Assembly: GCA_023133595.1 (NCBI GenBank)
Contig: JAGLWF010000003.1
Coordinates: 44,369-108,368 of the forward strand
Origin: Nanobdellota archaeon
GTDB taxonomy: Archaea; Nanobdellota; Nanobdellia; Woesearchaeales; WJKV01
DNA length: 64,000 nt
Direction: 5' to 3'
Positions within the stretch are counted from its first letter, which is position 1, and every line of letters starts with the position of its first letter. The notes under the pieces were generated by a model that searched no databases, had not been told where the DNA came from, and saw only the letters and a program-made list of their open reading frames with translations. Made by a program: the position numbers and the translations under genes. Of the stretch, positions 1 through 64,000 are shown one piece after another.

Positions 1-5
1 CTTTC

Positions 6-359
6 TTGTACGGTGCAGGTGCAATCTTCATACTAGCATGGAATGCCTCTGTTGGCGGTGCTTTCATTGGCAATTTCATCAGGACAAAATTATTGGCGTA
101 TTCATCAGTGCACGCTATCGGTCTTGGATTAGTAAGATATCTTCCCCACGGAGTGCTTGAGATGGGGGCATACTTTGTCGGCGCACTAGCAGGAGGAATA
201 ATTTCAGTCGCAGTTATCAGACATGATTTTGGCAGTAAAAAGTTTTTCAAGATTATCTTTGATTCCTCTGAACTGATAATGATAGCCTTGTTGCTCTTAT
301 TCCTCGCGACATTGGTAGAAGTTTTTATCACACCATCATTAGTAGCTTTCTTGATGTAA
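6..359 (+). CDS. C-terminal fragment of a polytopic membrane protein, possibly DUF95/SpoIIM-like; truncated by the window edge
   Basis: Hydrophobic TM-like segments throughout; an HGxLE...AG motif recalls the DUF95 family. No start codon in the window. Family assignment is from memory only. Confidence 0.3.
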   Translation: MYGAGAIFILAWNASVGGAFIGNFIRTKLLAYSSVHAIGLGLVRYLPHGVLEMGAYFVGALAGGIISVAVIRHDFGSKKFFKIIFDSSELIMIALLLLFLATLVEVFITPSLVAFLM

Positions 360-361
360 TT

Positions 362-1075
362 TTATAGAACTTTAACTCGTCCAGGCTTTACCATGAATAA
401 ATCTCCAGAAGCCAAGAGATCATTTACAATCTTTTCGCAATCGTCAAGCATGGACTTCTCTATTATCTCTACAATCTCAACACCATCCCCTTTATCTTCT
501 TCACTAATAATCTTAAGTACAATGTCTGTTTTATTTATGATCTGACCAATAGGTTTGCCTTCGATTGCATCTTCTACAATCTCTTCTTCTTTTTTCTCGA
601 TTGGCTTTTCTTCTACTTTTTCTTGAGCAACAAGAGGCGCGGAAATCCTAATCTCATCTTTGGCGTGCTTTTGGTTATCGATTTTTGCCTTAAGAAGATT
701 GTATTTGAAAGATATAGCATCAATAGCTTTGACAATCTCAGGCATGATGTATCTTTGTGAATTGAACTCACGAATCCTGCCGATCACAAGAATCAGGTCT
801 CCGACTTTCTGGCTTATGAACAATTTTTTCTTTTTGCTTTCATCCACAAACTCCCGGACATCTATTGTTCCTGTTCCATCATCTATTGTGATTGTATTGG
901 ATTCTTCTATACGGGTATCAACAACTGTGCCTGCAACAACAGTCCGGGAAACTTTCTTATAATCAAAATCAAGATAGTTCGGGTCCCAATCACCTTCTCC
1001 TTTCTTGAACTCGTACTTATAAATATCCGAGATCAAAGCAGGATATGCAATTAGACGGTTGAATTTCTGATTCAT
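362..1075 (-). CDS. OB-fold nucleic-acid-binding protein with a C-terminal winged-helix-like tail (RPA32-like / RPA-associated); last gene of the TBP-MCM operon
   Basis: Central segment TVVAGTVVDTRIEESNTITIDDGTGTIDV is typical of RPA-type OB folds. C-terminal ...LLASGDLFMVKPGRVKVL resembles the wH tail of MCM (SGDLFEPKHGFIQKL). Sits directly downstream of MCM on the same strand. Confidence 0.4.
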   Translation of the reverse strand: MNQKFNRLIAYPALISDIYKYEFKKGEGDWDPNYLDFDYKKVSRTVVAGTVVDTRIEESNTITIDDGTGTIDVREFVDESKKKKLFISQKVGDLILVIGRIREFNSQRYIMPEIVKAIDAISFKYNLLKAKIDNQKHAKDEIRISAPLVAQEKVEEKPIEKKEEEIVEDAIEGKPIGQIINKTDIVLKIISEEDKGDGVEIVEIIEKSMLDDCEKIVNDLLASGDLFMVKPGRVKVL

Positions 1076-1124
1076 TTTTCAGGCTAGAAGAAAGTATATG
1101 AATATATAAGAATTTTGATTGACA

Positions 1125-1155
1125 GTGCATAGCACGCTTTGCTTGATCTATGCAC
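1125..1155 (-). promoter_or_regulatory. 8-bp perfect inverted repeat (GTGCATAG ... CTATGCAC) between the MCM stop and the OB-fold gene start; hairpin-forming, possible attenuator or processing site
   Basis: Read directly from the sequence: gtgcatag(1125-1132) ... ctatgcac(1148-1155) with a 15-nt loop. Lies between two co-oriented genes. Confidence 0.25.
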
Positions 1156-1170
1156 GTACGATTGGTAGAA

Positions 1171-3180
1171 TCAGAGCTTTTGGATGAAACCATGTTTTGG
1201 CTCGAAAAGGTCGCCAGACCTTTTTAATCTCTCAATAGCTTCTTCAACTTCAGAAGCAGGTATCCCTTTTTCTCCTGCAATTTTAACAATATCATCAATA
1301 GGAATGGTTTTTCCGATCTTATTTTCTAATTCATTGATTATTTCTCTGACTCCGGCGATTTTTCCTCTCTGGCTTGCGCTAATTCCAGAGGTAATCCTGT
1401 CTATGTCAATCTTTCCTGTTTCTTTGTCAGTCGCAATCTCTGCAAGACAGAACTGAACCAAATCAATGGCTCTCTTTGCATCTTCCCTGTCAACTGTACT
1501 GGATAATCTTATACGAGCAGAAGCTTCTGCCATCCGGATGATACCTTCCAACTGCCGCGCTGAAATAGGGACAGACTTCATGCCCCCTTCTTCTGTGCCC
1601 GAACTTCGCATCTTGACATAATATTCCTGGATCTCTTCAATTGCTTTGTCAGTAAGTTTTGGTTGGCATGTTTGCTTTGCATAAGCAACATATTTTCTAA
1701 TTATCTCTGTTGAGATCGGGCTTTCATGCAGAGAAGAAGCATCTTGGTGCAGTTTAAGAATAAAATATGACATCTTTTTGTCTTTATCTTTATCAGGGAG
1801 ATCCTTTATCGGAAATATTAGATCGAACCTGTTGATCAAGGAAGCTGGCAGATTAATCTGCTCACTGATCGCGATATAGGGATCAAAACGCCCGAACTTA
1901 GGATTTGCAGCTGCAAGGACCGTTGTTTCACATCTTAATGTCGCTTGAATGTTTGCTTTGCTTATGCTGATCTGCTGCTGTTCAAGAGCTTCGTGCATTG
2001 CGTCACGATCCTCTTTATTCATCTTATCTAACTCGTCAATCATACAATATCCTTTATGTGCTAGAACCAGAGCACCACCTTCAAGAACCCAACCATTTGT
2101 AAACTCATCTCTCAAGACAGAAGCTGTAAGTCCTGCACCAGAAACACCTTTTCCACTCACAAATCGGGATTTAGGGGCTACAAAAGAGACCCTTTTAATT
2201 AATTGAGATTTTCCAGATCCAGGATCCCCAATCAATAAAATATGTGTATCTCCTCTTGTTATGACACCGTCAGGCCGTACTTTTCGAACTCCGCCGAACA
2301 TCTGCAGAACTAATGCAGCCTTAACTTTTTCATGACCATAGATAGAAGGCGCGATTGCCAGCTGGAGTTTTTCGTAGACATGAGGATCTAAAGCCAAATC
2401 TTTGATTGCTTTTAATTCTTCGTCTTCTATTGACAGCTCAAGAAAATCATCTTCCATTGGTTCGATCAAATTTCCAGAAAGAACCAATTCAAAACGTACA
2501 GATTGTGATCCGCTTTTCTGCATGATCGGAATCTCTTTGACAATACCAAAGACGCAAACGCGCGTTCCAGGATTTGTCCGTTTCTCTGTGAATGGGGAAG
2601 TCATATCATCTGTCAGATAAACATCGATACGCTTTGGCTGAGCACCACCGAGCGCTTCTGGGCTTTCCTCTAGTACGATTCTCTGCGCATCCATGAGATT
2701 TTTTTCTATTAGTTTGAACTTTCCTTTTCTTCCGCAGCCGCACTTGCTAGGCTGACGAAAGGAAAGATCATCCTGAATAATGTTGATGATGTTTCCGCAG
2801 CTTGGACATTCGAATTTTGCATTGACAACCTGCGGACGCACCCCTGATTTTATCTTAACAATGCCTACAACCTTGATAAATTTGCCAATATGCTCGCTCC
2901 TGATCTCCCCTATTGGAATTCCTGCACTCTCTGGCAAGCTGAAGAACCGTGATTTGATCTTCCTAGGAACATCAAACTTAGAAATGGCGAGTTCGCAGGC
3001 CTTGATAGTGTCTTCTGGCGTTGTGAGCAGGGTTTCTGCTAAGTCTACATTGAACTTAGATAGTTCAGAAAAATCAATTTTCAAGCTATTGTTCTTCGAT
3101 CGTGCGACTTCTAAAACTTCTGCTTTCAAGTTGCTGTCGATAAAACGATGGAACAATTCTATCTGTTCACTTACGTCCAT
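1171..3180 (-). CDS. mcm: Minichromosome maintenance (MCM) replicative helicase
   Basis: Walker A (LLIGDPGSGKSQL), Walker B (CMIDELDKM), N-terminal C4 zinc motif (CPSCGN...CGCG), arginine-finger region and C-terminal wH. 669 aa, no intein. Confidence 0.92.
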   Translation of the reverse strand: MDVSEQIELFHRFIDSNLKAEVLEVARSKNNSLKIDFSELSKFNVDLAETLLTTPEDTIKACELAISKFDVPRKIKSRFFSLPESAGIPIGEIRSEHIGKFIKVVGIVKIKSGVRPQVVNAKFECPSCGNIINIIQDDLSFRQPSKCGCGRKGKFKLIEKNLMDAQRIVLEESPEALGGAQPKRIDVYLTDDMTSPFTEKRTNPGTRVCVFGIVKEIPIMQKSGSQSVRFELVLSGNLIEPMEDDFLELSIEDEELKAIKDLALDPHVYEKLQLAIAPSIYGHEKVKAALVLQMFGGVRKVRPDGVITRGDTHILLIGDPGSGKSQLIKRVSFVAPKSRFVSGKGVSGAGLTASVLRDEFTNGWVLEGGALVLAHKGYCMIDELDKMNKEDRDAMHEALEQQQISISKANIQATLRCETTVLAAANPKFGRFDPYIAISEQINLPASLINRFDLIFPIKDLPDKDKDKKMSYFILKLHQDASSLHESPISTEIIRKYVAYAKQTCQPKLTDKAIEEIQEYYVKMRSSGTEEGGMKSVPISARQLEGIIRMAEASARIRLSSTVDREDAKRAIDLVQFCLAEIATDKETGKIDIDRITSGISASQRGKIAGVREIINELENKIGKTIPIDDIVKIAGEKGIPASEVEEAIERLKRSGDLFEPKHGFIQKL

Positions 3181-3181
3181 C

Positions 3182-3775
3182 TTACTTTATTTCTTTTAGT
3201 TTTTTCACTAGCTTTTTAACAGCTTCGTCAACAGCTTCTTTGCTTTTTGTACCAGTACATACGATCTGTCCGTTTGTGAACAGCAAGAATGTTGCTCTAG
3301 TTCCTTTTAGTTTGTAGACTAGACCTGGAAATTGTTCTGGTTCATACTCTGTATTCTCTAGCTTGACTGCTAAAGTGTTCAGGTTGATGTCCATTCCAAT
3401 GCTTCCAGAAGCAACTATATTCTGTACAGTATATTGTGGTTTTGACTTTACATTGACACCAATCTTTTTCAGAGCTTCTACTATTTTTACCATTGCCTGA
3501 TCCACTTTCTCTAGGTCTCGAGCACCAGTACAAACAATCTTTCCACTGTTAAAGATTAATGCTGAAGTTTTTGGTTCTCTAATTCTAAGAACTAAACCTG
3601 GAAACTGCTCAGGATTATACTCTGTATTAGGGAGGGTAGCTGCCATCTTTTCTAATGGTATCTTGTCTTGGTCGACCTGACCAGAAACAACTATGTTTAC
3701 TATTCTGATACTAACCTTTCCCTTCTCACCTTTTTTTGTTTTGGATTTTGTTTTTTTGGCTGCGATTTTTGCCAC
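3182..3775 (-). CDS. tbp: TATA-box-binding protein (TBP) with a lysine-rich N-terminal extension; GTG start
   Basis: Two tandem TBP repeats (NIVVSGQV...EQFPGLVLRIREPKTSALIFNSGKIVCTGA and NIVASGSI...EQFPGLVYKLKGTRATFLLFTNGQIVCTG). The stop lies 2 nt from the MCM start, implying an operon. Confidence 0.9.
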   Translation of the reverse strand: MAKIAAKKTKSKTKKGEKGKVSIRIVNIVVSGQVDQDKIPLEKMAATLPNTEYNPEQFPGLVLRIREPKTSALIFNSGKIVCTGARDLEKVDQAMVKIVEALKKIGVNVKSKPQYTVQNIVASGSIGMDINLNTLAVKLENTEYEPEQFPGLVYKLKGTRATFLLFTNGQIVCTGTKSKEAVDEAVKKLVKKLKEIK

Positions 3776-4076
3776 CTCCGGAATTATATTTTAAGATCAT
3801 ACCCCCTCTGTTTATAAAAGAATATCTTCTAATTTATAAAGGTTTTTATTTCCTGTAGTCTGGGGTATACAGGTTAGAGTGGTATAATGCCTTTGCTTCG
3901 CATGGAGCCGCTCTTTTATAGCACGTTTTATAGCTATATTTAAGCCCTACACAACGTTGCCACATCTTGTTTCCAAAGGAAATTAAGGGGTGCTTGAGAG
4001 GCGTGCGTGGGTATCATTGTCTATATAGCGAATTATTTTCAATATGGAAAAAATTAAAAGCCATAAGATTTATATA

Positions 4077-4103
4077 TAACTATTGTTAACTTAACTATTG
4101 TTA
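4077..4103 (+). promoter_or_regulatory. Tandem 12-bp direct repeat (TAACTATTGTTA x2, 15-bp register) just downstream of a TATA-like box (TTTATATATA, 4068-4077), ending on the ATG of the HTH gene; candidate operator
   Basis: Read directly: taactattgtta at 4077-4088 and 4092-4103. Confidence 0.35.
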
Positions 4104-4465
4104 TGGTTATGAAACTAACGTCTCAGGAAATCGAAGTATGGCATGTGTTGCCAGCTGTAAGGGCAGAGCTTGCCAAAGAGATGAAAGAGCTGGGCATGCT
4201 GCAGAAGGATATTGCCTCTGTGCTGGGCCTGACACAAGCTGCGATTTCACAATATTTCTCGAACAAGAGGGGATGTAGTATTACATTCAATGATTGTATA
4301 CAGAAGCAAATAAAGACTAGTGCTGGGAAGCTAAAGGACAATTCAGAGGTATTGTTCAAGGAATTGTATGATATATTGCAAATGGTACGTGATACAGGCC
4401 TATTATGTAAGATTCATCAAGAATTTACAGATATATCAAAGTGCGAATGCTGCAAAAAACACTGA
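4103..4465 (+). CDS. XRE-like HTH transcriptional regulator with a C-terminal Cys/His cluster; first gene of the isc / tRNA-thiolation operon
   Basis: HTH segment LQKDIASVLGLTQAAISQYFSNKRG; C-terminal CKIHQEF...CECCKKH could bind a metal. Confidence 0.5.
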   Translation: MVMKLTSQEIEVWHVLPAVRAELAKEMKELGMLQKDIASVLGLTQAAISQYFSNKRGCSITFNDCIQKQIKTSAGKLKDNSEVLFKELYDILQMVRDTGLLCKIHQEFTDISKCECCKKH

Positions 4466-4467
4466 AA

Positions 4468-5613
4468 ATGGCAAAAAAAGTATATTTGGATCATGGGGCG
4501 ACAACACCAGTAGATGCAGAAGTAGTTGAAGCTATGCAACCTTACTTTACAGAGAAGTTCGGCAATGCGTCTTCTATACATTGTTTTGGAAAAGTGGCCC
4601 GTGATGCTCTGGAAAAATCACGAGAAATTATTGCTTGGAAGATAAATGCTGAAAAAGATGAGATAATTTTTACTTCAGGCGGTTCAGAATCAAACAATCT
4701 TGCAATCAAGGGTGTTTTGTTCGCGAATAAAGAGAAGAATCATATTATCACTTCAAAAATCGAGCATCCTGCTGTTTTACAGACATGCCAGGCACTTGAG
4801 AATGGATTTTCTGTAACTTACTTGGATGTTGATGCAGGCGGCTTAGTTGATTTGAAAAAGTTGGAGGAAGCGATTACTGACAAAACAGCTTTGGTTTCTA
4901 TTATGCACGCAAATAATGAGATTGGAGTTATCCAGGATATCAGAACGATTGGCGAGATCTGCAAGAGACATAATGTTTTGTTCCATACTGATGCTGTGCA
5001 GAGTTTCACAAAAGTTCCGATTGATGTCAAAGATATTAATGTTGATCTGATTTCCTTATCTTCACATAAAATGCACGGACCAAAAGGAATAGGGGCTTTA
5101 TTTATCAAGAAAGGAACTGAATTACAGAAGCAAAACCAGGGCGGACATCAAGAGCTTGATCTCCGTGCAGGAACTGAGAACATTTCAGGAATTGTTGGTT
5201 TTGCAAAAGCAGTAGAATTAGCCAGTGATGATCATGTTGCGCAAATGCAGGAACTGCGAGATAAATTTATCGACAAGATATTGAAAGAAATATCAGATAC
5301 AACCCTTAATGGCGGTCGTGAGGAACGATTGTGCAATAATGTGAACATTACATTCAAATTTATCGAAGGAGAAGGCTTATTATTACATCTAGATGCGCAT
5401 GGCATTGCTGTCAGCACTGGAAGCGCCTGCACCTCACAATCGTTAGAACCTTCACATGTATTGCTTGCGATTGGATTAAAACATGAGGATGCGCACGGTG
5501 CTATCCGTTTTACACTTGGAAAAGAAAATACACAAGAAGAATTAGATTATACTTTTGAAAAATTAAAAGAGGCTGTGAAGAACTTAAGAAAAATAAGCCC
5601 ATTGGCAAAATAA
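4468..5613 (+). CDS. iscS: Cysteine desulfurase (IscS/NifS family, PLP-dependent)
   Basis: LDHGATTP N-terminus, PLP-lysine motif SSHKMHGPKG and active-site Cys region STGSACTS. Start chosen at MAKKVYLDH rather than the upstream GTG. Confidence 0.88.
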   Translation: MAKKVYLDHGATTPVDAEVVEAMQPYFTEKFGNASSIHCFGKVARDALEKSREIIAWKINAEKDEIIFTSGGSESNNLAIKGVLFANKEKNHIITSKIEHPAVLQTCQALENGFSVTYLDVDAGGLVDLKKLEEAITDKTALVSIMHANNEIGVIQDIRTIGEICKRHNVLFHTDAVQSFTKVPIDVKDINVDLISLSSHKMHGPKGIGALFIKKGTELQKQNQGGHQELDLRAGTENISGIVGFAKAVELASDDHVAQMQELRDKFIDKILKEISDTTLNGGREERLCNNVNITFKFIEGEGLLLHLDAHGIAVSTGSACTSQSLEPSHVLLAIGLKHEDAHGAIRFTLGKENTQEELDYTFEKLKEAVKNLRKISPLAK

Positions 5614-5614
5614 A

Positions 5615-6031
5615 ATGTCGTACGTAGACCAATACTCGGAAAAAGTAAAAGAACATTTCATGCATCCAAAGAATATGGGGCATATCAAGGAAGAAGATCT
5701 TCAGCCAGGAGAAGAACTGGCTCGTGGAGAAGTTGGGAATCCAGCATGCGGAGATTTGATGACTATATTTTTGAAGATCAAAGACAGAAAGATAATTGAT
5801 GCAAAGATCAAGACATTTGGCTGTGCAGCCGCAATAGCATGTTCTTCAATAACAACTGAGATGGTTGTTGGATTGACAATTGACAAAGCACGGAAATTGA
5901 CAAAGAATCAAGTCGCGGACGAGCTTGAAGGATTGCCCCCATTAAAACTGCATTGTTCAAATCTAGCTGTTGATGCTTTGAACAAAGCATTAGACAATTA
6001 TGAACAAGGCATTGGAGTAGTAAGAAAATGA
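5615..6031 (+). CDS. iscU: Fe-S cluster assembly scaffold IscU/NifU
   Basis: The three conserved cysteines sit in GNPACGD, FGCAAAIAC and LHCSNLA contexts. Confidence 0.88.
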   Translation: MSYVDQYSEKVKEHFMHPKNMGHIKEEDLQPGEELARGEVGNPACGDLMTIFLKIKDRKIIDAKIKTFGCAAAIACSSITTEMVVGLTIDKARKLTKNQVADELEGLPPLKLHCSNLAVDALNKALDNYEQGIGVVRK

Positions 6032-6906
6032 ATGTTTTTATTCTAAGATTCGGAGAGATTGCACTTAAAGGGGCAAATCGAAGTAGATTCGAGAAATCAT
6101 TAATCAGAAATATACAAAGAAGAGTTGAAGGCAGTGTTATCAAGCGAGTGCAGGGCAGATTTTATTTGTATAATGATAAGCTTGATGAGGACAGGATAAT
6201 TGTATTATTGCATAGTGTGTTTGGATTAGTATCTTTTTCTCCTGCAATTGAATGCGAACTTGATATCGAAAAGATAAAAGAAACCATACTTTCTGTGATT
6301 GAAAAAGAAAAAGCAAAGAGAAAGATTGAAACATTCAGGATCACAACAAACAGGATTGAAAAACATCTTCTTTCGTCCAATGAGATGAGCCGTGACATGG
6401 GCGCGTTTGTCATTGGAAAAACAGGATGGAAAGCAAAGATGAAAGGTATGGATCTGAATATTGGCATTGAGATTGCGAACAAAGCTTTCATTTATACTGA
6501 GAAGATAGGAAGCCTTGCTGGAATTCCAGTTGGTATTGAAGGAAATATCTTCTTACTGATGGATGATCCAGACGCCTTAGTCAGCGGGTTTATCATGATG
6601 AAACGCGGTTGCGACATATTTCCATTGATCTTTGATGAGAAAGATAGAGAGATGGCTGAAGGCGTTATTGAGAAGTTGCAGGTATTTTCGCCGGGCAAAC
6701 TATCTTTGCATGTATACAAACCAGAAGAGATCAAAGAAGTTGCTGAAAAATACAAGTTAAGAGCGATCGCTGTCTCAGATAAGGTTGATAAGATGAGACC
6801 TGATCTTGAAATCACAACACTACGACCGATAGTCGCGTTTCCAGACAAAACACTAAAATTTTATAGAGATAAGATAGAAAAAATTATCTTAGGCATTGAA
6901 AAATGA
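6028..6906 (+). CDS. ThiI-like protein: N-terminal ferredoxin-like plus THUMP domain, then a truncated PP-loop-like segment whose SGGxDS motif is degenerate
   Basis: N-terminus ILRFGEIALKGANRSRFE matches the ThiI start. VSGFIMMKRGCDIFPLIF aligns to ThiI ...SGGIDSPVAAYLMMKRGxEV..., but the PP-loop residues read DDPDAL. Overlaps iscU and the downstream carrier gene by 4 nt. Confidence 0.6.
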   Translation: MNVFILRFGEIALKGANRSRFEKSLIRNIQRRVEGSVIKRVQGRFYLYNDKLDEDRIIVLLHSVFGLVSFSPAIECELDIEKIKETILSVIEKEKAKRKIETFRITTNRIEKHLLSSNEMSRDMGAFVIGKTGWKAKMKGMDLNIGIEIANKAFIYTEKIGSLAGIPVGIEGNIFLLMDDPDALVSGFIMMKRGCDIFPLIFDEKDREMAEGVIEKLQVFSPGKLSLHVYKPEEIKEVAEKYKLRAIAVSDKVDKMRPDLEITTLRPIVAFPDKTLKFYRDKIEKIILGIEK

Positions 6907-7100
6907 AAATTATTATCAAAAAAGCAGGGAAAAAGGAGATTACAAAGAAATTTTCCGGAACCGGAAAAAAACTATTGGAAGAACTAAAGATAAATCCAGA
7001 AGAGGTATTGATTCTGAAGAATAACGAGCTGGTGGATGTCGATGCGCGTTTGACTGATAACGATAATATTGAGATCTTATCTGTTGTTTCAGGTGGATAA
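6903..7100 (+). CDS. Ubiquitin-like sulfur-carrier protein (ThiS/MoaD/TtuB family) with a C-terminal Gly-Gly
   Basis: 65 aa, ending ...SVVSGG-stop. Overlaps the start of the downstream TtuA gene by 1 nt. Confidence 0.55.
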   Translation: MKIIIKKAGKKEITKKFSGTGKKLLEELKINPEEVLILKNNELVDVDARLTDNDNIEILSVVSGG

Positions 7101-8005
7101 TGAAATGCAAAAAATGCAAACAAAAAGCTGTTGTCTCTGGTCTATGTAAAGATCATTTTGTGAAATCTTTTGAGAGAAGATTCTATGATTGCATTGCCAA
7201 ATACAAATTGATCAAGAAAAAAGATAAGATTCTTGTTGCAGCAAGCGGGGGAAAAGATTCCATTGTCCTTCTTTATCTGCTATCTAAAAAATATAAGGTC
7301 AAGGCTCTTGCAATTGATGAAGGAATTCACGGTTATCGAGAACAGACGTTGAAAGTTTTGAAAGAATTTTGTGAAAAGAATGAAATAGAACTAACAATAA
7401 AAACATTGAAAAAAGAGTTTGGATATTCACTTGACCAGATCATCAAGAAAACCAAACTGCGGGCGTGCACTGTCTGCGGAATATTACGAAGGTATCTGTT
7501 GAACAAAGACAGATCGTGCGACGTGATTGCAACAGGACATAATCTTGATGATGAGGCACAGTCAATCCTGATGAATGTTCTCAAGAACCAGATTGAATTA
7601 CTGGCAAGATTAGGGCCAAAGACAGGAGTGATCCCTAAAAAAATCGCAAAGAAACATTTCATACAAAGGATAAAGCCAATGTATTTCATTCCAGAACGAG
7701 AAATAATGGCGTATGCTGTGATAAAAAAGTTTGGAGTCTCTTTTACAGAATGTCCATATGCCTATGATTCATTTAGGAGCTCTGTACTGGAAGGATTAAA
7801 TTTGATTGAAAATAAAAATCCTGGAACAAAGATGAATATTGTCAAGAATTTCTTATCAGAACTGCCGAATCTTAAACAAAAATATAAGCAGGGCAGAGTT
7901 GGCCAATGTTCACGGTGCAGAGAACCTGCAAACAAGCAATTATGCAGTGCGTGCCAGATGGCTGATCGAATGAAGAAGTTATTGAAAGCTCGAAAACCTT
8001 TATAA
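7100..8005 (+). CDS. ttuA: TtuA/NcsA/TtcA-family tRNA 2-thiolation PP-loop ATPase with Zn/Fe-S cysteine clusters
   Basis: PP-loop VAASGGKDS, N-terminal CxxC...C, central CTVCG, HNLDDEAQS motif and C-terminal CSRCREPANKQLCSAC. Confidence 0.75.
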   Translation: MKCKKCKQKAVVSGLCKDHFVKSFERRFYDCIAKYKLIKKKDKILVAASGGKDSIVLLYLLSKKYKVKALAIDEGIHGYREQTLKVLKEFCEKNEIELTIKTLKKEFGYSLDQIIKKTKLRACTVCGILRRYLLNKDRSCDVIATGHNLDDEAQSILMNVLKNQIELLARLGPKTGVIPKKIAKKHFIQRIKPMYFIPEREIMAYAVIKKFGVSFTECPYAYDSFRSSVLEGLNLIENKNPGTKMNIVKNFLSELPNLKQKYKQGRVGQCSRCREPANKQLCSACQMADRMKKLLKARKPL

Positions 8006-8029
8006 AGCACGATACCCACGTATTCTTTT

Positions 8030-8650
8030 ATGATAGATATAGTATTTCCAGACAGCAACGAGAAAGAATTTGTTGGGATGGCAAAGAGATTAGGCTATTC
8101 TGGAATCTGTTTTGTCTATCATGAGAAAGATCGAAAAAATCTAGTGAAAGCAGAAGCTTTGAAAGAAACAGGTTTCAATATCTTTACTGGGCTTGTCTGC
8201 AAAAAATTGCCAAAAGCAAAAGCAGATATATATTTTGCTGAAAAGAACGATCGTTTCTTTTTGAAAGGAAAACATGATGTGATATTTGATATTGAAGGAC
8301 TGTATGATTTTATCCATCAAAGAGATTCTGGCCTAAATCACATATTGTGCAGGATGATGCACGAGAAAGAAGTTAGCTATGGCATCTCATTTTCTGCTAT
8401 ATTGAATTCAGAGAAACGATCTGTATTGCTTGGCCAGATAATGCAGAATGTAAGACTGTGCCAGAAGTATAAAACAAAGATAATTTTTGCATCTTTTGCA
8501 GAACATCCCTTTAAGATGCGATCTCCAAATGATCTGGAAGCTTTTGGCAGGATTCTAGGACTGCGCAATGCAAAAAAAGTACTGAATGCAGCGGCATCTG
8601 TAGTGAAGACTAAGCAAAGACAGATAGGCAAAGACATAGAGCGCATATAG
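8030..8650 (+). CDS. Possible RNase P protein subunit Rpp30 (Rnp3), TIM-barrel/PHP-like
   Basis: Weak match from memory to archaeal Rpp30: N-terminal MIDIVFPDS...MAKRLGYSGICF and C-terminal ...MRSPNDLEAFGRILGLRNAK. Unverified. Confidence 0.3.
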   Translation: MIDIVFPDSNEKEFVGMAKRLGYSGICFVYHEKDRKNLVKAEALKETGFNIFTGLVCKKLPKAKADIYFAEKNDRFFLKGKHDVIFDIEGLYDFIHQRDSGLNHILCRMMHEKEVSYGISFSAILNSEKRSVLLGQIMQNVRLCQKYKTKIIFASFAEHPFKMRSPNDLEAFGRILGLRNAKKVLNAAASVVKTKQRQIGKDIERI

Positions 8651-8699
8651 AATTTTCTAATAAAGTTTATATAGGTAATCTTATTTAAGAAGTCTGGAG

Positions 8700-11600
8700 A
8701 TGGTGGTAGGTTTGAATAAAGGGATTTATGCAAGAATTCTTCTTGTTTTATGCAGTTTACTAGTACTTTCTGTAGTTGCTTCTGCATTCGATTATATTGC
8801 GATTGATTATGCAGATCCGCGCCTGAATCTAACAAATCTATATTGGAAAGTAATGAGCCCTATAGATCAACCTACAGAAGGAGGGTATCTTTATAGCAAA
8901 AATGATGTGGGAGTAACGAGTAATATTGGTAAATTTCATATAAGAAAATCAGGAACATATAATGTCTGGACATATGTTGTGGCAGACGCATTAGGTCAGT
9001 GTAGAAGCGGAGGACATACCAGAAGAATAAACCTAAGGCAGACACATGCATTAAAACTTGACAGTCAGGTATGGGTCGATGTTGTGCCACAGACAGAGCC
9101 TTATAAATATACTCGGACGTGGGTAAAAGCTTATGATCAGGTACAGCTAAATGCAGGAGAACATACAATACAACTAAAAGATACAGGGGGTGCACAGGAT
9201 CCCTGCGGAGTTGCTTTGATTTATTCAACATACGCAATCACAATGGTGATTACTGATAATCTAGCGCAAACAGCGAGTGGGTTGAGTTATTATTATAATA
9301 AAACTTCTGACGTGATCAAAGGAAAATGCGACGCATTCTATTGGTGCGAAGATGACCAGACATGTTTTTTTGGAGGATATTTTCTGCCAGCACCGGGTGC
9401 GACAGGAATTGCAGCAACAAAGTTTTGTTGTGGAGATCAATCGAATGAAGTCTTTACTAAATTTACCACTGTTGGCCAAACATTCTACAGATGTCTTGTG
9501 AATGAACCAGATAGTGCGCAAAGTGTATGCGGAGCTGTGACTGGACAGTATGAATGGTGGAACCCAGACCAAAATATTGGAACATTAGATGATAATTGTT
9601 GCGGTGATGATGATTATGATAATGGTGCGATATCTAAAGAAAGCGCAGCAGGCGGTGTCTACTTGATGTGCGACCGTACAGATATTGGAACTCCTGTTGT
9701 AAGGCAGGCAACTAATGTTTATGCTGGAAGTGTCTATAAGATTGAACGACCATCTCAAAGAACCTATGACGTTCTTACAACAGCCACTGGAAAATTTATT
9801 CCATGTTCATATATAAAACATAGTGGAAATTATGCATTTTGGAATCCTGCAGGAACATTTGTAGATTACCAGAATCGTATTCGTGTCGGATCGAGTGAAT
9901 TCTTGTGCGATGTGAGGGGGGATCGAGGTTATTATAGAATATACGAATGTAGAAACGCAATGCCTTCAGGCGGAAGATATACTGCATTAACAGCTCAAGA
10001 AGAAAAGTCTAACGACGATAATCGTGGATTTGTGATGGGAAAGGCTATAGTGAATCCATTCCCAGAAGATTGGTCTGGGTTTAGCAGGCAGAGTGAGACT
10101 CCGTGCTCAGCAGATTTTTGTACCACTTTTGCAAACCCAATACAAGACGAATTATCAACAAATACATTCAAATTAGTGTCTTGGTATAATGGGGATTTCG
10201 CCTTTGATATTTATTTTGAGAATCCTGAAAAAGCAAAGGATCTTGACTTTTATCTTGCTGGACGAAACACTACAGGGGTTATGCCTTCAATTCGAGGCCA
10301 GTTATCGCAATATTTCACCAGTTCACGAAAAGAAGGAACCGGAAGATGGTATCATGTCATAATCCCTAAAGAAAGAGTTAATGTCGCGATACCGTCTGGT
10401 TTTGCTATTGGATTTGCTCTGATACCAAAAACAAACATTGGAAAGGTAAAATTGTCAAATCCTCATCTGAAATCGACCTACCCCCAAACGTTTTACTGCG
10501 GCGAGGATCTGGATTCTGGTACAGGAAAATGGATCACTGACCCAGATGATAATGGAAAAGCTTGTGACGCATTATTGACTGCTGACTGGACTGGAACGAG
10601 ATGTTGCGGCGATGACAGAACAACCGAGAATATCGCACGAGGGAATATGAAAGGAGAATTTTTCTTTGATACAGATGGAATGTGTTTCAATTCGTTGAAA
10701 GTTCCAGAGACTGGAACAGTCCAGCGCATCGCGGTTCCAGATGCGCAAGGCAATAAAAAGTTTAAGCTATTGGCAGATTCTGACACTGGAAAGATTTATT
10801 CGTGCGGTGCAGATGAAAGTGGTTTTGGATGGTTAACAGAAATCAGATCTACAGACGGAAGTAATCAAGATATGGTTGAAGAAGCGCAGACATGTGATGC
10901 ATTCGGCACAAGATCAAGAAGTTATTTCTGCAATGGAACCGAATGGGATGATGCGACATACACTATAACAGACCCGGACAATTTTCCAGGAACAATAAAG
11001 CCTTTGGATCGTACTGTCCAGTCAAAAGATCCAACAGGAACGAAATTGGGATGCTGCAGGCAGGACGAATGTTTTGATGGAACAACATGCGTTGATTCTG
11101 AACACGATGACCAGCCAGAAGAACCAGAAGGGGGTGGAACAATGTGCATGCGCGGTCACTGGATAAACGCCTCAATCATATATGACTGGCTGACTGACGA
11201 GTTCGGTTTTTGCGCAGAAAGCAGCGAATGCTTGTTAGATCCAGATGCAGATACATTGATCACATCAGATGAAACATTATCAATCTGTAAACCTTCTGGA
11301 TGGTATGCTGAATCGTCACAGATCGAAGGCCTGGGTAAAAGTCTAGGGTATAACGAAGATAAGATTAATGCGATATATTGTGATGATGGAAAATGGATGT
11401 CGAGGACAAAGTTTATAGCACAGAAAATGTTAGCGATTCCAAGCACAGAGGACTATACTTTAGTTTGCGGATTTCCATCTGAAGTTCTTGTTGATGAAGG
11501 TTTAGGATTCAGGGGGTATAGTCCAATTGCAAGTTCTGCAATGAGATTCACAAACGAATTTGACGAGGATGTCTTTAATCATCTCTGTATCTTGCAGTAT

Positions 11601-12284
11601 AGAGGAAAGTTAATTCTGGGTGCGAGCTTTAACAAATTTGGAGATGATATCGAGATTCCAATTGAAAACCAGATCTCAATTGAAAAAGCATTATATGAAG
11701 CATTTGATATAAAATATATTGACTTTTCTGTATGCGGAGGAAGTTCAGACAGGTTTGATTTCAAAGCGTGCATAATTCAGTCAGATTCAGCGACAAATGC
11801 AAGATTTTACTGGAATGATATGACGCAAACTTTTATCTATACTCCGAATGGAGGAGATGTCTTGTCAACTGGTTTTATCTCCAGTTTGTATAATCTGTTC
11901 ATCACACCGATTCTGAACTTGTTGGATGTTGTGAAACAAAATATTTTCGAGGTCGCGCCAACTCCACTGCAGGACACAACCTTATTTTCTCGTCTCTATG
12001 TAAGAAAACTTGGCAACCGAAGAATCTTTAGTATTATTGAACCAAAGAAAGGAACAGGATCAACAATCTATGATTATATGACAGCAAGATATGAGAATTT
12101 TCCAGAAGATATCTGTGCATCTGTGGATATCTATGATATTGAACGGGCGCAGCAAGCAATAATGTGCAATAAAAATGGAACAGTACAGACAGTGTTTGCA
12201 GTTGTAGGTTCTAATAATCCTGTCGCATTGCTGGCCCCGCGCGATTTTGTTCAATCAATAACCCAACAAAGAAGAATATCATAA
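8700..12284 (+). CDS. Large (1194 aa) cysteine-rich secreted/surface protein; N-terminal hydrophobic signal (NKG-IYARILLVLCSLLVLSVVASA); recurring CCGDD/CCGDQ motifs
   Basis: One long uninterrupted ORF. Signal/TM at the N-terminus. CCGDDDYDNG, RCCGDDRTTEN, FCCGDQSNE and GCCRQDECFDG modules recur. No recognisable catalytic motif. Confidence 0.6.
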   Translation: MVVGLNKGIYARILLVLCSLLVLSVVASAFDYIAIDYADPRLNLTNLYWKVMSPIDQPTEGGYLYSKNDVGVTSNIGKFHIRKSGTYNVWTYVVADALGQCRSGGHTRRINLRQTHALKLDSQVWVDVVPQTEPYKYTRTWVKAYDQVQLNAGEHTIQLKDTGGAQDPCGVALIYSTYAITMVITDNLAQTASGLSYYYNKTSDVIKGKCDAFYWCEDDQTCFFGGYFLPAPGATGIAATKFCCGDQSNEVFTKFTTVGQTFYRCLVNEPDSAQSVCGAVTGQYEWWNPDQNIGTLDDNCCGDDDYDNGAISKESAAGGVYLMCDRTDIGTPVVRQATNVYAGSVYKIERPSQRTYDVLTTATGKFIPCSYIKHSGNYAFWNPAGTFVDYQNRIRVGSSEFLCDVRGDRGYYRIYECRNAMPSGGRYTALTAQEEKSNDDNRGFVMGKAIVNPFPEDWSGFSRQSETPCSADFCTTFANPIQDELSTNTFKLVSWYNGDFAFDIYFENPEKAKDLDFYLAGRNTTGVMPSIRGQLSQYFTSSRKEGTGRWYHVIIPKERVNVAIPSGFAIGFALIPKTNIGKVKLSNPHLKSTYPQTFYCGEDLDSGTGKWITDPDDNGKACDALLTADWTGTRCCGDDRTTENIARGNMKGEFFFDTDGMCFNSLKVPETGTVQRIAVPDAQGNKKFKLLADSDTGKIYSCGADESGFGWLTEIRSTDGSNQDMVEEAQTCDAFGTRSRSYFCNGTEWDDATYTITDPDNFPGTIKPLDRTVQSKDPTGTKLGCCRQDECFDGTTCVDSEHDDQPEEPEGGGTMCMRGHWINASIIYDWLTDEFGFCAESSECLLDPDADTLITSDETLSICKPSGWYAESSQIEGLGKSLGYNEDKINAIYCDDGKWMSRTKFIAQKMLAIPSTEDYTLVCGFPSEVLVDEGLGFRGYSPIASSAMRFTNEFDEDVFNHLCILQYRGKLILGASFNKFGDDIEIPIENQISIEKALYEAFDIKYIDFSVCGGSSDRFDFKACIIQSDSATNARFYWNDMTQTFIYTPNGGDVLSTGFISSLYNLFITPILNLLDVVKQNIFEVAPTPLQDTTLFSRLYVRKLGNRRIFSIIEPKKGTGSTIYDYMTARYENFPEDICASVDIYDIERAQQAIMCNKNGTVQTVFAVVGSNNPVALLAPRDFVQSITQQRRIS

Positions 12285-13651
12285 TGAAAAGAGGTCAAGT
12301 TACATTATTCATAGTACTAGGAATTATTATTCTTCTAGTTTTCTTGTTTGCATTCTACCTTGTTGCTAACCTTTCTGGAGAGCCACTGGAAGCACAAAAA
12401 CTCGTGGTTGCAAAAAGCAAGCTGCAGTCAGAATCTTTGCGTTACTATGTTGAGTCATGTGTAAAAAAAGCTGCAAACGACGGTTTGATGCTGATATCTA
12501 ACCAAGGAGGATTTATTTTTAATGGACAACCAGGAAGCAGTATTTCATGCACAGAAACATCGTGCACACCTGGCGGGATGATAACAATTGAAGGATGGAA
12601 AACACCGTACCTGATAACCCCGAATCCTGTCTTGGTTCCGCAAGCATATCCGTATCTAAAATTTCCGTGTGCTGCCAACATGAGCTGGCCATACTGTCGA
12701 TATAATTATGATCCAAATATAACAATCTCGCCATTTATTGCTGTTTCCAGTTTACCTTATCTTTACAAATTTGAAGGTGAGGATAGCATACAAGAACAGT
12801 TAGAGAAATATATTGAATATAAAACAAATGAATGCATTGATTTTGGTGGGGTCACAAATATCACCGGCATCCCTTATCTGATCCAATCTGAAATGCCGAC
12901 TGCAAACTTAACTATTACTGCATATGATCTTCGCGCGACACTAAAACTTCCATTGAAAATATCAGGGGAAGGTTCGTATCCAGTAATAGAAGTGCAGGAG
13001 TATGAAGTAATCCTTCCTGTACGTTACGGTCATTTTTATTCTTTTGTCAGGGATATTGTCAACAAGGAAAGCGCAGATCCGGGTTTTGATATTAATGATT
13101 ATGATACTCTTGGCACGTATTGGCCAGGGTTTTTTGTTCATGTCCAGCCGGATAAAAACTCAGGAGGAGGAGATGATCTAGTAATTATTCGCGACGATCA
13201 ATCGTTTATAGGTCAGAAGATGTTAGAGTTTAGATTTATTCGCGCAAACCTGCCACCAGTATTGAATTATACGCGCGGCTCAGGTTATTCTAACTCTTCT
13301 GATTTTATTATTTACATAGTTGGTGAAGCGCAAAGACTTGATGTCGTGCCGTTTGCAGTGGATCCAAACGAAGATGTTCTGCAGTATTCCTATGCACAGT
13401 GGGGACAGCAGTTTTTTGAGAAATATATCGGGCCAGGACAGAGCCAAGCTCTGCCGATCCAGGGTCACGAAAAGTGGATGAAGCCAGGCTATGATCCTAT
13501 TTCTGGTGCTGCGTATGTTATTGTGAATAAAACCCGCGATCTTGGAAAACATAAATTTTCCATCAAAGCAGAAGATCCAACTTTCATGTACGATCTGCAG
13601 ACAGCAAATATTTCTGTCTGGGATGCTGCAATGTTTACTGGGAGTCCATGA
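12284..13651 (+). CDS. 455-aa protein with a class III (type IV prepilin-like) signal peptide and a large extracellular domain
   Basis: N-terminus MKRGQVTLFIVLGIIILLVFLFAFYLV fits the [KR]G-cleavage plus hydrophobic-stretch pattern. Overlaps the stop of the upstream gene (ATGA). Confidence 0.5.
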   Translation: MKRGQVTLFIVLGIIILLVFLFAFYLVANLSGEPLEAQKLVVAKSKLQSESLRYYVESCVKKAANDGLMLISNQGGFIFNGQPGSSISCTETSCTPGGMITIEGWKTPYLITPNPVLVPQAYPYLKFPCAANMSWPYCRYNYDPNITISPFIAVSSLPYLYKFEGEDSIQEQLEKYIEYKTNECIDFGGVTNITGIPYLIQSEMPTANLTITAYDLRATLKLPLKISGEGSYPVIEVQEYEVILPVRYGHFYSFVRDIVNKESADPGFDINDYDTLGTYWPGFFVHVQPDKNSGGGDDLVIIRDDQSFIGQKMLEFRFIRANLPPVLNYTRGSGYSNSSDFIIYIVGEAQRLDVVPFAVDPNEDVLQYSYAQWGQQFFEKYIGPGQSQALPIQGHEKWMKPGYDPISGAAYVIVNKTRDLGKHKFSIKAEDPTFMYDLQTANISVWDAAMFTGSP

Positions 13652-13731
13652 GTTATTCATAAAATACCCAAACATTTATAAATGGAAAAGCGATAGATAT
13701 TATCACACGGGATTGAAAGAGAGGTTGGTGG

Positions 13732-16700
13732 ATGAAATACAAAATAGTCCTATTATTAATTCTGATTTTAGCTATTTTTACCTGTCTATCCTCTTATGTT
13801 TATGCTTCGTGCTGTGTGAATGAACAAACTTCGTTCACAAGCGTTGTTAATGACATTACGTGTATTGACAATCTTCCATTGTCCGCATGTCCAGTAGGAT
13901 ACAATGCAACTGTTGCTTCTTGCAGTGCTGTCCCGCAGTGTGGATGTTGCGTCTGTACACCAGCTTCTGGAGGAAAACAAGTCTTTGCTTCTGGTGATAT
14001 GCGTGTCTCGAACAATTTCTGTACTGCATTTTGCAGCCAGGCAACAGGAGATCCAACGCATCAATTGATTCCTGGGCTTACAGCTGCACAGTGTAGCGGA
14101 CAAATCGCTGCGCAGACAGTATCTGGCCGTGTAACAGACCAGTCTGGAAATCCGATTGTCGGAGCGACTGTGACTGCGCCTTCTGGCTCTTCTGTGACAG
14201 ATAATGGGGGTTTCTATACTATCGGAGTGATTGCTCCTGTCACAACATTAAACATATCAAAATCAGGTATTTCAACATCAATCCAAGTGGATACCCGTAT
14301 CAGAACAACTGGTTGGAATGTAAGCCTTACCCTGGCTGCGCGCGTCGCAGACCTATACGGTAAGGTTACTCCAATCATCAACAATGTTCCGAGCACAACA
14401 CCGATACCAAACACAAGGATCAAGATCACAGATGGTGTGAACACGTTCAATACAATGACAGATGCTGTCGGCGAGTATCGTTTCATTGGGATTCCACTCG
14501 CCACATATCAATTGACAGCGAACAAATGCGCATACTTCAAAAAACAAGAATCTGTTACAGTATCAGCACCTACAACAGCACACAACATCCTTCTTCAGCC
14601 AGCGCCTAAAGAAATAATCTCTGGGACAGTGCGTGATACGCAGAACCGGATGATAGAAGATGTTGATTTCATTGTGTCTCCACCAGCAGGAGTTGTTACA
14701 AAAAGCGATGCAAACGGAAGGTTCCTGATAACAGATATTGATTCCAATTGTCAATATTCGATAAAAGCAACAAAGACGCCGCAGTACAGTGAACAGAGCA
14801 AAGTAGTAAATATTTATGCAGATGATTTTGTTACAACAAATCCTCTGAATTTTGTCCTTGCACCAGGCCCGGCATTCAATTTCTGTGCTGATATTGGCGA
14901 CTGTCGTGGAGAGGATATGAGACTGGGCAGTGCAGATGATTGCGGTTGCCCTGCAAATAAGATCTGCAATGCATTGACTGGAGAATGCGATGCGCGACCG
15001 ATAGTAGATTGCTGCGATTTCACGTTCCAGTGCCAGCCGCAGGCAGCAAAGCTTGCACCAACACCGCAGTGCGCTGGGAAAACAACGTGCGCAAACACGT
15101 GCGCAGAAATAATAGATTGCCCAGTAGATGAAAAATTGAGCAATGCAAATGTTGACGGTGTGTGCGAGTGTAGCGGCCAGTTGGTTTCTGTAACTCCAAG
15201 CATTGCAGAATTGTATAATATCCCGTTAGCAAGCGGAAAATATTGCTGCCCGTATTCATCAACACCAATAACAAACATGACATGCCAGGCGCAGAGCAAG
15301 GCAATAGTATTCGGCACAATTGTCAGCAAAATTACGCAATTGCCAATAGATGCCGCGATTCATGTTGACGGATCTCTAATTCCAATAGGATATAGCGACG
15401 CTGAGACTGGAGAATATGAAATTTATCTAACCCCGAATACTGCGCACACAATACAGTTCAGGAGAGAACCATTATATCTGCCAGTGATACGGAGTGTGCA
15501 GGCATTCAACTTGAAGAAAGGAGTGCGTTACAGGTTGGATGCAGAATTGCGCACAACCGAGATATTGTGCAATTATCCAACAAATCCACCTGTTCCAGAG
15601 TTTGCAGCTGAACATGTAAAATGCAAACCAGAAGCGAAATTAGTATGGGACAAAGATTACTGCCGGAATGATATTGGCGTGCAATCTTTTGCAATAGCAA
15701 ATGTCAATGACGATAAAATTTACCTTGTTGATAAGGATCAAGACGAATTTATCATTAAAGATTTAGAATGGGGAGAGACTTATGATTTCACAATACAGGC
15801 TGTATACGCTGACAGCAATCGACCGAGAGCAAGTGATCCAGTGACAATATCATTCTCAGCAGGAGATGCAGATTGTGCAGGCCAGTGTGATGATAAAGAA
15901 TTCTGCCTGTCAAACACCCAGAGAAGAATATGCGATAATAAGAATAAATTATCTTCTGCAGTTTCACCAGGATCTTTTGCTGATTGCGCTGAACATAAAA
16001 CAGCTGAAGGTACTGAAGCTGACTGGTTCTGTGCTGGACCGAACCAGCAAGGAAAAACCGTTTGTTTGATGGAGAATCAGTGCGGTTATGACTTGTCATC
16101 ACCAGTTCCCTTCTTAGGATTATTGTTCAATGATTTGAAATGTTCCAGAAATCTGAACACTGGAAAGATGAACAATGGATGTTATCTTGACAGAAGCACA
16201 ACCACTGTAGATTTTTGTTATTCCTGCCCAAAACCAGACAGTGAAGATTTTAACTGTTACACCTATGATTCCAAGTATGCGTGCGAGAATAACAGATGTA
16301 ATCTTCCAGGGGATTGCAGGTGGGTTCCAACAAGTTATTTTAATCTTGGAGAGGGCATATGTTATGATTATAATATGATTTCTGATACAAAATATGATCA
16401 GATAGAAGCTGGAAAAGAGATTGGGAGCGAATGCAGTGAGTGCAGCAAGCAAGGGGATCTCTTTGGCAATATTGATTGCGAGCAAGATGCCTGCAGTAAA
16501 TTAGGCTTGTGTTATTCTTCTGACGAACAGGGAACTTCTTGTTTTGAATGTAGTGAACAGACAGCATGTTCAGATTTCAAGACACGGGAGAGTTGCATCT
16601 CTGCTACAGGAGAAGATCGCAGATTCAATCTATTCTCTTCACCGTCAGCTCCAGAGAGTGCGCAGTACAGTGATGATGCGTGCGGATTAGGAGTCTGTGC

Positions 16701-19700
16701 ATGGAACGAAGTGAATGGAACGTGTTACAAAGATGGGAATGCTGATGGAAAATCAGATTGTGTGAGTGTCCAGTTTGGCGTGGAGTCTTTCAATTCCGTG
16801 TGTGCGAGAGACACACATCCTCCAACTACCACGCCGAACTTTGACACTTTAATCTTGAACAACATGTCTGATGATCCAGAGAATATAATAAGTTTCAATG
16901 TGACTGAACCAATTGAGAGGTTCAATTATTGCCTGCACAAAGAAGGAGAAACAGAATGCACAGGGATGTACAAAATAAGCGGAACCAATACTGAGTTTGT
17001 GAAAGGATACACAATAAGCTTTAATCCTGTAAATCAGTTCAGAAATATTGTTGACAGCGCTGGCAATTATAAAATAAGATATTTCTCTGAAGATATGAAC
17101 AAGAATGTGGAGTTATTGAAAGAAACAGTCCTTTACATTGATCCGTTCGCACCGCAAATATTGATACAGAATAGTGCAGAATGCTTGAACTGTGAGGAAC
17201 AGCTTGATTGTTACACAGAAGATGCTTATGTCTCGCAGTTCATTGTCAGCATGAGTGCAGATGAGATTTCAGTGTGCCAGGCATACCTCATTCCACCAGG
17301 AGAGACACGAGCAACAACAATATATCATGATATTTTTGCAGTGGATGTCATAACTCCTACAACAATAATATATGCTCCAGAAACAGGCCTGCCAGATGGC
17401 AATTATAGATTTGTGCTTGAATGTGAAGATATTGTTGGGAATAAAATTGAGGAAGAACATACTTTCAAGATAGACTCTTTCAATCTTATCAGTGATCCGA
17501 TACCAACTGGCCCGGTTAAGGAGTTAGGCATAAGCTATGATATTGATACCTCGCAGGTCTCGAACTGCTATATTTCAATCGATGGGCGGGAAGATGTAAT
17601 CATGGACCAGGGAGCAGGCGCGAAAAGACATACTTTAGGAAAAGCGTACAACATAAACACATATCATTCCTACAGAGTAAAATGTATTCCAAAGTTTGCA
17701 ATAAATCCAAATCGCTGCGACACAGAATATTATGATTTTGCAATAGATAATGCTCCACCTAAAATAAAGTCTTATATCAATGGCAATGAGTTTGATGAAT
17801 TAGACTGGACATTATTCATGACAGATCCTACAGATCTAGTGATCATTGCAGAAGATAAAGGAATCCAGAACTCAGAAATAAGCTTTGGAATAGATCATAT
17901 TGCATATTGCACCCGAGATGATTTATTAACTTGCGATCCAGCAACAGCATTGGACGCTGCAAAACGATTTGGAGAATCTAAGATAATAATTCCTGTTGAT
18001 AAGAATATCAAAGTATGTTACTATGCTGTGGACAAGGGCGGGAATAAAGGAAGGATAAAGTGCGGGAAAACATTGTTTACACCAATCCCGGATATTGCGA
18101 TAGATTCACCAACCCAAGATACAATCACTGATGATCCTAGACTGACAGTCACAGCACTGCACGATGTCTCTGACGCAACAGAAGCAGTGATATCTGCGTT
18201 TGACGGAGAGAATAGCATATCTGTGAGCGCAAGCATTATTGACGCGACAGTGAGCGGAACATTGACTTCCTTGTTTCCGGGATTAAACATTGTTTATGCA
18301 AGAATCAAAACTGCAGGCGGTATGTGGGGTGAAGATTCTGTTGATGTTTACTATGATACTGAAGGCCCTGTAATTGAACTTACTTCTGATCGTGTCTTTG
18401 AGTATGGAGATACAATTGAAGTAGAGGCTGAAATTGTGGATACGCACTGGACAGCAGTCGAGACACCAGATGGCAGCGGAGATGTGACCGAGGCAAGCGC
18501 TGTGATCCAGAGCATGTTATTGACAGACAATTTTACATTGCTGAAAGCCGGAAAAATATTCTCCCAGAGCATCACGCCAATCTTGTTGCAGAATAATTTA
18601 TACAATTATCTTCCTGGAGAATATCTTATCACAATCAATGCAAAAGACAGATTCGGAAATATCGCAGTAGATACATACAATATTTCTATTGTCGACACTT
18701 CACCGACAGAGATTGATGTCGGGCTTGATGATTATGGAACACGCGAAGAAAATACTTTCTATACAACATCAACAAAACCAAAGATTCAAGTAACAACCAC
18801 AGAACCTGCAACGTGCGAACTGCACATGATCTCGAGCACGCCAATACTTGTCGAAGACTTCTGGGAAGATGAAACTTCGCGAGCACATGAGTATGAATCT
18901 GAACATTATCTTGAGTTTGATACTGGAAGCGTGCAGATATTCAATGCAATGATATTATGCACTGACTTATTCGGCGGTAATGTTGACGAAGTTCCGATAC
19001 GGATAGTTTACGATGATGTTGCGCCAGACCTAGCATTATTCAGCACACTTGGCACTAAACAGATCGAGAAAGAAGGCTTTGTCTACGAGATAACAGAACC
19101 TGGACAATATGGAGTTTTATCAACATTGATCACTGCGCGCGACCTGCGGGATAATGAAGAGATAATCTGTGAATACACCTGCAATAAAGATGAGAATGAA
19201 TCGTGTGACCCGACAACAGAGACCAGGGCAGGTTTCATGGACTTTGGAATGGAGGAATACAATGCTGGACAAATCATGCAGATAAATGTCGGAAGCGCTA
19301 ATATAATAGATGGAGAATATCGGCTTGATGTGAACTGTACTGATAAAGCATTGAACGCGATAACAAAAGATCTTGTGCTTTTCTTTAATATTCAGAGAGA
19401 TATGTTCAAGATCATAGCTGCAGGTCCTTCTGGAGAGATTACAAGCACTGCACCAGACGTCTATGTCCTGACAAATCTTCCAACGAGTAAATGCGAATGG
19501 GACAAACCATTGGCAGGAAATGTCGCATTAACACCAGCCACAGATAAACGAATGAACAGATTCTTTTCATTCACACCTTCTGGTTTAGCTGTCGGCAATT
19601 ATTCGTACACTATAGAATGTGCTCAGTTTGATACTGGCAATACTGACAGTATTGATGTGGACTTTAGTATCAGCGCAACTGGAGGAGCAACTGGAACATA

Positions 19701-22700
19701 TGTTGTTAAAGGAATGGCGGCATTATATCTAGGTTCTAGTGATACGCAAGCACCGATGATAACAAACATTGACCTGCGAACCAATAATGGAAAACGCGGA
19801 ATCTATGTTGATGATTTCAGGGAAAATTATAAACGTATCAGAGTTCTAGAAGGAGGGGATGCGAACAATAATATTATGATACAATTGACCGCAGATGCGA
19901 TCGAAGCTGTTGTCTGCAGGTACAGTGAACAGTATCAGAACTTTGCGCAGATGGAGAATGAATTCTATTCATCCGAGTATGCGTTCTATCCAAAATCCCC
20001 ATTCATCAAACTTACAACTGGAACAAGCAAACGTTATTATGTAAGCTGCCGCGACAGCGCAGGCAATACAGCTGCACCGTACACTGTGGAACTTTCTGTT
20101 GACTTTAACGCGCCTGTTGAAATAATTGAGGCCTCTCCTGTTGGTTATGTGAACCAATACCCGATCATCAAGACAACAACTGTGCAGGATGTCGATTGTG
20201 TATATGATACTGCAACATCGACTAACAATCAGATGAAAAAGTATGATATTGCAGATTATTATGGCCATACAAGCGCGTTATTCCCGGGTTCTGTCATTGT
20301 CATCCCCGAGGAAGAAGATCAGACAATAACAGTGAGCTGCGGTTCTGGAGTCAGACAGACTTCTGAGACAATAACATTTGCACTTGACAAGACATTGCCA
20401 ACACTCACAATCACAAGCCCAGAGGATGATGAGGTGCTGGATACTCCGGACTTTGAACTTCGCGGATCAACAGAGATCGGTGTTGAGCTGGATATCTATG
20501 TCAACCGAGCATATCAAGGGAAAGTTGAAGTCTTATTGGACGGAACTTTTGATTCCACTGTTTCACTGGACACTTCTGGAGAGAATGTCATTGATGTAAT
20601 CGCAACAGATAAAGCAGGAAATAAGGTGGAAAAGAGCATTACTGTGACCACAACTTCTGATGCTTCCCGTGTTGTTGCAATATTTCCGTCAGCAGGTCTG
20701 ATTGGAGATCTGTCAGAGATTGTCGCTGTTGTGCGCGGAGAAAGATTCAGTCCGACACGGACAATATTTGACGTGTCAAAGGATGGAGAAACATTCAGCG
20801 GCAATGTGATCTATGATTCTGAAGAGGATGTTCTTGCATTTAAATCTACTTTAGGTTACTTCCCATCTGGAAATTATGAAGCTGAAGTAATCCCTGTTGA
20901 TAGTGATGGAATGCCTGGCTTTGTAAAGCGTGTATCATTCACAGTCGATGTGACACAGCCTAGATTGAGATGGATCTCACCATCATCAGAACGCGCAATA
21001 ATAAATAAACAAAATATACGGGCGGTTGTAGAACTGCAGCCGATATCGAACAGAAGAGTAATTACCCAGGCAGATATATCTGCGAGCAGTGACGGACTAG
21101 ACTTTTCAAAGTTCGACTTTGTCAAGAAAGGAGATCTTTATTATGCAGATCTTAGTCTGGCAGAAGGGGTCAATTATATCCGGATTGATGCTGCAGACCT
21201 TCCAGGCACAGTGCACCATACAAGAACAATTGTTGTTGATTTGCGAGGCGCAAGCGCAGTTATCGAGCCATCAGGCACGATCACAACATCGCGGCCGACA
21301 ATCATTGTCCAATTTTCAGAAGATGTCGAGCTTGTTTCCTTCTCTCTGACAGAGTTTGGCAATGGAGACAGATTCACGCATGCATTGGAATTATCAGATG
21401 CGACCAGCAGAGAGTTTACATTTGATGCAGTATCTCAACTATTATCTGGAAGCTATACTTTCTCGATAACTGTGAAAGATATCAATGGTAATGAAGCAAC
21501 AACAACCCAGAACTTTGTTGTCGACATCGGAGATGTTGTGCAGAAATTAGTGAAACCAAAGAATATGGTCGCTCCAGGAACACCGTTCAATCTCATACTT
21601 GAAACAAACCAGGATGCGAACTGCCGTTACTCGCGCATCTATGACCCGGGTGTGCATAGCTCGATAGGACAATTCACAGGCTTATTTGGCGAGACTGGCG
21701 GAATAAGGCATACAATAAATGAATTCACAAGTGTTGATGCGATCTACCCAGCCACTAATAATATCTATATCTGGTGTGAAGGCTTGACAACATTGAGAGA
21801 ATCGCAGCCAGTACTGTATGCATTCTCTATTGACAAGACCGCGCCCAGGATACTTGACGCTTATGTTGAACCAGATGAAGTTGCAGAATATCCATTGGAG
21901 ACAGAACTCTTTGTCGAGACAGACGAACCAGCAATATGCAAGTATGAGTGTAATAGTGCAACTGCCTCCTACGATTTCATGGATTATGCATTATCAGAAT
22001 CGTACGAAGAGATACAGAGCGGAATTATTGAACTTGAAGATAATACAATGTACTTGTGCAATATAGTATGCGCGAATCTTGCAGGATTGAAATCTGCAGT
22101 CTTGGAAGTTTCGTTTAATGTTGATACTTCATTGGGTGTTGGTCTGCGCATAATAAAGCCTAAAGACGGCGCTGCTTATTCAGAATATACAGTCCCATTA
22201 AAACTCAAGAGCGAGAATATTGCAGAATGTGAATATAGTCTTGATGGTGAAGAGGCAATAAACTTCCCAGACATTGGCCAGTCGTTTGAGATAATGCTTG
22301 AGAACCTGAGTGTTGGAAAGCATGAAGTTACTGTTGACTGTATCTATAGCACTGGAGATGGCAGTATATCATCCACCTTCTATATCGATGATACTCCGCC
22401 TTCTGAGACTGTTGTTAATGTCGGCGATGTCGCGTGCAGTTCAGAGAATATTGATGTGACATGGGAAGGTACCGATAGTGATAGTGGAATCATTGAATAT
22501 GAAGTGGCACTGCGTACAGAGGAATCAGAAGAAGGTGTATATGACGTAAAAGAATTTACATCTGTTGGAAATTCAACAAAACTGCCTCAAGGTTTCTTGC
22601 CAGATCTTGATTCGGAAAGATATGTATTCGGAGTAAAAGCAATGAATCGTGCAGGTCTATGGGGCGAACCAGTTGAAAGTTTGGTCTTCCTGATAGATCC

Positions 22701-24444
22701 AACACTGATAATTTGCATTGACGTGACACCACCAGAGATCACTCTCATGAAACAGCAGATCCCTGCAAAGACAACAATATCCTTATCGTGTGATGATGGA
22801 AATGAAAGCGGCTGCAACCCTGCGATGTTGTATGGTATTGCAGATGATGAGGACATGTGCGTTGCGAACCAGACATATCTAGTCCCAATAGAATTCACAG
22901 AACAGAAATTCTTCTGTTACTGGGCTTCTGACCTTGCAGGCAATGTTGTGGAAGAAACAGAAATTATTGTCATCCTGCCGTCTGAGATTGCTGGTTGTCC
23001 AAATGACCTTGATTGCGACAATATAACAAATGAACGGGACGAGGATATTGATGGCGATGGAATACCTAATTGTGTAGATCCTGATGATGACAATGATGGA
23101 ATTGTGGATTATAATACCGAGACAAACTTTAATGAAGACTTTGACGATGATAATGATGGAATAAATGATGACAGTGACTTTGATGTTGATAATGACCTGG
23201 ATAATGACGGCCTGGCCAATGGAATTGACGATGATATTGATTGTGACGGAATCCTGAACTGTGATGATCCTGACATGGATAATGACGGTTTATTGAATGA
23301 TTGGCTTGATGAGAACAATGGATTATTAGATTCTCCTGACAAAGACAATGATAATGACGGAACAATAGATGTTGATGATCCTGACTTTGGAAAAGCGACT
23401 GTTCCTGATACTGATAATGACTTGGATAATGATGGAATCCTGAATTCAATTGACGATGATATTGACGGTGATGGTATTCTGAATGAAGAGGATAGTGACT
23501 GGGATAATGACGGAGTCCCTAACTGTATGGACATTGACATAGATAATGATGGCAGATCTAATAGCGAAGATCCGGATTATACTGATGATTTTGATGAAGA
23601 TGGAATGCCTAATGACTGGGAAGAAATGTTTGGGCTGGATAAACTTGATTCTCTAGACAAGGAACTTGACAATGACAATGATGGTTTGATAAATGCTGAC
23701 GAATTTCAGTTCAGGACAGACCCTAATAATAAAGACAGTGATAATGATGGATATACAGATTATGATGAATTGTTTGGCTATGATGAACGATATGATCCAA
23801 CAGATCCAGAAAGCAAACCTCCATCGAAATTCCTTTTCATCTTAGTGATGGTTATCATCATCCTGTTGTTAGCTGCTTTTGGTTATTATGGCTACAAATA
23901 TTATTTGGGTTATCAGCAGAAGCGTGAGAAAGAAAAATTAGAAGCTAAACTGAGAGCGCGGCCAGCAACGCGGCGCTTGATGCGCGAAGTCAAGAAGAAA
24001 CCGAAGCCAAAACCAAAAGTTGTGATGCCAAAGGTTGACATTACAAAAGAATTAGAGGGGCGCAAGAAGCTGCGCGAAGAAAGAAGAAGAGCAAAGGTAC
24101 ATGTCAGAGAAAGATTGTTCGGCAAGTTTGGAGCAGGCAGAGGCAGGACGACAAAATTGAAGAAGCCAGAAGAGAAAGTGGGAAGAAAGCCAAAAAAACT
24201 TCCAGAGAGCTTCAGAAAACTTGACCGCATGGTTGGAAAAGGAAAATCTCTTGACGCTTTGATTGCAAAGAGAAAAGGGAAGGTCAAGATGAAGGAGATC
24301 GACCGACTAGGAAAGATAATCGAGAAAAGAGGAGAGCTCAAAAAGTCTGATTTTGATAAATTAATCGCATTAAGCAGTAAATTTTCACCAGAAACAAGAA
24401 AAGTCACAGGAAAGAAGAAAAGGAAAAAATTAAGGAGAATATAA
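13732..24444 (+). CDS. Giant (3570 aa) cell-surface protein: Sec signal, CarbopepD-regulatory-like domains, Cys-rich modules, TSP3-type Ca-binding repeat field, single C-terminal TM helix, ~180-aa polybasic cytoplasmic tail
   Basis: Uninterrupted 10.7-kb ORF. Signal MKYKIVLLLILILAIFTCLSSYVYAS. SGRVTDQSGNPIVGATVTAPSGSSVTDNGGFYTI and SGTVRDTQNRMIED... are carboxypeptidase-regulatory-like folds. The DxDxDG repeat field, TM helix FLFILVMVIIILLLAAFGYYGY and K/R-rich tail are read directly. Confidence 0.8.
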   Translation: MKYKIVLLLILILAIFTCLSSYVYASCCVNEQTSFTSVVNDITCIDNLPLSACPVGYNATVASCSAVPQCGCCVCTPASGGKQVFASGDMRVSNNFCTAFCSQATGDPTHQLIPGLTAAQCSGQIAAQTVSGRVTDQSGNPIVGATVTAPSGSSVTDNGGFYTIGVIAPVTTLNISKSGISTSIQVDTRIRTTGWNVSLTLAARVADLYGKVTPIINNVPSTTPIPNTRIKITDGVNTFNTMTDAVGEYRFIGIPLATYQLTANKCAYFKKQESVTVSAPTTAHNILLQPAPKEIISGTVRDTQNRMIEDVDFIVSPPAGVVTKSDANGRFLITDIDSNCQYSIKATKTPQYSEQSKVVNIYADDFVTTNPLNFVLAPGPAFNFCADIGDCRGEDMRLGSADDCGCPANKICNALTGECDARPIVDCCDFTFQCQPQAAKLAPTPQCAGKTTCANTCAEIIDCPVDEKLSNANVDGVCECSGQLVSVTPSIAELYNIPLASGKYCCPYSSTPITNMTCQAQSKAIVFGTIVSKITQLPIDAAIHVDGSLIPIGYSDAETGEYEIYLTPNTAHTIQFRREPLYLPVIRSVQAFNLKKGVRYRLDAELRTTEILCNYPTNPPVPEFAAEHVKCKPEAKLVWDKDYCRNDIGVQSFAIANVNDDKIYLVDKDQDEFIIKDLEWGETYDFTIQAVYADSNRPRASDPVTISFSAGDADCAGQCDDKEFCLSNTQRRICDNKNKLSSAVSPGSFADCAEHKTAEGTEADWFCAGPNQQGKTVCLMENQCGYDLSSPVPFLGLLFNDLKCSRNLNTGKMNNGCYLDRSTTTVDFCYSCPKPDSEDFNCYTYDSKYACENNRCNLPGDCRWVPTSYFNLGEGICYDYNMISDTKYDQIEAGKEIGSECSECSKQGDLFGNIDCEQDACSKLGLCYSSDEQGTSCFECSEQTACSDFKTRESCISATGEDRRFNLFSSPSAPESAQYSDDACGLGVCAWNEVNGTCYKDGNADGKSDCVSVQFGVESFNSVCARDTHPPTTTPNFDTLILNNMSDDPENIISFNVTEPIERFNYCLHKEGETECTGMYKISGTNTEFVKGYTISFNPVNQFRNIVDSAGNYKIRYFSEDMNKNVELLKETVLYIDPFAPQILIQNSAECLNCEEQLDCYTEDAYVSQFIVSMSADEISVCQAYLIPPGETRATTIYHDIFAVDVITPTTIIYAPETGLPDGNYRFVLECEDIVGNKIEEEHTFKIDSFNLISDPIPTGPVKELGISYDIDTSQVSNCYISIDGREDVIMDQGAGAKRHTLGKAYNINTYHSYRVKCIPKFAINPNRCDTEYYDFAIDNAPPKIKSYINGNEFDELDWTLFMTDPTDLVIIAEDKGIQNSEISFGIDHIAYCTRDDLLTCDPATALDAAKRFGESKIIIPVDKNIKVCYYAVDKGGNKGRIKCGKTLFTPIPDIAIDSPTQDTITDDPRLTVTALHDVSDATEAVISAFDGENSISVSASIIDATVSGTLTSLFPGLNIVYARIKTAGGMWGEDSVDVYYDTEGPVIELTSDRVFEYGDTIEVEAEIVDTHWTAVETPDGSGDVTEASAVIQSMLLTDNFTLLKAGKIFSQSITPILLQNNLYNYLPGEYLITINAKDRFGNIAVDTYNISIVDTSPTEIDVGLDDYGTREENTFYTTSTKPKIQVTTTEPATCELHMISSTPILVEDFWEDETSRAHEYESEHYLEFDTGSVQIFNAMILCTDLFGGNVDEVPIRIVYDDVAPDLALFSTLGTKQIEKEGFVYEITEPGQYGVLSTLITARDLRDNEEIICEYTCNKDENESCDPTTETRAGFMDFGMEEYNAGQIMQINVGSANIIDGEYRLDVNCTDKALNAITKDLVLFFNIQRDMFKIIAAGPSGEITSTAPDVYVLTNLPTSKCEWDKPLAGNVALTPATDKRMNRFFSFTPSGLAVGNYSYTIECAQFDTGNTDSIDVDFSISATGGATGTYVVKGMAALYLGSSDTQAPMITNIDLRTNNGKRGIYVDDFRENYKRIRVLEGGDANNNIMIQLTADAIEAVVCRYSEQYQNFAQMENEFYSSEYAFYPKSPFIKLTTGTSKRYYVSCRDSAGNTAAPYTVELSVDFNAPVEIIEASPVGYVNQYPIIKTTTVQDVDCVYDTATSTNNQMKKYDIADYYGHTSALFPGSVIVIPEEEDQTITVSCGSGVRQTSETITFALDKTLPTLTITSPEDDEVLDTPDFELRGSTEIGVELDIYVNRAYQGKVEVLLDGTFDSTVSLDTSGENVIDVIATDKAGNKVEKSITVTTTSDASRVVAIFPSAGLIGDLSEIVAVVRGERFSPTRTIFDVSKDGETFSGNVIYDSEEDVLAFKSTLGYFPSGNYEAEVIPVDSDGMPGFVKRVSFTVDVTQPRLRWISPSSERAIINKQNIRAVVELQPISNRRVITQADISASSDGLDFSKFDFVKKGDLYYADLSLAEGVNYIRIDAADLPGTVHHTRTIVVDLRGASAVIEPSGTITTSRPTIIVQFSEDVELVSFSLTEFGNGDRFTHALELSDATSREFTFDAVSQLLSGSYTFSITVKDINGNEATTTQNFVVDIGDVVQKLVKPKNMVAPGTPFNLILETNQDANCRYSRIYDPGVHSSIGQFTGLFGETGGIRHTINEFTSVDAIYPATNNIYIWCEGLTTLRESQPVLYAFSIDKTAPRILDAYVEPDEVAEYPLETELFVETDEPAICKYECNSATASYDFMDYALSESYEEIQSGIIELEDNTMYLCNIVCANLAGLKSAVLEVSFNVDTSLGVGLRIIKPKDGAAYSEYTVPLKLKSENIAECEYSLDGEEAINFPDIGQSFEIMLENLSVGKHEVTVDCIYSTGDGSISSTFYIDDTPPSETVVNVGDVACSSENIDVTWEGTDSDSGIIEYEVALRTEESEEGVYDVKEFTSVGNSTKLPQGFLPDLDSERYVFGVKAMNRAGLWGEPVESLVFLIDPTLIICIDVTPPEITLMKQQIPAKTTISLSCDDGNESGCNPAMLYGIADDEDMCVANQTYLVPIEFTEQKFFCYWASDLAGNVVEETEIIVILPSEIAGCPNDLDCDNITNERDEDIDGDGIPNCVDPDDDNDGIVDYNTETNFNEDFDDDNDGINDDSDFDVDNDLDNDGLANGIDDDIDCDGILNCDDPDMDNDGLLNDWLDENNGLLDSPDKDNDNDGTIDVDDPDFGKATVPDTDNDLDNDGILNSIDDDIDGDGILNEEDSDWDNDGVPNCMDIDIDNDGRSNSEDPDYTDDFDEDGMPNDWEEMFGLDKLDSLDKELDNDNDGLINADEFQFRTDPNNKDSDNDGYTDYDELFGYDERYDPTDPESKPPSKFLFILVMVIIILLLAAFGYYGYKYYLGYQQKREKEKLEAKLRARPATRRLMREVKKKPKPKPKVVMPKVDITKELEGRKKLREERRRAKVHVRERLFGKFGAGRGRTTKLKKPEEKVGRKPKKLPESFRKLDRMVGKGKSLDALIAKRKGKVKMKEIDRLGKIIEKRGELKKSDFDKLIALSSKFSPETRKVTGKKKRKKLRRI
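23000..23800 (+). repeat. Tandem thrombospondin-type-3-like Ca-binding repeats (DxDxDGxxDxxD) inside the giant gene; visible at DNA level as reiterated gat aat gat gg(n) units
   Basis: About 15 reiterations of D-N/D-D-G-I/L/V-x-N/D-x-x-D, e.g. DIDGDGIPNCVDPDDDNDGIVDY, DVDNDLDNDGLANGIDDDIDCDGILNCDDPDMDNDGLLND. Confidence 0.6.
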
Positions 24445-24445
24445 A

Positions 24446-24937
24446 ATGAAAAGAGGTCAAGTAGAAGCTAGAGTTGTTATTTATTTACTGGCAGTGTTTA
24501 TTGCGGCTTTGATATTATCTTATGGTTATTTGGCGATAAAAGGATTGATCTCGACACAGGAAGATATTCTGCTTGTCACATTCAAGGAAGATATAAAGAA
24601 TAAAGTGGATGAGAAAAGTTATGAGTTCAGGTCAGTTGAAAAATTATCATTTTCTCTTCCTACAACTTACGATGAGATCTGTTTTGGAGATCTTCGTAAT
24701 ATTGGTGCAGCATTGAATGCAATACCCGCTGGAAAAGTTTTGATCTCAGACAGTATTCGCGATGGGGTGAACCGCAATTTTTTCATTCTCCAGCGCGGAA
24801 AGCTCAAAGACGCGTTTTATATCGGAAAAATTGTTGTTGATGATAATTTTCAATGCTTGGAAGTTGCAAATGGAATGTTAAACTTAGAATTTAGGGCGCT
24901 AGGAAAATCTGGGGTCAAGATCTCTGAATGGACATAA
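24446..24937 (+). CDS. Class III signal peptide (pilin-like) protein, 163 aa
   Basis: MKRGQVEARVVIYLLAVFIAALILSYGYLAI; starts 2 nt after the giant gene's stop. Confidence 0.5.
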   Translation: MKRGQVEARVVIYLLAVFIAALILSYGYLAIKGLISTQEDILLVTFKEDIKNKVDEKSYEFRSVEKLSFSLPTTYDEICFGDLRNIGAALNAIPAGKVLISDSIRDGVNRNFFILQRGKLKDAFYIGKIVVDDNFQCLEVANGMLNLEFRALGKSGVKISEWT

Positions 24938-24938
24938 A

Positions 24939-25973
24939 ATGAAGAATCAAAAAGCAGCAATCGAATTACAGATCAATTGGATATTCGTAATGATCATAGG
25001 AGGGATAATCTTATTTTTCTTTATCGGAGTCGTTGCAAAACAAAGAGGGGTCTCTGAACAAAGGCTTGTGAATGAACTGATCCGAGATATTGATCAATAT
25101 ATCAGCGGTGCGAGTGTTGCGCCGCGCGGTGCTGCTAGCCTGCCAGTACCTGGATATGATATTCAATTTACTTGTGATCATCTGCAGATCAAGAACCAGC
25201 GTTCCCTGCTGGAAAGCCGGGTGGTGTTTGCTCCGGATTATGTTGACAAAGAGGATCGACAGTTGATAGTCTGGGCCCTGCCGTGGGAAATCCCCTACGA
25301 TGTGACCAACTTTCTTTATGCGACAGGTCCAGGCGTACGTTATGTTTTTGTCTATGAAGACGATAAATATGATGATTTTTACTATAATTTTGTGACAGAC
25401 AAGATCAATAAGATAAAGGTCCCTATCAAAGATGCTGGTAGAGTCCTGGATTTTGTGGATGAAGGGAGTTATAGGACCCGGATCGTGATGCTCGGCCAGA
25501 TGGAGCCAGTGCAAGTACCAGCATTTGCAAAGAATAAAGATACTTCTTTTGTATGGATCCCTTTTTTTGATCCACGAGAAAAATTGCCGGCTGGCGAAGT
25601 ATATTTTTTACAGTATAATCCTACAACTGAAGAATTCGAACCAGCAGAATCTAAATTTGTTGGAGTTCCATCTGTGATTGGTGCGGTCTTCAGCAGTTCT
25701 TTAGAAAATTATAATTGCGCAATGGCAAAAGCGTTCAAAAACCTTCACACTGTGAATACAGTATTTGCTAAAAAAGTGGAATTGCTAGGCGCGTCACAGG
25801 TTTGTCCGGCTTTCTATGGAGAGTATGACCGGAATCTCTTGGCAGAGATCTCAGCATATACTGAATACCCCGGGAACTGGCAATTAGATCTTGAAGATTT
25901 GTTGTCAAAAGTTGCTTCCCTCAGACAAAGAAATTTTTTGATTGAGTCACAATCATGTCCATTGATATACTAA
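24939..25973 (+). CDS. Class III signal peptide (pilin-like) protein, 344 aa
   Basis: MKNQKAAIELQINWIFVMIIGGIILFFFIGVV; coupled to its neighbours (2-nt gaps). Confidence 0.5.
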   Translation: MKNQKAAIELQINWIFVMIIGGIILFFFIGVVAKQRGVSEQRLVNELIRDIDQYISGASVAPRGAASLPVPGYDIQFTCDHLQIKNQRSLLESRVVFAPDYVDKEDRQLIVWALPWEIPYDVTNFLYATGPGVRYVFVYEDDKYDDFYYNFVTDKINKIKVPIKDAGRVLDFVDEGSYRTRIVMLGQMEPVQVPAFAKNKDTSFVWIPFFDPREKLPAGEVYFLQYNPTTEEFEPAESKFVGVPSVIGAVFSSSLENYNCAMAKAFKNLHTVNTVFAKKVELLGASQVCPAFYGEYDRNLLAEISAYTEYPGNWQLDLEDLLSKVASLRQRNFLIESQSCPLIY

Positions 25974-25974
25974 A

Positions 25975-26478
25975 ATGAGAAGAAAAAGAAAAAGAGCGCA
26001 GATACAGACACTGGAGACAGTCGCAGTCCTTTTTGTCTTCTTCTTATTGATATCCTTAAGCCTGATATTCTATATGAGCTTTTCAAAAGGACGAGAAGCT
26101 GGAAAGATGGCAGAATTAAGCCACGAGCAAGCAGTACAAGTTGCACAAGTGATCTCAAACCTGCCAGAGATTCGCGCAACACAACAGGCAATACGGGGTG
26201 TGAATACTTTTGATCTTAAACAATTAGAAGCTCTTGAACTAGTGCTGGAGTCGGATCTTGAACTGAGCAAAGGGATATACCAGGAACGTTTTGGCACTAG
26301 CACGATCACAGTGCGCCAGATATTTCCTTCGCCAAAGAACTGGACAATCTATGATAATCCAGAACCCGGTGCAAAGTTCGAGACTCCGTTTTTTATCCCA
26401 GTTGCATTATACAATCCTTTGGATATTCCAGGTGGAAATTATTCATTTGGAATATTAGAAATAGTATTTTACAGTTAA
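25975..26478 (+). CDS. Class III signal peptide (pilin-like) protein, 167 aa
   Basis: MRRKRKRAQIQTLETVAVLFVFFLLISLSLIF. Confidence 0.5.
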   Translation: MRRKRKRAQIQTLETVAVLFVFFLLISLSLIFYMSFSKGREAGKMAELSHEQAVQVAQVISNLPEIRATQQAIRGVNTFDLKQLEALELVLESDLELSKGIYQERFGTSTITVRQIFPSPKNWTIYDNPEPGAKFETPFFIPVALYNPLDIPGGNYSFGILEIVFYS

Positions 26479-26479
26479 G

Positions 26480-26992
26480 ATGAAAAAAGCGCAGATGGAA
26501 ATCATGGGAATGGTTGTGATAGTCCTTATCCTTGTAGTTGCAATGATGTTTGTCCTATTTTTCGCGACACAGGAGAAACCAGGCGAAGGAATAAAAGATT
26601 TTGATGATAAGCTTTATTCATTCAACACTTTGAGCGCAGTGCTGCATACAAATGTTCCTTTCAGGAGCTTGCAGATGCAATCTGTGATCGAGATGTGCAT
26701 GTGGAATGATATCTGGGTTGGACAGGCACATACAATGTCGCCGTGCGAATATGCATCAGCAGGCATAGCAACCATGCTATCGCACTCTTTATCTTATATT
26801 GGCCAGGATTATCATTTTTATGTCTCTACAAATACTGATCCGGATTTTTACAAGATTGATGTGAAAAGCTCTACAGACCCCGCATTATGTGCAGGAGACA
26901 TACAGAGCGCGACGCAACCATTGACATATGCAGGAGGCACAATGTATATCGTCCTTGACATCTGCAGCAAACCACGAGGTGAAATCTCATGA
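26480..26992 (+). CDS. Class III signal peptide (pilin-like) protein, 170 aa
   Basis: MKKAQMEIMGMVVIVLILVVAMMFVLFF. Confidence 0.5.
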   Translation: MKKAQMEIMGMVVIVLILVVAMMFVLFFATQEKPGEGIKDFDDKLYSFNTLSAVLHTNVPFRSLQMQSVIEMCMWNDIWVGQAHTMSPCEYASAGIATMLSHSLSYIGQDYHFYVSTNTDPDFYKIDVKSSTDPALCAGDIQSATQPLTYAGGTMYIVLDICSKPRGEIS

Positions 26993-27102
26993 ATAAGAAT
27001 GGAGAAATTACAACACGAACATTGGTAATCATCATAGCTACATTGGTAGGAATATTCATACTAGCAATGTTATTTTTCAGAACATTCAATATCTTAAAAT
27101 GA
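26989..27102 (+). CDS. Tiny (37 aa) pilin-like ORF, below the ORF-track length cut-off; translationally coupled on both sides (ATGA overlaps)
   Basis: Manual translation: MNKNGEITTRTLVIIIATLVGIFILAMLFFRTFNILK. Start overlaps the upstream stop (tcATGa) and the stop overlaps the downstream start (aaATGa). Confidence 0.4.
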   Translation: MNKNGEITTRTLVIIIATLVGIFILAMLFFRTFNILK

Positions 27103-27986
27103 AGAAGAACAAGAAAGGCGGAATCAGCATTGTCCTTAAAGTCCTAGTCTTATTGATAGTTCTGCTTGCTGCAAGTTTCTTTTTGTTATATTTTGAAGTC
27201 TATGCTGGAGAAAAAGCAACACAAGCAATAGAACCTTGCCTGTGCAGATTGAGTGTTGATAGAGTCGCTGCAACAAAATTTCTCGAAACAGAGAGCAGGT
27301 TTGGTCTGGATTGCGGTACGCGGTTTGTCAACATATATAAAGCGGATGAATATAAAGTTAAAGAAAAAGGAGACCGTATTGATTATCATATTTCAAATAC
27401 AAAAGAGCTGAAAGACGCATTTGCGCGCGAAATAACATTGGGATGCTGGGAGATGGGTGCTGGAGAAGATAATCCATATCCCAACCTGATAACATTGACA
27501 AAAGGAAGAAGCAGCAGGTGCGTGATCACGTCCCAGATAACAGTGGATCAAAAAGTTATCAATTCATTCGGTTCTTCACTTACTGATTTTGAATCTCATC
27601 TGATCAGCTATAGTTTCAGCGAGTGCGGTGTCGCTAAGCAAGCAGGCCAGATATTAGGAGATAAAATCTCTTTTGACACAATAGATATGACCCGAGGAAA
27701 TGTTCCGATCACATTATCTGTTGTCTGGTCAGGCACGATCTCGCCAGATCTTCAGGCAGCGAAAACAATGACAGAACTCGGTCCGAAACTTTATCTTATT
27801 GGAAAAGCACTGCAATACATTCCATATATCAGTGTTGTTGGCAGTGGTTTGCAGGTGGTAGGCAAGGCAGGAGTTGTCGGCGGCATTGGCTATAATCTTG
27901 TGAATATTGACGACGATGTCTATCTTTTCGCAATCGCTATTGGTCCAGCTGACGAGGTTGGAAAGACATGCGGACAATTATACTGA
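27099..27986 (+). CDS. Class III signal peptide (pilin-like) protein, 295 aa
   Basis: MKKNKKGGISIVLKVLVLLIVLLAASFFLLYF. Confidence 0.5.
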   Translation: MKKNKKGGISIVLKVLVLLIVLLAASFFLLYFEVYAGEKATQAIEPCLCRLSVDRVAATKFLETESRFGLDCGTRFVNIYKADEYKVKEKGDRIDYHISNTKELKDAFAREITLGCWEMGAGEDNPYPNLITLTKGRSSRCVITSQITVDQKVINSFGSSLTDFESHLISYSFSECGVAKQAGQILGDKISFDTIDMTRGNVPITLSVVWSGTISPDLQAAKTMTELGPKLYLIGKALQYIPYISVVGSGLQVVGKAGVVGGIGYNLVNIDDDVYLFAIAIGPADEVGKTCGQLY

Positions 27987-27988
27987 AA

Positions 27989-28774
27989 ATGAATAAAAAG
28001 GCTACGATTGGAATGGTATGGAATGTGATCATAGCAATACTTGTAGGAATAGTGGCTTTGATAATCCTGACATTTTTCCTGCAATCCACAGGAGAGGCTG
28101 CAGAACGCCTGCAGGAAGATGTCATGTGCAAGGTCAGTGTGGAGGAAGCTGTACGTAGCGGAGACTGGTGGGGAGATGTAATTAGATGTCCGACAAAGTA
28201 TCATGAACTGAAAAAAGTTAGTGAAGAGGAAGTCAAGAAATTGATTGCGCAGCGCAGTATCACGTGCTGGGATAAGTTCGGAAGAGGAGAGAAATTATTA
28301 TTTGCGCAGGACCCTAAATTGTTCGGCACAGACAAAGCTTCATATTGCAATGTGTGCGATGTGTTTGAATTTGAGAAAGTTAAGCCAATCCTTGAATTTG
28401 GCACTTATCTGACAGGACATAATGTCTCTTCATATTATTCAAAAGAACCGATCAGCCAGTTTGAATTCTTGAATCGTGTAAAGCTAGAGTCGGATGAAAA
28501 GACTGAGCTAGAGAACACTGTGCTGAAACAGGTGGGGATAGATACTGCAAATTCTTATGCAATTGTCTTCATCTATACAAAGGATCCGAAATTCTTTGCA
28601 ATGAAATACTTTCTTGGAGAAGCGAGCAAGAATTATCTGCCAGCAAAGATATATTTCAGCAGTCTGAGCTACATGCTTGGTGATGACGGGCTTGCAGATT
28701 GGGATGCGCGGATAGCCCTGGTGCCTTACAAAAAAGAGCAATTACAGAAGGCTTGCGAGTATCTCGAAGAATAA
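27989..28774 (+). CDS. Class III signal peptide (pilin-like) protein, ~261 aa (start moved to the internal ATG at 27989)
   Basis: MNKKATIGMVWNVIIAILVGIVALIILTFFL. Starting at 27989 removes the overlap with the upstream gene and places the KKA motif at the N-terminus. Confidence 0.45.
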   Translation: MNKKATIGMVWNVIIAILVGIVALIILTFFLQSTGEAAERLQEDVMCKVSVEEAVRSGDWWGDVIRCPTKYHELKKVSEEEVKKLIAQRSITCWDKFGRGEKLLFAQDPKLFGTDKASYCNVCDVFEFEKVKPILEFGTYLTGHNVSSYYSKEPISQFEFLNRVKLESDEKTELENTVLKQVGIDTANSYAIVFIYTKDPKFFAMKYFLGEASKNYLPAKIYFSSLSYMLGDDGLADWDARIALVPYKKEQLQKACEYLEE

Positions 28775-28808
28775 ATTTAAATAGAATGTTTCATTTGATG
28801 GTGTCAAG

Positions 28809-28979
28809 ATGTGGTGGATGTTGCTTAAATCAAACATGAGGGACAATAAAGGAGATATTTCTGTCAAGGCAATTGTCATCATCATAATTGCAATCGCAAT
28901 CCTGGTCTTGCTGCTCTACATGGCAGCAACAAAAGGAAAAGGAATGTTTACTGTGTGGGAAAAAGGCCCGTTTAGCTAA
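28809..28979 (+). CDS. Tiny (56 aa) pilin-like ORF, not in the ORF track
   Basis: Manual translation: MWWMLLKSNMRDNKGDISVKAIVIIIIAIAILVLLLYMAATKGKGMFTVWEKGPFS. NKG followed by an ~18-aa hydrophobic stretch. The overlapping track ORF 28888-29100 in another frame looks spurious. Confidence 0.4.
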   Translation: MWWMLLKSNMRDNKGDISVKAIVIIIIAIAILVLLLYMAATKGKGMFTVWEKGPFS

Positions 28980-28981
28980 AA

Positions 28982-29212
28982 ATGAAGACAATAGATATCA
29001 TCATAGTGCTTATCATTGCATTGCTAGTGATTGTGCTTGTAATGCTGATATTTTTTCCAAAGATAAAGCATACAGACGTAATCTCAGAAGAATTTGTTAA
29101 GAAGACATTAGAAGAACAGACAGCAGCAGAAGCGGATCCAGAGATACTGGCTGGAATCACTACAGCAGTATCTGGTTCTGAGACAGGGATTTTGGTGCTG
29201 GATCCTCTCTGA
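28982..29212 (+). CDS. Small (76 aa) N-terminally membrane-anchored protein within the pilin-like cluster (no canonical [KR][GA] motif)
   Basis: MKTIDIIIVLIIALLVIVLVMLIFF... then an acidic C-terminal half. Confidence 0.35.
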   Translation: MKTIDIIIVLIIALLVIVLVMLIFFPKIKHTDVISEEFVKKTLEEQTAAEADPEILAGITTAVSGSETGILVLDPL

Positions 29213-29281
29213 AGCTATAGCAACATTTATATATGAGAGATACGGCCTGTTATATGGTAATAAGCATAAGAGGTGAACAAG

Positions 29282-29575
29282 ATGCGCAATAAAAAGGGAT
29301 TAGAAATGTCAATGAGTATTGTTGTGATCGCAGTACTGGCAATCCTGGTATTAGTTGTTCTCGCAGTTATTTTTACAACACAAACAGGAAAAGTAGGAAA
29401 AGAAATCCAAGGATGTATTGCAACAGGCGGTCTGTGTAAAGATGCAGCAGAAGGCTGTAACCCTGATACAGAAGTACAGGGTAGAGAAGGAGCATATAAC
29501 TGTCCAGAAGATACTGTGTGCTGCTTTGATAAAAATCTTGCATCAGCAAGAGGCCTGAAGACAGAGCTCATTTGA
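29282..29575 (+). CDS. Small class III signal peptide pilin-like protein (~97 aa) with a Cys-containing C-terminal domain; candidate major or minor pilin subunit
   Basis: MRNKKGLEMSMSIVVIAVLAILVLVVLAVIF, then ...GCIATGGLCKDAAEGCNPD...CPEDTVCC. Start moved to the internal ATG at 29282. Confidence 0.5.
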   Translation: MRNKKGLEMSMSIVVIAVLAILVLVVLAVIFTTQTGKVGKEIQGCIATGGLCKDAAEGCNPDTEVQGREGAYNCPEDTVCCFDKNLASARGLKTELI

Positions 29576-29637
29576 TTTTTATTATTATTTTTCTTTATGA
29601 CAACCTTTATATATGAAACAAACCTATTTTCTAGAAA

Positions 29638-29946
29638 ATGACATATAAAAAGAGGTGCAATAGGAAAGCACAAAATCTTTCTATGCAGGTTGTGGTCATA
29701 ATCATAATTGCAGTGCTTGTGCTCATTGTGGTGGCATTGATGTTTTCTGGCCAGGTATTCAAAGGAAAAAAGGAGATAGATTATATCTCTGCACCGATCG
29801 AATACCAGACAGCATGCCTGAAACAGAACGTACTGCCCTACGCAGAATGTGTTGCAAAATGTAAAGCATGGATTGCAGAGCATCCTGGCGAGCATTTGAA
29901 GAATGCTGTTGTTGATGGTGCGGATTGTTATGTTAAGAAAAAATGA
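29638..29946 (+). CDS. Small class III signal peptide pilin-like protein (102 aa)
   Basis: ...CNRKAQNLSMQVVVIIIIAVLVLIVVALMF; C-terminal domain with 4 Cys. Confidence 0.5.
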   Translation: MTYKKRCNRKAQNLSMQVVVIIIIAVLVLIVVALMFSGQVFKGKKEIDYISAPIEYQTACLKQNVLPYAECVAKCKAWIAEHPGEHLKNAVVDGADCYVKKK

Positions 29947-30638
29947 GAAATAGAAAAGGACAGACTACCTGGATCTCCCAAGAATATATTCTTGTTGTAC
30001 TTGCAGTTGTAGGATTGTTCATCCTGATGACTTTTGGCATTCGTGTGTGCAGCACGATCGAACAAAGCGAGACAAAAGGCAGTTTTGAATCATTCATGGA
30101 TGTCTATGAAGGGATTAACATATTGACAAGCCAGAATCTTACAAAATGCGGTGTTGCGGTCGCTTTCCAGGATAATGAGGCGCTTGTTGGCTTCAGTGCT
30201 GCGCAGGCAAGAGTAAGTCCAAAAATAGGAACTTTGCGAAGCTTGACAAGATGGATCTCTGATACTAGAATCAATAGGCCAGAGGCAGAATACTGTCCTC
30301 CAGCAGTATCTTGCTTGGTGCTATGTAATGTTGAAAGTACGCCAAATGCTGATGATTGCAGAGGCACGTTAAGGTTAGACTCGCGCGAATTTTTCAATGT
30401 ATCTGTGATCAAGCGCAGGGATGGCAATGCGCGGGATATGGTATACTTTGGTGACGAGAAAGCAGAAGTTGAATATTTGACACTTGAAAAGATCGGAACA
30501 GTACCGTACACAATTCATATCTATAAAGGAGATGCGCAGATAAAACCGTGTCAGAGCGCTGTCAAGATTGCTGAGCGCAAGTTCGGAGAGAAACCTAAGT
30601 TCGAGACACCAACAATAGAAGAAATAGATTTATCGTGA
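29943..30638 (+). CDS. Class III signal peptide (pilin-like) protein, 231 aa
   Basis: MRNRKGQTTWISQEYILVVLAVVGLFILMTFG; 4-nt overlap with the upstream gene. Confidence 0.5.
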   Translation: MRNRKGQTTWISQEYILVVLAVVGLFILMTFGIRVCSTIEQSETKGSFESFMDVYEGINILTSQNLTKCGVAVAFQDNEALVGFSAAQARVSPKIGTLRSLTRWISDTRINRPEAEYCPPAVSCLVLCNVESTPNADDCRGTLRLDSREFFNVSVIKRRDGNARDMVYFGDEKAEVEYLTLEKIGTVPYTIHIYKGDAQIKPCQSAVKIAERKFGEKPKFETPTIEEIDLS

Positions 30639-30645
30639 GTCTGAG

Positions 30646-31509
30646 ATGAGATCTAATAAGAGAGGGATAATAAGCGAGCAGTTGTATATTCTATTTGGAA
30701 TTCTCGTTGTTGTTGTTTTTTCAATCAATGCGTACAAGTTTGTGAATGGAATAGCTTCTGAATCTGCAATGCAGCAGCAGTTCGCAGTGCGTGACCTTGC
30801 AATGATAGGAACAACAGCATCTGGAGCACCAGGTACTTTGGCATATGTCTTCTTTATGCAGAATTCGAGGCAAAAAGTTCTGCCAGGGCAATTGTCATTG
30901 GCATTTTATGATCCGAAGACAGAAACTTTCCTGAAATATGCTGAATATTTCTTTACGTATTCAAAAAATCAAAAGTTCCAGAAAAGCAGAAACTTGACAA
31001 ATTCAATGCACATTGTCAGAAACGGGGATGAATTTGCATTCTATAACGCTTATTCCAAGAGCATGGGATCGAAAGATCTTGACTGCCGGAATTATATGCA
31101 GACAAAGACTATCGGAGAGTTTGCGAAAAATAAGATTGTGATCAGCCTTCGCAGTAAGGAAAATTATGTCAAATTAATTGCAGAGAAAATTCATTCTGGA
31201 CTTGGCGGAGGCCTGGCAACAGGACAGAACGTGGTTCTTGATCTGGACGGGACAATGGAGGGAGGAGATATTTTTGTTGTATTAAAAGATGAAAACAAGA
31301 CATCTATAGTTCTTGGAACCCCGACACAGGAGACAAAAAAACTTGGCTGTATGATAAAAGATGAAGTAGGAGCAGCAGAGATTGACCAGGACTATCATTT
31401 GGATCTGATAAATAATCCTGCACTGATCAAGATTCTGGTCAAAATCCCGCAGGGAGAGGATTATTCCTCTGAGATAGCAAGCAGTATACTAGGGTATTAT
31501 CATGAATAA
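30646..31509 (+). CDS. Class III signal peptide (pilin-like) protein, 287 aa
   Basis: MRSNKRGIISEQLYILFGILVVVVFS. Confidence 0.5.
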   Translation: MRSNKRGIISEQLYILFGILVVVVFSINAYKFVNGIASESAMQQQFAVRDLAMIGTTASGAPGTLAYVFFMQNSRQKVLPGQLSLAFYDPKTETFLKYAEYFFTYSKNQKFQKSRNLTNSMHIVRNGDEFAFYNAYSKSMGSKDLDCRNYMQTKTIGEFAKNKIVISLRSKENYVKLIAEKIHSGLGGGLATGQNVVLDLDGTMEGGDIFVVLKDENKTSIVLGTPTQETKKLGCMIKDEVGAAEIDQDYHLDLINNPALIKILVKIPQGEDYSSEIASSILGYYHE

Positions 31510-32005
31510 ACGAGGATTGGCGTTCAATCAGATGATAAAGATTGCTGAATTAGTTTTATTAGTGATAGTATTGATGGCATTATATTTCTGTCTGAGGCAT
31601 GCAGTCTCTACTTTGCACGATACAAGCTCTGCAGAAGCTGTCTCGTATGTAACTAATATTCTTTATTCAAAAGACGGGATAATGTTGTATGATCCTGAAA
31701 TTGACCGAGTGTATCCTGGAATCATTAGTAATTTTGATAGTGCAGTGCTGGATTCTTCAATGAAAGTCAATATCAGCGGAGAGTTCCCAGCTGCAAAATT
31801 AACATTGATTGATGCAAAATCTGGCGGGGAGCAGGTGATCTACTGGAATGAGAAGTGGTACAACCGTCTCAAGGAGAAAATTGGATTCAAGGGAAAAGCC
31901 AGTCCGCATATGCGCACTGAGAATCTTGTTGTGAATGTTGCTCAGCCTGATGGAAGCATATCTTTATCCTATCTGACAATAGAGGTTTTGGTGCCTAGAA
32001 GATGA
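31502..32005 (+). CDS. Class III signal peptide (pilin-like) protein, 167 aa
   Basis: MNKRGLAFNQMIKIAELVLLVIVLMALYF; 8-nt overlap with the upstream gene. Confidence 0.5.
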   Translation: MNKRGLAFNQMIKIAELVLLVIVLMALYFCLRHAVSTLHDTSSAEAVSYVTNILYSKDGIMLYDPEIDRVYPGIISNFDSAVLDSSMKVNISGEFPAAKLTLIDAKSGGEQVIYWNEKWYNRLKEKIGFKGKASPHMRTENLVVNVAQPDGSISLSYLTIEVLVPRR

Positions 32006-32586
32006 GAAAGAACAAAAGAGCTGGAATTGCGAACATGTTCGAGATAATCGGTGCCTCACTATTCATACTTGTCCTGTTCATAATCTTCTGCAGCGGATTT
32101 TTTATTGATTTTAATAGAATAAATGTTATGGTGACTGGAGCAACCATTGGTTATAATCATGATATAACAATGCAGAGTTATCTGCGCGCACCTGTTGAGT
32201 ACAACAATGAGACAATCATAATGCTTGACTTGATAAATATTGCAATTTCTGAAGGTGATTCTACGCTTCTCGAGGCTGAGACACAGAAAATTTTGATACA
32301 ATATGTCTATGATAACAAATTCTGGTATGTTGGTGTGTGGGATATGCAGAGGAGTGATTTTAGTAAAGTATTGAATGAATATGTTGATTATGATGATTTT
32401 GAAGATATAATGGATGAAGATCCAGGCTATGAGATCGGTAACAGCAGGTTGTTGGTGAACATGCACAGGCTTGAACCAAAAGATAAAGGAGAGAATAAAG
32501 AATTGAAATTCACACAGGTCCCGTATTTTTCCAGTGGGGAGAAAAAATTTATGATCTTAGTCTTCCAGGTAGGTGAAGCAAAATGA
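32002..32586 (+). CDS. Class III signal peptide (pilin-like) protein, 194 aa
   Basis: MRKNKRAGIANMFEIIGASLFILVLFIIF; 4-nt overlaps on both sides. Confidence 0.5.
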   Translation: MRKNKRAGIANMFEIIGASLFILVLFIIFCSGFFIDFNRINVMVTGATIGYNHDITMQSYLRAPVEYNNETIIMLDLINIAISEGDSTLLEAETQKILIQYVYDNKFWYVGVWDMQRSDFSKVLNEYVDYDDFEDIMDEDPGYEIGNSRLLVNMHRLEPKDKGENKELKFTQVPYFSSGEKKFMILVFQVGEAK

Positions 32587-33911
32587 ACAAGAAAGGAGTC
32601 TTGAGCATATTTCTGGCTGTGATGACTACTTTTATCATAATCTATGCTTTCATTGTCCTTGGAAATACTGGAAAGATCAATGACAGAATTGTTGGAATGG
32701 ATGCTATTAAATTAGGGGAATTGTATCAGATAGGAGAGGATGCAAGATCATATATTGACAATGCTGCGCATTATTCCAAAGGCCCTGCATTGTATTTATT
32801 TGAGAAAAATGGTTTGTTTCCAGAGTGCGGAGAGATGGAAACATACTTTTTGTGGAAGAATAAGACGCACGAGTGTTATCCAGACGAAAATTCAATCTCT
32901 TTCGGAATACGCAGCGCATTTGCATCGATCATAAACCCATATCTTGAGAATTATTTATTGTACGACATAACCTTGGATTATGTGACTCCTGCTGATCTTA
33001 AGTTCAAGGATTCCGCGATCATGGGATATCCATTTGACAGCCTGGTAGTTAATAATGATCCCTTCTATTCAGTGAGCCAGGGCTTTTCTGTTGATTATGA
33101 TTATCCGTTTGATTATGGTGAGATCCAGAACCATGTTATGCAGATAAATGATCAGTGTAAAGATAAAGAAGGGATGGCATTGAAGAATTGTGTTGACAGC
33201 GAGATAAATAAAGTAAATATTTTTGAATCCCGGAGGAGCAGGGAATGGATTTTTGGAGGCTGTGGCAGTACAGACGAGGCAATGCTGAATGCTTTCGCTG
33301 AAAAATATAATGATTGTGCTTCTTCACATGATTACAAATGTGACTGTCCAAGTGCAGCTTACGATCCCAGGATAAACATACAAGGACAAGTCGCAGTGCT
33401 AGGGAATGAATCTTCTTTGCTCGGCTTGCCGTTCAATGCAGGCGCAATGCTTCCTGGAGCGCGCCTGGTAAAGCAGAAGAATTTCATTGACCTTGCAGTC
33501 TCGGGAGCAGTCAATCCGATATGCCGATCAGATCGCCGTATGTTTCGAGTTTGTGTGAAACAACCATTCCGTGTTCGGATTGGAAATGAGAGGAAACAGT
33601 TGATGACACGGTTTGCATTCTATGTAGATGATGGGTTTGCGCCAGAACCAGTGGTTGTTTCTGAAAGAAATGATAAGAAAGCGTTTGAATGGCTGCCATC
33701 TGGTTCAGCAGATGTGGAAGAGTATCGTGTGTTTGTCTACAAAAAAGGTTTAGTTCCTGATTATTCTACTTATGATATTGTTTTACGGGAAACAAATTCT
33801 GATGAAAAATTATCTTTTATGAAGGATACAACAATTTACGATATAGAAGTGGTCGCTGTAGATTTTGACGGCAATTGCATGATCTCTGGAAAGAAACAAA
33901 AATGCAAATGA
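32583..33911 (+). CDS. Class III signal peptide (pilin-like) protein, 442 aa, Cys-containing extracellular domain; last gene of the array
   Basis: MNKKGVLSIFLAVMTTFIIIYAFIVLGN. Confidence 0.5.
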   Translation: MNKKGVLSIFLAVMTTFIIIYAFIVLGNTGKINDRIVGMDAIKLGELYQIGEDARSYIDNAAHYSKGPALYLFEKNGLFPECGEMETYFLWKNKTHECYPDENSISFGIRSAFASIINPYLENYLLYDITLDYVTPADLKFKDSAIMGYPFDSLVVNNDPFYSVSQGFSVDYDYPFDYGEIQNHVMQINDQCKDKEGMALKNCVDSEINKVNIFESRRSREWIFGGCGSTDEAMLNAFAEKYNDCASSHDYKCDCPSAAYDPRINIQGQVAVLGNESSLLGLPFNAGAMLPGARLVKQKNFIDLAVSGAVNPICRSDRRMFRVCVKQPFRVRIGNERKQLMTRFAFYVDDGFAPEPVVVSERNDKKAFEWLPSGSADVEEYRVFVYKKGLVPDYSTYDIVLRETNSDEKLSFMKDTTIYDIEVVAVDFDGNCMISGKKQKCK

Positions 33912-33977
33912 GCTTTTAAATAGCCACCAATAATTATTTAAATTCGAATCTATTCAGCAGGCCTAAGGGGGAATTAT

Positions 33978-34994
33978 ATGATTCAGATGCCTTATGACCA
34001 GATTATAAAAAAATTAGTTGCAAATACTTCGCTTTCTGAAAAAGAACTTAATGATAAGATCGAAGCAAAGATGAAAGAGCTTTCTGGCCTTATAAGCAAG
34101 GAAGGTGCTGCGCATATCATTGCGAACGAGCTTGGTGTGAAACTCTTCCAGGTGTCTGCAGGATTGCTGAAGATCAAGGATATCCACCCTGGAATGCGCG
34201 CAGTAGAGACAGTGGGAAAAGTGACAAATGTCTTTGAACCAAGAGAGTTTGACACTGGGGCCCGGAAAGGAAAGGTTGGAAATTTTATCATATCTGATGA
34301 GAGCGGCAGTATAAGAGTTACATTATGGAATGAGATGGTTGATAAATTGCAGAAACTTGAACCTGGAAAGACAATAGTGAAGATAAAAGGCGGATATGTG
34401 CGGCAGAATAATATTGGAAATAAGGAATTGCACCTTAATGACAAGTCTGCCTTGACTTTGAATCCACCAGGCATTGAGATAACTGAGCGAAGATCAGAGA
34501 GAAAAAAGATAATCGATCTTTCTGAAGGGGAGGATTCAGTTGAACTTTTAGGACATATTGTTGATATATTCAGTCCTGCATTTTTTGAAGTCTGCCCCGT
34601 ATGCAGCCGCAGGCTAAAGCTAGGGGAGAAGGGGTTCGAGTGCCAGCAGCACGAGAAAGTGGAACCTGCACTTTCTTATGTTGTCAATGTCCTGCTGGAC
34701 GATGGCACAGGAACCATGCGCGTTGCCTGCTGGAGGAACCAAGCTGACAAATTGTTTGACAATATGCTTGATCTTAAGGATAATAATGAACTGTTTGAGC
34801 AGAAAAAAGCTGAATTGCTTGGCATAATGGTGACTGTGCGTGGAAAGGTCACTAAAAACAATCTTAATGGAAATCTGGAACTGTCTTCTTTTAATCTAGA
34901 CACCAATCCAAAGATGGAGAAAGAGGTTGAAGAGCTTCAGAAAGAAGTGGAAGAACTAGATAATCTCAAAATTGAAGAAGAAGAAATAAAATAA
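33978..34994 (+). CDS. rpa: Replication protein A (archaeal RPA/SSB) with two OB folds and a C4 zinc ribbon
   Basis: OB-fold regions GKVTNVFEPREFDTGARKGKVGNFIISDESGSIRVTLW and the zinc motif CPVCSRRLK...CQQHEK. RBS AAGGGGG lies 8 nt upstream. Confidence 0.7.
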   Translation: MIQMPYDQIIKKLVANTSLSEKELNDKIEAKMKELSGLISKEGAAHIIANELGVKLFQVSAGLLKIKDIHPGMRAVETVGKVTNVFEPREFDTGARKGKVGNFIISDESGSIRVTLWNEMVDKLQKLEPGKTIVKIKGGYVRQNNIGNKELHLNDKSALTLNPPGIEITERRSERKKIIDLSEGEDSVELLGHIVDIFSPAFFEVCPVCSRRLKLGEKGFECQQHEKVEPALSYVVNVLLDDGTGTMRVACWRNQADKLFDNMLDLKDNNELFEQKKAELLGIMVTVRGKVTKNNLNGNLELSSFNLDTNPKMEKEVEELQKEVEELDNLKIEEEEIK

Positions 34995-35002
34995 AGAATT
35001 CT

Positions 35003-35611
35003 TTATGGGCCTGTTGCAGCAGTTATATTTGAAGTTATTATTCCACTTGCTATTGTTGAAGTTGTGGTTGTAACGTCGCTTGTATAATTGCCTATAAGAG
35101 ATCCAATAGCCAAAGCAGCAGTATCTTCTACTATCTCAAAGGTTGCTACTTTCCACTTGTTTCCACTGCATGCAAAGTTCTGCACTGAAGGATCCCATGC
35201 ACAGCTGTATACAAGGATGTAATTTATCTGTCTGAAATAATTTGTGATCCCAACATCCAGGTCCTTGTCCACACTGCCTGCGCACCAGCTGCTTTCATCT
35301 ATAGGTGTGCAATCGAAAGTATGCCCTGTCCATTGCTGATCATTTGTCAGTATGTAGAATGTGCTCCAGACATAGTCATCATCAGCATTTACTGTGATAG
35401 TTTTTTCTGTGGTGCCTGCGACTGTCACTGATGCTGGATCGACTGTGACAAAAGCTCCTGCATCCACTGCCCATGTCGGAAGTGCTGCTCCTGCCTGGCC
35501 AACAGGCACTTGTATTGCTCCTGGCGGTGACGGCAGTCTTTGCTGTGGCTGGCATCCTGCAATAAATATTGCTATCACGAGAAATGTTAGTACAAAATAA
35601 ATTTTTTTCAT
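35003..35611 (-). CDS. Secreted lipoprotein-like protein (signal + AGC lipobox) carrying a ~90-aa Cys-containing domain shared with the upstream neighbour
   Basis: MKKIYFVLTFLVIAIFIAGCQ. Start set at the internal ATG (35611), which has a GGTGAT RBS. Shared domain: DDYVWSTFYILTNDQQW...CSGNKWKVATFEIVEDTAA. Confidence 0.5.
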   Translation of the reverse strand: MKKIYFVLTFLVIAIFIAGCQPQQRLPSPPGAIQVPVGQAGAALPTWAVDAGAFVTVDPASVTVAGTTEKTITVNADDDYVWSTFYILTNDQQWTGHTFDCTPIDESSWCAGSVDKDLDVGITNYFRQINYILVYSCAWDPSVQNFACSGNKWKVATFEIVEDTAALAIGSLIGNYTSDVTTTTSTIASGIITSNITAATGP

Positions 35612-35636
35612 GTTATCACCTTTTGAATTTTTAAGC

Positions 35637-37178
35637 TTAATTTCCAGGAGTGCTGCCCATGACCGCCAACTGGGTCTTGGCATTGTTAGTCTCGTCAGAT
35701 TCTATGATCGTGTTATTGAAGTCAGCTGTAGCAGTAACTTGCTGATTTGTTGAGATGAATAAGCCGCTTGTATCTATATGCATACCCAGGTCAAATCCTA
35801 ATTGATAATTGTATGCCGCACCAGGAGTTGGTGACGTTCCGATACTCATCCCAGTGATCTCTTGGTTATTGCTAGCATCAACTATTAATGCGCTCACAGG
35901 CGTATCTAAAGGTACGGGACCTGCACCAATATTTTTGACAACAGCTACTAATCTGCCATTAGATTTTGCAAGGATCTGATCGACTATCAGATCTGGTGGC
36001 GATGCTTCGCTTGGAAGTAGGCAGATGCCATTTGCACAACCATGCCAGCATATGATTTCCTTCATCTTTAACTTGTTTAGTTTCTCATTATCATCACAAT
36101 ATCCTTCTTGTAGGATCATCTTGCCATGGCAACCATCTTGGAGAACCATATCTAGGAATGAAACTATTGTTTGAGTCCTGTTATCAAGACCGCCATCTGG
36201 GTCCACGCAAGTATCATTTATGCAGGCACCATTACTGCATCCAATTGAACAACTAAATAAAGAGGAAGACATAGCATCATTGACACAACTGTATTCCATT
36301 AATTTGCAATCTGGACCTGTTGTACACTGGTAGACTGTTTGGTTTGTTGTAGGATCGTAGCATGTATCAGTACCTTGTTGTTCTCCAACTGTTACAGTTC
36401 CTTTTATGTCTGTGCTTCCACCATCAGAATCACTACAAGCACCAGTCGGAGGAGCTGCATCCTCTGTCAGATTGAACCATATTAGTTTCCATCTGTTTCC
36501 ACTGCAGTCAAACTGGTTGTTTGGAAGTATGGAGCATGTATAACCTACTGCGTAATTCTGGCCGTCGAAATATGTTGCCCAATCTATATCAATATCCGAA
36601 GTTGCAAGATTAGCGCACCAATCTGAATTAGGGAATAAACTGCACGTTGTTGTATGTTCTACCCATTGATTTGTATTATCTAATGTATAGAATTTGTTCC
36701 AGATGAAATCGTCGCTTGCTTTTAGTTCAGCCATTGTGGTCCCAGCAAGAAAAATATCATCAATAGAGATAGTTGTATTGTCAGTCAAGGTATAGCTTTC
36801 TCCGATTCCCATTGAATTTGTCGTCTCGCCATTAACATTGACAGTAACTTCTGTGCCATTTGCTGCGAATGCCACAATGTTAACTTCGTAATCTAGATTA
36901 TTTAGGGTATATGTCTTACTTTCACCAACTGAGAGAATATCTGATATAGAACCTCCAAGCGTAAACTCAACACTGGCTTTTTGAAGAACAATATTTGGCT
37001 GGTCAATTATGAATTTATTTGCGCCAGGAGAAGCCCATGCAGGATAAACACCTGCTTTGCCAATTGGCCCAAGGAATGTGCCTGGTTCTGGCGGGAATTT
37101 TACAGTGCTTGGCTGGCAGCTTGCAATAGCAAGCACAATAACAAATAGTGCAATGAATATTGTAATAGTATGCTTCAT
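35637..37178 (-). CDS. Secreted lipoprotein-like protein (513 aa), paralogous in one domain to the adjacent downstream gene
   Basis: MKHTITIFIALFVIVLAIASCQ. Domain DDFIWNKFYTLDNTNQW...CSGNRWKLIWFNLTEDAA aligns with the neighbour. Cys-rich C-terminus. GGTGAT RBS and TTTATAAAAATA box upstream. Confidence 0.5.
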   Translation of the reverse strand: MKHTITIFIALFVIVLAIASCQPSTVKFPPEPGTFLGPIGKAGVYPAWASPGANKFIIDQPNIVLQKASVEFTLGGSISDILSVGESKTYTLNNLDYEVNIVAFAANGTEVTVNVNGETTNSMGIGESYTLTDNTTISIDDIFLAGTTMAELKASDDFIWNKFYTLDNTNQWVEHTTTCSLFPNSDWCANLATSDIDIDWATYFDGQNYAVGYTCSILPNNQFDCSGNRWKLIWFNLTEDAAPPTGACSDSDGGSTDIKGTVTVGEQQGTDTCYDPTTNQTVYQCTTGPDCKLMEYSCVNDAMSSSLFSCSIGCSNGACINDTCVDPDGGLDNRTQTIVSFLDMVLQDGCHGKMILQEGYCDDNEKLNKLKMKEIICWHGCANGICLLPSEASPPDLIVDQILAKSNGRLVAVVKNIGAGPVPLDTPVSALIVDASNNQEITGMSIGTSPTPGAAYNYQLGFDLGMHIDTSGLFISTNQQVTATADFNNTIIESDETNNAKTQLAVMGSTPGN

Positions 37179-37239
37179 ATAGTATCACCTATTTTTATAA
37201 AGCAATTGAACAAATCCTCATATATAAATCTTGCTATGC

Positions 37240-38223
37240 TTAGCCAGAATGCTTCCTTCTGAAGAATTCAAGGATTATAAGGCCTATGATGATTGCTATG
37301 CCGATCAAGATGACCCAGAAACCCCGAAGGGTGCAGATAGCTGTCATGAACAGATTCTTTGAGACATGTGTCTCGATCAATGCCGCCTTGAACAAGATTA
37401 TTGTGGCAATAGCAATCAGGATTGAACAACTGATTAATATCCTTTTGAAATGACGTGATGATAATCTTTCCACTAAGATTGCTTTTGACAATAAACCCCC
37501 TGCAATTGCAGCCATTAAATATGCACTGACCTCTGGGATCATGTGGAAGAACATTATCCCCAAATTGCACGAGATTAACGCGTATGCCTGTGAAAAACCT
37601 AATCCTGCAGGAACCTGATATCTTACTACTTTTGCTAATGCTGATGCAAATATCGAGGCATTTAATATTATGAGGAACAATGCTCCTGAGCCATAGAATA
37701 ATGACAGGAAGAAACAGATTATCATTACCAGGAAATTGTTCTTGAAGATCATCAAAGTCTCATTTCCTGCTGTTGGCGGCGGCGGCAGCATCCTGCCACT
37801 CTCTACAAAGACTTCAATGCTCGATGAATGTCCGTATAATTGTTCCTGAGAGAATACTGTTGTTGGATAGATTAATGCAATGATGAAGAAAACTACGAAA
37901 ACCCCGATGAAATAGTATAAGAAGAAATCTATGACAAACTTATGTTTTCTGAAGAAACCTCTTTTTGTCCTTGTGATATATCTTTCTTCGTACGAGAATA
38001 ATGAGCTTACTATCGGCAGTGTGATGACAACTGTCAGCAAAATAGTTGCGATTCCAATGAAATTTCTTACAGCTGGATCATGGAAAAGTATGAAAGATAC
38101 AATATAGGAGATAATAGTAAATATTACACCGAGGTATAAACAATACGCTCTGTTAACTATTAATGTTTTTATGTCAAAAAGACTCTCAAAGACCATGTTG
38201 TATTTCGTCGTACGCTTTTTCAA
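37240..38223 (-). CDS. Polytopic integral membrane protein (about 7 TM), possibly DUF95/SpoIIM-like
   Basis: Multiple hydrophobic helices; HMIPEVSAYLMAAIAGG segment resembles the motif in the window-start fragment. Confidence 0.4.
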   Translation of the reverse strand: MKKRTTKYNMVFESLFDIKTLIVNRAYCLYLGVIFTIISYIVSFILFHDPAVRNFIGIATILLTVVITLPIVSSLFSYEERYITRTKRGFFRKHKFVIDFFLYYFIGVFVVFFIIALIYPTTVFSQEQLYGHSSSIEVFVESGRMLPPPPTAGNETLMIFKNNFLVMIICFFLSLFYGSGALFLIILNASIFASALAKVVRYQVPAGLGFSQAYALISCNLGIMFFHMIPEVSAYLMAAIAGGLLSKAILVERLSSRHFKRILISCSILIAIATIILFKAALIETHVSKNLFMTAICTLRGFWVILIGIAIIIGLIILEFFRRKHSG

Positions 38224-38815
38224 TCAGATCTTCTGGCCAGCCTGCTTTTTTTAATAAATTGTGCACTTCGTCAAAAGTCAGGCCCTGTTTTGCAGCATTT
38301 AACAGATATTCTTTCAGCTCTTTCACTTCTTTTTCTGGTTTTTTAGGTTTTTTCTCTGGTTTTTCTGGTTTCATTGGTTTTAGAAGTGGTTCTGGCTTGT
38401 GGAAACCAGGTTCATGCTTTGTATGCTTTAAGATATACATTGCTATCAAGACAATGTTCACTGCAATTGACAAGAAGAATATTATGTAGAAGAATACTGT
38501 TGTTCTTGGCTTTCTCTCTGATTGTAATCTTAATTCCTGTTTTAACCTTTGATTCTCCCTGTTTAGGGTGTCTATTGTTGATTTTAAGCTGGAAGTCTGG
38601 GCTTGAAGCTGTTGTAATTGCTGCAAAGTCTGCAGTTCTAATTCCTCCTTTGTTGGCTGCGGAGTCTGAAGCTCTGGTGTGGCTGCTTGTGTATCCGGCA
38701 TCTGGAAACCAGGTGCTTGTGGCGGCGCTGGCAGGTCTAATTGTGCAGATGCAACGAAAATTGATACTAGGAAAAGAATAATCAGGATAAACAATGCTTT
38801 ATTCATGCTATTCAC
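38186..38815 (-). CDS. Signal peptide / Q-rich coiled-coil / TM helix / KPEKP-repeat / small C-terminal domain membrane protein
   Basis: MNSMNKALFILIILFLVSIFVASAQ; TLQQLQQLQAQTSSLKSTIDTLNRENQRLKQELRLQ; TM FFYIIFFLSIAVNIVLIAMYIL; KPEPLLKPMKPEKPEKKPKKPEK. Confidence 0.45.
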   Translation of the reverse strand: MNSMNKALFILIILFLVSIFVASAQLDLPAPPQAPGFQMPDTQAATPELQTPQPTKEELELQTLQQLQQLQAQTSSLKSTIDTLNRENQRLKQELRLQSERKPRTTVFFYIIFFLSIAVNIVLIAMYILKHTKHEPGFHKPEPLLKPMKPEKPEKKPKKPEKEVKELKEYLLNAAKQGLTFDEVHNLLKKAGWPEDLIEKAYDEIQHGL

Positions 38816-38896
38816 CTCTCTGTCTTAATCATAGCATTATTCTTTTTAAATATATCGTTGGAAAGCTTAAAATTATATATGAGGGCTTCTCCTTAG

Positions 38897-39364
38897 TTGA
38901 AAGGTGATTTGAAGATGATGGGCCGCACACATATGCTATTTGGTTTTCTAGTAGGTCTGTTTGCTATCCAAGCATTGCATCCATCTAATCAAATCCTTTT
39001 CATATTCCTAGTTGTCTTGGGAGCTTTGCTACCAGACATAGATCATCCGGATTCTAAAATTGGAAGCAAAGTCAGGATTGTTGGAGCATTGTTTGAACAT
39101 CGCGGATTTTTCCATTCATTGTTCGCAGTTGCATTGTTTGTTATTCCATTCTGGATTTTTACATCAAGGATTTATGCATATGCTATTTTGATCGGTGTTT
39201 TATCTCATCTCTTGGCAGATATGATTTCGCACATGGGAATCATGCCCTTTGCCCCGATATCTAGGTTTAAATTGCGCGGCTTTATCAAAACAAACTCTAT
39301 TGGCGAGAATATCATCCTTGTTGTTGTGTTTTTACTATCAATCTGGAAACTGGTGAGCCTATGA
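38897..39364 (+). CDS. Membrane-bound metal-dependent hydrolase (DUF457/YdjM-like)
   Basis: His/Asp-rich motifs within TM helices (LPDIDHPDS, FFHS, SHLLADMISH). Confidence 0.45.
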   Translation: MKGDLKMMGRTHMLFGFLVGLFAIQALHPSNQILFIFLVVLGALLPDIDHPDSKIGSKVRIVGALFEHRGFFHSLFAVALFVIPFWIFTSRIYAYAILIGVLSHLLADMISHMGIMPFAPISRFKLRGFIKTNSIGENIILVVVFLLSIWKLVSL

Positions 39365-40248
39365 AAATTGTTTACTCTCCAAAATTCTTAGAACATGAAA
39401 CAGGCATGCATCCAGAACGAAAGGAAAGGCTTATTTTTATTAAAAGAAAATTGGATCAAGAAGGTTTCAGAGATTATGTACAAGCAGAAAAAATCAAAGA
39501 TAAAGACCTTTTGATCGTACATTCACAGCAGTTGCTGGATTCATTGAAATTAAACAGTGAAATGGAAAAAAATCAACCAGACAATATCTTCAACAAGAAT
39601 ACATTCGAGATCGCAAAACTGTCTGCTGGTGCGGCTCTTACTGCTGCTAGGATTGCTGGGAAGGAATTTGCTTTTTCTCTAGCACGTCCACCAGGACATC
39701 ACACTGGGACTCATACTTTTGCTGGGTTTTGTTATCTGAATAATATTGCTTTTGCTGTTCGAATGATACAAAAAGAGAAGAATGTTGGAAAAGTGATGAT
39801 TGTAGATTTTGACATGCATCACGGTAACGGAACACAAGAGATTTTTTATGACGATCCAAGTGTATTCTATCTTTCTTTACATCAGGATCCTCATTTTACA
39901 TATCCCGGAGTTGGTTTTTCGCACGAGAATAACGAGCATATAACAAATATTCCCCTGCCAGCTGGAACAACAGATGAAGACTTCTTGAAGATATTTAAAG
40001 AAAAAGTAAAAGAATGCTTTGAAAAGTTCAAACCAAACATGCTAGCTGTCTCTGCAGGCTTTGACATGTTCATTGCAAACGGCCCAATAGTCGGCTGCAT
40101 GCTTAACATTGAAAAAAGCGAGACGTTTTTCGAGATAGGAAAGATATTGAAAGAACTAAATGTCCCAACATTCGCAGTCCTGGAAGGAGGATATGATCTT
40201 CCTACCCTGGGCGAGAATATATGGCAGTTTCTGAAGACTTTTAAATGA
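39361..40248 (+). CDS. Histone deacetylase / acetoin-utilisation AcuC / acetylpolyamine amidohydrolase family protein
   Basis: Motifs ARPPGHHTG, FDMHHGNGTQEIF and SAGFD are consistent with the metal-binding residues. Confidence 0.8.
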   Translation: MKIVYSPKFLEHETGMHPERKERLIFIKRKLDQEGFRDYVQAEKIKDKDLLIVHSQQLLDSLKLNSEMEKNQPDNIFNKNTFEIAKLSAGAALTAARIAGKEFAFSLARPPGHHTGTHTFAGFCYLNNIAFAVRMIQKEKNVGKVMIVDFDMHHGNGTQEIFYDDPSVFYLSLHQDPHFTYPGVGFSHENNEHITNIPLPAGTTDEDFLKIFKEKVKECFEKFKPNMLAVSAGFDMFIANGPIVGCMLNIEKSETFFEIGKILKELNVPTFAVLEGGYDLPTLGENIWQFLKTFK

Positions 40249-40297
40249 CTGAGCTAAGCTTTATATATTCACCCATTTAGAAGCTTCTGGGTGTTTA

Positions 40298-41974
40298 TTG
40301 GGAATGGTTGTATCAGAAAGGACTCAAGAGCAGACACATTTAGACATATATAACCAGAATCGCGGTTATTTCTTATCATTTCTGAAGCATACTGATCAAA
40401 AACCAAATACGGTTGCACGCATGGAAGCTAGATTGAAAGCGTATTTTCCTAGGATTGTTGAAGCTTTTGCAGCATACAGTCCAGAAGGACAAGTTTTAAC
40501 TATTGGAAGTGGTGCGGGTGATGATTATTTTCCACTTTTGCATAGATTTCCGAATGATAATATTGTTACAACATTCCATGAACCAAATCTAGGTATGGCA
40601 ATCCAATTTTTTATTAAATACCTTGCTTCTGGTTTTAGATTTGATAATCTTGAGATCCACAAGCAACCATTGACAAATGCTTTTGTTTCTACTGAAAAAA
40701 ATAAATATGCTTTATGTGTCGGAACACACTGTTTTTATTATATTGATGATTGGGAATCTTCTATACGTGGATTGGTTGACTCAACAAGACCGGGGGGAGT
40801 TGCAGCTGTTACATTAACATCTCGAGAAGGAGATTTGTATAAATTTCGTGAACGATTTTTCCCTGCAGTTGGAAACGGAAAACCAAAATGTGCTGAAGAT
40901 CTTGAAGAATTGTTGGGTCGAATGGGGATAGATTTTATTTCTGAAGATTTTGAGTCTTCTTTAATAGTTGATGATGAAGAGGAAGAGAAAAATGTGTTAT
41001 CTTTCATGTTAAGAAAACATTATGATCAATTAGACGATGCGACCAAAGCTGAAATTGATTCTTATCTTCTTACTGAAGAAAAAGGCAATGGAAAATTAAA
41101 ATTGAAATTAAGGGATAAAGTAATCTGGATCCCAAAAGCTGGCGAATTTAAATTCCAACCCGGAGAAAGAAAACCAATCTGGGAACAAAAATATCTAACA
41201 GTTGGAGAATTTCATGAATTTTTTAAGTTTCATATGGATAAACTCATCAAAAAAGATTGGGATGAAGTAATGAAATCCTCCAAGTATCAGCAGTGGGTGC
41301 GTGACGAATTCCGTCGGGGATATGAACTTCTCCTGATCGGAGATTGTTTTTGCAGCGACCCATACTTTAAACAGATCTCCTTTATTGATGACAATCGTCT
41401 TGGTGCGCCTGTGAAGTTTAGGGGGCCTGACGGAAGAGAGTATTGGGGCTCTCCTACAGCATCCCAAATGAAATTGCTTGAAGAGGAAATGATGGGCGGA
41501 GAAGGAGCATATGAAATTTGCGAAGAACATAGTTCTCCAGAGGAGAGGATGAATCAACATACGTTTTTCTGGGTTGATGATTATTTAGATATGGTAATGC
41601 TAGATATTAATAGGAATGGAGCTTTAGAAATGGGCAATCCCATGTCTATAAAAACTCTTTATTTTGATTGTTATCGGGAGTTTGGACATCACGAAGTTTT
41701 TTCGATGGATGGATTTTCAATATTTAACGAGATTGTAAAACAGAATCCTCAAATCAGTGTGAAACATAAAAGAGTGACTCCTAGAGATCTTGAGACTATC
41801 TTGTTTCATATTGCTCAACAAGAAGGGCCAGAAAAATTGAAGCAAGCAATTTCTGAACTTCAGAAAATGATTCCACAGATGTCTGTTGAACCTGGAGAAG
41901 AAGAGGATTTTACTAGGTTACTTTCCGAGCTCGCTGCCAGAGCAGATCGAAGTAGCCCTCATAATCCTGCATGA
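40298..41974 (+). CDS. Hypothetical 558-aa protein; N-terminal region has a SAM-MTase motif-I-like VLTIGSGAGDD
   Basis: Long ORF with only a weak Rossmann motif. Confidence 0.35.
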   Translation: MGMVVSERTQEQTHLDIYNQNRGYFLSFLKHTDQKPNTVARMEARLKAYFPRIVEAFAAYSPEGQVLTIGSGAGDDYFPLLHRFPNDNIVTTFHEPNLGMAIQFFIKYLASGFRFDNLEIHKQPLTNAFVSTEKNKYALCVGTHCFYYIDDWESSIRGLVDSTRPGGVAAVTLTSREGDLYKFRERFFPAVGNGKPKCAEDLEELLGRMGIDFISEDFESSLIVDDEEEEKNVLSFMLRKHYDQLDDATKAEIDSYLLTEEKGNGKLKLKLRDKVIWIPKAGEFKFQPGERKPIWEQKYLTVGEFHEFFKFHMDKLIKKDWDEVMKSSKYQQWVRDEFRRGYELLLIGDCFCSDPYFKQISFIDDNRLGAPVKFRGPDGREYWGSPTASQMKLLEEEMMGGEGAYEICEEHSSPEERMNQHTFFWVDDYLDMVMLDINRNGALEMGNPMSIKTLYFDCYREFGHHEVFSMDGFSIFNEIVKQNPQISVKHKRVTPRDLETILFHIAQQEGPEKLKQAISELQKMIPQMSVEPGEEEDFTRLLSELAARADRSSPHNPA

Positions 41975-42662
41975 CTTTCTTGTTCTTGATAATGATACCT
42001 ATTGGTTCTGTCCTTAATCCTATGATGATTCCAACTCTGTCAGCATAGATGTTTAATGCGATCGGTGAATCAACTTCGTTGGGCAGGATTCTTATATCGG
42101 TATATTTCATTTTTGCTAATTCTTTTGCTCTCTTTGAACTTGAACTTTTGAACAAGATCATATCTTTTACTTTCTTTTTTACTCTTCTTGCGTGCCATCT
42201 TGCTAAATAATGTTTCAGTATCCAAGGATAACTCCAACCGCCTATGACTTTGTTTACTTTCGCATGCTGCAGGATGTCTTCAAAGAGGTTTTTTATTCCT
42301 TCTGGTCCCTCGAAGATTTGTATTGCCTGATCTTTTTGTGTTTGCTGTTTAATCTTTGTCAATTCTGGAAGAATCTTATTGAGAAGTTGTTCTTTTTGCT
42401 CTATTTCTGCTCTTTCTTCCTCTAATATTGTCATTAATTTGTTTGGGTCAACTGCTTCGTAGTGCCTTCTCTTATTTTTCATGACAAAATTGATTAATCC
42501 TTTCTCTTTTAATCTCTCTAAAGCATCATATACATTGCTTCTGTGTATGCCTGATTTTTTAGTTATAGTTCCGGCACTAGAAACCCCACTCCTTAACAAT
42601 GTGAGATAGATTTTTGCTTCGTTTCCAGCGATCCCCAGCTTTTGCAGCACTAATTTTTTCAT
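41913..42662 (-). CDS. TrmB-family HTH transcriptional regulator
   Basis: N-terminal LGIAGNEAKIYLTLLRSGVSSAGTITKKSGIHRSNVYDALERLKEKGLI is a typical TrmB wHTH; 249 aa with a C-terminal domain. Confidence 0.6.
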   Translation of the reverse strand: MKKLVLQKLGIAGNEAKIYLTLLRSGVSSAGTITKKSGIHRSNVYDALERLKEKGLINFVMKNKRRHYEAVDPNKLMTILEEERAEIEQKEQLLNKILPELTKIKQQTQKDQAIQIFEGPEGIKNLFEDILQHAKVNKVIGGWSYPWILKHYLARWHARRVKKKVKDMILFKSSSSKRAKELAKMKYTDIRILPNEVDSPIALNIYADRVGIIIGLRTEPIGIIIKNKKVMQDYEGYFDLLWQRARKVT

Positions 42663-42801
42663 ACCGCTATAAAAAGATTATAAATATATAAAAGTTTCGT
42701 AGTTATAGACTACAACAAATGTTTATGTACCTAATGGCGATTTTCTGGATAGGATACAACATCCTAAAACACTAAAATAAAATTGGGACGGAGGGATTAA
42801 T

Positions 42802-43536
42802 ATGGGAGAAATACCTAGTTATAAGGCTGAATTCATAGAATTTCTAAAGAGTATTAATGCGTTAAAGTTCGGAGAATTTACTCTGAAAAGCGGACGGAAA
42901 TCACCGTGGTTTGCAAATGTTGGAGCTGCTGATAATGGTGCACGAATACAAAGACTTTGTAAAGCATATAAAGACCGGTTGACAGCTGCACTTTTTGGAG
43001 ACCCAAGAGAAATTGAAGATTTTGATGGCCTATTCGGCCCACCCTATAAAGGAATTGGTTTAGCAATAGGGACGGCAATGCAATTCGAAGGAGAGAAGAA
43101 AGATGTTTATTGGACATTCAATCGTAAAGAAGCAAAAGGACACGGAGACGCAGGAGTCTTAGTTGGACGAAAGATTAAGTCTGGCGATAGGTTGGTAATT
43201 CTGGATGATGTTTTCACAACAGGAGGGACAAAAGAAGAAGCAGTTGATTTAATCCATAGTTTAGATGCTAAAGTTGTTGCTGTCTGCATTGCTGTTGACA
43301 GAGGCGAAGTTGCAGCTGGAGGAGAAGCAAGGTATACTGCGATCCAGGCATTCCAAGACAAATATAAGATTCCAGTTCTTTCGATTGTAAATGCTCATGA
43401 AGTTGTAGCTTATATGGCTGGCAAGACTGTTGATTTTGAGACAAAAACAGAAGTTGCCAGAAAAGAGGTTTCTTTTGATGAAGAGATCAAGCCATTGATG
43501 GAAGCTTATCTAGAAAAATACGGGGTGAAACAATGA
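42802..43536 (+). CDS. pyrE: Orotate phosphoribosyltransferase
   Basis: FGEFTLKSGRKSPWF and the PRPP-binding motif LVILDDVFTTGGT. RBS GGAGGG upstream. Confidence 0.82.
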   Translation: MGEIPSYKAEFIEFLKSINALKFGEFTLKSGRKSPWFANVGAADNGARIQRLCKAYKDRLTAALFGDPREIEDFDGLFGPPYKGIGLAIGTAMQFEGEKKDVYWTFNRKEAKGHGDAGVLVGRKIKSGDRLVILDDVFTTGGTKEEAVDLIHSLDAKVVAVCIAVDRGEVAAGGEARYTAIQAFQDKYKIPVLSIVNAHEVVAYMAGKTVDFETKTEVARKEVSFDEEIKPLMEAYLEKYGVKQ

Positions 43537-44360
43537 GAGATTATGCAATAGTTTTATCAAACGATGTTCAAGATCCAGAGAAGATGCTTGAAGTCTGTAG
43601 AATGACTGCACCTTATGTAGATGCAGTAAAGATTGGAATTACTTCTTCAATGAAACCAGGGGTTGGTATTTTTGAAGATGCAAAAAAAGTAATGGCTGTG
43701 AAACAAGCTGTTGAAAAAGAAGGAACTTTAGTTCTTGCTGACTATAAAGTTGCTGATATTGGGTTTTATAATGCAAAACAAGAAGCATGGCAAGGAACAA
43801 ATGAGAAAATCGTTCGAGTATTATCTGAGAATGGGGCTGATTTTATCACGTGCCATACAATTGTTGGAACTTCAAGTATTCAGGAATCTGTTGATACTGC
43901 ACATAAGCATGGATCTGGAGTTTTTACTTTGCCTTTTATGACACATGTTGGAGCAGAGTTATTTTTTTATCATCCAATTGATCAAGATTACACAAAACAA
44001 GTTCTTGAGAAGCTAGGTTTTGAAGAAATGCTTGGAGAAGTTGATAGGTGTGAAACAATGTGTGATTTGATCATTGCGATCGGAGAACATGTTGGTGTTG
44101 ATGGTTATATCGGGCCTGCAAATAATCCTGATGTTTTAAATCGTTATCGTCAGTTTACACAAAAGCCTCTTTGGACTCCAGGTCTCGGTAGGCAGGATAA
44201 AATGAAGAGGACACTTGATAAACAAGTTGAAGATTGGGCAGGGATTGTTGGTCCAAATTCAGGTGCAATTATAGGATCTGCAATCTATAAAGCGGATGAT
44301 CCTGCAGCAGCTGCAAAAGAGATCATGGAAATCAGAGATGCTGTTGTAAATAAATTATAG
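43533..44360 (+). CDS. pyrF: Orotidine-5'-phosphate decarboxylase-family protein (likely pyrF; a KGPDC/HPS-type relative not excluded)
   Basis: LADYKVADIG matches the DxKxxDI catalytic motif. 4-nt overlap with pyrE. Confidence 0.55.
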   Translation: MRDYAIVLSNDVQDPEKMLEVCRMTAPYVDAVKIGITSSMKPGVGIFEDAKKVMAVKQAVEKEGTLVLADYKVADIGFYNAKQEAWQGTNEKIVRVLSENGADFITCHTIVGTSSIQESVDTAHKHGSGVFTLPFMTHVGAELFFYHPIDQDYTKQVLEKLGFEEMLGEVDRCETMCDLIIAIGEHVGVDGYIGPANNPDVLNRYRQFTQKPLWTPGLGRQDKMKRTLDKQVEDWAGIVGPNSGAIIGSAIYKADDPAAAAKEIMEIRDAVVNKL

Positions 44361-44407
44361 ATTTTTTTATTTTTCTTTTTGAAAATTTAATTAAACTAGA
44401 GATAAGA

Positions 44408-45226
44408 ATGAAACATAACATCGATTTCAGAAAACATCTAGAGGATTGTTTAGGTAATCCTCCACCTGAAGATCCAGACAAACTGGTAGAAAGAGAGGGA
44501 TTTTTAGCACTATATAAGATGGCTTGTCTTCTGATTGAAGAAGGTCCGAAGATTGAAGGTGGAATTGAAATAGATGAACTAGCATTCTATGATCTTGAAG
44601 AGTATATTGTTCCATTTATGTTCAACAGAGGGAATTATGTTGGTTCTATTAAATTTAGTGCTGATGAACCATGGCAGGGTGTTGTTATGTCTTGGCTTAT
44701 GTGGTTGAAAGGGAATATCAGACCCAAACATGAAGATGGAGAAAGGATAATTGAGAATAATATTGATATTCTAACAAAAGCAATAGAAAATCCAGAAATA
44801 TTGAATGAAACTCCATATCCTTTTCTAGGAGAACATCAAAAATTTGGTCAAATACTTCTTAGATATGAAAATGATAATTTTTTCATGGATTATTATTATC
44901 ATTTTTCTTCTATTACAGACAGAAGTAATTTTAATCTTGTAGCAGTCCGTGCAATGGCTTCTTTCCCTGGCGGAGGGATTATTGGTATTGATAAGTTAAA
45001 ACATGAATTTCGTTTCGTAAATGAACGGGCAGAACAGATAACTTTTGATAGAATATTAACAATTGGAGATTATAATCCGTTGACAAAAGAACAAATGATC
45101 GAAATAGCAAAGAAAAAAGGAATTGATTATAGAGATAAAAGTGGTCTTTCGCTAGGCCAACTCTGGATGCCCCACAAACGTGTGCCCTTGCATACAGAAG
45201 AATATTTTGAGCAAACTAGGGATTAG
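44408..45226 (+). CDS. Hypothetical protein (272 aa)
   Basis: ORF only. Confidence 0.35.
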   Translation: MKHNIDFRKHLEDCLGNPPPEDPDKLVEREGFLALYKMACLLIEEGPKIEGGIEIDELAFYDLEEYIVPFMFNRGNYVGSIKFSADEPWQGVVMSWLMWLKGNIRPKHEDGERIIENNIDILTKAIENPEILNETPYPFLGEHQKFGQILLRYENDNFFMDYYYHFSSITDRSNFNLVAVRAMASFPGGGIIGIDKLKHEFRFVNERAEQITFDRILTIGDYNPLTKEQMIEIAKKKGIDYRDKSGLSLGQLWMPHKRVPLHTEEYFEQTRD

Positions 45227-45283
45227 CAACCCTTAAATATTCGTGATATTCTAGGTTCTAAAACCATTTGGAGGGGGGATAAA

Positions 45284-45751
45284 ATGGAAGAAGAATTTAA
45301 ATACCATATTCATACAGAAAATGCACCGCCGCCAGGAGCGTACAGCCAAGCTGTTGCAGTAAGACATGGCAATTTTTGGGAAGTGACCACGAGCGGTATC
45401 TGCGGAGAATTTCCAGTTTCTGCAGGAGAAAATGCAGGTGAAGCTGTCGAAGGCGGAACTGCAGCAGAAACAACAAAGGCATTAGAAAATATTGTAGCAA
45501 TATTCGAATCAATTGGAGGAAGCATACGCGATCTAACTAAGATGACAGTTTATCTGGCTGATGGCAGTGATGATTCTTTTAATGCGTATGCTGAAGCTTA
45601 TGCAGCAGTCTTCAAAGGAGTAGATAAATTACCTGTTCGAGTAACTGTAACAGCAAAACCTCCTGTTGCAAGACTAGTTGAGATCCGAGCTGTTGGACAT
45701 ATTGCTTTGGATGATTTCAAAGTGTCTCCAAATTATGAAGATATGGCTTGA
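45284..45751 (+). CDS. RidA/YjgF/L-PSP family protein
   Basis: APPPGAYSQAV near the N-terminus and ...TVYLAD...VRVTVTA near the C-terminus, typical of the family. Confidence 0.6.
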   Translation: MEEEFKYHIHTENAPPPGAYSQAVAVRHGNFWEVTTSGICGEFPVSAGENAGEAVEGGTAAETTKALENIVAIFESIGGSIRDLTKMTVYLADGSDDSFNAYAEAYAAVFKGVDKLPVRVTVTAKPPVARLVEIRAVGHIALDDFKVSPNYEDMA

Positions 45752-45828
45752 AGAAGGTATAGCTAGCTATCCAATCTATCATGTCCAGATAAAGAATCTT
45801 GTGTAGATGACGAAGAAGCTTAATTTTT

Positions 45829-46704
45829 CTATTTTTTCTTCTCTTTTATATATTGTTTTAACTTCTGGAAATCTTCGAAAGAGATTCCTGTTTCTCCGAG
45901 ACTGACTTTTCTTATGCTTCCGTGGAAATCAGTGCCGCCAGTCTCTAGAAGTCCTTTATTGTTGGCAATTTTCTTCAGGAATTGATTTTTTCTATCTGAT
46001 TCTTCTTTTGGTACTCCGACCCTGTTTTTATCATATGGATAAGCAGTTTCAATACCTTCTCCTCCAAGATTAACAAAGAAATCTATTAATTCTGCAGTAT
46101 CTTCATCGTTATACGTTGCAGGATGCGCCAGAAATGCCACACCGTTTGCTTTTTTTATGACATCTATTGCTGTTTTAATACTGATCTTATTTTTTGGTTT
46201 CACATAAGCAGGCTTTCCTTTCTCTAGATACTTATCAAAAACATCCCAGACTGAATCAAATTCTTCAGGATATTTCTTTAATAGCACAGCAGCAATATGG
46301 GGTCTAGCAAAAGAATCTTCCACTGTCCTGGCCACTTCTTCAAAAGTGATATCAAAGCCAAGTTGCTGAAGTCTTCCAATTATTCTTTTCTTCTGCCTTA
46401 TTCTGCTCTCTTTTCTACTTTTGCAGAATTCAACCAAAGTAGGATTGTTAAAATCAACAAACAATCCAAGAACATGAACCTCATCAAAGCTTTTTTCTTC
46501 TTCAATACAACTGATCTCTATTCCAGGAATAATCTCGATATCCTTGTCTTTTGCATATTCAACTGCTTTTTCACAACTATTTACACTGTCATGATCAGTT
46601 ATGGCAATTGCCTTTAATCCAGATCTAACAGCAATATCAACTAATTCTTCAGCAGAAAATTCTCCATCCGATGCATTTGTATGGCTATGTAAATCAATTT
46701 TCAT
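45829..46704 (-). CDS. PHP-domain phosphoesterase (TrpH/YciV-like)
   Basis: MKIDLHSHTNASDG...AITDHD. Confidence 0.75.
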   Translation of the reverse strand: MKIDLHSHTNASDGEFSAEELVDIAVRSGLKAIAITDHDSVNSCEKAVEYAKDKDIEIIPGIEISCIEEEKSFDEVHVLGLFVDFNNPTLVEFCKSRKESRIRQKKRIIGRLQQLGFDITFEEVARTVEDSFARPHIAAVLLKKYPEEFDSVWDVFDKYLEKGKPAYVKPKNKISIKTAIDVIKKANGVAFLAHPATYNDEDTAELIDFFVNLGGEGIETAYPYDKNRVGVPKEESDRKNQFLKKIANNKGLLETGGTDFHGSIRKVSLGETGISFEDFQKLKQYIKEKKK

Positions 46705-46731
46705 TATGAAACTAAAAATAAAATAATATAT

Positions 46732-47508
46732 CTAACTGTATCCCAGGTCTCGCAACCTTTTCATGATTGTTTCTCTTACAGCCCCCCTTCCAGCTCTTTC
46801 GTGAGCATCAGGATCGGTATTCTTGGAAGTGCAGTGAGTGCATCCCAGTGATGTGTATCCTTCAGCATAAAGTGGGTTGCATTTGATCCCTTTCTTTTTT
46901 ACATAATCCAATACATCTTGCTGTGTCCAGAATAGTATTGGATGGACTCTCACGTGTTTTGGAAATTTAGGAGGGTCTCTTGGTGAGAAAACGATTTCTT
47001 GTGCCCGTTCCTCGTGCTCAAGACCTCTGATTCCAGTTATCAATGCATCCATCCCTGTATCTTCTACTGCTTTTAGCATAGGCTTGATCTTATGGTATTC
47101 GCAGCAAAGAGCTGTGAATTCAGGAGTCATGAAACCGTGTTGTGCTTTAAACTCTTCGAACTTATCAGTTTCAGACATGAATTCTTTGTAATTTTTCACA
47201 CCGAATTCTTCTATGATCTCTTTGATATACTTATATGTCTCTTGAAACTGAAATCTTGTGTTTGCAAAGACAACAGGAGTATCATCTTTTATGATCTCTT
47301 TTGCAAGATGAAGTATTACAACACTATCAGTTCCTCCGCTGAACCCAATACCGACATTCTTGAAAGTTCTGAATGCATCTCTAATAATACTTTTAGAAAT
47401 AGTTTCTTTTACATCTAAAGGCAGGTCAAGCAAGAACCTGACTTCTGGTTTCATAAGGTTTTCACACTTTTTTGTCCTAAATTCTTTTTGAAATCTTTCC
47501 TCTACCAT
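46732..47508 (-). CDS. PAPS-reductase-family PP-loop protein (CysH/DndC-like ATP pyrophosphatase fold)
   Basis: PP-loop GFSGGTDSVVILHLA; C-terminal Cys pair LGCTHCT. Confidence 0.7.
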   Translation of the reverse strand: MVEERFQKEFRTKKCENLMKPEVRFLLDLPLDVKETISKSIIRDAFRTFKNVGIGFSGGTDSVVILHLAKEIIKDDTPVVFANTRFQFQETYKYIKEIIEEFGVKNYKEFMSETDKFEEFKAQHGFMTPEFTALCCEYHKIKPMLKAVEDTGMDALITGIRGLEHEERAQEIVFSPRDPPKFPKHVRVHPILFWTQQDVLDYVKKKGIKCNPLYAEGYTSLGCTHCTSKNTDPDAHERAGRGAVRETIMKRLRDLGYS

Positions 47509-47524
47509 TTTGGTTATTCCTCCA

Positions 47525-48733
47525 TTATTTTATTGTATCCATAAGTGGTTGTAATTCACTTTCACCTTGGTAAACATTAGTTGTTTCATCTGGATCTTTT
47601 TCAAGATCGTATTCTTCAATCTGAGCATGGTGCCCCCCCTTGCAAAGATGGCAGAAATTATCATTTGCAAAGATTAATTTTTTATTTTTTGTCCTGACAG
47701 CCCTGATATCTTTGCACAAACCGTCAAAGAAAAACATCTCTTCTCTTATCGGAGTTCCATTTTCAAACAATGGTCTCATGGATTTGCCATCAAACTTTAA
47801 TCCTGTATCAAGTCCAAGATAATCCAGGATAGTAGGAAGTATGTCAGTATGCTGGGTATATTGACTTATGTCTTTGGAATTAATTCCTGGAATCTTCATG
47901 ATAAAAGGAACTCTTAGGGAGATATCAAAAAGTCCAGAGTGGCTGAAATAAATTCCATGTTCTCCTATACTGGTCGCGTGATCTCCTAGGAACAGAAAAA
48001 TAGTATCATCCCATTTGCCGGATTCCATTAAAAATTCTTGTAATCTTTTAATGTGATTGTTTACTGTTTCGATTGCAAGATCATATTTCTCGATCATCTG
48101 AGAAAATGTGTATAATCCTTTATTTTCTATCCTTCTTCTCATATACTCTCTCTGCTTTTCATCCTTGATCGAGTCAAGAGTCGCTTGGACATCCTTACTC
48201 TCTCCAGTATATTCAATATGAGGATAAGGAAAATGTGTGTCCCACAAATGCATGAATAGAAAAAATGGTTTTGTGCTATTTTTGATTCTGTGGATTGCCA
48301 GATCAGTCATTTCTTTTGTGGAAGTAAAAGGTGCATTAGGATTTTTTGGTGTTTCTCCAGGCATTATCTCATCGTAATGAGTAAATCCTTTCTGAAACCA
48401 CATTCCCAGCCAGTCAACACCAATTGTTTCATATCCTTTATCTCTTAAGAAACTTGGAAGCCAGAATTCAGCCTGTGCTTTTTCAAAATTTGTGAATTCT
48501 TCATCCTGATTGTACGGCAGTTGATGAAGGACTCCGTGATGATTAGGATATTTGCCAGTAAAAAGAGATGCCAAAGATGGCGCTGTTGCATTTGAGGTTG
48601 AAAAATGATTTCTGAACAGGATGTTATCTTTTGCTAATACTTTCAAGTGCTTGTCTGTTTCTTTTTGATACCCGAACATGCTCAGATGATCTGGTCTAAA
48701 TGCATCTACTAGAATTACAATTACGTTTTTCAT
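47525..48733 (-). CDS. Alkaline-phosphatase-superfamily 'sulfatase-like' hydrolase/transferase; active-site motif atypical (T-A-P-S-L instead of C/S-x-P-S-R)
   Basis: N-terminal VIVILVDAFRPDHLSMFGY metal site; the nucleophile position reads NATAPSLAS. Confidence 0.65.
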   Translation of the reverse strand: MKNVIVILVDAFRPDHLSMFGYQKETDKHLKVLAKDNILFRNHFSTSNATAPSLASLFTGKYPNHHGVLHQLPYNQDEEFTNFEKAQAEFWLPSFLRDKGYETIGVDWLGMWFQKGFTHYDEIMPGETPKNPNAPFTSTKEMTDLAIHRIKNSTKPFFLFMHLWDTHFPYPHIEYTGESKDVQATLDSIKDEKQREYMRRRIENKGLYTFSQMIEKYDLAIETVNNHIKRLQEFLMESGKWDDTIFLFLGDHATSIGEHGIYFSHSGLFDISLRVPFIMKIPGINSKDISQYTQHTDILPTILDYLGLDTGLKFDGKSMRPLFENGTPIREEMFFFDGLCKDIRAVRTKNKKLIFANDNFCHLCKGGHHAQIEEYDLEKDPDETTNVYQGESELQPLMDTIK

Positions 48734-48734
48734 T

Positions 48735-48959
48735 TTAATCTAGATAACCCAACCCCCTTAGTCTATCCTTTACTTTGCGTTCATCCTCTTCTGAGAAAGC
48801 CTCTTTCCTCTTATCCATCTCAGACCCAGAAATAACTTGTCTTAAGATATAAGTCACATAGCTTGATACTGAATTAAAGCCAGTTCCAGCTATCCGTTTT
48901 TTCAGCTTGTCTGCCAATGGCCTTGGAATTGATATTGTTGTGATATTGCTTTCTGACAT
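48735..48959 (-). CDS. Ribbon-helix-helix (CopG/Arc-like) DNA-binding protein, coupled to the downstream sulfatase-like gene
   Basis: ITTISIPRPLADKLKKRIAGTGFNSVSSYVTYIL has the RHH beta-strand plus two helices. Stop 2 nt from the next start. Start taken at MSESN. Confidence 0.5.
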   Translation of the reverse strand: MSESNITTISIPRPLADKLKKRIAGTGFNSVSSYVTYILRQVISGSEMDKRKEAFSEEDERKVKDRLRGLGYLD

Positions 48960-49060
48960 ATACATCACCCCGGGATACAATATATTTCAATTATATTTAA
49001 TTGGTATTTATAGGGTATTTATTTCTTCTATATAAATCTTATGAAATTCAGATATAGAAA

Positions 49061-50476
49061 TTATAACCCAGAAATAGCCTGATTCACTCTTCTCTGCTCA
49101 TTCGCATGTTTTATGTCCTGGATCTTCTGATGCAATATTGAACTCATCTTCATTACAATCTCTTTGTTTATGAGGGCAATATTATTCACTTCCCCAGGAT
49201 CTTTTTTCAGATCATATAATTCAAGAACTCCTCCATGTATCATCTTACATCTTTTACATACAGCTTTTTCTTTAGATAGAGCTTCGGCATATTTGTAATC
49301 GTGATTCCTGATAGCTGATTTTCTGGACTGGTAGGATTCTTCCATGAAAACAAAATCCCGGACCTTGTCTTTTTTTCCGTTCATCACATCTAATAAACTT
49401 TTCCCATCAAAAATAGATGGATCGTATTTGATCCTAACCAAATCCAGGATAGTAGGAGCAAGATCTTCAAGCTGCACAAGCGCTTTTATTCTTTTATCTT
49501 TAGGCAATGATTTGCCGCTGATTATCAAAGGGATATTTACTGTGACATCGTGCAATCCATGATGATCAAAATAGATCTCATGCTCTTCAAGACTCTCTCC
49601 ATGATCTGATATCAGCAGGATTATAGTTTTATCCAATAATTTTTTTTCTTTCAGTGCATCTATCACTTTTCCAATCAAGTGGTCATCGTAGGAAATTGCA
49701 CAATCGTACCGGGCAGAGATATCTGCCATAGTGTCTCTTCTGTCGGTTCCTGTTTTGTAGAACTCTATCAGTTCTTTAGGATAATTTTTTTTTGATATTT
49801 CTTTGATGAAACTCTCGCTCTTTTTCTCTGGCTTGAACCTATGTGCAAATTTTCCCGGAGCATTATACGGCATGTGCGTGTCGTTATAGTCAATACAGAG
49901 AAAAAATCTGTCATTCCCATCTTTCTCTTTTATTATCTTGATTGCTTCCTCTGTTGTTTTTGGCCCTCCATGCCTTATGCTTATCTTGTCAGTAATCCTT
50001 CTTGGAAGGATATAAAACACAGATTGGGATATTTTAGAAACAACAGGCAGTTTTTTTATGAACTGTATTGTATCCTCAATTTTATTAGCTTTTTTCTCGC
50101 TGCCTTTTAGATAAAAATCAAAACCTCTCTTACGCCAGTTCTGCAGATCTGCCATACGATAGGTTTTGTATCCATTTTTCTGCAATATTTCTTGCAAAAA
50201 ACCCCCTCCTGAATTGAAGAATGCGTCAAGCTCTTCTTTTTGCAAGAGAAAATCAGAATCCCCACTGGAAAGCATGTATCTTCCGCCCAAAATAGACACA
50301 AATGATCGGTCTGTTGTGTTATTGAAAGCAAAAGCATTCTCAAACAAGATCCCGTTCTTAGCAAGCTTGTCGATATTTGGAGATGTATTCCTGTGATAAC
50401 CATAGCAGCTGAGATGTTTTGCCCTGAGAGCATCTAAAACAATCAGAATTATATTTGGTTTTGATTCTTCTGCCAT
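49061..50476 (-). CDS. Second alkaline-phosphatase-superfamily 'sulfatase-like' protein (paralogue), also without a canonical CxPxR motif
   Basis: NIILIVLDALRAKHLSCYGY; the nucleophile region reads NNTTDRSF. Start taken at MAEESKPN. Confidence 0.65.
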   Translation of the reverse strand: MAEESKPNIILIVLDALRAKHLSCYGYHRNTSPNIDKLAKNGILFENAFAFNNTTDRSFVSILGGRYMLSSGDSDFLLQKEELDAFFNSGGGFLQEILQKNGYKTYRMADLQNWRKRGFDFYLKGSEKKANKIEDTIQFIKKLPVVSKISQSVFYILPRRITDKISIRHGGPKTTEEAIKIIKEKDGNDRFFLCIDYNDTHMPYNAPGKFAHRFKPEKKSESFIKEISKKNYPKELIEFYKTGTDRRDTMADISARYDCAISYDDHLIGKVIDALKEKKLLDKTIILLISDHGESLEEHEIYFDHHGLHDVTVNIPLIISGKSLPKDKRIKALVQLEDLAPTILDLVRIKYDPSIFDGKSLLDVMNGKKDKVRDFVFMEESYQSRKSAIRNHDYKYAEALSKEKAVCKRCKMIHGGVLELYDLKKDPGEVNNIALINKEIVMKMSSILHQKIQDIKHANEQRRVNQAISGL

Positions 50477-50610
50477 TAAAATTCTGAAAATTACAAGGAA
50501 TTTATAAATATTCGGAATCATAGTTCTAGTAAACTTCTTTTATCCCAATTTTACAATAATCCTTCTAAAAAACTCTTCAAAAAGCATATAAATCTGAAGT
50601 ACGCATTATC

Positions 50611-50626
50611 CACTGGCCACTGGACA
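50611..50626 (+). promoter_or_regulatory. 16-bp motif CACTGGCCACTGGACA, 13 bp upstream of the BRE/TATA (GGGTTTATAAAG) of radA; identical copy upstream of the 57856 nuclease gene
   Basis: Exact 16/16 identity with 57797-57812. Both copies sit 13-15 bp upstream of a TATA-like element of a + strand gene. Confidence 0.4.
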
Positions 50627-50693
50627 TGCGCGAACAGGGTTTATAAAGCAACACGCCTCTATATACTATAAAATTATAAAGAGGTGTTGCGTT

Positions 50694-51701
50694 ATGGCAA
50701 AAGAACAAAAGATTGAACTGAAACTTGAGGGGGATGTTAAAATGGAGGAAGACAATACCATCATAATCGAGAAAAAGGAAGTCAAAGTAACAGATCTTCC
50801 TGGTGTAGGCCCGGCCACACTAGAAAAACTCGAAAAAGCAGGTTATGATAATCTATTGGCAATTGCAGTAGCATCTATTGGAAATATTGTTGATGCAACT
50901 GGTATGACAGATGTAGCTGCCAGAAAATTGATACAAGGAGCTAGAGATTCCATGGAAATGGGTTTTGAGTCTGGAGATGCTCTTCTAAAAAGAAGGGAGA
51001 GAGTCCAGAAGATCAGGATTCCAGCAGTATCCGTCAATGAACTTCTTGGAGGGGGTTTTGAGACTGGGGCGATAGTTGAAGTCTTTGGACAATACGGATC
51101 TTCTAAGACACAGATTGGTCATCAATTAGCTGTATCTTGCCAGAAAGATGGAGGAACTGCAGTATATATTGATACTGAAAATACGTTTCGGCCGGAACGT
51201 ATTACTCAAATGTCAAAAGCACTGGATATGGACCCGATGGAGGTTCTGAAAAATATCAAAGTTGCGCGCGCATATAACTCTGATCATCAGATGTTTCTGG
51301 CTGAGAAAGTCGAAGAATTATGCAAAAGAGATAAAAATATCAAAGTTGTGATTGTTGATTCTCTGACAGCTTTGTTCAGGGCTGAGTATGTTGGTAGAGG
51401 AACATTAGCAACAAGACAACAGAAACTTAATCGACATATGAGAACACTTGCAAAAATCGCTGATATGTACAATGTTTGTATCTTAGTCACAAACCAAGTC
51501 ATGTCTAAGCCTGACCAGTTCTTTGGAGATCCGACTGAAGCTATAGGAGGACACATTGTCGGGCACAATTCTACTTTCAGAATCTATCTTCGCAGAGGCA
51601 AGAAAGGGACTCGTGTTGCCAAACTAATAGACGCACCTCATATGCCAGACGCTGAAGCTTCCTTCTTGATAACAGAAGACGGCATCCTGGATGTGAAATA
51701 G
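50694..51701 (+). CDS. radA: RadA recombinase (archaeal Rad51/RecA homologue)
   Basis: N-terminal HhH domain (LPGVGPATLEKLEKAGYDNLLAIAVAS), Walker A (GQYGSSKTQ), Walker B (VIVDSLTALFR). Confidence 0.92.
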   Translation: MAKEQKIELKLEGDVKMEEDNTIIIEKKEVKVTDLPGVGPATLEKLEKAGYDNLLAIAVASIGNIVDATGMTDVAARKLIQGARDSMEMGFESGDALLKRRERVQKIRIPAVSVNELLGGGFETGAIVEVFGQYGSSKTQIGHQLAVSCQKDGGTAVYIDTENTFRPERITQMSKALDMDPMEVLKNIKVARAYNSDHQMFLAEKVEELCKRDKNIKVVIVDSLTALFRAEYVGRGTLATRQQKLNRHMRTLAKIADMYNVCILVTNQVMSKPDQFFGDPTEAIGGHIVGHNSTFRIYLRRGKKGTRVAKLIDAPHMPDAEASFLITEDGILDVK

Positions 51702-51761
51702 ATTTCTTTTTCTTCTTTTTCTATGGAAAGACTTATAAAACTATTTGGAGTATAATTTTCT

Positions 51762-52712
51762 ATGGTCATTTTGACAAAGTTAGATAAAGAAGATTTTAAG
51801 AAAATTCTTGAGAAGTATAATATTGGCAAACTTAAATCCTACAAACATGTAACATGGGCACTAGAAAATACAGTCTATTTTGTGAATACAACAAAAGGAA
51901 AATATGTTCTGAAAATATTCGAGACAAGAGATCCAAGGTATGTCCATTTCCAAGTTAAGATTGTGGATTTTGTACAGAAGAAAAATCTTCCTGTTCCTAA
52001 GATCATAAAAACAAAAGCAGGAAAGAATCTTGGCATTTACAATAATAAGAACATTATAATCCATAAATTTGTTGATGGAAAACCTGTAAAGAAGCTAACT
52101 GAGAAGTTAGTCAAAGAAATTGCCAAAAAACAAGGAAGCATGAACAAAAAACTCTTAAGATTAAATCTCAAAGCACCTTATACTTGGGGAAAAAATCGCC
52201 AATTCAAACCAATATCTTTTGTGAAACCTAAATTCGGTGATTTTGATCTTCAGAAAAATGCAGATAAACTGCTAAAAGATATTCAAAAAATAAAAAGGAC
52301 CAAACTAAGAAGGAGCATAATCCATGGCGATTTTCATACTATCAATCTACTGGTTAAAAATCACAAACTAGTGGCTATACTAGACTGGGATGATGCACAT
52401 GAGGATTTTCTTGTAACAGAGATTGCGGTCTTTATTGCTCATTCAATTCTCTCTTCTGGAGGACTGAATAGAAAATATCTTAAATTATATCTCAAAGGAT
52501 ATCAAAAAGAATTAAAATTACACAAGGAAGAGCAAAAAGCTATTTATTATTTTATCAAGTCTAGATATCTTGGAGCAATAGGCTGGAGCTTAAAACAGTG
52601 GAAAAAACATCCCGATCAAAGAAAACATATTGAAAATTGGATATCTAATGCTATTGGAAGCTATAAGATCTTAGATAGTATCTCTTTAGAAGAATTCTTG
52701 AGTTTCTTTTAG
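51762..52712 (+). CDS. Aminoglycoside-phosphotransferase / choline-kinase-fold kinase
   Basis: Brenner-type catalytic motif IIHGDFHTINLLV and the metal-binding LDWDDA. Confidence 0.6.
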   Translation: MVILTKLDKEDFKKILEKYNIGKLKSYKHVTWALENTVYFVNTTKGKYVLKIFETRDPRYVHFQVKIVDFVQKKNLPVPKIIKTKAGKNLGIYNNKNIIIHKFVDGKPVKKLTEKLVKEIAKKQGSMNKKLLRLNLKAPYTWGKNRQFKPISFVKPKFGDFDLQKNADKLLKDIQKIKRTKLRRSIIHGDFHTINLLVKNHKLVAILDWDDAHEDFLVTEIAVFIAHSILSSGGLNRKYLKLYLKGYQKELKLHKEEQKAIYYFIKSRYLGAIGWSLKQWKKHPDQRKHIENWISNAIGSYKILDSISLEEFLSFF

Positions 52713-52737
52713 CACAAAGTTTATAAACAACTCTTTC

Positions 52738-53643
52738 TTGATTTTATGTATGGAAGTAATATTTTTGGGCACTTCGAGCATGGTGCCAACAAAAGATAGG
52801 AATCAGACATCTGTACTAGTCAAATGTAGAAATTATGATATTCTCATAGATTGTGGTGAAGGAACACAGAGACAGATGAAGATCAAGAAGATAAGTCCGC
52901 ACAGGATCAAGAGAATTCTGTTATCACACTGGCATGGAGATCATACTCTGGGACTGGCAGGTCTGATGCAGACACTGGGGATGACAGAGTATCAAGGTGT
53001 TTTAGAGATTTATGGGCCTAAAGGCACAAAGAAACATATCAAAGCACTGCACGATGCATTTTATTTTGAACAAAAATTGCAATTGAAGATCAAAGAATGC
53101 AAAACAGGAAAAATATTTTCAGATGATGATTACGAGATTTATTCAGCAGAACTGGATCACGGCACAGTTCCTTGTATCGGATTTTCAATCCAGGCTAAAG
53201 ACAAGAGAAGGATCAAAGTTGCAACAGTCAAGAAACTAGGGATTCCAGAGGGTCCTTTGCTTGGAAAATTACAGCAAGGAAATTCTATTGTGCACAAAGG
53301 AAAGAAAATATTTCCGAACGATGTCACGTATATTGTGAAAGGAAAGAAATTGGCTTATGTCACAGACACTGGTGTCTGCGACGGCGCCTATAAACTAGCA
53401 AACGATGCAGACGTCCTAATATCAGAAGCTACTTTCAAGACAGAGCTTGAAGAGAAAAGCCGTAAAGCAAAGCATCTGACTGCAAAACAGGCAGCACAGC
53501 TGGCTAGCAAATCTAATGTTAAACAATTGATCATCACACATTTTTCGCAGAGATATAAATCAACAACAGAAATGGAAGAAGATGCAAAAGATTATTTTAA
53601 GAATGTCAGGGCTGCTTTTGATTTTCTGAAAATTAAAGTTTGA
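52738..53643 (+). CDS. rnz: Ribonuclease Z (tRNA 3'-processing metallo-beta-lactamase)
   Basis: LGTSSMVP, LSHWHGDH motif II; ~300 aa short form. Confidence 0.7.
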   Translation: MILCMEVIFLGTSSMVPTKDRNQTSVLVKCRNYDILIDCGEGTQRQMKIKKISPHRIKRILLSHWHGDHTLGLAGLMQTLGMTEYQGVLEIYGPKGTKKHIKALHDAFYFEQKLQLKIKECKTGKIFSDDDYEIYSAELDHGTVPCIGFSIQAKDKRRIKVATVKKLGIPEGPLLGKLQQGNSIVHKGKKIFPNDVTYIVKGKKLAYVTDTGVCDGAYKLANDADVLISEATFKTELEEKSRKAKHLTAKQAAQLASKSNVKQLIITHFSQRYKSTTEMEEDAKDYFKNVRAAFDFLKIKV

Positions 53644-54961
53644 TCTTCTGTCCGTTCTTCAGAAGATGGACATTTTTCTTTAGCTTGTATCCAATGCTTA
53701 CTGCAAGATCTGCCAGGGCTTTTCTTAACTTGATATCTCCGTGCGTTGGGATGATGTGGCCTGGTTTTGTGAATGCCATCAGATCTCTCAGATCCTCTCT
53801 TGCACCGTGGCCAGAGACGTGTATGTCCTTGAACATTCTTACTTGTTTCTTGTCCAGTTTCTTTTCCAAAGCTTTCCTGTTCGCCATGTTGATCGGCGCA
53901 GGAATGACTCGGCATGAAAAGATTATGTGATCACCTTTCTGAAGCTTGAAATCAAACTCGTCATCAGCAATTCTGGTCAGGGCTGCTTTTGGCTCTCCCT
54001 GGTGGCCTGTTGAGACAATAACATATTTATCTCTCTCTTTTTCCACTTTTTTCAGTTTTCTTTTTATCTCTGAACCGTATTTTGCAACTTCAACATCTTT
54101 TGTGAAATTTATGATATTGATCTTCTCTCCAGCCTCTACATATTTTGCTAATGACCTTCCGACAAACATGATCTTTCTGTTCAGTTGCTTTGAATATTTG
54201 ATGATTGAAGATAATCTAGCTAGATGAGAGCTGAAAGTGCTTATGATAATAGCTCTTCCTTCACTTGATGTTCCAAGAATGACATCCTTCAGCATAGCTT
54301 TTGCAACAGATTCTGAAGGCATCTTCATTGCTTCGTTTGCATATAAAGATTCCACGATTAAAACTCTAACATTTTCCAGTTCTTTTAATCTGTTGAAGTT
54401 AGTCTTTTTTTCTAGTACTGGGAACATGTCGAACTTGTAGTCGTTTGCATATAGTATGGCCCCTTCTTTTGTGTGCAATGCTAATAGTACTGTCTGTGGT
54501 GTTGAATGTGTTACACTGATGAATTCAACTGTGATATTTTCTGAGATCTTATGTTTAGAATTCTTGTTCAATGGCTTTAACGGATTCTTTAGTTTCTGCT
54601 TATTTTCCCTGCAGATAGTCTTGAGAACCTCTATTGTATAGGGAGTTCCCATGATTGGACAATCGTATTTTTCTGCGAGATATGGCAACGCTCCAATGTG
54701 ATCTAAGTGAGCATGAGTACAGATGATCAACTTTACTTTGTCCTTCCATTTCTCAAGCACTTTATCGTTCGGGATAGCATTATTCCTGATCAATGCTTTT
54801 GCATCCATCAGATCAGCACCCTCCCTCTCATCCTGGACTTTGATATAATTATCCAACTGCACACCCATATCAAGAATAACAACATCATCACCAACCTTGA
54901 CAGCAGTCATATTCTTTCCAACTTCGTTGTATCCACCCACTGCACATATCTCTATTGCCAT
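53633..54961 (-). CDS. beta-CASP metallo-beta-lactamase ribonuclease (aRNase J / aCPSF-like)
   Basis: ICTHAHLDHIGALP and downstream beta-CASP motifs; 442 aa. Confidence 0.72.
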   Translation of the reverse strand: MAIEICAVGGYNEVGKNMTAVKVGDDVVILDMGVQLDNYIKVQDEREGADLMDAKALIRNNAIPNDKVLEKWKDKVKLIICTHAHLDHIGALPYLAEKYDCPIMGTPYTIEVLKTICRENKQKLKNPLKPLNKNSKHKISENITVEFISVTHSTPQTVLLALHTKEGAILYANDYKFDMFPVLEKKTNFNRLKELENVRVLIVESLYANEAMKMPSESVAKAMLKDVILGTSSEGRAIIISTFSSHLARLSSIIKYSKQLNRKIMFVGRSLAKYVEAGEKINIINFTKDVEVAKYGSEIKRKLKKVEKERDKYVIVSTGHQGEPKAALTRIADDEFDFKLQKGDHIIFSCRVIPAPINMANRKALEKKLDKKQVRMFKDIHVSGHGAREDLRDLMAFTKPGHIIPTHGDIKLRKALADLAVSIGYKLKKNVHLLKNGQKIKL

Positions 54962-55045
54962 ATGATTTCTTTTATAAGGATAAGTTTATAAAGGTTATTG
55001 AAGAAAGCCAAATTTTAAATATTGAGGTCTTTGAACAATTCTAAA

Positions 55046-55747
55046 ATGCAACGAAACAGAGGATTAGAAATTATTTGTTTTGACATGGAAGGCACTATCT
55101 TAAGAAAAGTTACAGAGAATTTGATTAGTAAAGATATTCCACCAAGTGTGTGGGTGCGACTTGCTGAACGAGTTGGTCCTGAGGCATTGGAAGAAGAATT
55201 GGCTACTCAGGAAAAATGGTTGAGAGGGGAATTCAAATATTCGGCTTGGATGGATCAACTTGCACGCACTTATAGAAGATTTAGATTGAAAAAGCGGCTT
55301 TTTGATGAGGTTATGGATAGTGTTGGTTATCATCCAGGTGTTCAGGAAACTTTTGAAGAATTGAAAAGAAAAGGTTACACAATCGCTTTATTAACCGGCG
55401 GATTTAAAGCGCAAGCAGACAAAGTTGCCGAAGAACTGGATATAGATCATGTTGTTGCAGCGTGTGAATTTTTTTGGAACCAAGATAATGAACTTTCGCA
55501 TTGGACCCTGTTGCCATGTGATGCTGAAGGAAAATTACTCTTTATGAAAGCGATTGTTGAAGGATTAGGTTTTGCACTAGAGCAAAGCAGTTATGTTGGA
55601 GATTCAAGAAGTGATATTCCTTGTGCAAAAGAAGCAAGAGTATCAATAGCTTTTAATGGACATCCAGATTTACAAAAAGCCTGCACTTATTCTATAAACC
55701 AGCCAGAAGGAGAAGAAGATTTTAGAGAAATTCTGCAGTATTTTTGA
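55046..55747 (+). CDS. HAD-superfamily hydrolase (phosphoserine-phosphatase-like)
   Basis: Motif I ICFDMEGTI (second Asp is Glu), motif IV GDSRSDIPCA. Start taken at MQRNRG. Confidence 0.55.
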   Translation: MQRNRGLEIICFDMEGTILRKVTENLISKDIPPSVWVRLAERVGPEALEEELATQEKWLRGEFKYSAWMDQLARTYRRFRLKKRLFDEVMDSVGYHPGVQETFEELKRKGYTIALLTGGFKAQADKVAEELDIDHVVAACEFFWNQDNELSHWTLLPCDAEGKLLFMKAIVEGLGFALEQSSYVGDSRSDIPCAKEARVSIAFNGHPDLQKACTYSINQPEGEEDFREILQYF

Positions 55748-56385
55748 GAATACTTTTATATATCAAGAATATTCAATCCAATAAAATGAAGAAAGTAATC
55801 ATCTTTGATTGGGGCGGAATTTTGGCTGTGCCTAGTCGCAAAAAACATACTTTTGATATTCTTGCTGAGAAATTAGGTGTTTCTCATGATAAAGTGATGC
55901 AAGCTTTTAACAACGGATTTCAGGATTTAAGATGCGGGAGATTGAATGTCTCTCAGTTTTGGGACAATTTTCTTTTTGATTTAAGAAAAGAGTATGACAA
56001 AAAGAAGCTTACAAAGATCCTATTTGACGAAAGAAAATTAAGCAAACCTGCCTATAACTTGTTGTTGAAATTAAAAAAGAAAAACAAGATCTATATTTTT
56101 TCTAATAATATTGAAGAATGGCACAGATATTTGGTGCGAAAATTCAAAATCAATCTCAAAGGCATCCCGTTTATTGCTTCTTATCATCTCAACTGCGCGA
56201 AACCAGAATTAAAAGCGTTTAGATTATTCTTGAAAAGGATAAAGAAAAAGGCAAAAGAATGCATATTTATCGATGATAAGAAAGGCAATGTAAAAATCGC
56301 ACAAAAATTAGGCTTTGATGCCATATATTTTGAGAACGTAAGGCAGTTGAAATCTGAACTTAGAAAAAGAGATATCGAATTCTAG
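55744..56385 (+). CDS. HAD-superfamily hydrolase with a DxxGxL-type motif I
   Basis: VIIFDWGGILA, FIDDKKGN. Confidence 0.5.
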   Translation: MRILLYIKNIQSNKMKKVIIFDWGGILAVPSRKKHTFDILAEKLGVSHDKVMQAFNNGFQDLRCGRLNVSQFWDNFLFDLRKEYDKKKLTKILFDERKLSKPAYNLLLKLKKKNKIYIFSNNIEEWHRYLVRKFKINLKGIPFIASYHLNCAKPELKAFRLFLKRIKKKAKECIFIDDKKGNVKIAQKLGFDAIYFENVRQLKSELRKRDIEF

Positions 56386-56388
56386 AAA

Positions 56389-56423
56389 GCCTCTGGAGGG
56401 ATTTGCACCCTCTAATCTAAGAG
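56389..56423 (-). other. tRNA 3'-half-like fragment (T-arm + 3' acceptor strand); imperfect copy of the 3' end of the tRNA at 57508-57610; no matching 5' half found nearby
   Basis: Minus strand reads ...GAGGGTGCAAATCCCTCCAGAGGC versus the intact tRNA's ...GAGGGTGCGATTCCCTCCCAGGGC, same orientation. It overlaps the 3' end of the LAGLIDADG ORF. Confidence 0.4.
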
Positions 56424-57395
56424 TTTCGGACAAGTTTTTCTGATCCTATTTATGTGCCTTGAATTAGAAAAACCTATTGTTTTTAAAAACTTTTTTGTAT
56501 ACTTTTCCCCATTAATTTGAATAATATATCCATTTTTAGTTATTGTTGGATTTAAATCAAAAAATTGCAATGTATTATAAATTTGTCTAATCAAAGGTCT
56601 ATTTATAAGTTCAATATGGATTCTAGGGTAAGGATTGCGATAAGACGGCCTTTTATCAAAAAAGACGCAACCATCGGTATCATATATTCCTCTCAAAAGA
56701 GCAGTAATATGTTCTCGACAAGAGTTTAATATTTCTTGGGGAATTTTAACGGTATATGATTTCTTGCCTGCAGGAAATTTAAATCTTTGGGTTAATAATA
56801 TATGGAGAGTTTTAGAGTTGAGATTTATTCTTAAGGTATTATCTATCCTTTTGATGCGCGGTTTAATATTAAAATAGGTTTTTGCAATAGGAATCATGCA
56901 TTTTTCATAATATTCATAATCATATCTGGAATCTCCTGTAAATTGTATTACATAAGAAGACCCATATTTGTTAGTAAAACCGTCACCAATGAAAGCGCCA
57001 AGAAATTCACAGAGATTTTCATTTAGCTCTAGATTAACATCAAAATGATATTTACTTATTCTGTTTTTCCACGACAATTTTCTACCTATCATAAAAATCT
57101 CTTTGTGATTTTTATAAGTTGTAATGCCTCCTTTTTTACGACCCCAATTTTCATCGATAAGTTGTATTGTTTTATTGAAATAATTCTGTTTTTCTGTCGA
57201 TAGGATGTTATTTAATTTTTGGTACCTATAATAAGGAAGTGTGTACATTCCATTTTTATAAAATTCAAATCTAGATTTAGGAATGTTTGTGAAGTTTCTT
57301 AGTTCTTTCCAAAATCTAAAACCGCTTGCCTTAAGAGCTTCTTTAAAGAATGAAATTCTATCAGATTTGTTTTGAAAAATTACTCGTTTTTTCAT
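56412..57395 (-). mobile_element. Free-standing LAGLIDADG-family homing endonuclease ORF (two LAGLIDADG motifs)
   Basis: Motif 1 LCEFLGAFIGDGF, motif 2 ITALLRGIYDTDGCVFF; 327 aa. Confidence 0.65.
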
Positions 57396-57507
57396 ACAGA
57401 AAAATAAAACCTACCTATTAATAAGTTTTTGGTTTTCTGAGCTACAAGGGCATTTTTTGGAATTATTCTAATAAATTATAGAATAAATATATTTTTGAAA
57501 AAATAAA

Positions 57508-57610
57508 AGCCCTGGGAGGGAATCGCACCCTCGACCTGCAGTTTTCTGTGCAAAGCGCATACGAGATTCAGCTCAATGATCTGCTGCTCTGGCTACTAAG
57601 CTACCAGGGC
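57508..57610 (-). tRNA. tRNA gene (~103 nt incl. discriminator) with a ~30-nt insertion in the anticodon region, consistent with an archaeal BHB intron; isotype not resolved by hand
   Basis: Minus-strand RNA: GCCCUGG-UA-GCUU-AGUAGCCA-GAGC-A-GCAGA...CUGC-AGGUC-GAGGG-UGCGAUU-CCCUC-CCAGGGC-U, with a perfect 7-bp acceptor stem, D-arm and T-arm. No CCA encoded. T-rich tract downstream. Confidence 0.6.
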
Positions 57611-57799
57611 TTAAAGTTTATTCAGGATTTCTTCTTTTGACAGCTTGCTCTGGCATTCTGGGCAGATCAGGTGTTTTTTCTTGCCTTTCTTGATATAAGT
57701 ACCTAGGATCTTCTTCAGGAATGTCGTGGCAATTGTCTTTTTGCAGATTTCGCATTTCATAGCATGCATTATCTTGAAGTAGATTATAAACTTTTGCAC
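57611..57799 (-). CDS. Small CxxC...CxxC zinc-ribbon protein (62 aa) whose stop directly abuts the tRNA 5' end
   Basis: MKCEICKK...22 aa...CPECQSK; coding status uncertain. Confidence 0.3.
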   Translation of the reverse strand: MQKFIIYFKIMHAMKCEICKKTIATTFLKKILGTYIKKGKKKHLICPECQSKLSKEEILNKL

Positions 57800-57812
57800 T
57801 GGCCACTGGACA
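57797..57812 (+). promoter_or_regulatory. Second copy of the 16-bp motif CACTGGCCACTGGACA, followed by the palindrome TGGACAGTTGTCCA and a TATA-like box (TTATATAG), ~45 bp upstream of the nuclease gene start
   Basis: Exact match to 50611-50626; spacing to the TATA-like element is 15 bp. Confidence 0.4.
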
Positions 57813-57855
57813 GTTGTCCATAGTGCTTATATAGGAAACAGAGACTCCAAAAGAT

Positions 57856-58602
57856 ATGATTAGAAATAGCTTTATTTTCCTGAAGAACATACGAGAGCAG
57901 ATGGAGAAGAACCTCTGGGAAGTTGGAATACATACCTGGTCTGATTTTCTGGATGCTAAGGATGTGCCAGGTATTTCGAAACAAAAGAAATATTTCTACG
58001 ATGCTCAACTGGAAAAAGCGCAGAAAAATCTGGAAGTAGAGAATATGGCATATTTTGCAGCACAACTCCCTTCTGTCTATCACTGGCGATTGTATGATCA
58101 TTTCAAGGAGGAAATTGTTTACTTAGATATTGAAACTGGAAGCAGGAATGATAATATCACTGTGATTGGTTTATCTGATGGTGTTGATACAAAAATTATG
58201 CTGAAAGGGCAGAATATGCACAGAGAAATTCTCTTGGATGAGCTAAGCAAACATAAGATTCTTGTAACTTTCAATGGCGGAACATTTGATGTTCCGATTC
58301 TGCAGAAATATTTTGGTTTCAAACTAGAGATGCCGCACATAGATCTCAGGCATGTATGTGCAAAGATTGGTTTGAACGGTGGTCTGAAAGAAATAGAGAA
58401 AAAATTGGGCATTAACAGGCCAGAAGAACTGGAATGTCTTAGAGGGCATAATGCTGTTGAACTGTGGAAGATGTGGTGTGTCACGCACGAAGAACGTTTC
58501 TTGGATCTATTGATAAAATACAATGAAGAAGATATCTTAAACTTAAAACCAATCGCAGATCACGCAATAAACGAATTATGGAAGAGAACTAAAGGTTTTT
58601 AA
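57856..58602 (+). CDS. RNase-H-fold predicted 3'-5' exonuclease (YprB / PolB-exonuclease-like)
   Basis: Exo motif I-like YLDIETGS, later FNGGTFDVP and YNEEDI (DEDD-type acidic residues). Confidence 0.5.
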   Translation: MIRNSFIFLKNIREQMEKNLWEVGIHTWSDFLDAKDVPGISKQKKYFYDAQLEKAQKNLEVENMAYFAAQLPSVYHWRLYDHFKEEIVYLDIETGSRNDNITVIGLSDGVDTKIMLKGQNMHREILLDELSKHKILVTFNGGTFDVPILQKYFGFKLEMPHIDLRHVCAKIGLNGGLKEIEKKLGINRPEELECLRGHNAVELWKMWCVTHEERFLDLLIKYNEEDILNLKPIADHAINELWKRTKGF

Positions 58603-59191
58603 CTTTAATAGTTTTCACAGTATCTTCTATGATCTTGACAACATCGATTTTTGCCTCCTGCTCTTCTATTCTCTCTGGAGTGCATTTTGTAACTGGATGT
58701 TTTGGAACAAAATCACAACAAGAAGACGGTTCCTTTGAAATATCAAAAGTTCCAATATCTTTTGCAATATCTACTATTTCTGTCTTATCCAAGCCAAGCA
58801 GGGGACGAACTACTTTTATCTTAACAGCAGTGTCTATTGTTTTTATATTATCCAAAGTCTGGCTTGCGACCTGTCCAAGATTTTCTCCAGTTATCAAGAA
58901 TTCACATCCTTCTTTTTCAGCGATCTTCTCTGCAATACAATGCATCAGACGCTTGCAATAGATACACACATACCTCTTATCTGCTTTTTCCATGAACTCT
59001 GTAAGCGAAGGAGCATGAGGGACGATATATATTTTCTTTATCCTGACTTTCTTTGCCAATCTCTCAGCAAGCTCTAATTGTTTCTCATTAGTATAGAAGT
59101 GCAGCCCAATTACTTCTACTTTTTTCTCCTGTATCAAATGTCCAGCCACAATCGAGTCATGGCCGCCTGATAACAATAATAGACCTTTCAT
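58589..59191 (-). CDS. Stand-alone ThiI-type PP-loop ATPase domain (tRNA 4-thiouridine synthase catalytic half) without THUMP/ferredoxin-like N-terminal domains
   Basis: PP-loop LLLSGGHDS, ITGENLGQVASQTLDN, VVRPLLGLDKTEI and the ThiI persulfide-Cys context SSCCDFVPKHPVTKCTP; only 200 aa. Confidence 0.75.
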   Translation of the reverse strand: MKGLLLLSGGHDSIVAGHLIQEKKVEVIGLHFYTNEKQLELAERLAKKVRIKKIYIVPHAPSLTEFMEKADKRYVCIYCKRLMHCIAEKIAEKEGCEFLITGENLGQVASQTLDNIKTIDTAVKIKVVRPLLGLDKTEIVDIAKDIGTFDISKEPSSCCDFVPKHPVTKCTPERIEEQEAKIDVVKIIEDTVKTIKVKNL

Positions 59192-59838
59192 TTTTTCTTG
59201 AAATACATATAATTTATTCTAGCAATCATGAAGCTGACAAATGAATTGAAATAACCTTTTTTCTTGAACTTTCGCTCAGAAGGTCTTATCCAAGCTCTTG
59301 TTATGAACTTGAACATCCCTTTCCCTTTCAATCTTTGTGCAAGATCTGTATCTTCATATCTTTTCAGATCTGGATGGTAACCGCCAGATCTTCTGAACAT
59401 GTCTTTTGTCATGAAACAATTGCCGTGGAAGATGCGATCCTTTCTGCTGGCCTTGTTTGCTAGCTTCACAATCAAACCATACCAGAAGTTCTTTGTCTCT
59501 GGTATCTGTTTGGCACAGCCGTATGCATAACCTTCTTCGACAGCTTTCAAGACTTCTGCCAGGTAATTTTCTGACACAACAGTATCAGCATCATTGAAAA
59601 CTAAGATATTGCTCTTAGTTTTTTTCGCACCTGTGTTTCTCGCACGAGAAACATTAGCGACTTTCAGTGAATATACATCTGCACCAGCCCATTTAGCAAC
59701 TTTTTCAGTGCTGTCAGTACAACCGTTCAGGATAATGATTATTTCTTTGTTTGATGGGGGACATCTCTTTATCGCTTTTATAGTCTTCCCAATAATAGCT
59801 TCTTCATTATGTACTGGGATTATAACAGATAATTTCAT
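59188..59838 (-). CDS. Family 2 glycosyltransferase
   Basis: LSVIIPVHNEE, DxD region FNDADT; 4-nt overlap with the downstream gene. Confidence 0.72.
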   Translation of the reverse strand: MKLSVIIPVHNEEAIIGKTIKAIKRCPPSNKEIIIILNGCTDSTEKVAKWAGADVYSLKVANVSRARNTGAKKTKSNILVFNDADTVVSENYLAEVLKAVEEGYAYGCAKQIPETKNFWYGLIVKLANKASRKDRIFHGNCFMTKDMFRRSGGYHPDLKRYEDTDLAQRLKGKGMFKFITRAWIRPSERKFKKKGYFNSFVSFMIARINYMYFKKK

Positions 59839-60099
59839 CTTAGCAAGCAGGACAATCTGGATCTTTATTAACTTTTATCTTTTTGAAATCATTATCCCAA
59901 AGATCTATGTATATCAAATCTTTACAATATTCCTTATCCAGCAAGATTTTGAGTGCTTCTGTTGTCTGGATCGAAGCAATCGTATATGTCATACTATTAA
60001 TAATGCCAATCTGATTGCATGTTTCTGTTTCTCGTATCTCAGGCTCCTACTTGTAGAGAAGTTATTTAAAAAGCTTTTTCAAAAGAATAGAAAAAAATA

Positions 60100-60750
60100 T
60101 CATTTCAAGGTTTTTTCGATAAATTCAAACTGGTCTTCAAATATATGGGCGGAACAGCTGAATGTGGTGATCTCTCCAATCTGAAGGTTTAATTTCTGTG
60201 CGACGTATTTCTGGATTACGTACAAATGATAAATATTAGCTGGCCAACCAAAGAACATATCATTGCTTCTGATAATGGCGGTGGTGTTCAATTTTTTCTT
60301 ATCTATAATCTTGAATAAGATATTGGTTATGCCTGGACTGGCTTTCTTTGCAAATGTGCTGTCTAGCAGATTGTCCCAGAAGTTTACTATTGCTTTTCTG
60401 CTCCACCATTCTTTCTTCAGAAGAGGAATCACAAAATCGTCCAGCTGATTTAATTTACCATTAAAATTAAACAAGCGAGGGCCATAACTGTAAGAGAATT
60501 TACTGTTGATATGATCTGGGGATAATATACTATTGGCAATCTTATCCAGAGGAGGATATCTCCATTTCTCGAAACTGTTCAGTATTTCAATTGGTTTTGT
60601 AATATCTTTCTCAGGGTTCTTGATTGATACTATAAAGTTCAGGATTTCCCTACACTTTCTATTATCTTCATCAACATAATTGTTACCTTTTTCATAAATC
60701 TCTTTCAGCAATTTTTTCCAGGTATCCAAAGTTGATTCGCTTTCGATCAT
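60100..60750 (-). CDS. Thymidylate-synthase (ThyA)-fold protein lacking the canonical nucleophile Cys (PCH becomes PGI)
   Basis: Alignable from memory to ThyA across SRKAIVNFWD (~SRRIIVSAWN), IIRSNDMFFGWPANIYHLYV (~[20 protein letters not shown]) and SAHIF (~DTHLY), but the PCH site reads ASPGITN. Confidence 0.6.
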   Translation of the reverse strand: MIESESTLDTWKKLLKEIYEKGNNYVDEDNRKCREILNFIVSIKNPEKDITKPIEILNSFEKWRYPPLDKIANSILSPDHINSKFSYSYGPRLFNFNGKLNQLDDFVIPLLKKEWWSRKAIVNFWDNLLDSTFAKKASPGITNILFKIIDKKKLNTTAIIRSNDMFFGWPANIYHLYVIQKYVAQKLNLQIGEITTFSCSAHIFEDQFEFIEKTLK

Positions 60751-60752
60751 TT

Positions 60753-62357
60753 TTACATAAACTTGTCTAGTGTTATATTCTTATCTTTTGTCTCACCAAA
60801 ATTATATTTGAAAAAAGGCAGTTTGAAATGATTAAAAATATACTGGATCTCGTTCTTTAGCGCGGCAGTGTCAATTATCCCAATCTTATAGAATGACATA
60901 ATATCTCCTCCATCCATCAATTCAAACAATTTTTCTTTAACAGCCAATGTGGCTTTGTTATTTTGTAGATCAGTGATATTCCTTACTTTGAACTTTAGAA
61001 AATTGGATTTTGTCATGAAAGACTGCACAGCGTCTTTATGCGCACTAGAAAGCGAAATCTTTATTCTTGTAGGCATTCCGCAGCATTTGTATACTATTTC
61101 TTGATATCTACTGAAATCTTTCACCATTTTATAGCCTGATTCCATATACTCTGATAAAAAATCTTGGTCAAAATTTGGACTTTTCCAGCCATAATTCCAC
61201 AATCTTATCAGATTCCTGCTAAAGATGAGAAAGTCTCCCTTTTCTTTATCTAGCTTGAACAGTTCTGGAAATAAGTGTCTAGATTGCATTCTTTGGACAT
61301 CATTGCTTTCGTTGAATGTAAACATCAACTTTTTGACGATATTTTCAAACGATTCTAGATTCCTCTTTTTTTTCTCGAACAATTTGGTTATATCCAAGAA
61401 AAGAGTGGCTTGTGCTAGCACAAACCCATACAATTTATCTTTGAACTCATTCTTGTAATGCTTCCAGTCTTTTTCATCAATTGTGTACGGACCGACTTTT
61501 CCAATGAAATAAGGAACAGTAGAAACTTCGTTGTTTTTTATATATAATTCTTTGGTACTTGCTGATATCATTTCTATAATATTCTCAAACAAGCTGGTTT
61601 TGATATCCTCTTTTGACATATTAAAAACCAGGAGAGTCCTGATATCATCTAGTTTCAAATATTGTTTTAATACCTCAAGAAACTTATCATTGTTTATGAT
61701 ATTCTTTACTGTCACACTACAACAGGCTACCTTGTCAAAATCTATACATTTGCTATTTATTTTTTTCAGGAAACGTACAACATCTTCAATATCATGCTTA
61801 GAAACAAGTGTCTCGAAATTATTTAAGCAAATACAATCGTTTATGTTTGGAAAACAAATATCCACCATCTCTGTGATTTCTCTGTTATTGTCAAACATAT
61901 TTGCTTCAAGGAATATGCTGTCTACCTTACTAAGCCAGTCTTTGCCATACTTGGCGACAATGTCTTGCTTTTCATAATCTCCTATGGGGAATAAGGGCAA
62001 TTTCGGCTTTGAAATGGAAATCTCTTGATCTGTTCGTACATTCCCATCTATGATTATTTTTTTCCCATTTTCTATACCCAGAATGAAGTATTTCTGCCCT
62101 TTTGGGCTGATCTTGCTGACTTTTAGCAGGCCAGATTCCACTAATTTGTTCAGGTGATATAAGAGCTGTCTGTGCAGTTTCTTTTTTTGTGATTTTGCCT
62201 GTTTTATTGAATCACGGCTACTATATTTATCTTTCAGAATCTCTTGAATGCACTCAAATTGCTCTTTCTGGACAATACTGCTTAATTCAGTTGTACTTAG
62301 CTCTCTGTATGGCTCTCTCTGGAAAATCTTAAGTATATCGTATTCTGGATTTCCCAA
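60753..62357 (-). CDS. Hypothetical 534-aa protein with an N-terminal winged-helix-like region
   Basis: ORF; N-terminal ...LSTTELSSIV...LLYHLNKLVESGLLKV resembles a wHTH. Confidence 0.4.
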   Translation of the reverse strand: MGNPEYDILKIFQREPYRELSTTELSSIVQKEQFECIQEILKDKYSSRDSIKQAKSQKKKLHRQLLYHLNKLVESGLLKVSKISPKGQKYFILGIENGKKIIIDGNVRTDQEISISKPKLPLFPIGDYEKQDIVAKYGKDWLSKVDSIFLEANMFDNNREITEMVDICFPNINDCICLNNFETLVSKHDIEDVVRFLKKINSKCIDFDKVACCSVTVKNIINNDKFLEVLKQYLKLDDIRTLLVFNMSKEDIKTSLFENIIEMISASTKELYIKNNEVSTVPYFIGKVGPYTIDEKDWKHYKNEFKDKLYGFVLAQATLFLDITKLFEKKKRNLESFENIVKKLMFTFNESNDVQRMQSRHLFPELFKLDKEKGDFLIFSRNLIRLWNYGWKSPNFDQDFLSEYMESGYKMVKDFSRYQEIVYKCCGMPTRIKISLSSAHKDAVQSFMTKSNFLKFKVRNITDLQNNKATLAVKEKLFELMDGGDIMSFYKIGIIDTAALKNEIQYIFNHFKLPFFKYNFGETKDKNITLDKFM

Positions 62358-62377
62358 TTTACCCTCCTTACTACTTA

Positions 62378-63016
62378 GTGATAAAACAAATATTTAAATC
62401 TTCCGAATTGGTTCAGAAATCCCTGAACCAAACAAAAGATTACCTTTCTCCATTTTTAAATATAAAATCAGCTACTATTAACTCTATGAGTGGGGTAGTT
62501 TGGGCTGATAAACAAAAAAAGAAGAAAGATCCTGTCAGTGTTTCTGATCTTCTGATCTTGATGAATCTTAGGACTGATGCAAGACAGGAACTTTCTGAAC
62601 TGTACAAGAATACAGGAATACCTATCTCGACATTATTTGACAAATTAGGAATCTTCAAGAATAATAACATCATTGATAGATTCACAGTCCTTCTGGATTT
62701 TGAAAAACTGGGTTTTGCTGTAAGAGCCAATCTGATAATCCATGCTGACCCAAAAGAATCTGAACAACTAGGACGATTTCTAAATGCGTATGGAAATGTA
62801 AACAATCTCTGGAAAATCAACCACGGTCATGACTATATGGCTGAAATCATCCTCAAAAATATGAGCGATATCAATTCATTCACAGAACAACTGATAAAAA
62901 AATTCAAAACTGTGAAAATTCAATCATACTATATTGTCCAAGATGTAAAACGTGAAGGATTTTTGAATGATAATTTCTCAAAAGAACAACTTTTCCGGAA
63001 ATTTTCCGGATTTTGA
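62378..63016 (+). CDS. Possible Lrp/AsnC-like regulator
   Basis: HTH-like segment RQELSELYKNTGIPISTLFDKLGIFKNNNII followed by a RAM-like region; weak. Confidence 0.35.
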   Translation: MIKQIFKSSELVQKSLNQTKDYLSPFLNIKSATINSMSGVVWADKQKKKKDPVSVSDLLILMNLRTDARQELSELYKNTGIPISTLFDKLGIFKNNNIIDRFTVLLDFEKLGFAVRANLIIHADPKESEQLGRFLNAYGNVNNLWKINHGHDYMAEIILKNMSDINSFTEQLIKKFKTVKIQSYYIVQDVKREGFLNDNFSKEQLFRKFSGF

Positions 63017-63198
63017 GGAGTCAAAGATAAAAATGAATGAAAAGAAGTAGATTAGAGGAGAAATATGGTTTTCAAAAAATTAGCTACTAAAGTATTGGAA
63101 AAGCTGGGGTTTATATATTAAGAAATTTATTATACTGTGACTAAAAATCTCTTGATTGAGAACGCATCTTTTAATCCTATTATGATTGAGTGACTGAT

Positions 63199-63891
63199 TT
63201 ACTCTGTTTTAAGCAATCCAATAATGTGTGGATAAATTATCTTGCTCCAGTTCTCGAATTTGTCTTGAATTTCTCTGCCTTCTGGATTCTGGAGATGCGA
63301 AACTGGCATAAGTTCTCCTTTTAGTTCGTCTGCTTCTTTTATTGAAATGTCTGGGCTATTGCCTTGGGTCCAGAATACAACACCGAAATGTACTTGACCA
63401 ACACTATTACTCTCATCATTGATATATCCTATAATCCTGACATTGCGAGGATGTTCGTAATGAACTTCTTCTGTGAACTCACGGCGCATACCACTCCATA
63501 ATGGAGTTGATTGATCAGCTTGATCTTCAGCTAAGATTTTCCATAAATCTAGGGATTGATCATTATTCTTATCTGTTGGGTTTATATGACCGCCAATCCC
63601 AATAGAAAAATTGCCGTGCAGTCTTTTCTCTCCTGCTTTAAGCAAACGCTTCATTATAAAAAGCTGTGGATCTCCTGGTGCAGCATACGAAAATACGCAA
63701 TAAGGAATTATTTGTTTTTTTGACGGATCCTTTTCTGCACCAGACCTCTCTACGAATATGGCGTGCTCACGCATTGCTTGTTTAAACATATTTCCAGCTT
63801 CTTCAGCAGTTTGAAAACCTTCAAAGAAAGCTCTATTTTCAATTCCAAATAATTTTTCTCTATCCACAATCAGTATTTGTTCTTCAGGCAT
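63199..63891 (-). CDS. Nudix-family hydrolase
   Basis: Nudix-box-like GMRREFTEEV. Confidence 0.5.
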   Translation of the reverse strand: MPEEQILIVDREKLFGIENRAFFEGFQTAEEAGNMFKQAMREHAIFVERSGAEKDPSKKQIIPYCVFSYAAPGDPQLFIMKRLLKAGEKRLHGNFSIGIGGHINPTDKNNDQSLDLWKILAEDQADQSTPLWSGMRREFTEEVHYEHPRNVRIIGYINDESNSVGQVHFGVVFWTQGNSPDISIKEADELKGELMPVSHLQNPEGREIQDKFENWSKIIYPHIIGLLKTE

Positions 63892-64000
63892 GTATGCTTC
63901 CCCCCAATCAAAGGAGAATTTTAATGATTATATAAACTTAATCTTGTAAATTCCGAAGAATATCCGACTATTGGTTTCGAATATTTAAAGCTTAAAAACC

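Follow-up and report, generated by a model that had tools for sequence, protein, structure and literature searches.

The operon at 4103-8005 and its surroundings

The window, i.e., the whole 64-kb stretch of DNA that was analysed, comes from a DPANN archaeon and carries, between 4103 and 8005, six co-oriented ORFs on the + strand (Table 1). All six were present at the positions given in the earlier note, and the gene identities proposed there were borne out for each by Pfam/NCBIfam profile and structure-sequence matches. Its description of an operon-like packing on one strand also held: downstream of the IscS start, the junctions were overlaps of at most 4 nt or a 1-nt gap (IscS/IscU, 1-nt gap; IscU/ORF4, the ThiI-like gene, and ORF4/ThiS-like carrier, each a 4-nt overlap; carrier/TtuA, 1-nt overlap). 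The HTH/IscS junction is set by the IscS start, with starts at 4441 or 4447 giving an overlap and a start at 4468 giving a 2-nt gap; the actual start is probably 4447 or 4468. A candidate promoter, the TATA-like TTTATATATAA (4069-4079), lies about 25 nt 5' of the HTH start codon, along with a candidate operator, the 11-nt direct repeat AACTATTGTTA, with copies at 4078-4088 and 4093-4103. The RNase P p30 gene, 24 nt past TtuA on the same strand, is a syntenic neighbour that is possibly co-transcribed with the operon. We conclude that 4103-8005 is a genuine operon, conserved in DPANN, that serves Fe-S supply and tRNA thiolation.

Table 1. Positions of the operon genes and related features in the window
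Feature	Coordinates	Strand	Evidence
Candidate promoter/operator region	4069..4103	+	read directly from sequence
HTH_3 regulator, 120 aa	4103..4465	+	Pfam HTH_3 8.8e-06
NifS/IscS-type cysteine desulfurase	4441..5613	+	TIGR03402, Aminotran_5
IscU/NifU-N Fe-S scaffold, 138 aa	5615..6031	+	PF01592 9.6e-42
ORF4, PH1313-like ThiI paralogue, 292 aa	6028..6906	+	ThiI_fer 2e-17, THUMP 6e-10
ThiS/TtuB/SAMP2-like carrier, 65 aa, GG end	6903..7100	+	PF02597 37.5 bits (cutoff 22.5)
TtuA/NcsA-family PP-loop protein, 301 aa	7100..8005	+	best match PH0300 TtuA 8e-55
RNase P p30/Rpp30	8030..8650	+	PF01876 1e-15
Stand-alone ThiI/TtuI catalytic domain, 200 aa	58589..59191	-	PF02568 3e-53
ThiF/MoeB-type E1 relic, 61 codons	59843..60025	-	PF00899 32.6 bits

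The C-terminus of the HTH regulator carries a conserved Cys/His motif (LC.[IVY]H ... C..C), and the pattern is kept in homologues upstream of IscS-IscU at L002, L005, L012, L014, L018, L039 and L091; the protein is a candidate metal or Fe-S sensor. IscS scored 543.1 bits against TIGR03402 NifS (cutoff 530.75) and 2e-88 against Aminotran_5, and its translation shows a PLP-lysine motif (SSHK) and a Cys loop (STGSACTS). The IscU translation shows the CGD, GC and HCS ligand motifs and is 80% identical to its orthologue at locus L171 (pN 0.121, pS 0.698).

The ThiS-like ORF adjoins TtuA, with its LSV[VI]SGG end kept, in five other genomes (L019, L059, L070, L071 and L171), and is 74% identical to the L171 orthologue with pN 0.148 and pS 0.822, showing purifying selection; this conservation ruled out that the GG-terminal ORF is a non-conserved artefact, which the earlier note had named as grounds for refutation. 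The product of the adjoining gene matched TtuA structures 3vrh/5mko at 8e-55 and NcsA structure 6scy at 3e-43, and alignment with PH0300 showed that this product keeps the PP-loop (SGGKDS), the cysteines of CxxC and ECPYA, and the two Cys pairs of the zinc fingers. Its NCBIfam scores (TtuA, 206 bits; NcsA, 184 bits) each fall under the equivalog cutoff, and for this reason we place it only as TtuA/NcsA-type, with U54 or U34 as its possible target; judged by these motifs, it is an intact [4Fe-4S] tRNA 2-thiouridine synthetase. The gene for the GG-carrier lies directly 5' of the TtuA-family gene as in the TtuA-TtuB-TtuC system of T. thermophilus, with P. horikoshii TtuA (5gha, 5mkp) and in archaeal NcsA/SAMP2/UbaA, and the PP-loop, three cluster cysteines and two zinc fingers are shared with the TtuA systems. 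Linkage of ThiS to a PP-loop ATPase in archaea was described by Makarova and Koonin (2010). Unlike TtuA-TtuB-TtuC and NcsA/SAMP2/UbaA, the cluster is joined to IscS-IscU and a regulator, and the E1 of the window is only a relic. The earlier statement that the window has no E1-like activase was thus correct in that the 64 kb held no intact E1, but it overlooked this ThiF-type remnant, in which just the final third of the adenylation domain is left (ETC...CPAC; PF00899 positions 172-238 of 238) and which aligns with DPANN E1s over their residues 175-235 (phmmer, down to 9e-15; tblastn, 1e-12). No further E1 pieces were found by tblastn of the window; in close relatives, ThiS-TtuA-E1 operons occur, with a ThiF-type E1 directly downstream.

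ORF4 and the stand-alone ThiI domain

ORF4 consists of NFLD and THUMP domains followed by a shortened, catalytically dead PPase-like domain, for which the Pfam search gave only a sub-threshold ThiI hit. Its best structure-sequence match was 1vbk (3e-32), and the predicted model (pLDDT 95.1) superimposed on 1vbk with a Foldseek TM of 0.86. Alignment to canonical ThiI, the check that the earlier note had asked for, upheld its claim of a lost PP-loop and truncated ATPase domain: DDPDAL lies exactly opposite SGGIDS, and the C-terminal domain is cut down (292 aa vs. about 385 for the whole protein). Comparison with the catalytic family (hhalign, 97.2%) showed that ORF4 is without the PP-loop, the CxxC, the TGENxGQVASQT loop and the C-terminal Cys region. 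ORF4 is, from its sequence, a pseudo-enzyme with every catalytic element gone, and yet its gene is under constraint (pN 0.217, pS 0.707).

ORF4 is not an isolated case; it is a member of the large PH1313-like family, for which a structure has been solved and in which the forms of about 250-320 aa all lack SGGxDS and the full-length forms all have it. No full-length ThiI with a PP-loop was found among the loci labelled as DPANN lineages. In the short family, the columns that never vary (E10, K14, R44, F103, S117, G125) and the near-invariant R7 and R109 fall on the RNA-contact elements of T. maritima ThiI (TmThiI), supporting the earlier suggestion that the protein binds tRNA without adenylating it.

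The orphan adaptor envisaged in the earlier note fits less well than a split enzyme, since the window also encodes a complementary catalytic domain on the - strand. This stand-alone protein has an intact PP-loop (SGGHDS) and a CXXC+C motif, covers positions 5-196 of 197 of PF02568, and matches 2c5s over residues 190-390 (4.5e-33) and 4kr6 over residues 176-380; it begins at the PPase domain boundary, with its own residue 2 opposite Tm residue 176, and no RNA-binding domain was found in it. Within its family C76 and C79 are 95% and C159 98% conserved, and the best 120 homologues are all 177-251 aa long and mostly from DPANN. In MmTtuI, the CXXC+C cysteines ligate the [4Fe-4S] cluster (PMC9825150).

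Proposed pairing of the two ThiI halves

We propose, as a reading that stands at about an even chance, that ORF4 and the stand-alone domain make up a heterodimeric, trans-acting s4U8 synthetase encoded in part within the tRNA-thiolation/Fe-S operon. The heterodimer would be modelled on the ThiI homodimer: the dead PPase-like domain of ORF4 would dock on the stand-alone domain, while ORF4, as the subunit presenting tRNA, would grip the acceptor stem and 3'-CCA through its NFLD-THUMP module. The partner, a putative [4Fe-4S]-type catalytic subunit, would adenylate U8 and then thiolate it through its own cluster. We infer that sulfur would be routed through IscS and IscU, which would assemble the clusters of both the catalytic partner and TtuA; such a supply would explain the place of the THUMP subunit in this operon.

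The two halves are exactly complementary, in that the stand-alone protein holds the catalytic Cys, the PP-loop, the CxxC and the ATP/dimer-interface loop that ORF4 lost, and the NFLD-THUMP module is present only on ORF4. In TmThiI, catalysis occurs in trans and the interface is formed chiefly by the PPase domains (PMC4041423), and the crystals of PH1313 contained a dimer (PMC9957541). The window and KY335 each have the two halves together in one genome or contig, and the contigs of P0004 and P0164 are equal in length. At L092 the THUMP gene comes after the catalytic gene and overlaps it by 4 nt, the surroundings being unrelated; at L018 and L039 the catalytic gene is divergent from an HTH-IscS-IscU-ThiI-like operon within one cluster, and at L088 it is divergent from IscS-IscU. 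Four Thermococcales loci have a 196-198-aa stand-alone domain with the full CXXC+C just 3' of a THUMP-bearing ThiI, the PH1313 orthologue, in which the third Cys was missing in 80/80 parsed sequences. Against the split enzyme, the two halves are 51 kb apart in the window and far apart in most DPANN genomes, the other half was not found within 10 kb at L172 and L173, and a catalytic gene lies within 8 kb at only 2 of 44 short-form loci; the ThiI-like gene adjoins TtuA far more often (within 100 nt in 13/44). At other loci a stand-alone ThiI domain neighbours an E1 gene with no THUMP gene close by, and in Thermococcus such domains lie next to ThiI genes that look complete; they thus need not rely on a dead THUMP partner. 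P. furiosus carries a separate active TtuI (PF1288), and PH1313-type proteins are therefore not the sole s4U8 route in that genus.

The frequent nearness to TtuA raises the chief alternative, which we regard as rather unlikely, that ORF4 is a THUMP tRNA-binding accessory subunit of the neighbouring 2-thiolase, gripping the acceptor arm while TtuA thiolates U54/U34. The two genes lie within 6 kb at 20/44 short-form loci, being adjacent or overlapping at the 13 counted above; only the carrier gene separates them in the window and at L171, and no locus of a ThiI with a PP-loop had TtuA nearby. There is a parallel in eukaryotes, where the inactive PP-loop paralogue Ctu2/Ncs2 pairs with Ctu1/Ncs6, and Pus10 is a THUMP enzyme that works on the T-loop. 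Pus10 is named among the THUMP proteins (PMC4041423). However, the ThiI-like/TtuA pair sits in a wider syntenic block with MCM, TBP and RNase P p30, which have no functional relation to it (p30 downstream of the ThiI-like gene at 20/44 short-form loci), and the linkage may for that reason be partly inherited gene order rather than function. The pair is convergent at L001, TtuA is on the opposite strand 1-4 kb off at L019, L059, L070 and L071, and TtuA is not a near neighbour of PH1313 in Pyrococcus or of the other short subfamilies. The TtuA of the window has all features of the self-sufficient homodimeric enzymes, and the dead domain of ORF4 is homologous to the ThiI PPase, its likeness to TtuA being far weaker (TM about 0.28).

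Proteins like ORF4 could also be modular adaptors presenting tRNA to several catalytic partners that lack an RNA-binding domain, or tRNA chaperones through successive modifications. Short subfamilies differ in the nucleotide-activating enzyme that they neighbour, which is TtuA in Woesearchaeota-type loci, the stand-alone ThiI domain at L092 and a small Sua5/YrdC-domain protein in two other subfamilies (L081, L083). We consider this adaptor reading improbable: Sua5/YrdC, of the t6A pathway, does not act directly on tRNA, its linkage is confined to two lineages with 0/80 genome loci having Sua5 nearby, and a single homologous partner is more parsimonious. There is a similarly poor chance that ORF4 is a non-essential leftover of full-length ThiI, with no present role or an RNA-binding one outside thiolation. 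It has lost all catalytic motifs and changes faster than the genes around it (67% identity vs. 85% for TtuA), but it has stayed an intact ORF in many diverged DPANN lineages, with identity as low as about 30%, and has invariant RNA-contact residues, a confidently predicted fold and a pN/pS of about 0.3, synonymous sites being saturated. The persulfide-relay role suggested in the earlier note, with ORF4 passing sulfur from IscS to the thiolases via a conserved Cys, seems to us barely credible. The gene does come after IscS-IscU, and at least 90% of the short family keeps C195, but it is the sole conserved Cys, no rhodanese domain is present, and conservation is strongest on the RNA-binding surface. 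The MMKRGC motif that contains C195 occurs in canonical archaeal ThiI too, with Val at the Cys position in Bacillota ThiI, which makes this Cys an inherited structural feature and not a new active site.

Comparison with known ThiI proteins and paralogue pairs

Active/inactive paralogue pairs are known in tRNA modification (Ctu1/Ctu2, Trm61/Trm6, ADAT2/ADAT3), where a homodimeric ancestor became a heterodimer in which one subunit catalyses while its partner retains tRNA binding or becomes specialised for it. ThiI figures in none of these pairs, and unlike them the proposed catalytic partner is also without RNA-binding domains, so that labour would be fully divided. The archaeal [4Fe-4S] TtuI/ThiI enzymes (M. 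maripaludis MMP1354, P. furiosus PF1288; PMC9825150) share the PP-loop and CXXC+C with the stand-alone domain and the NFLD-THUMP module with ORF4; these are single-chain homodimers, whereas here the functions are on two polypeptides, and on ORF4 a dead catalytic domain persists. The T. maritima ThiI-RNA complex (4kr6/4kr7; PMC4041423) is the template for trans-subunit catalysis, the PPase-PPase interface and the THUMP ruler from 3'-CCA to U8, and its residues 5-221 align with ORF4, residues 176-380 with the catalytic protein. That homodimer has two active sites, a single catalytic Cys and no cluster motif; the archaeal heterodimer would have a single active site.

If the split-enzyme reading is true, it would give a testable function to the PH1313-like family, for which a structure has been solved but no activity confirmed. 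PH1313 of P. horikoshii (1vbk; 307 aa) has the same NFLD, THUMP and shortened PPase-like domains as ORF4, with HDELSA replacing the PP-loop, and was the best match in both sequence and fold (TM 0.86/0.82, predicted ORF4 model). It differs in that identity is just 28% and the Pyrococcus gene is not beside IscSU, TtuA or a carrier gene. Thermococcus orthologues of PH1313 are still full length, and thus the short forms of DPANN and of Pyrococcus may have arisen by independent degeneration.

The sulfur-relay operon and its putative regulator

The six ORFs that the earlier note had placed on the + strand at 4103-8005 were all present, and the family assigned to each held in profile and homology searches (see table). 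The junctions from IscS to TtuA were, in order, a 1-nt gap, two successive 4-nt overlaps and a 1-nt overlap; the RNase P p30 gene follows on the same strand 24 nt past TtuA, and genes for TBP and MCM, which mark the host as an archaeon, lie upstream of the operon in divergent orientation (GC content, about 38%). The translation of the class I cysteine desulfurase contained SSHK, with the PLP lysine, and STGSACTS, the active-site Cys loop; it passed the NifS equivalog, and the IscS-specific models fell below their own cutoffs. IscU has a NifU_N domain with its three Cys ligands. The NCBIfam equivalogs for IscU were missed (162.9 for a cutoff of 187.9), so that membership among the IscU scaffolds is placed at domain level only.

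Features of the sulfur-relay operon and of the distal ThiI and E1 sequences (window coordinates)
Feature	Position	Strand	Supporting match
HTH_3 regulator	4103-4465	+	Pfam 8.8e-06
NifS/IscS cysteine desulfurase	4441-5613	+	TIGR03402 543.1 bits, cutoff 530.75
IscU	5615-6031	+	PF01592 9.6e-42
ThiI-like ORF4, no PP-loop	6028-6906	+	ThiI_fer PF22025 2e-17; THUMP PF02926 6e-10
ThiS/SAMP2-like carrier, GG end	6903-7100	+	PF02597 37.5 bits, cutoff 22.5
TtuA/NcsA-type thiolase	7100-8005	+	PDB: PH0300 TtuA 8e-55; M. maripaludis NcsA 3e-43
Stand-alone ThiI catalytic domain, 200 aa	58589-59191	-	PF02568 3e-53, positions 5-196/197
ThiF/MoeB-type E1 relic	59843-60025	-	61 codons, ETC...CPAC; PF00899 positions 172-238 (last third)

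The HTH_3 family, in which a C-terminal motif of three Cys and a His is conserved (LC.[IVY]H ... C..C), is found repeatedly ahead of IscS-IscU in DPANN loci; on these two grounds the regulator may sense Fe-S clusters or metal in the manner of IscR. Two copies of an 11-nt direct repeat, AACTATTGTTA, lie after a TATA-like box and ahead of the HTH start codon (window 4069-4103) and could be the operator of this regulator. Fe-S supply and tRNA thiolation would be organised, in these tiny genomes, under one putative metal-sensing regulator. A tRNA scan of the whole window gave no match, nor did an Rfam scan of 3000-9000, which included the 327-bp upstream region.

A THUMP protein without a PP-loop and a catalytic domain without a THUMP

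ORF4, the ThiI-like product of the operon, is 100% identical to a protein encoded on a 300-kb contig of a 'Nanoarchaeota archaeon' MAG (GCA_030630885.1). The claim that its PP-loop is lost was borne out by alignment to T. maritima and B. anthracis ThiI, where MDDPDAL stands exactly at the LSGGIDS position, and no S.G.DS was found in the remaining sequence. The ATPase domain is truncated, as had also been claimed: in hhalign comparisons the sequence stopped short of the catalytic-Cys region and the CxxC segment was absent. The whole-protein ThiI model TIGR00342 scored 127.5 bits over positions 2-221/373 only (cutoff 264.5), and PF02568 reached only 18.7 bits, below its cutoff. The N-terminal ferredoxin-like and THUMP domains are present, and their fold was supported by the predicted structure (pLDDT 95.1), for which the closest fold was 1vbk (TM 0.86/0.82), with ThiI structures next.

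The best solved match by sequence was not a real ThiI; it was again 1vbk, the PH1313 protein of P. horikoshii (3e-32), which also lacks SGGxDS and has HDELSA in its place. Among 120 homologues, SGG[IF]DS was found in every form of 370-410 aa and in none of the forms of 250-320 aa, the latter falling into at least three sequence subtypes. By its size, N-terminal architecture, replaced PP-loop and deleted C-terminal third of the PPase domain, ORF4 belongs to the PH1313-like family. Proteins of this type have had a crystal structure (1vbk) since 2005; according to a 2023 review the activity of PH1313 was never confirmed (PMC9957541).

Profile-profile comparison (97.2%) showed true homology between the C-terminal domain of ORF4 and the pyrophosphatase domain of ThiI. 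Two elements survive in ORF4, the MMKRG strand and LRPL..DK..I; all else is lost, including the PP-loop, the insert that bears CxxC, the ATP/dimer-interface loop TGENxGQVASQT and the entire C-terminal portion, catalytic Cys included. Within the short family E10, K14, R44, F103, S117 and G125 are invariant, and R7 and R109 nearly so. In the TmThiI-RNA complex the acceptor stem and 3'-CCA are contacted by the NFLD loop Arg10-Lys19, Arg46, the strand Thr102-Lys109 and the helix Val118-Asn132 (PMC4041423), and the invariant columns map onto these elements through the ORF4-TmThiI alignment. Comparison with the 67% identical orthologue in L171, the locus of the closest relative, gave pN 0.217 and pS 0.707. 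The invariance of the RNA-contact columns and a pN far below pS argue that ORF4 is a maintained pseudo-enzyme, predicted to bind RNA, and not a decaying gene. The earlier note had suggested a tRNA-binding or persulfide-relay adaptor; the first role is favored by these columns, and the second is unsupported. C195 was rejected as a new active site, as MMKRGC occurs in canonical archaeal ThiI too.

Precomputed Pfam marks on the rest of the contig revealed a 200-aa protein encoded 51 kb from the operon, a ThiI catalytic domain in complete, stand-alone form, matching residues 190-390 of 2c5s and 176-380 of 4kr6 and beginning at the domain boundary. It carries LSGGHDS, a CIYC pair, and SSCCDFVPKHP aligned to the catalytic-Cys loop; a domain search found neither ThiI_fer nor THUMP in it, and it is devoid of any RNA-binding domain. 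Its 120 best homologues were all of 177-251 aa, mostly from DPANN lineages and in many cases labelled QueC, and the PP-loop, C76, C79 and C159 were kept in 95-98% of them. This CXXC+C motif binds an essential [4Fe-4S] cluster in the TtuI of M. maripaludis and P. furiosus (PMC9825150). Because the NFLD-THUMP part is found only in ORF4, and the PP-loop with C76/C79/C159 only in the stand-alone protein, neither by its sequence is a complete ThiI.

Six database relatives of the stand-alone domain (P0121, P0125, P0134, P0177, P0199 and P0235) bear the source label QueC ('7-cyano-7-deazaguanine synthase'). On the window protein PF02568 (ThiI) far outscored QueC (180.8 vs 35.5 bits). Thousands of DPANN stand-alone ThiI PP-loop proteins bear labels such as QueC or thiamine-biosynthesis ThiI, and the two-subunit reading proposed below would correct the annotation across a large part of archaeal diversity.

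Thiolase, carrier and E1 relic

The TtuA-type thiolase retains an SGGKDS PP-loop, the three cluster Cys (CxxC + C) and both the N- and C-terminal zinc fingers when aligned to PH0300, the features of the [4Fe-4S] tRNA 2-thiolases in group II of the TtcA/TtuA superfamily. Its PDB matches ranked TtuA before NcsA; the equivalog models for TtuA (U54; NF049949) and NcsA (U34; NF047749) scored 206 bits (cutoff 450) and 184 bits (cutoff 500), respectively. The carrier, of the ThiS beta-grasp family, ends in VVSGG, and this end is conserved in five other genomes; the small ORF is real, a neighbor of TtuA in five other genomes and under constraint. Linkage of ThiS to PP-loop ATPases is already known (PMC2948915).

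The earlier note had reported no E1-like activase in the window, and this stands for an intact PF00899 domain: only a 61-codon fragment was detected, and tblastn across the window gave no further E1 piece. Thymidylate synthase (60100-60750) flanks this relic on one side and a GT2 glycosyltransferase (59188-59838) on the other, a short way upstream of the gene for the stand-alone ThiI domain; gene callers place a 50-aa ORF there. An intact E1 lies directly downstream of TtuA in five relatives (L019, L037, L059, L070 and L071). The relic, with intact E1 genes next to TtuA or stand-alone ThiI in relatives and metagenomes, indicates loss of at least one E1 copy from the window genome.

A ThiF-family E1 gene with a 221-231-aa stand-alone ThiI catalytic domain immediately after it formed a recurrent operon in higher-GC archaea (L107 6980-8657, L121, L119, L115 and about 12 other metagenomic loci), with an exosome Rrp4 gene near in L107; no THUMP gene was found within 8 kb of these L107-type operons. 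DPANN E1-like proteins (L019 11139-12101, L059, L071, L091 6517-7581) are extended at the C-terminus by an additional domain, about 85 aa long, that closes with ...Y.K[WY]VG-x; in the L091 protein the last residues are GG, which recalls a ubiquitin-like or TBP-like fusion.

Genomic linkage of the proposed ThiI halves and the two-subunit reading

We retrieved 80 genome loci with a 10-sequence alignment of short forms. The short PP-loop-less form was found in 44 of the 80, most of them labelled Woesearchaeota or Nanoarchaeota, within a recurrent block of MCM, TBP, [HTH, IscS, IscU], ThiI-like, TtuA and p30; L171 has the same order, IscS-IscU-ThiI-like-ThiS-TtuA-p30. For these 44 loci, TtuA lay within 100 nt of the ThiI-like gene in 13 and within 6 kb in 20, RNase P p30 within 8 kb in 20, and IscS (within 3 kb) and IscU (within 500 nt) in 11 each. 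Canonical ThiI with SGGxDS often followed IscS in Bacillota and was never near TtuA in the 80 loci. Loci titled 'uncultured Methanosarcinales archaeon' (L004, L012, L014, L016-L018, L020 and others) showed low GC and the DPANN-type MCM-TBP-ThiI-like-TtuA-p30 synteny, and their labels look wrong. Small Sua5/YrdC genes (180-190 aa) adjoined two other short subfamilies in place of TtuA, the 'FSG-DYEKS' type and the Aenigmarchaeota type (L081 6730-7302 / 8001-8921; L083 7448-7999 / 8001-8873); as a general linkage this was rejected, being confined to those two subfamilies and absent from all 80 genome loci and the window.

The two ThiI halves are seldom directly adjacent. In L092, where the surroundings are unrelated and include CysRS and UbiA, the catalytic gene overlaps by 4 nt the THUMP gene that follows it (293 aa, PP-loop-less); in L018 and L039 the catalytic gene is divergent from the HTH-IscS-IscU-ThiI-like operon, and in L088 from IscS-IscU. 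The window and KY335 (locus tag) each have both halves in one genome or contig, and the contigs of P0004 and P0164 are equal in length. The database protein closest to the L092 THUMP protein, P0040, had no catalytic gene nearby, and none was present in the 750-bp uncalled gap upstream of it; no THUMP gene lay within 10 kb at the P0164 locus, and around the Pyrococcus PH1313 orthologues neither TtuA nor IscSU nor a stand-alone domain was found within 6 kb.

An independent case comes from the Thermococcales. PH1313 is 62-69% identical, over the query region, to its full-length orthologue, Thermococcus ThiI (372-384 aa). Most of the latter have the PP-loop and CxxC, and the third cluster Cys is absent in 80/80 parsed sequences (PEDE[IV]PFIPKHP). 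Downstream of it on the same strand, T. barophilus, T. siculi and two MAGs encode a stand-alone domain of 196-198 aa in which CXXC+C is complete. The pattern resembles a graded series: wherever a competent stand-alone domain exists, the THUMP-bearing paralogue loses catalysis. Several of the proteins at the Thermococcus loci (L176 4001-6340, L177 4001-5761, L030, L034) have Cys as their last residue.

We take as the best reading, with moderate confidence, that ORF4 and the stand-alone domain form a two-subunit variant of the known s4U8 enzyme within a conserved Fe-S/tRNA-thiolation operon. ThiI is a dimer held mainly by its PPase domains, and a trans-subunit mechanism was inferred from the Thermotoga structure (PMC4041423); one composite ThiI active site would be recreated if ORF4 paired with the stand-alone domain as a heterodimer, and IscS and IscU would supply clusters and sulfur to both TtuA and the stand-alone TtuI domain. 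The earlier interpretation was partly supported, a two-subunit enzyme being preferred over an orphan adaptor. Its strongest competitor makes ORF4 a helper of the neighboring TtuA, an alternative that the adjacency statistics favor. The block also keeps functionally unrelated genes, however, so adjacency alone is no proof of physical partnership, and homology, the self-sufficiency of TtuA, variable gene orientations among loci and the other lineages all count against an ORF4-TtuA pairing. The split-enzyme reading carries its own caveats, in that stand-alone domains also occur beside E1 with no THUMP gene nearby and that P. furiosus has a separate active TtuI, PF1288.

A reading that we judge improbable makes the THUMP pseudo-enzymes of the PH1313 type a class of general scope, detachable subunits that present tRNA. 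In archaea with small genomes a single protein of this kind, NFLD-THUMP with its PPase domain dead, would then dock onto several catalytic partners devoid of RNA domains (the adjacent TtuA, the stand-alone [4Fe-4S] ThiI domain, and the small Sua5/YrdC proteins of other lineages), a single acceptor-stem reader directing several modifications; as a corollary, upon loss of E1 the thiolases of the window genome would draw sulfur directly from clusters built by IscS/IscU, leaving the GG carrier with some other role.

In the literature open to searching, no split ThiI/TtuI was described. If true, a two-subunit, trans-acting s4U8 synthetase would account for the PH1313-type and stand-alone families together, would place ThiI among those tRNA-modifying enzymes in which a homodimer gave way to a catalytic/non-catalytic heterodimer, and would let the trans-subunit mechanism be tested cleanly in a natural system; two small recombinant proteins suffice for a direct test.

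Elsewhere in the window, very large Cys-rich proteins (1194, 455 and 3570 aa), probably surface proteins, are encoded at 8700-24444 (+) and 24446-33911 (+), and after them come some 17 ORFs in a row on the same strand, none of which has a recorded Pfam match; the first part of the 8700-33911 (+) stretch is conserved in L171. A second sulfur-related cluster, at 46732-50521 (-), has a PAPS-reductase-family PP-loop protein (258 aa) beside two sulfatase-family genes. A free-standing LAGLIDADG homing-endonuclease-like gene (327 aa; 56412-57395, -) lies between HAD hydrolases and an RNase H-fold gene.

Follow-up and report, generated by a model that had tools for sequence, protein, structure and literature searches.

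Within the 64-kb stretch of DNA analysed here (the window), which comes from a tiny symbiotic archaeon of the Woesearchaeota, 16 ORFs occupy positions 24446 to 33911, all on the + strand. This array, together with an ORF at 12284, had been delimited as the unit in an earlier reading (the sequence-only reading). These limits are too narrow, as the conserved block extends from 8700 to 33911 (~25 kb, ~19 genes) and has the gene for a 1194-aa protein (A1194) as its first member. The features of the block are as follows, with a slash marking predicted cleavage sites.

8666..8673, + strand: TTTATATA box, 27 nt 5' of the 1194-aa gene, likely the archaeal promoter of the cluster
8700..12284, + strand: A1194, Cys-rich secreted protein (41 Cys), Sec-type signal peptide (VASA/F), no Pfam match
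12284..13651, + strand: B455, 455-aa pilin-like protein (MKRG/QVTLF), no Pfam or NCBIfam match
13732..24444, + strand: giant surface protein, 3570 aa, Sec signal peptide
24446..24937, + strand: g01, 163 aa, KRG/QVEAR, universal core family
24939..25973, + strand: g02, 344 aa, QKA/AIELQ, universal core family
25975..26478, + strand: g03, 167 aa, KRA/QIQTLET, universal core family
26480..26992, + strand: g04, 170 aa, KKA/QMEIMG, universal core family
26989..27102, + strand: g05, 37 aa, helix-only putative mini-pilin, NG/EITT (RG/E or KG/D in orthologues)
27099..27986, + strand: g06, 295 aa, KKG/GISIV, 7 Cys, paralogue of g07
27968..28774, + strand: g07, start at 27968 (268 aa) or at the ATG at 27989 (261 aa, MNKKA/TIGMV)
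28809..28979, + strand: g08, 56 aa, helix-only putative mini-pilin, NKG/DISVK, TTTAAATA box upstream
28982..29212, + strand: g09, 76 aa, clade-specific, TM segment at the N-terminus but no class III site
29226..29233, + strand: TTTATATA box 5' of g10
29273..29575, + strand: g10, small Cys-rich pilin-like protein, candidate shaft subunit, 97 aa counted from the ATG at 29282 (MRNKKG/LEMSM)
29606..29613, + strand: TTTATATA box, 25 nt 5' of g11
29638..29946, + strand: g11, 102 aa, small Cys-rich pilin-like protein, NRKA/QNLSM, candidate shaft subunit
29943..30638, + strand: g12, 231 aa, RKG/QTTWISQE
30646..31509, + strand: g13, 287 aa, KRG/IISEQ
31502..32005, + strand: g14, 167 aa, KRG/LAFNQ
32002..32586, + strand: g15, 194 aa, KRA/GIANMFE
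32583..33911, + strand: g16, 442 aa, KKG/VLSIF

Orthologues suggest the ATG at 27989 as the start of g07, and also support the longer ORF of g14, whose public annotation begins 10 codons downstream and thereby loses the site. Gaps or overlaps of 1-8 nt had been reported throughout the array; junctions of at most 8 nt or overlaps were found at 12 of 15 positions, the exceptions preceding g08 (34 nt), g10 (~60-69 nt), and g11 (62 nt). The giant gene and g01 are spaced by 1 nt, not the 2 nt given previously. The giant protein combines CarboxypepD_reg, Big_13, fn3, and Glucodextran_B domains with Asp-rich Ca-type repeats, and ends in a TM helix followed by a K/R-rich cytoplasmic tail of ~185 aa, both retained in 16/16 loci examined. 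Being anchored via its own C-terminal TM helix, the giant is not a PilY1-type tip adhesin, a point against the filament reading given below.

The order 1194-aa protein, 455-aa protein, giant, and g01 to g16 is shared by more than 50 Woesearchaeota species, with 54 loci in species-representative genomes distributed across the lineage. The giant gene is always immediately 5' of g01, while A1194 holds the same position in 12 related loci and B455 was present in 27. For g03, 683 protein clusters were found, every one annotated as hypothetical. The locus is a conserved Woesearchaeota-wide system, not a one-off. It occurs once per contig, and identity falls from 83% to ~25% while synteny is retained; together with the flanking housekeeping genes (RNase P p30 and RPA, the latter downstream in several species) and the lack of any relative in IMG/VR, this speaks against an integrated virus or tail-like element, for which the lysin-type domains of relatives could be invoked. 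An archaellum locus and a chance or annotation artefact are likewise disfavoured by these observations, by an N-terminal pattern far exceeding random expectation, and by Pfam searches that detected no archaellin or FlaF/G/H/I/J domains in the cluster. Taken together, we regard this group of explanations as highly improbable.

The window contains 15 copies of the octamer TTTATATA, where 3.8 would be expected, mostly 23-45 nt 5' of gene starts. Each of the genes for A1194, g10, and g11 has this octamer as a TATA box 25-50 nt 5' of its start, and TATA-like boxes also precede the giant gene and g08. Given these boxes inside the cluster, the proposal that one transcript covers more than 20 kb is doubtful. 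Across species, TATA-like boxes were found for 70% and 35% of the two small-pilin families, compared with 0-6% for most other families, and 2-3 copies of the small pilins were encoded per locus. The small pilins (~90 aa), with their own TATA boxes, are probably filament shaft subunits.

Fifteen of the 16 array ORFs encode a short basic leader and a class III site ahead of a hydrophobic stretch of 20-25 residues; in 14, [KR][GA] is followed immediately by a hydrophobic stretch 19 or more residues long. The g05 site, N-G in the window, is R-G or K-G in orthologues. B455 also carries the site (KRG/Q), which reads KS/Q in most orthologues and conforms to K[SG]/Q in 15 of 20 complete ones. Hence, the run of at least 15 consecutive prepilin-type genes plus the 12284 ORF described earlier was recovered for 15 of 16 genes and B455, but is broken once, by g09, where the site is absent in all species (0/10) and only a plain N-terminal TM segment is found. 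Counting cluster genes of at least 50 aa, sites were enriched in the cluster (14/16) relative to other genes of the window (2/47, both positives being dubious; Fisher p = 3.6e-10). The Sec-type secreted proteins encoded in the same window (at 8700, 13732, and 38186) have ordinary n-h-c/AxA signal peptides. Over ~60 loci, family-wise counts of the site were 59/61 for g03, 54/57 for g04, 60/60 for g08-type proteins, 34/34 for g12, 55/60 for g02, and 27/27 for g07, with G, A, or S at -1 and K/R at -2 across families. This strict pattern in 15 unrelated families and more than 50 species, alongside the continuous N-terminal helices of 57-73 residues in AlphaFold2 models, fits class III (prepilin-type) N-termini, from which we infer cleavage. 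Gln at +1 was encoded in the window by B455, g01, g03, g04, g11, and g12, nine families having other residues, and across species by g03 (59/59), g04 (52/54), and g08-type proteins (50/60). Known EppA substrates contain KGQV, KGQI, or RAQI, and +1 Gln is the EppA-type signature of Methanococcus Epd pilins (PMC4371748). Thus, the class III part of the PibD/FlaK-type assignment made by the sequence-only reading is upheld, but with +1 Gln so common, an EppA-like processing enzyme is indicated rather than a generic PibD/FlaK one.

The same N-termini could instead belong to uncleaved type II (N-in, C-out) signal-anchored proteins that form, with the giant, a fixed envelope complex (a coat, S-layer substitute, or pseudo-periplasmic scaffold) and no filament. 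We consider this unlikely. The positive-inside rule would account for K/R, but not for the near-exclusive G, A, or S that follows in 15 unrelated families, and the +1 Gln of g03, g04, and g08-type proteins would be left unexplained. Proteins as short as g05 and g08 (helix-only, 32-41 aa when mature) are implausible as anchors without cargo, and multi-copy, separately promoted small subunits resemble those of a polymer. Consistent with a fixed complex are the mere N-terminal TM segment of g09 and the membrane-anchored giant with its conserved cytoplasmic tail. The absence of a pilin family match also agrees with it: no array protein matched a Pfam or NCBIfam family, and the Pfam profile search for pilin and archaellin N-terminal domains that had been suggested earlier returned no protein. 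Likewise, pilin, archaellin, and class III models (Pfam PF04021, PF07790, and PF01917; NCBIfam) gave no match, including to 39 small-pilin relatives, the only trace of a pilin-type family being a sub-threshold Flp1_like match (E = 0.038). When the small-pilin profile was compared with the PDB, the best two matches were bacterial type IV pilins in register at KKG/, neither significant; for g02, no PDB relative was found.

With the exception of g06 and g07 (hhalign probability 100) and of g08 and g11, the ectodomains were mutually unrelated, suggesting a defined multi-subunit set rather than paralogue expansion. The C-terminus of g08 contains a conserved W.KGPF motif. In the AlphaFold2 models, a long N-terminal helix is followed by globular structure in both g03 (helix 5-61, two short helices, and a 4-stranded antiparallel sheet; pLDDT 87) and g16 (helix 3-75, Cys-rich middle domains, and a C-terminal FN3; pLDDT 92.8). 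The short g05 and g08 are helix-only. No structural similarity of the globular domain to solved pilins was found. The fold of g03 is similar to that of PDC/Cache domains, membrane-anchored extracytoplasmic sensors that are likewise carried on a TM helix, a similarity that would again suit uncleaved anchoring.

In agreement with the sequence-only reading, which had noted no FlaI/PilB, FlaJ/PilC, or prepilin peptidase, Pfam scans of all larger ORFs identified no ATPase, platform protein, or prepilin peptidase in the 64-kb window. The 10 kb further upstream, which bring the coverage to 74 kb of the 300-kb contig, lacked an ATPase, TadC/FlaJ-like protein, and A24 peptidase, and a motif and TM scan of ~60 related loci revealed no ATPase, platform, or peptidase gene. 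That no locus has type IV filament (TFF) machinery within it or nearby is a further point for a fixed envelope complex. The alternative raised by the sequence-only reading, some other type of pilin-like structure at the surface, is conceivable. FlaI/J/K-type genes have been reported for most Woesearchaeota MAGs (PMC11606122), a point for the filament reading.

In many relatives, members of the g16 family carry M23, SLT, glucosaminidase, VanY/M15, Amidase_2, NlpC/P60, or CHAP domains. In 8 other species, the g16 slot is filled by a VanY/M15 or Amidase_2 protein, and a g13 homologue in one related locus (L007) bears an Amidase_3 domain. No murein hydrolase domain was recognisable in the window's own proteins, where g16 ends in FN3. 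Enzyme domains fused straight onto the pilin-like N-module, and the many different pilin-like subunits, whose ectodomains are large and functional, would also suit a short pseudopilus, type II secretion-like or bindosome-like, that exports or displays A1194, the giant, and, in relatives, murein hydrolases. The four-gene core g01-g04 is reminiscent of the GspH-I-J-K quartet. However, no substrate-binding (SBP) or secretin-like domain and no ABC transporter was found in the cluster, the core machinery is equally missing, and small shaft-type pilins that are abundant and separately promoted speak for a genuine filament. A pseudopilus appears rather unlikely, although the data are compatible with either reading.

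Among known systems, the Epd pilus of Methanococcus maripaludis and relatives (archaeal TFF system 1, clade 1; EpdA-E pilins and EppA peptidase) shares K/R-G/A followed by +1 Gln, many different minor pilins, small major pilins without a globular domain, and large adhesin-like proteins, and Epd pilin genes can also lie apart from those for the ATPase and platform. Epd-type system 1 has been reported in some DPANN archaea (PMC4371748, PMC4858521, 10.64898/2026.04.22.720090), and known archaeal type IV pilus loci include some that encode, besides several minor pilins, large adhesins and S-layer-like proteins anchored at the C-terminus (PMC4858521). Unlike Epd, which has ~5, 15-16 putative class III proteins are encoded here in one conserved array without sequence-family matches to known pilins, and the locus contains no clade-1 ATPase, pair of TadC-like genes, or EppA. 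In place of a DUF2341/PilY-like partner there is a giant anchored at its C-terminus, and relatives have hydrolase-bearing subunits. Like the Sulfolobus bindosome (Bas), the locus mounts large ectodomains on a class III signal and hydrophobic helix, away from ATPase and platform genes; in contrast, these are not solute-binding proteins, include murein hydrolases in relatives, and are encoded in one conserved array that is not beside ABC transporters.

In the bacterial fimU-pilVWXY1E operon of Pseudomonas and GspH-I-J-K of the type II secretion system, ~4 minor pilins are encoded beside a very large non-pilin adhesin with a Sec signal, an established arrangement (see the citation in PMC4858521). 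The priming or tip role that we infer here would be alike, but the present proteins are archaeal and unrelated, and the giant is anchored in the cell membrane by a TM helix and basic tail at its C-terminus. 'Murein-like lytic transglycosylase' giants and 'Module 98' families have been described in Woesearchaeota and Pacearchaeota (Castelle et al. 2021, Vigneron et al. 2022). They have in common with the present locus the lineage, hypothetical lineage-specific families, and a link to peptidoglycan hydrolases (interpreted as serving to attack bacterial hosts or to attach to them), whereas the window proteins lack a recognisable hydrolase domain. 'Pili' and 'pilus' are absent from the main text of both papers, as is 'pilin' from that of Castelle et al. 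2021.

We therefore favour, as fairly probable, a Woesearchaeota-specific surface organelle of the TFF kind, an EppA/Epd-type module of pilins, minor pilins, and adhesins that attaches to host cells, with its machinery encoded elsewhere and with cleavage and assembly predicted. The 15-16 proteins would be inserted N-in, an EppA-like prepilin peptidase would cut after [KR][G/A/S] while the hydrophobic N-terminal helix is kept, and an ATPase and platform protein from elsewhere in the genome would assemble the subunits via these helices. The shaft polymer would consist of small subunits with their own promoters, namely the helix-only g05 and g08 and the Cys-rich g10 and g11 (~90 aa). The dozen larger proteins with distinct ectodomains (B455, g01-g04, g06/g07, and g12-g16) may serve as minor pilins in a priming, tip, or base complex, and g01-g04, the giant Ig-domain protein, and secreted Cys-rich A1194 probably share a joint role in adhesion. 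In many relatives, the hydrolase domain of g16 would touch bacterial walls, the subunit here being FN3-ended instead. The block is probably the kit for an undescribed pilus-like attachment organelle, and the hydrolase domains on g16 in related species suggest that this organelle probably contacts bacterial cell walls.

Exact-protein look-ups, together with a degenerate-pattern scan based on the g03 alignment and run over GTDB species representatives, retrieved 54 related loci, all in MAGs of Woesearchaeota or Nanoarchaeia, several of which are mislabelled as 'Methanosarcinales'. Family HMMs recovered an order that was constant almost everywhere: A1194, B455, the giant, g01, g02, g03, g04 and small pilins, then g06/g07, small pilins, g12, g13, g14, g15 and g16. 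Because this order takes in A1194 and B455, the cluster spans 8700-33911, and the array limits of 24446-33911 drawn in the sequence-only reading were too narrow, the conserved order beginning at A1194 (8700). Its components in the window are as follows.

8700-12284: A1194, a 1194-aa Cys-rich secreted protein
12284-13651: B455, a 455-aa pilin-like protein
13732-24444: the giant, a 3570-aa surface protein directly upstream of g01
24446-33911, + strand: g01-g16, the 16 ORFs of the pilin-like array

The cluster is modular: three loci carried the giant and g01-g04 alone, with housekeeping genes next, and another DPANN contig (L007) carried only the second half. In a collection of 5.8 billion proteins, g03 formed 683 clusters at 90% identity, all annotated as 'hypothetical' and without a Pfam domain. 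For g16, there were 206 representatives at 50% identity. Literature searches found no description of such an array. A viral origin was rejected, there being no relative in IMG/VR; the window is archaeal in content, encoding MCM, TBP, RNase P p30, RPA and RadA. Its proteins are found unchanged on NCBI MAG contig DAOVMF010000002.1 (GCA_030630885.1, 300 kb), and its close relatives carry the names Candidatus Woesearchaeota or Nanoarchaeota. Approximately 15 MAGs titled 'uncultured Methanosarcinales archaeon' (including L014, L016, L023, L028, L032 and L035) carry this Woesearchaeota-specific cluster, and these titles are probably mislabelled.

The N-termini were expected to be class III (prepilin-type) in every array ORF. 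This held for 14 of them, in which [KR][GA] immediately precedes a hydrophobic segment 19 or more residues long, and likewise for B455, but not for g09 (28982), where the site was absent in every case, or for g05 (26989, 37 aa), which has NG in the window versus RG or KG in its orthologues. Among genes of at least 50 aa, the pattern occurred in 14/16 cluster genes versus 2/47 elsewhere in the window, both of the latter being doubtful (Fisher p = 3.6e-10). True Sec signal peptides of the window differ, ending VASA-F in A1194 and YVYA-S in the giant. In each family, G, A or S stands directly ahead of the hydrophobic helix, with K or R one position earlier, and the site was retained in 59/61 g03, 54/57 g04, 60/60 g08-type, 27/27 g07 and 34/34 g12 sequences, pointing to an N-terminus under selection. 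Gln predominates at +1, the first residue after the cleavage site, in B455, g01, g03 (59/59), g04 and the g08 and g11 types; the same residue marks the substrates of EppA, the Methanococcus prepilin peptidase (KGQV, KGQI, RAQI; PMC4371748). The pattern is real and strongly conserved, and an EppA/Epd-like class III signal is the best explanation for it. The public annotation of g14 (157 aa) begins ten codons downstream (31502-31531) of the longer N-terminus kept by orthologues; this start is too far downstream and drops the class III site.

Beyond the helix, BLAST and hhalign found the families unrelated apart from g06 and g07, which resemble each other, and the small pilins, so the N-terminus alone is common to fifteen different proteins. 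Paralogue expansion as the origin of the array was ruled out by the same searches. When all array proteins were scanned with Pfam and NCBIfam, none could be assigned to a family and none matched a pilin model in either; the profile check for pilin and archaellin families proposed in the sequence-only reading thus came back empty, and 39 small pilins scanned with Pfam likewise matched no pilin model. Searching PDB sequences with profiles of g02, g03, g13 and the small pilins produced no significant match; the top two hits to the small-pilin profile were bacterial type IV pilins in register at KKG, but these fell short of significance. AF2 modelling from deep alignments gave confident models, including that of g03 (pLDDT 87), with a helix at 5-61, a pair of short helices and an antiparallel sheet of four strands. 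Membership of known pilin families fails by sequence and by fold.

No ATPase, platform protein or A24 peptidase was found within the window, confirming the earlier observation, nor in the next 10 kb upstream, which holds replication genes only, or in any related locus. A motif and TM search of all loci likewise found neither Walker A motifs of secretion ATPases nor GxGD motifs of A24 peptidases, and no polytopic proteins. FlaI/J/K homologues have been reported in most Woesearchaeota MAGs (PMC11606122), and loci of type IV filament (TFF) systems 1 and 4A in some DPANN archaea. An unprocessed, membrane-anchored envelope complex is the main rival explanation and appears unlikely; a pseudopilus or display system, a close variant, is also improbable. 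We consider that the locus probably supplies the subunits and adhesins for a type IV filament-like organelle that is specific to the lineage and is assembled in trans.

The giant, the candidate adhesin of the proposed filament-like organelle, combines a Sec signal peptide with CarboxypepD_reg, Big_13, fn3 and Glucodextran_B domains, followed by Asp-rich calcium-type repeats, a TM helix and a tail of approximately 185 residues that is rich in K/R. The helix and basic tail were present in 16/16 relatives and indicate that the giant is anchored in the archaeon's own membrane. It thereby resembles the large 'S-layer-like' proteins that occur in other archaeal T4P loci (PMC4858521), and, being membrane-anchored, is unlike a PilY1-type tip protein. 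In the C-terminal part of the giant (23800-24444), the tail contains 69 K/R and 22 D/E, with similar length and K/R excess in 16/16 relatives; binding of nucleic acid, lipid or cytoskeleton are possibilities for this cytoplasmic segment.

Small proteins were the commonest class, with two to three per locus; in the window, g05 and g08 are helix-only, and g10 and g11 have approximately 70 mature residues with 5-6 Cys. Junctions in the array had been described as 1-8 nt throughout, and most are indeed 1-nt gaps or 4-8-nt overlaps, but three of 34-69 nt precede g08, g10 and g11. The box TTTATATA occurred in 15 copies in the window versus 3.8 expected, mostly 23-45 nt ahead of gene starts; inside the cluster it lies upstream of A1194, g10 and g11, with TATA-like variants upstream of the giant gene and g08. 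Across loci, such a TATA-like box was found 22-65 nt upstream in 70% and 35% of the two small-pilin HMM families, compared with 0-6% in most other families (giant, 26%; g05, 1/6; g10 HMM, 2/14). Given these separate TATA boxes before small pilins, the single transcript of more than 20 kb suggested earlier is unlikely to be the whole story. We infer that the small pilins are abundant shaft subunits and the tightly coupled larger genes low-copy minor subunits. A 222-aa antisense ORF (29227-29895, - strand) across g10 and g11 was not conserved in orthologous loci and is therefore probably spurious.

Outside the cluster, the window holds the following further features.

6028-6906 (+) and 58589-59191 (-): apparently split ThiI, ferredoxin-like and THUMP domains versus the PP-loop ThiI domain, genes 52 kb apart
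35003-35683 (-) and 35637-37178 (-): two paralogues (39% identical across 110 aa) encoded on the other strand immediately downstream of the cluster, both with hydrophobic N-termini, one with a lipobox-like ...IASC end and one with a weak CARDB match
40298-41974 (+), 44408-45226 (+) and 60753-62357 (-): ORFs of 558, 272 and 534 aa, no Pfam match
47525-48733 (-) and 49061-50521 (-): adjacent sulfatase genes, a carbohydrate-scavenging capacity unusual in a reduced genome
57508-57610 (-): 103-nt tRNA, an Rfam match missed by ARAGORN and so presumably intron-containing, adjoining a LAGLIDADG_3 ORF (56412-57395, -)

Scrutiny of 95 g16-family representatives revealed murein hydrolase domains inserted behind the N-terminal module: Peptidase_M23 (9), SLT (9), glucosaminidase (5), VanY (3), M15 (2), 3D (2), and Amidase_2, NlpC/P60, CHAP and phage lysozyme (1 each). 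The g16 slot of the cluster was occupied by a VanY/M15 protein of 346-373 aa in seven other Woesearchaeota species and by an Amidase_2 protein in one further species, with the same N-module in all eight. In L007, Amidase_3 is carried on a g13 homologue, with an SLT protein next. The window's g16 aligned collinearly with an SLT-bearing relative, skipping the hydrolase segment; the enzyme is thus absent from the window's clade. Woesearchaeota murein hydrolases have been reported and taken to point to bacterial hosts or to predation (PMC8204110, PMC9723730); 'pili' and 'pilus' are absent from the main text of both papers, and 'pilin' from that of PMC8204110. At 1117-2835 (-), L007 carries a tandem duplication of a three-gene unit. 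The unit encodes a small pilin-like protein (FFKNKKLA-SLNLSINAIVILILAI...), a protein of 131-137 aa and a membrane protein of 70 aa, and it adjoins an array of class III-type proteins, among them Amidase_3, VanY and SLT enzymes.

Few uncultured archaea are as widespread as Woesearchaeota, and the locus supplies concrete candidate parts for their contact with hosts: 19 genes, conserved in the lineage, none annotated. [quoted passage not shown] Pilin-like carrier modules are now tied to the earlier 'odd' murein hydrolases of Woesearchaeota, making the bacterial-host hypothesis directly testable. Tentatively, the cluster may encode a Woesearchaeota-wide host-contact organelle not described before, a heteromeric TFF derivative of roughly twelve specialised subunits alongside a giant membrane-anchored fibre. 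Peptidoglycan-cleaving enzymes would be carried directly on its pilin scaffolds, so that it could both attach to bacterial cell walls and open them locally; in the window's clade, the enzyme would have been swapped for a purely binding FN3 module. If true, this organelle would physically underlie the episymbiotic or 'vampiristic' lifestyle that has been proposed.

Follow-up and report, generated by a model that had tools for sequence, protein, structure and literature searches.

A 37-codon open reading frame between two pilin-like genes of a Woesearchaeota-like DPANN archaeon is shown by sequence comparison to be a genuine gene under purifying selection in the sense frame, and it is almost certainly translated, to judge from its start context and its substitutions. 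Both the pilin-like ancestry and the translation of this micro-gene are well supported. With moderate confidence we read it as a genuine gene for a type IV pilin-like precursor that is reduced to its N-terminal end, with putative processing and a minor role, either as a helix-only subunit or as an assembly partner. The putative layout of the micro-protein is a short cytoplasmic leader, a Gly or Ala at the processing position, about 6 semi-polar residues, a hydrophobic helix some 19 residues long and a basic tail of 7 residues.

Locus and gene layout

The micro-gene is situated in a window of 64,000 nucleotides, which belongs to a 300-kb contig from an archaeal metagenome-assembled genome. Archaeal markers (MCM, TBP, RNase P p30, RadA and PolD) are found near the locus, and the closest relatives carry the name Candidatus Woesearchaeota. 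The features are listed below, where a slash marks the putative processing position.

26989..27102, + strand: micro-gene of 37 codons plus stop, read from the sequence, encoding MNKNGEITTRTLVIIIATLVGIFILAMLFFRTFNILK
26989..27003, + strand: putative leader MNKNG (5 residues), with a conserved Gly at -1 and Asn at -2
27004..27099, + strand: putative mature peptide of 32 residues, made up of EITTRT, the hydrophobic core and RTFNILK
27022..27078, + strand: hydrophobic core L12-F30 (LVIIIATLVGIFILAMLFF), a membrane-spanning or filament-core segment
26976..26982, + strand: Shine-Dalgarno heptamer GAGGTGA, inside Pro-Arg-Gly-Glu in the final codons of the upstream gene
26480..26992, + strand: upstream pilin-like gene, 170 aa, with the N terminus MKKA/QMEIMG and a hydrophobic helix
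27099..27986, + strand: downstream pilin-like gene, 295 aa, with the N terminus MKKNKKG/GISIV
28809..28979, + strand: paralogous mini-pilin gene, 56 aa, MWWMLLKSNMRDNKG/DISVKAIVIIIIAIAILVLLLYMAATKGKGMFTVWEKGPFS, with a mature part of 41 aa
12284..33911, + strand: surrounding one-strand cluster with about 16 genes that have class III-like N termini
13732..24444, + strand: gene within the cluster for a 3570-aa surface protein with Ig-like and Glucodextran_B-type domains

A preliminary description had reported an unannotated reading frame that overlaps the genes on both of its sides, and the coordinates and the encoded sequence given there are exact. The ATG of the micro-gene (26989-26991) lies on the TGA of the 170-aa gene (26990-26992; tcATGa), and its own TGA (27100-27102) lies on the ATG of the 295-aa gene (27099-27101; aaATGa). 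The reading frame is indeed missing from GenBank, where the two neighbours carry the consecutive tags KAT43_01865 and KAT43_01870 and no accession exists for the 37-aa protein. It was called by one automatic gene caller applied to this assembly and missed by the caller behind the ENA copy. That copy is identical to the window contig over 20.9 kb, so it was not counted as independent. If the micro-gene is left out, a gap of 106 nt remains, the longest non-coding stretch in the series of 1-nt junctions from 24444 on.

Other boundaries for the reading frame were considered and rejected. An N-terminal extension is blocked by an in-frame TGA at 26980-26982, which falls inside the Shine-Dalgarno sequence upstream of the ATG. 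For a frameshift fusion to the upstream gene, the in-frame TGA 3 codons before the ATG in the window and in one orthologous locus (L005) leaves only 6 nt, and these contain no slippery site. Fusion to the downstream gene is contradicted by stop codons and by gaps of 14-17 nt in two of the orthologous loci, L004 and L005.

Conservation, selection and translation

A micro-ORF is present at the same junction in three further lineages, whose flanking genes are 46-79% identical to those of the window, so that the frame passed the check, proposed in the preliminary description, of its conservation in orthologous loci. When 5.8 billion proteins were searched, the downstream protein had only two non-self relatives, with 64-66% identity. 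The contigs of both have the same gene order as the window, and a small gene is called at the junction, of 55 aa in L004 and 51 aa in L005/L006. L012, a more distant lineage, was reached by a profile search with the upstream protein and then through a cluster mate of the match. Its upstream gene is 46% identical to that of the window, and its junction ORF (MRMKKADISIQNLIYIILATVIIIFVIYVTINIVGGLK, 36-38 aa), which is called by no gene caller, overlaps both of its neighbours by ATGA, just like the window copy. The four products are given below, divided after the Gly or Ala.

Window: leader MNKNG, followed by EITTRTLVIIIATLVGIFILAMLFFRTFNILK
L004: leader ending in CRDRKG, followed by DISVRTLVIIIATLIGLFILAVLFFKSFEVLK
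L005: leader ending in MKNERG, followed by ELSLKALMIIIATLIGIFILAVLFFKSFKILK
L012: leader MRMKKA, followed by DISIQNLIYIILATVIIIFVIYVTINIVGGLK

In all four lineages the segment after the Gly or Ala is exactly 32 residues long, starts with [DE][IL][ST] and ends with Leu-Lys and the stop codon. Its N termini are EITTRT, DISVRT, ELSLKA and DISIQN in the order of the list. The residue at -1 is Gly in the window, L004 and L005 and Ala in L012, and the residue at -2 is Asn4 in the window, with a Lys at -3, and Lys, Arg and Lys in the other three. The leaders are 5, 23, 19 and 4-6 residues long and unrelated in sequence. On the DNA level the window is shorter in the leader by 42-54 nt than L005 and L004, and its ATG aligns with an internal Met of the L005 orthologue. 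A leader that varies from 4 to 23 residues next to an invariant Gly or Ala and [DE][IL][ST] motif is the pattern to be expected if the leader is removed and the mature part functional, and this contrast is the main argument for processing. The hydrophobic core is the most invariant block of the alignment. Overall, the micro-protein is 65-68% identical to its orthologues, and the corresponding figure for the neighbouring proteins is 56-83%.

An open frame alone is little evidence for a gene here: over the 99-nt mature part in the window, internal stop codons are absent from three frames out of six (+0, +2 and antisense -1). The substitutions are more informative. Over the 33 shared codons, dN/dS is 0.13-0.18, and the differences at first, second and third codon positions number 9/3/20, 11/3/15 and 13/2/21, so that most of them are at third positions. 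As antisense frame -1 shares wobble positions with the sense frame and has no stop in any of the three loci examined, the two were compared directly. The sense frame has 22-24 identical residues over the 33 codons against 14-17 for the antisense frame, and a BLOSUM62 score of 115-125 against 59-80; it is also the better of the two on pN/pS.

These comparisons make it exceedingly improbable that the sense frame contains no gene and that the open stretch is instead a chance spacer ORF, an antisense gene (26871..27089, 72 aa) or a structured RNA. Such an explanation would draw on the number of open frames and on the antisense frame that stays open in every locus compared. Against it, conservation is clearly higher in the sense than in the antisense frame, the position of the stop codon and the context of the start are conserved for the sense ORF only, and an antisense ORF would overlap the upstream gene by 120 nt. 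An RNA element at the junction was likewise rejected, as there is no Rfam match near the gathering score and the folding z-score is -0.34. Conservation at the same junction with coding-type substitutions, together with a perfect Shine-Dalgarno heptamer, is beyond chance.

The heptamer GAGGTGA is situated 6 nt before the ATG of the micro-gene. The Shine-Dalgarno consensus AGGAGGTGA is the complement of the usual 16S rRNA 3' end, and GAGGTGA matches 7 nt of it. GAGGTGA occurs three times in the 64-kb window, each time 5-7 nt ahead of an ATG: that of the micro-gene (26989), that of a 97-aa small pilin (29285) and that of a 206-aa minus-strand ORF near 38800. The hexamer AGGTGA likewise precedes undisputed genes, among them RadA and genes of 442 and 513 aa. 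The heptamer is kept in L004 and L005 and is absent in L012. No Shine-Dalgarno sequence precedes the 295-aa downstream gene, which therefore probably relies on ribosomes that come from the micro-gene. The micro-gene is packed so tightly between the two pilin-like genes that all three are probably translated as a unit.

It had been argued in the preliminary description that the perfect coupling on both sides speaks for translation. Translation remains almost certain, but the coupling is not conserved, as the downstream overlap is found in the window and L012 only and is replaced by the 14-17-nt gaps in L004 and L005. The Shine-Dalgarno sequence and the purifying selection are stronger arguments for translation than the coupling.

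The same arrangement could be taken to mean that the act of translation alone matters, and that the micro-gene relays ribosomes from its Shine-Dalgarno sequence to the downstream gene while its peptide has no function. The strong Shine-Dalgarno sequence ahead of the micro-gene is consistent with this, as is a downstream gene that lacks one and starts inside the micro-gene stop codon; in L012, the final codons of the micro-gene also hold a GGGAGG motif before the downstream start. A relay would not constrain amino acids, however, and the dN/dS values of 0.13-0.18, the conservative replacements and the invariant length of 32 residues make it very unlikely. Nor is the overlap maintained in L004 and L005, where 14-17 nt separate the downstream gene from the micro-gene.

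The family is confined to a narrow clade. In L010, where the upstream gene is 26% identical to that of the window, the gene order is different and there is no micro-gene; the 295-aa-type downstream gene is also missing after the upstream-gene orthologue. Two other contigs do not cover the junction: L008 ends 30 nt past the upstream-gene orthologue, and L009 breaks off within that gene. When 1.84 billion representative proteins were searched exhaustively with HMMER, only three called members and five spurious long repetitive proteins were returned, and a word-index search with the micro-protein profile found nothing beyond the three known members. Scans of JGI metagenomes with the downstream-gene and micro-protein alignments gave no relatives, and the sole match among the GTDB representative genomes is the contig already represented as L005.

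Kinship with the surrounding pilin-like cluster

From 12284 to 33911 all genes are on the + strand, and their junctions are mostly between a 1-2-nt gap and an 8-nt overlap. About 16 of the cluster genes encode a short basic leader ending in [KR][GA], followed by a short semi-polar stretch and then a hydrophobic helix some 20 residues long, as in MKRG/QVEAR, MKKA/QMEIMG, MRNRKG/QTTW and MNKKG/VLSIF. Under a crude class III rule, 14 ORFs in 8700..33911 qualify, compared with 6 of about 690 in the rest of the window. Several cluster genes are very small (56 aa at 28809..28979, 76 aa, 97 aa and 102 aa). The cluster also contains a conserved small membrane protein that starts with MKTIDIIIVL and has no class III motif (28982..29212). 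The AlphaFold2 model of the upstream 170-aa protein consists of an N-terminal helix (residues 2-29) and an alpha/beta domain, with a pLDDT of 78. A Foldseek search with this model found no solved pilin; the best hits, with an E value of 4e-3 and a TM score of about 0.3, were all ribosomal proteins.

The kinship of the micro-gene with the surrounding genes is borne out by a paralogue within the cluster. Among the 707 ORFs of the window, the best non-self match to the micro-protein profile is the 56-aa protein encoded at 28809..28979 (E 5e-8), followed by 29273..29575 (E 0.002) and 29638..29946 (E 0.017). In a BLASTP comparison of the L004 micro-protein with the 56-aa protein, MLLSCSCRDRKGDISVR is paired with MLLKSNMRDNKGDISVK at an E value of 7e-7, and the leaders align. 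Because of this best match and the aligned leaders, the micro-gene is, on the alignments, a duplicate of the 56-aa mini-pilin gene that has kept the leader, the processing site, the helix and 7 residues beyond it.

The 56-aa mini-pilin has orthologues of 56-59 aa in L004 and L005, and its 41-residue mature part, which includes a polar C-terminal half of 17 residues, is conserved. The paralogues resemble each other in the region of the leader and processing site (MLL.S..RD.KG/DISV[KR]), in an Ile-rich helix, in being conserved and in having no globular domain. They differ at the C terminus, where the 56-aa protein keeps its 17-residue polar part and so resembles an amphipathic pilin of the Tad kind, which is the layout of helix-only pilins, whereas the micro-protein stops 7 residues past the helix.

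Putative processing and possible role of the product

AlphaFold2 predicts a single helix over residues 9-36 of the micro-protein, with a mean pLDDT of 86.5, and the Kyte-Doolittle mean over 19 residues peaks at 3.1. The product is thus essentially one hydrophobic helix, in agreement with the earlier characterization of it as a hydrophobic core and little else. The segment after the putative processing site starts with Asp or Glu in all four lineages, and D/E at +1 is allowed by FlaFind.

The class III signal motif that had been proposed holds in one part and not in another. Class III signals have a Gly, Ala or Ser at -1, before the hydrophobic domain (PMC4371748). The window copy has G5 at this position, the hydrophobic core starts 6 residues on, and L12-F30 provides the hydrophobic helix of about 20 residues that class III proteins retain on the mature protein. 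Archaeal prepilin peptidases are, however, reported to need a charged residue at -2 (PMC4371748), where the window copy has Asn (MNKNG/E) and its relatives have Lys or Arg. A strict class III rule accordingly rejects the window copy. Processing after the Gly would be secure for the relatives with Lys or Arg at -2 and is doubtful for the window copy with its Asn.

In the mechanism that we propose, the micro-peptide would insert in the membrane with its N terminus inside, like its neighbours, although the two basic residues in the tail weaken this prediction for the short-leader window copy. An archaeal prepilin peptidase would then trim it after the Gly to give the 32-residue helix; the processed form would yield the peptide EITTRTLVIIIATLVGIFILAMLFFR, and an unprocessed form MNKNGEITTR. 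The helix could pack against those at the N termini of the larger pilin-like proteins that the cluster encodes. Its role would be that of a minor, helix-only subunit, or of a membrane-resident assembly partner at the base of a filament, rather than that of a bulk subunit. A minor core-only subunit or assembly partner is favoured over a bulk subunit because a tail of 7 residues cannot cover the hydrophobic helix. For the same reason, incorporation into a filament as a homopolymer is not obvious, as the helix would be unshielded by the tail.

The Asn at -2 of the window copy (PMC4371748) also fits a different reading, in which the gene is real and its product is an unprocessed single-pass membrane micro-protein with an accessory or chaperone-like function, for example in stabilizing or anchoring the coupled 295-aa protein. 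The basic C-terminal tail and the very short extramembrane part are compatible with such a protein, and the cluster holds another conserved small membrane protein without the class III motif (28982..29212). The micro-gene has, moreover, only been seen where a 295-aa-type gene follows, and both are missing in L010. A Pfam scan of large ORFs in the 64-kb window, and a reading of the 10 kb beyond its start, revealed no secretion ATPase, platform protein or A24 peptidase, which would likewise suit a product unconnected to a pilus. The lack of pilus machinery nearby is not decisive, because pilin clusters apart from the machinery are known in M. maripaludis (PMC3875500). What speaks against the unprocessed protein is that the Gly or Ala at -1 and the [DE][IL][ST] motif are conserved in four lineages despite a leader that is free to vary, that three of the four orthologues have the canonical [KR][GA], and that the micro-protein is clearly paralogous to proteins whose class III N termini are canonical. 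We regard the unprocessed protein, the main alternative, as possible but rather unlikely, and prefer a processed, pilin-like product.

The micro-protein resembles archaeal class III, type IV pilin-like proteins in its short basic leader with a Gly at -1 (PMC4371748, PMC2910488), in the semi-polar stretch and hydrophobic helix of about 20 residues that come after the processing site and not before it, and in the location of its gene among others whose products are built alike at the N terminus. It differs from them in having only 7 residues past the helix, in the Asn at -2 and in matching no curated profile. No pilin or class III family was found for the micro-protein, its orthologues or its neighbours in Pfam (E <= 1) or NCBIfam (E <= 10), and a PDB sequence search with the micro-protein gave generic transmembrane helices only. 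Predicted class III proteins range from less than 150 to more than 1000 aa (PMC4371748), and the micro-protein has 37.

The closest analogues in architecture are the helix-only pilins. The Caulobacter Tad pilin PilA has a 59-aa precursor and 45 mature residues that form a single amphipathic helix (PMC11067988). The major Epd pilin of M. maripaludis, MMP1685/EpdE, has 74 aa, 62 of them mature, and its small relatives have 54-63 mature residues and leaders of 5-13 residues (PMC3875500). According to a survey, the Epd pilin is without a globular domain, like the Tad pilins (bioRxiv 10.64898/2026.04.22.720090). The micro-protein has in common with the Flp/Tad and Epd pilins the lack of a globular domain, the one helix with a hydrophobic N-terminal half, and a leader that ends in Gly, these leaders being 5-14 residues long (PMC11067988, PMC3875500). 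In contrast, its mature part of 32 residues would be shorter than that of any characterised pilin, by 13-30 residues against the 45-62 of these pilins, which leaves hardly anything of the exposed amphipathic C-terminal half. It has neither the Glu5/Tyr6 of Flp pilins (PMC11067988) nor the Gln+1/Glu+5 of Epd/DUF361 (PMC3875500); unlike both signatures, it has Asp or Glu at +1 and, in three of the four lineages, Lys or Arg at +5. HMMER, Pfam/NCBIfam and PDB searches detected no sequence homology of the micro-protein to the Flp/Tad or Epd pilins. The micro-protein is an extreme variant of the helix-only pilin-like proteins and belongs to no described family.

A bolder proposal, which we consider doubtful, is that the peptide of 32 residues is itself built into filaments, as the shortest known type IV pilin. 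As a filler or priming subunit that contributes nothing but core, it would help the large-headed pilin-like proteins and the giant adhesin-like protein of the cluster to build a surface structure with which a DPANN episymbiont holds its host. If it is a filament subunit, it is about 30% shorter than the Caulobacter Tad pilin, and would set a lower size limit for pilin assembly and represent a new class of minor pilins. Were the peptide processed and assembled, the lower size bound known for type IV pilins would drop from 45 to 32 residues, and this would suggest that filaments can hold subunits that give a hydrophobic core only. An unprocessed membrane micro-protein would be one more small membrane protein.

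The micro-gene also marks a large uncharacterised pilin-like cluster, with about 16 genes and the 3570-aa surface protein, in Woesearchaeota-like DPANN archaea, a group in which the machinery of cell-cell attachment is poorly understood. Although conserved, the micro-gene was skipped by annotation pipelines, as it is missing from the GenBank annotation of the window and uncalled in L012.

The micro-gene C-terminus and a second mini-pilin gene

At positions 1660..1678 of L012, a contig from a more distant relative that carries the micro-gene (a 37-codon pilin-like gene in the window) at the same junction, the micro-gene ends with GTG GGA GGC CTC AAA TGA. These codons contain a GGGAGG Shine-Dalgarno-like motif, situated 6-7 nt ahead of the ATG of the downstream gene. 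In L012 the C-terminus of the micro-gene therefore also serves as the ribosome-binding site of the next gene. No Shine-Dalgarno sequence precedes the L012 micro-gene itself.

The window contains another gene of this kind, followed by a conserved gene for a small membrane protein.

28809..28979, +, second helix-only mini-pilin gene, 56 aa, leader MWWMLLKSNMRDNKG, mature part of 41 residues
28982..29212, +, conserved 76-aa gene, hydrophobic helix right at the N-terminus (MKTIDIIIVLIIALLVIVLVMLIFFPKIKH)

The mini-pilin gene is kept in the relatives' contigs L004 (59 aa) and L005 (56 aa), and the mature part of its product is shorter than the Caulobacter Tad pilin, which has 45 residues. As a paralogue, this gene seems to be the source of the micro-gene. 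The 76-aa product is without a [KR][GA] motif, which shows that the class III-like design is not universal among the small membrane proteins of the pilin-like cluster. A similar N-terminus, MSFRDILTIIIVLFIIVIVVYSLYP, comes after the small pilins in L010, a still more distant relative's contig.

Neighboring genes of the pilin-like cluster

The cluster is headed by a gene for a giant predicted surface protein, which is preceded by two further genes.

8700..12284, 1194-aa protein
12284..13651, +, 455-aa protein, N-terminus canonical (MKRG|Q)
13732..24444, +, giant predicted surface protein, 3570 aa, with Glucodextran_B, Big_13 and CarboxypepD_reg-type matches

The counterparts of these proteins in L005/L006 have other lengths: one measures 1531 aa, and another, cut by the contig end, has 1373 aa or more.

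Further downstream are a gene with a probable revised start, two Cys-rich genes and an opposite-strand reading frame.

27968..28774, +, 268-aa ORF when the first ATG is taken as start
29285..29575, +, Cys-rich small pilin-like gene, ~97 aa, with a perfect GAGGTGA Shine-Dalgarno sequence
29638..29946, +, Cys-rich small pilin-like gene, ~102 aa
29227..29895, -, 222-aa ORF overlying the small plus-strand pilin genes

The true start of the 268-aa ORF is probably 27989 (MNKKATIG..., 261 aa), where the gene call on the ENA copy of the contig places it; the orthologues in both L004 and L005 are 261 aa long. With this start, the ORF and the 295-aa gene only seem to overlap by 19 nt, an artefact of the first-ATG choice.

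The two Cys-rich products are plausible major filament subunits. In L010, the orthologue of the gene upstream of the micro-gene is followed by similar Cys-rich genes, of 94 and 79 aa. The minus-strand ORF, whose translation is Cys/His-rich and low-complexity-looking, is absent from both gene calls and is most likely a shadow ORF rather than a gene.

Other genes of the window

ThiI appears to be split over two genes 50 kb apart, the first belonging to a sulfur-relay-like group.

4441..5613, cysteine desulfurase, group member
5615..6031, NifU, group member
6028..6906, +, ThiI ferredoxin-like and THUMP domains
~6903..7100, 65-aa ThiS/SAMP2-like gene, group member
7100..8005, PP-loop ATPase, group member
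47525..48733, -, sulfatase-family gene
49061..50521, -, second sulfatase-family gene
56412..57395, -, free-standing 327-aa ORF, LAGLIDADG_3 domain (E 2.5e-8)
58589..59191, -, ThiI PP-loop domain

The LAGLIDADG_3 ORF falls where the GC content of the window is lowest (0.32). The sulfatase-family genes lie close to each other, ~330 nt apart; such a pair is unusual in a small DPANN genome.
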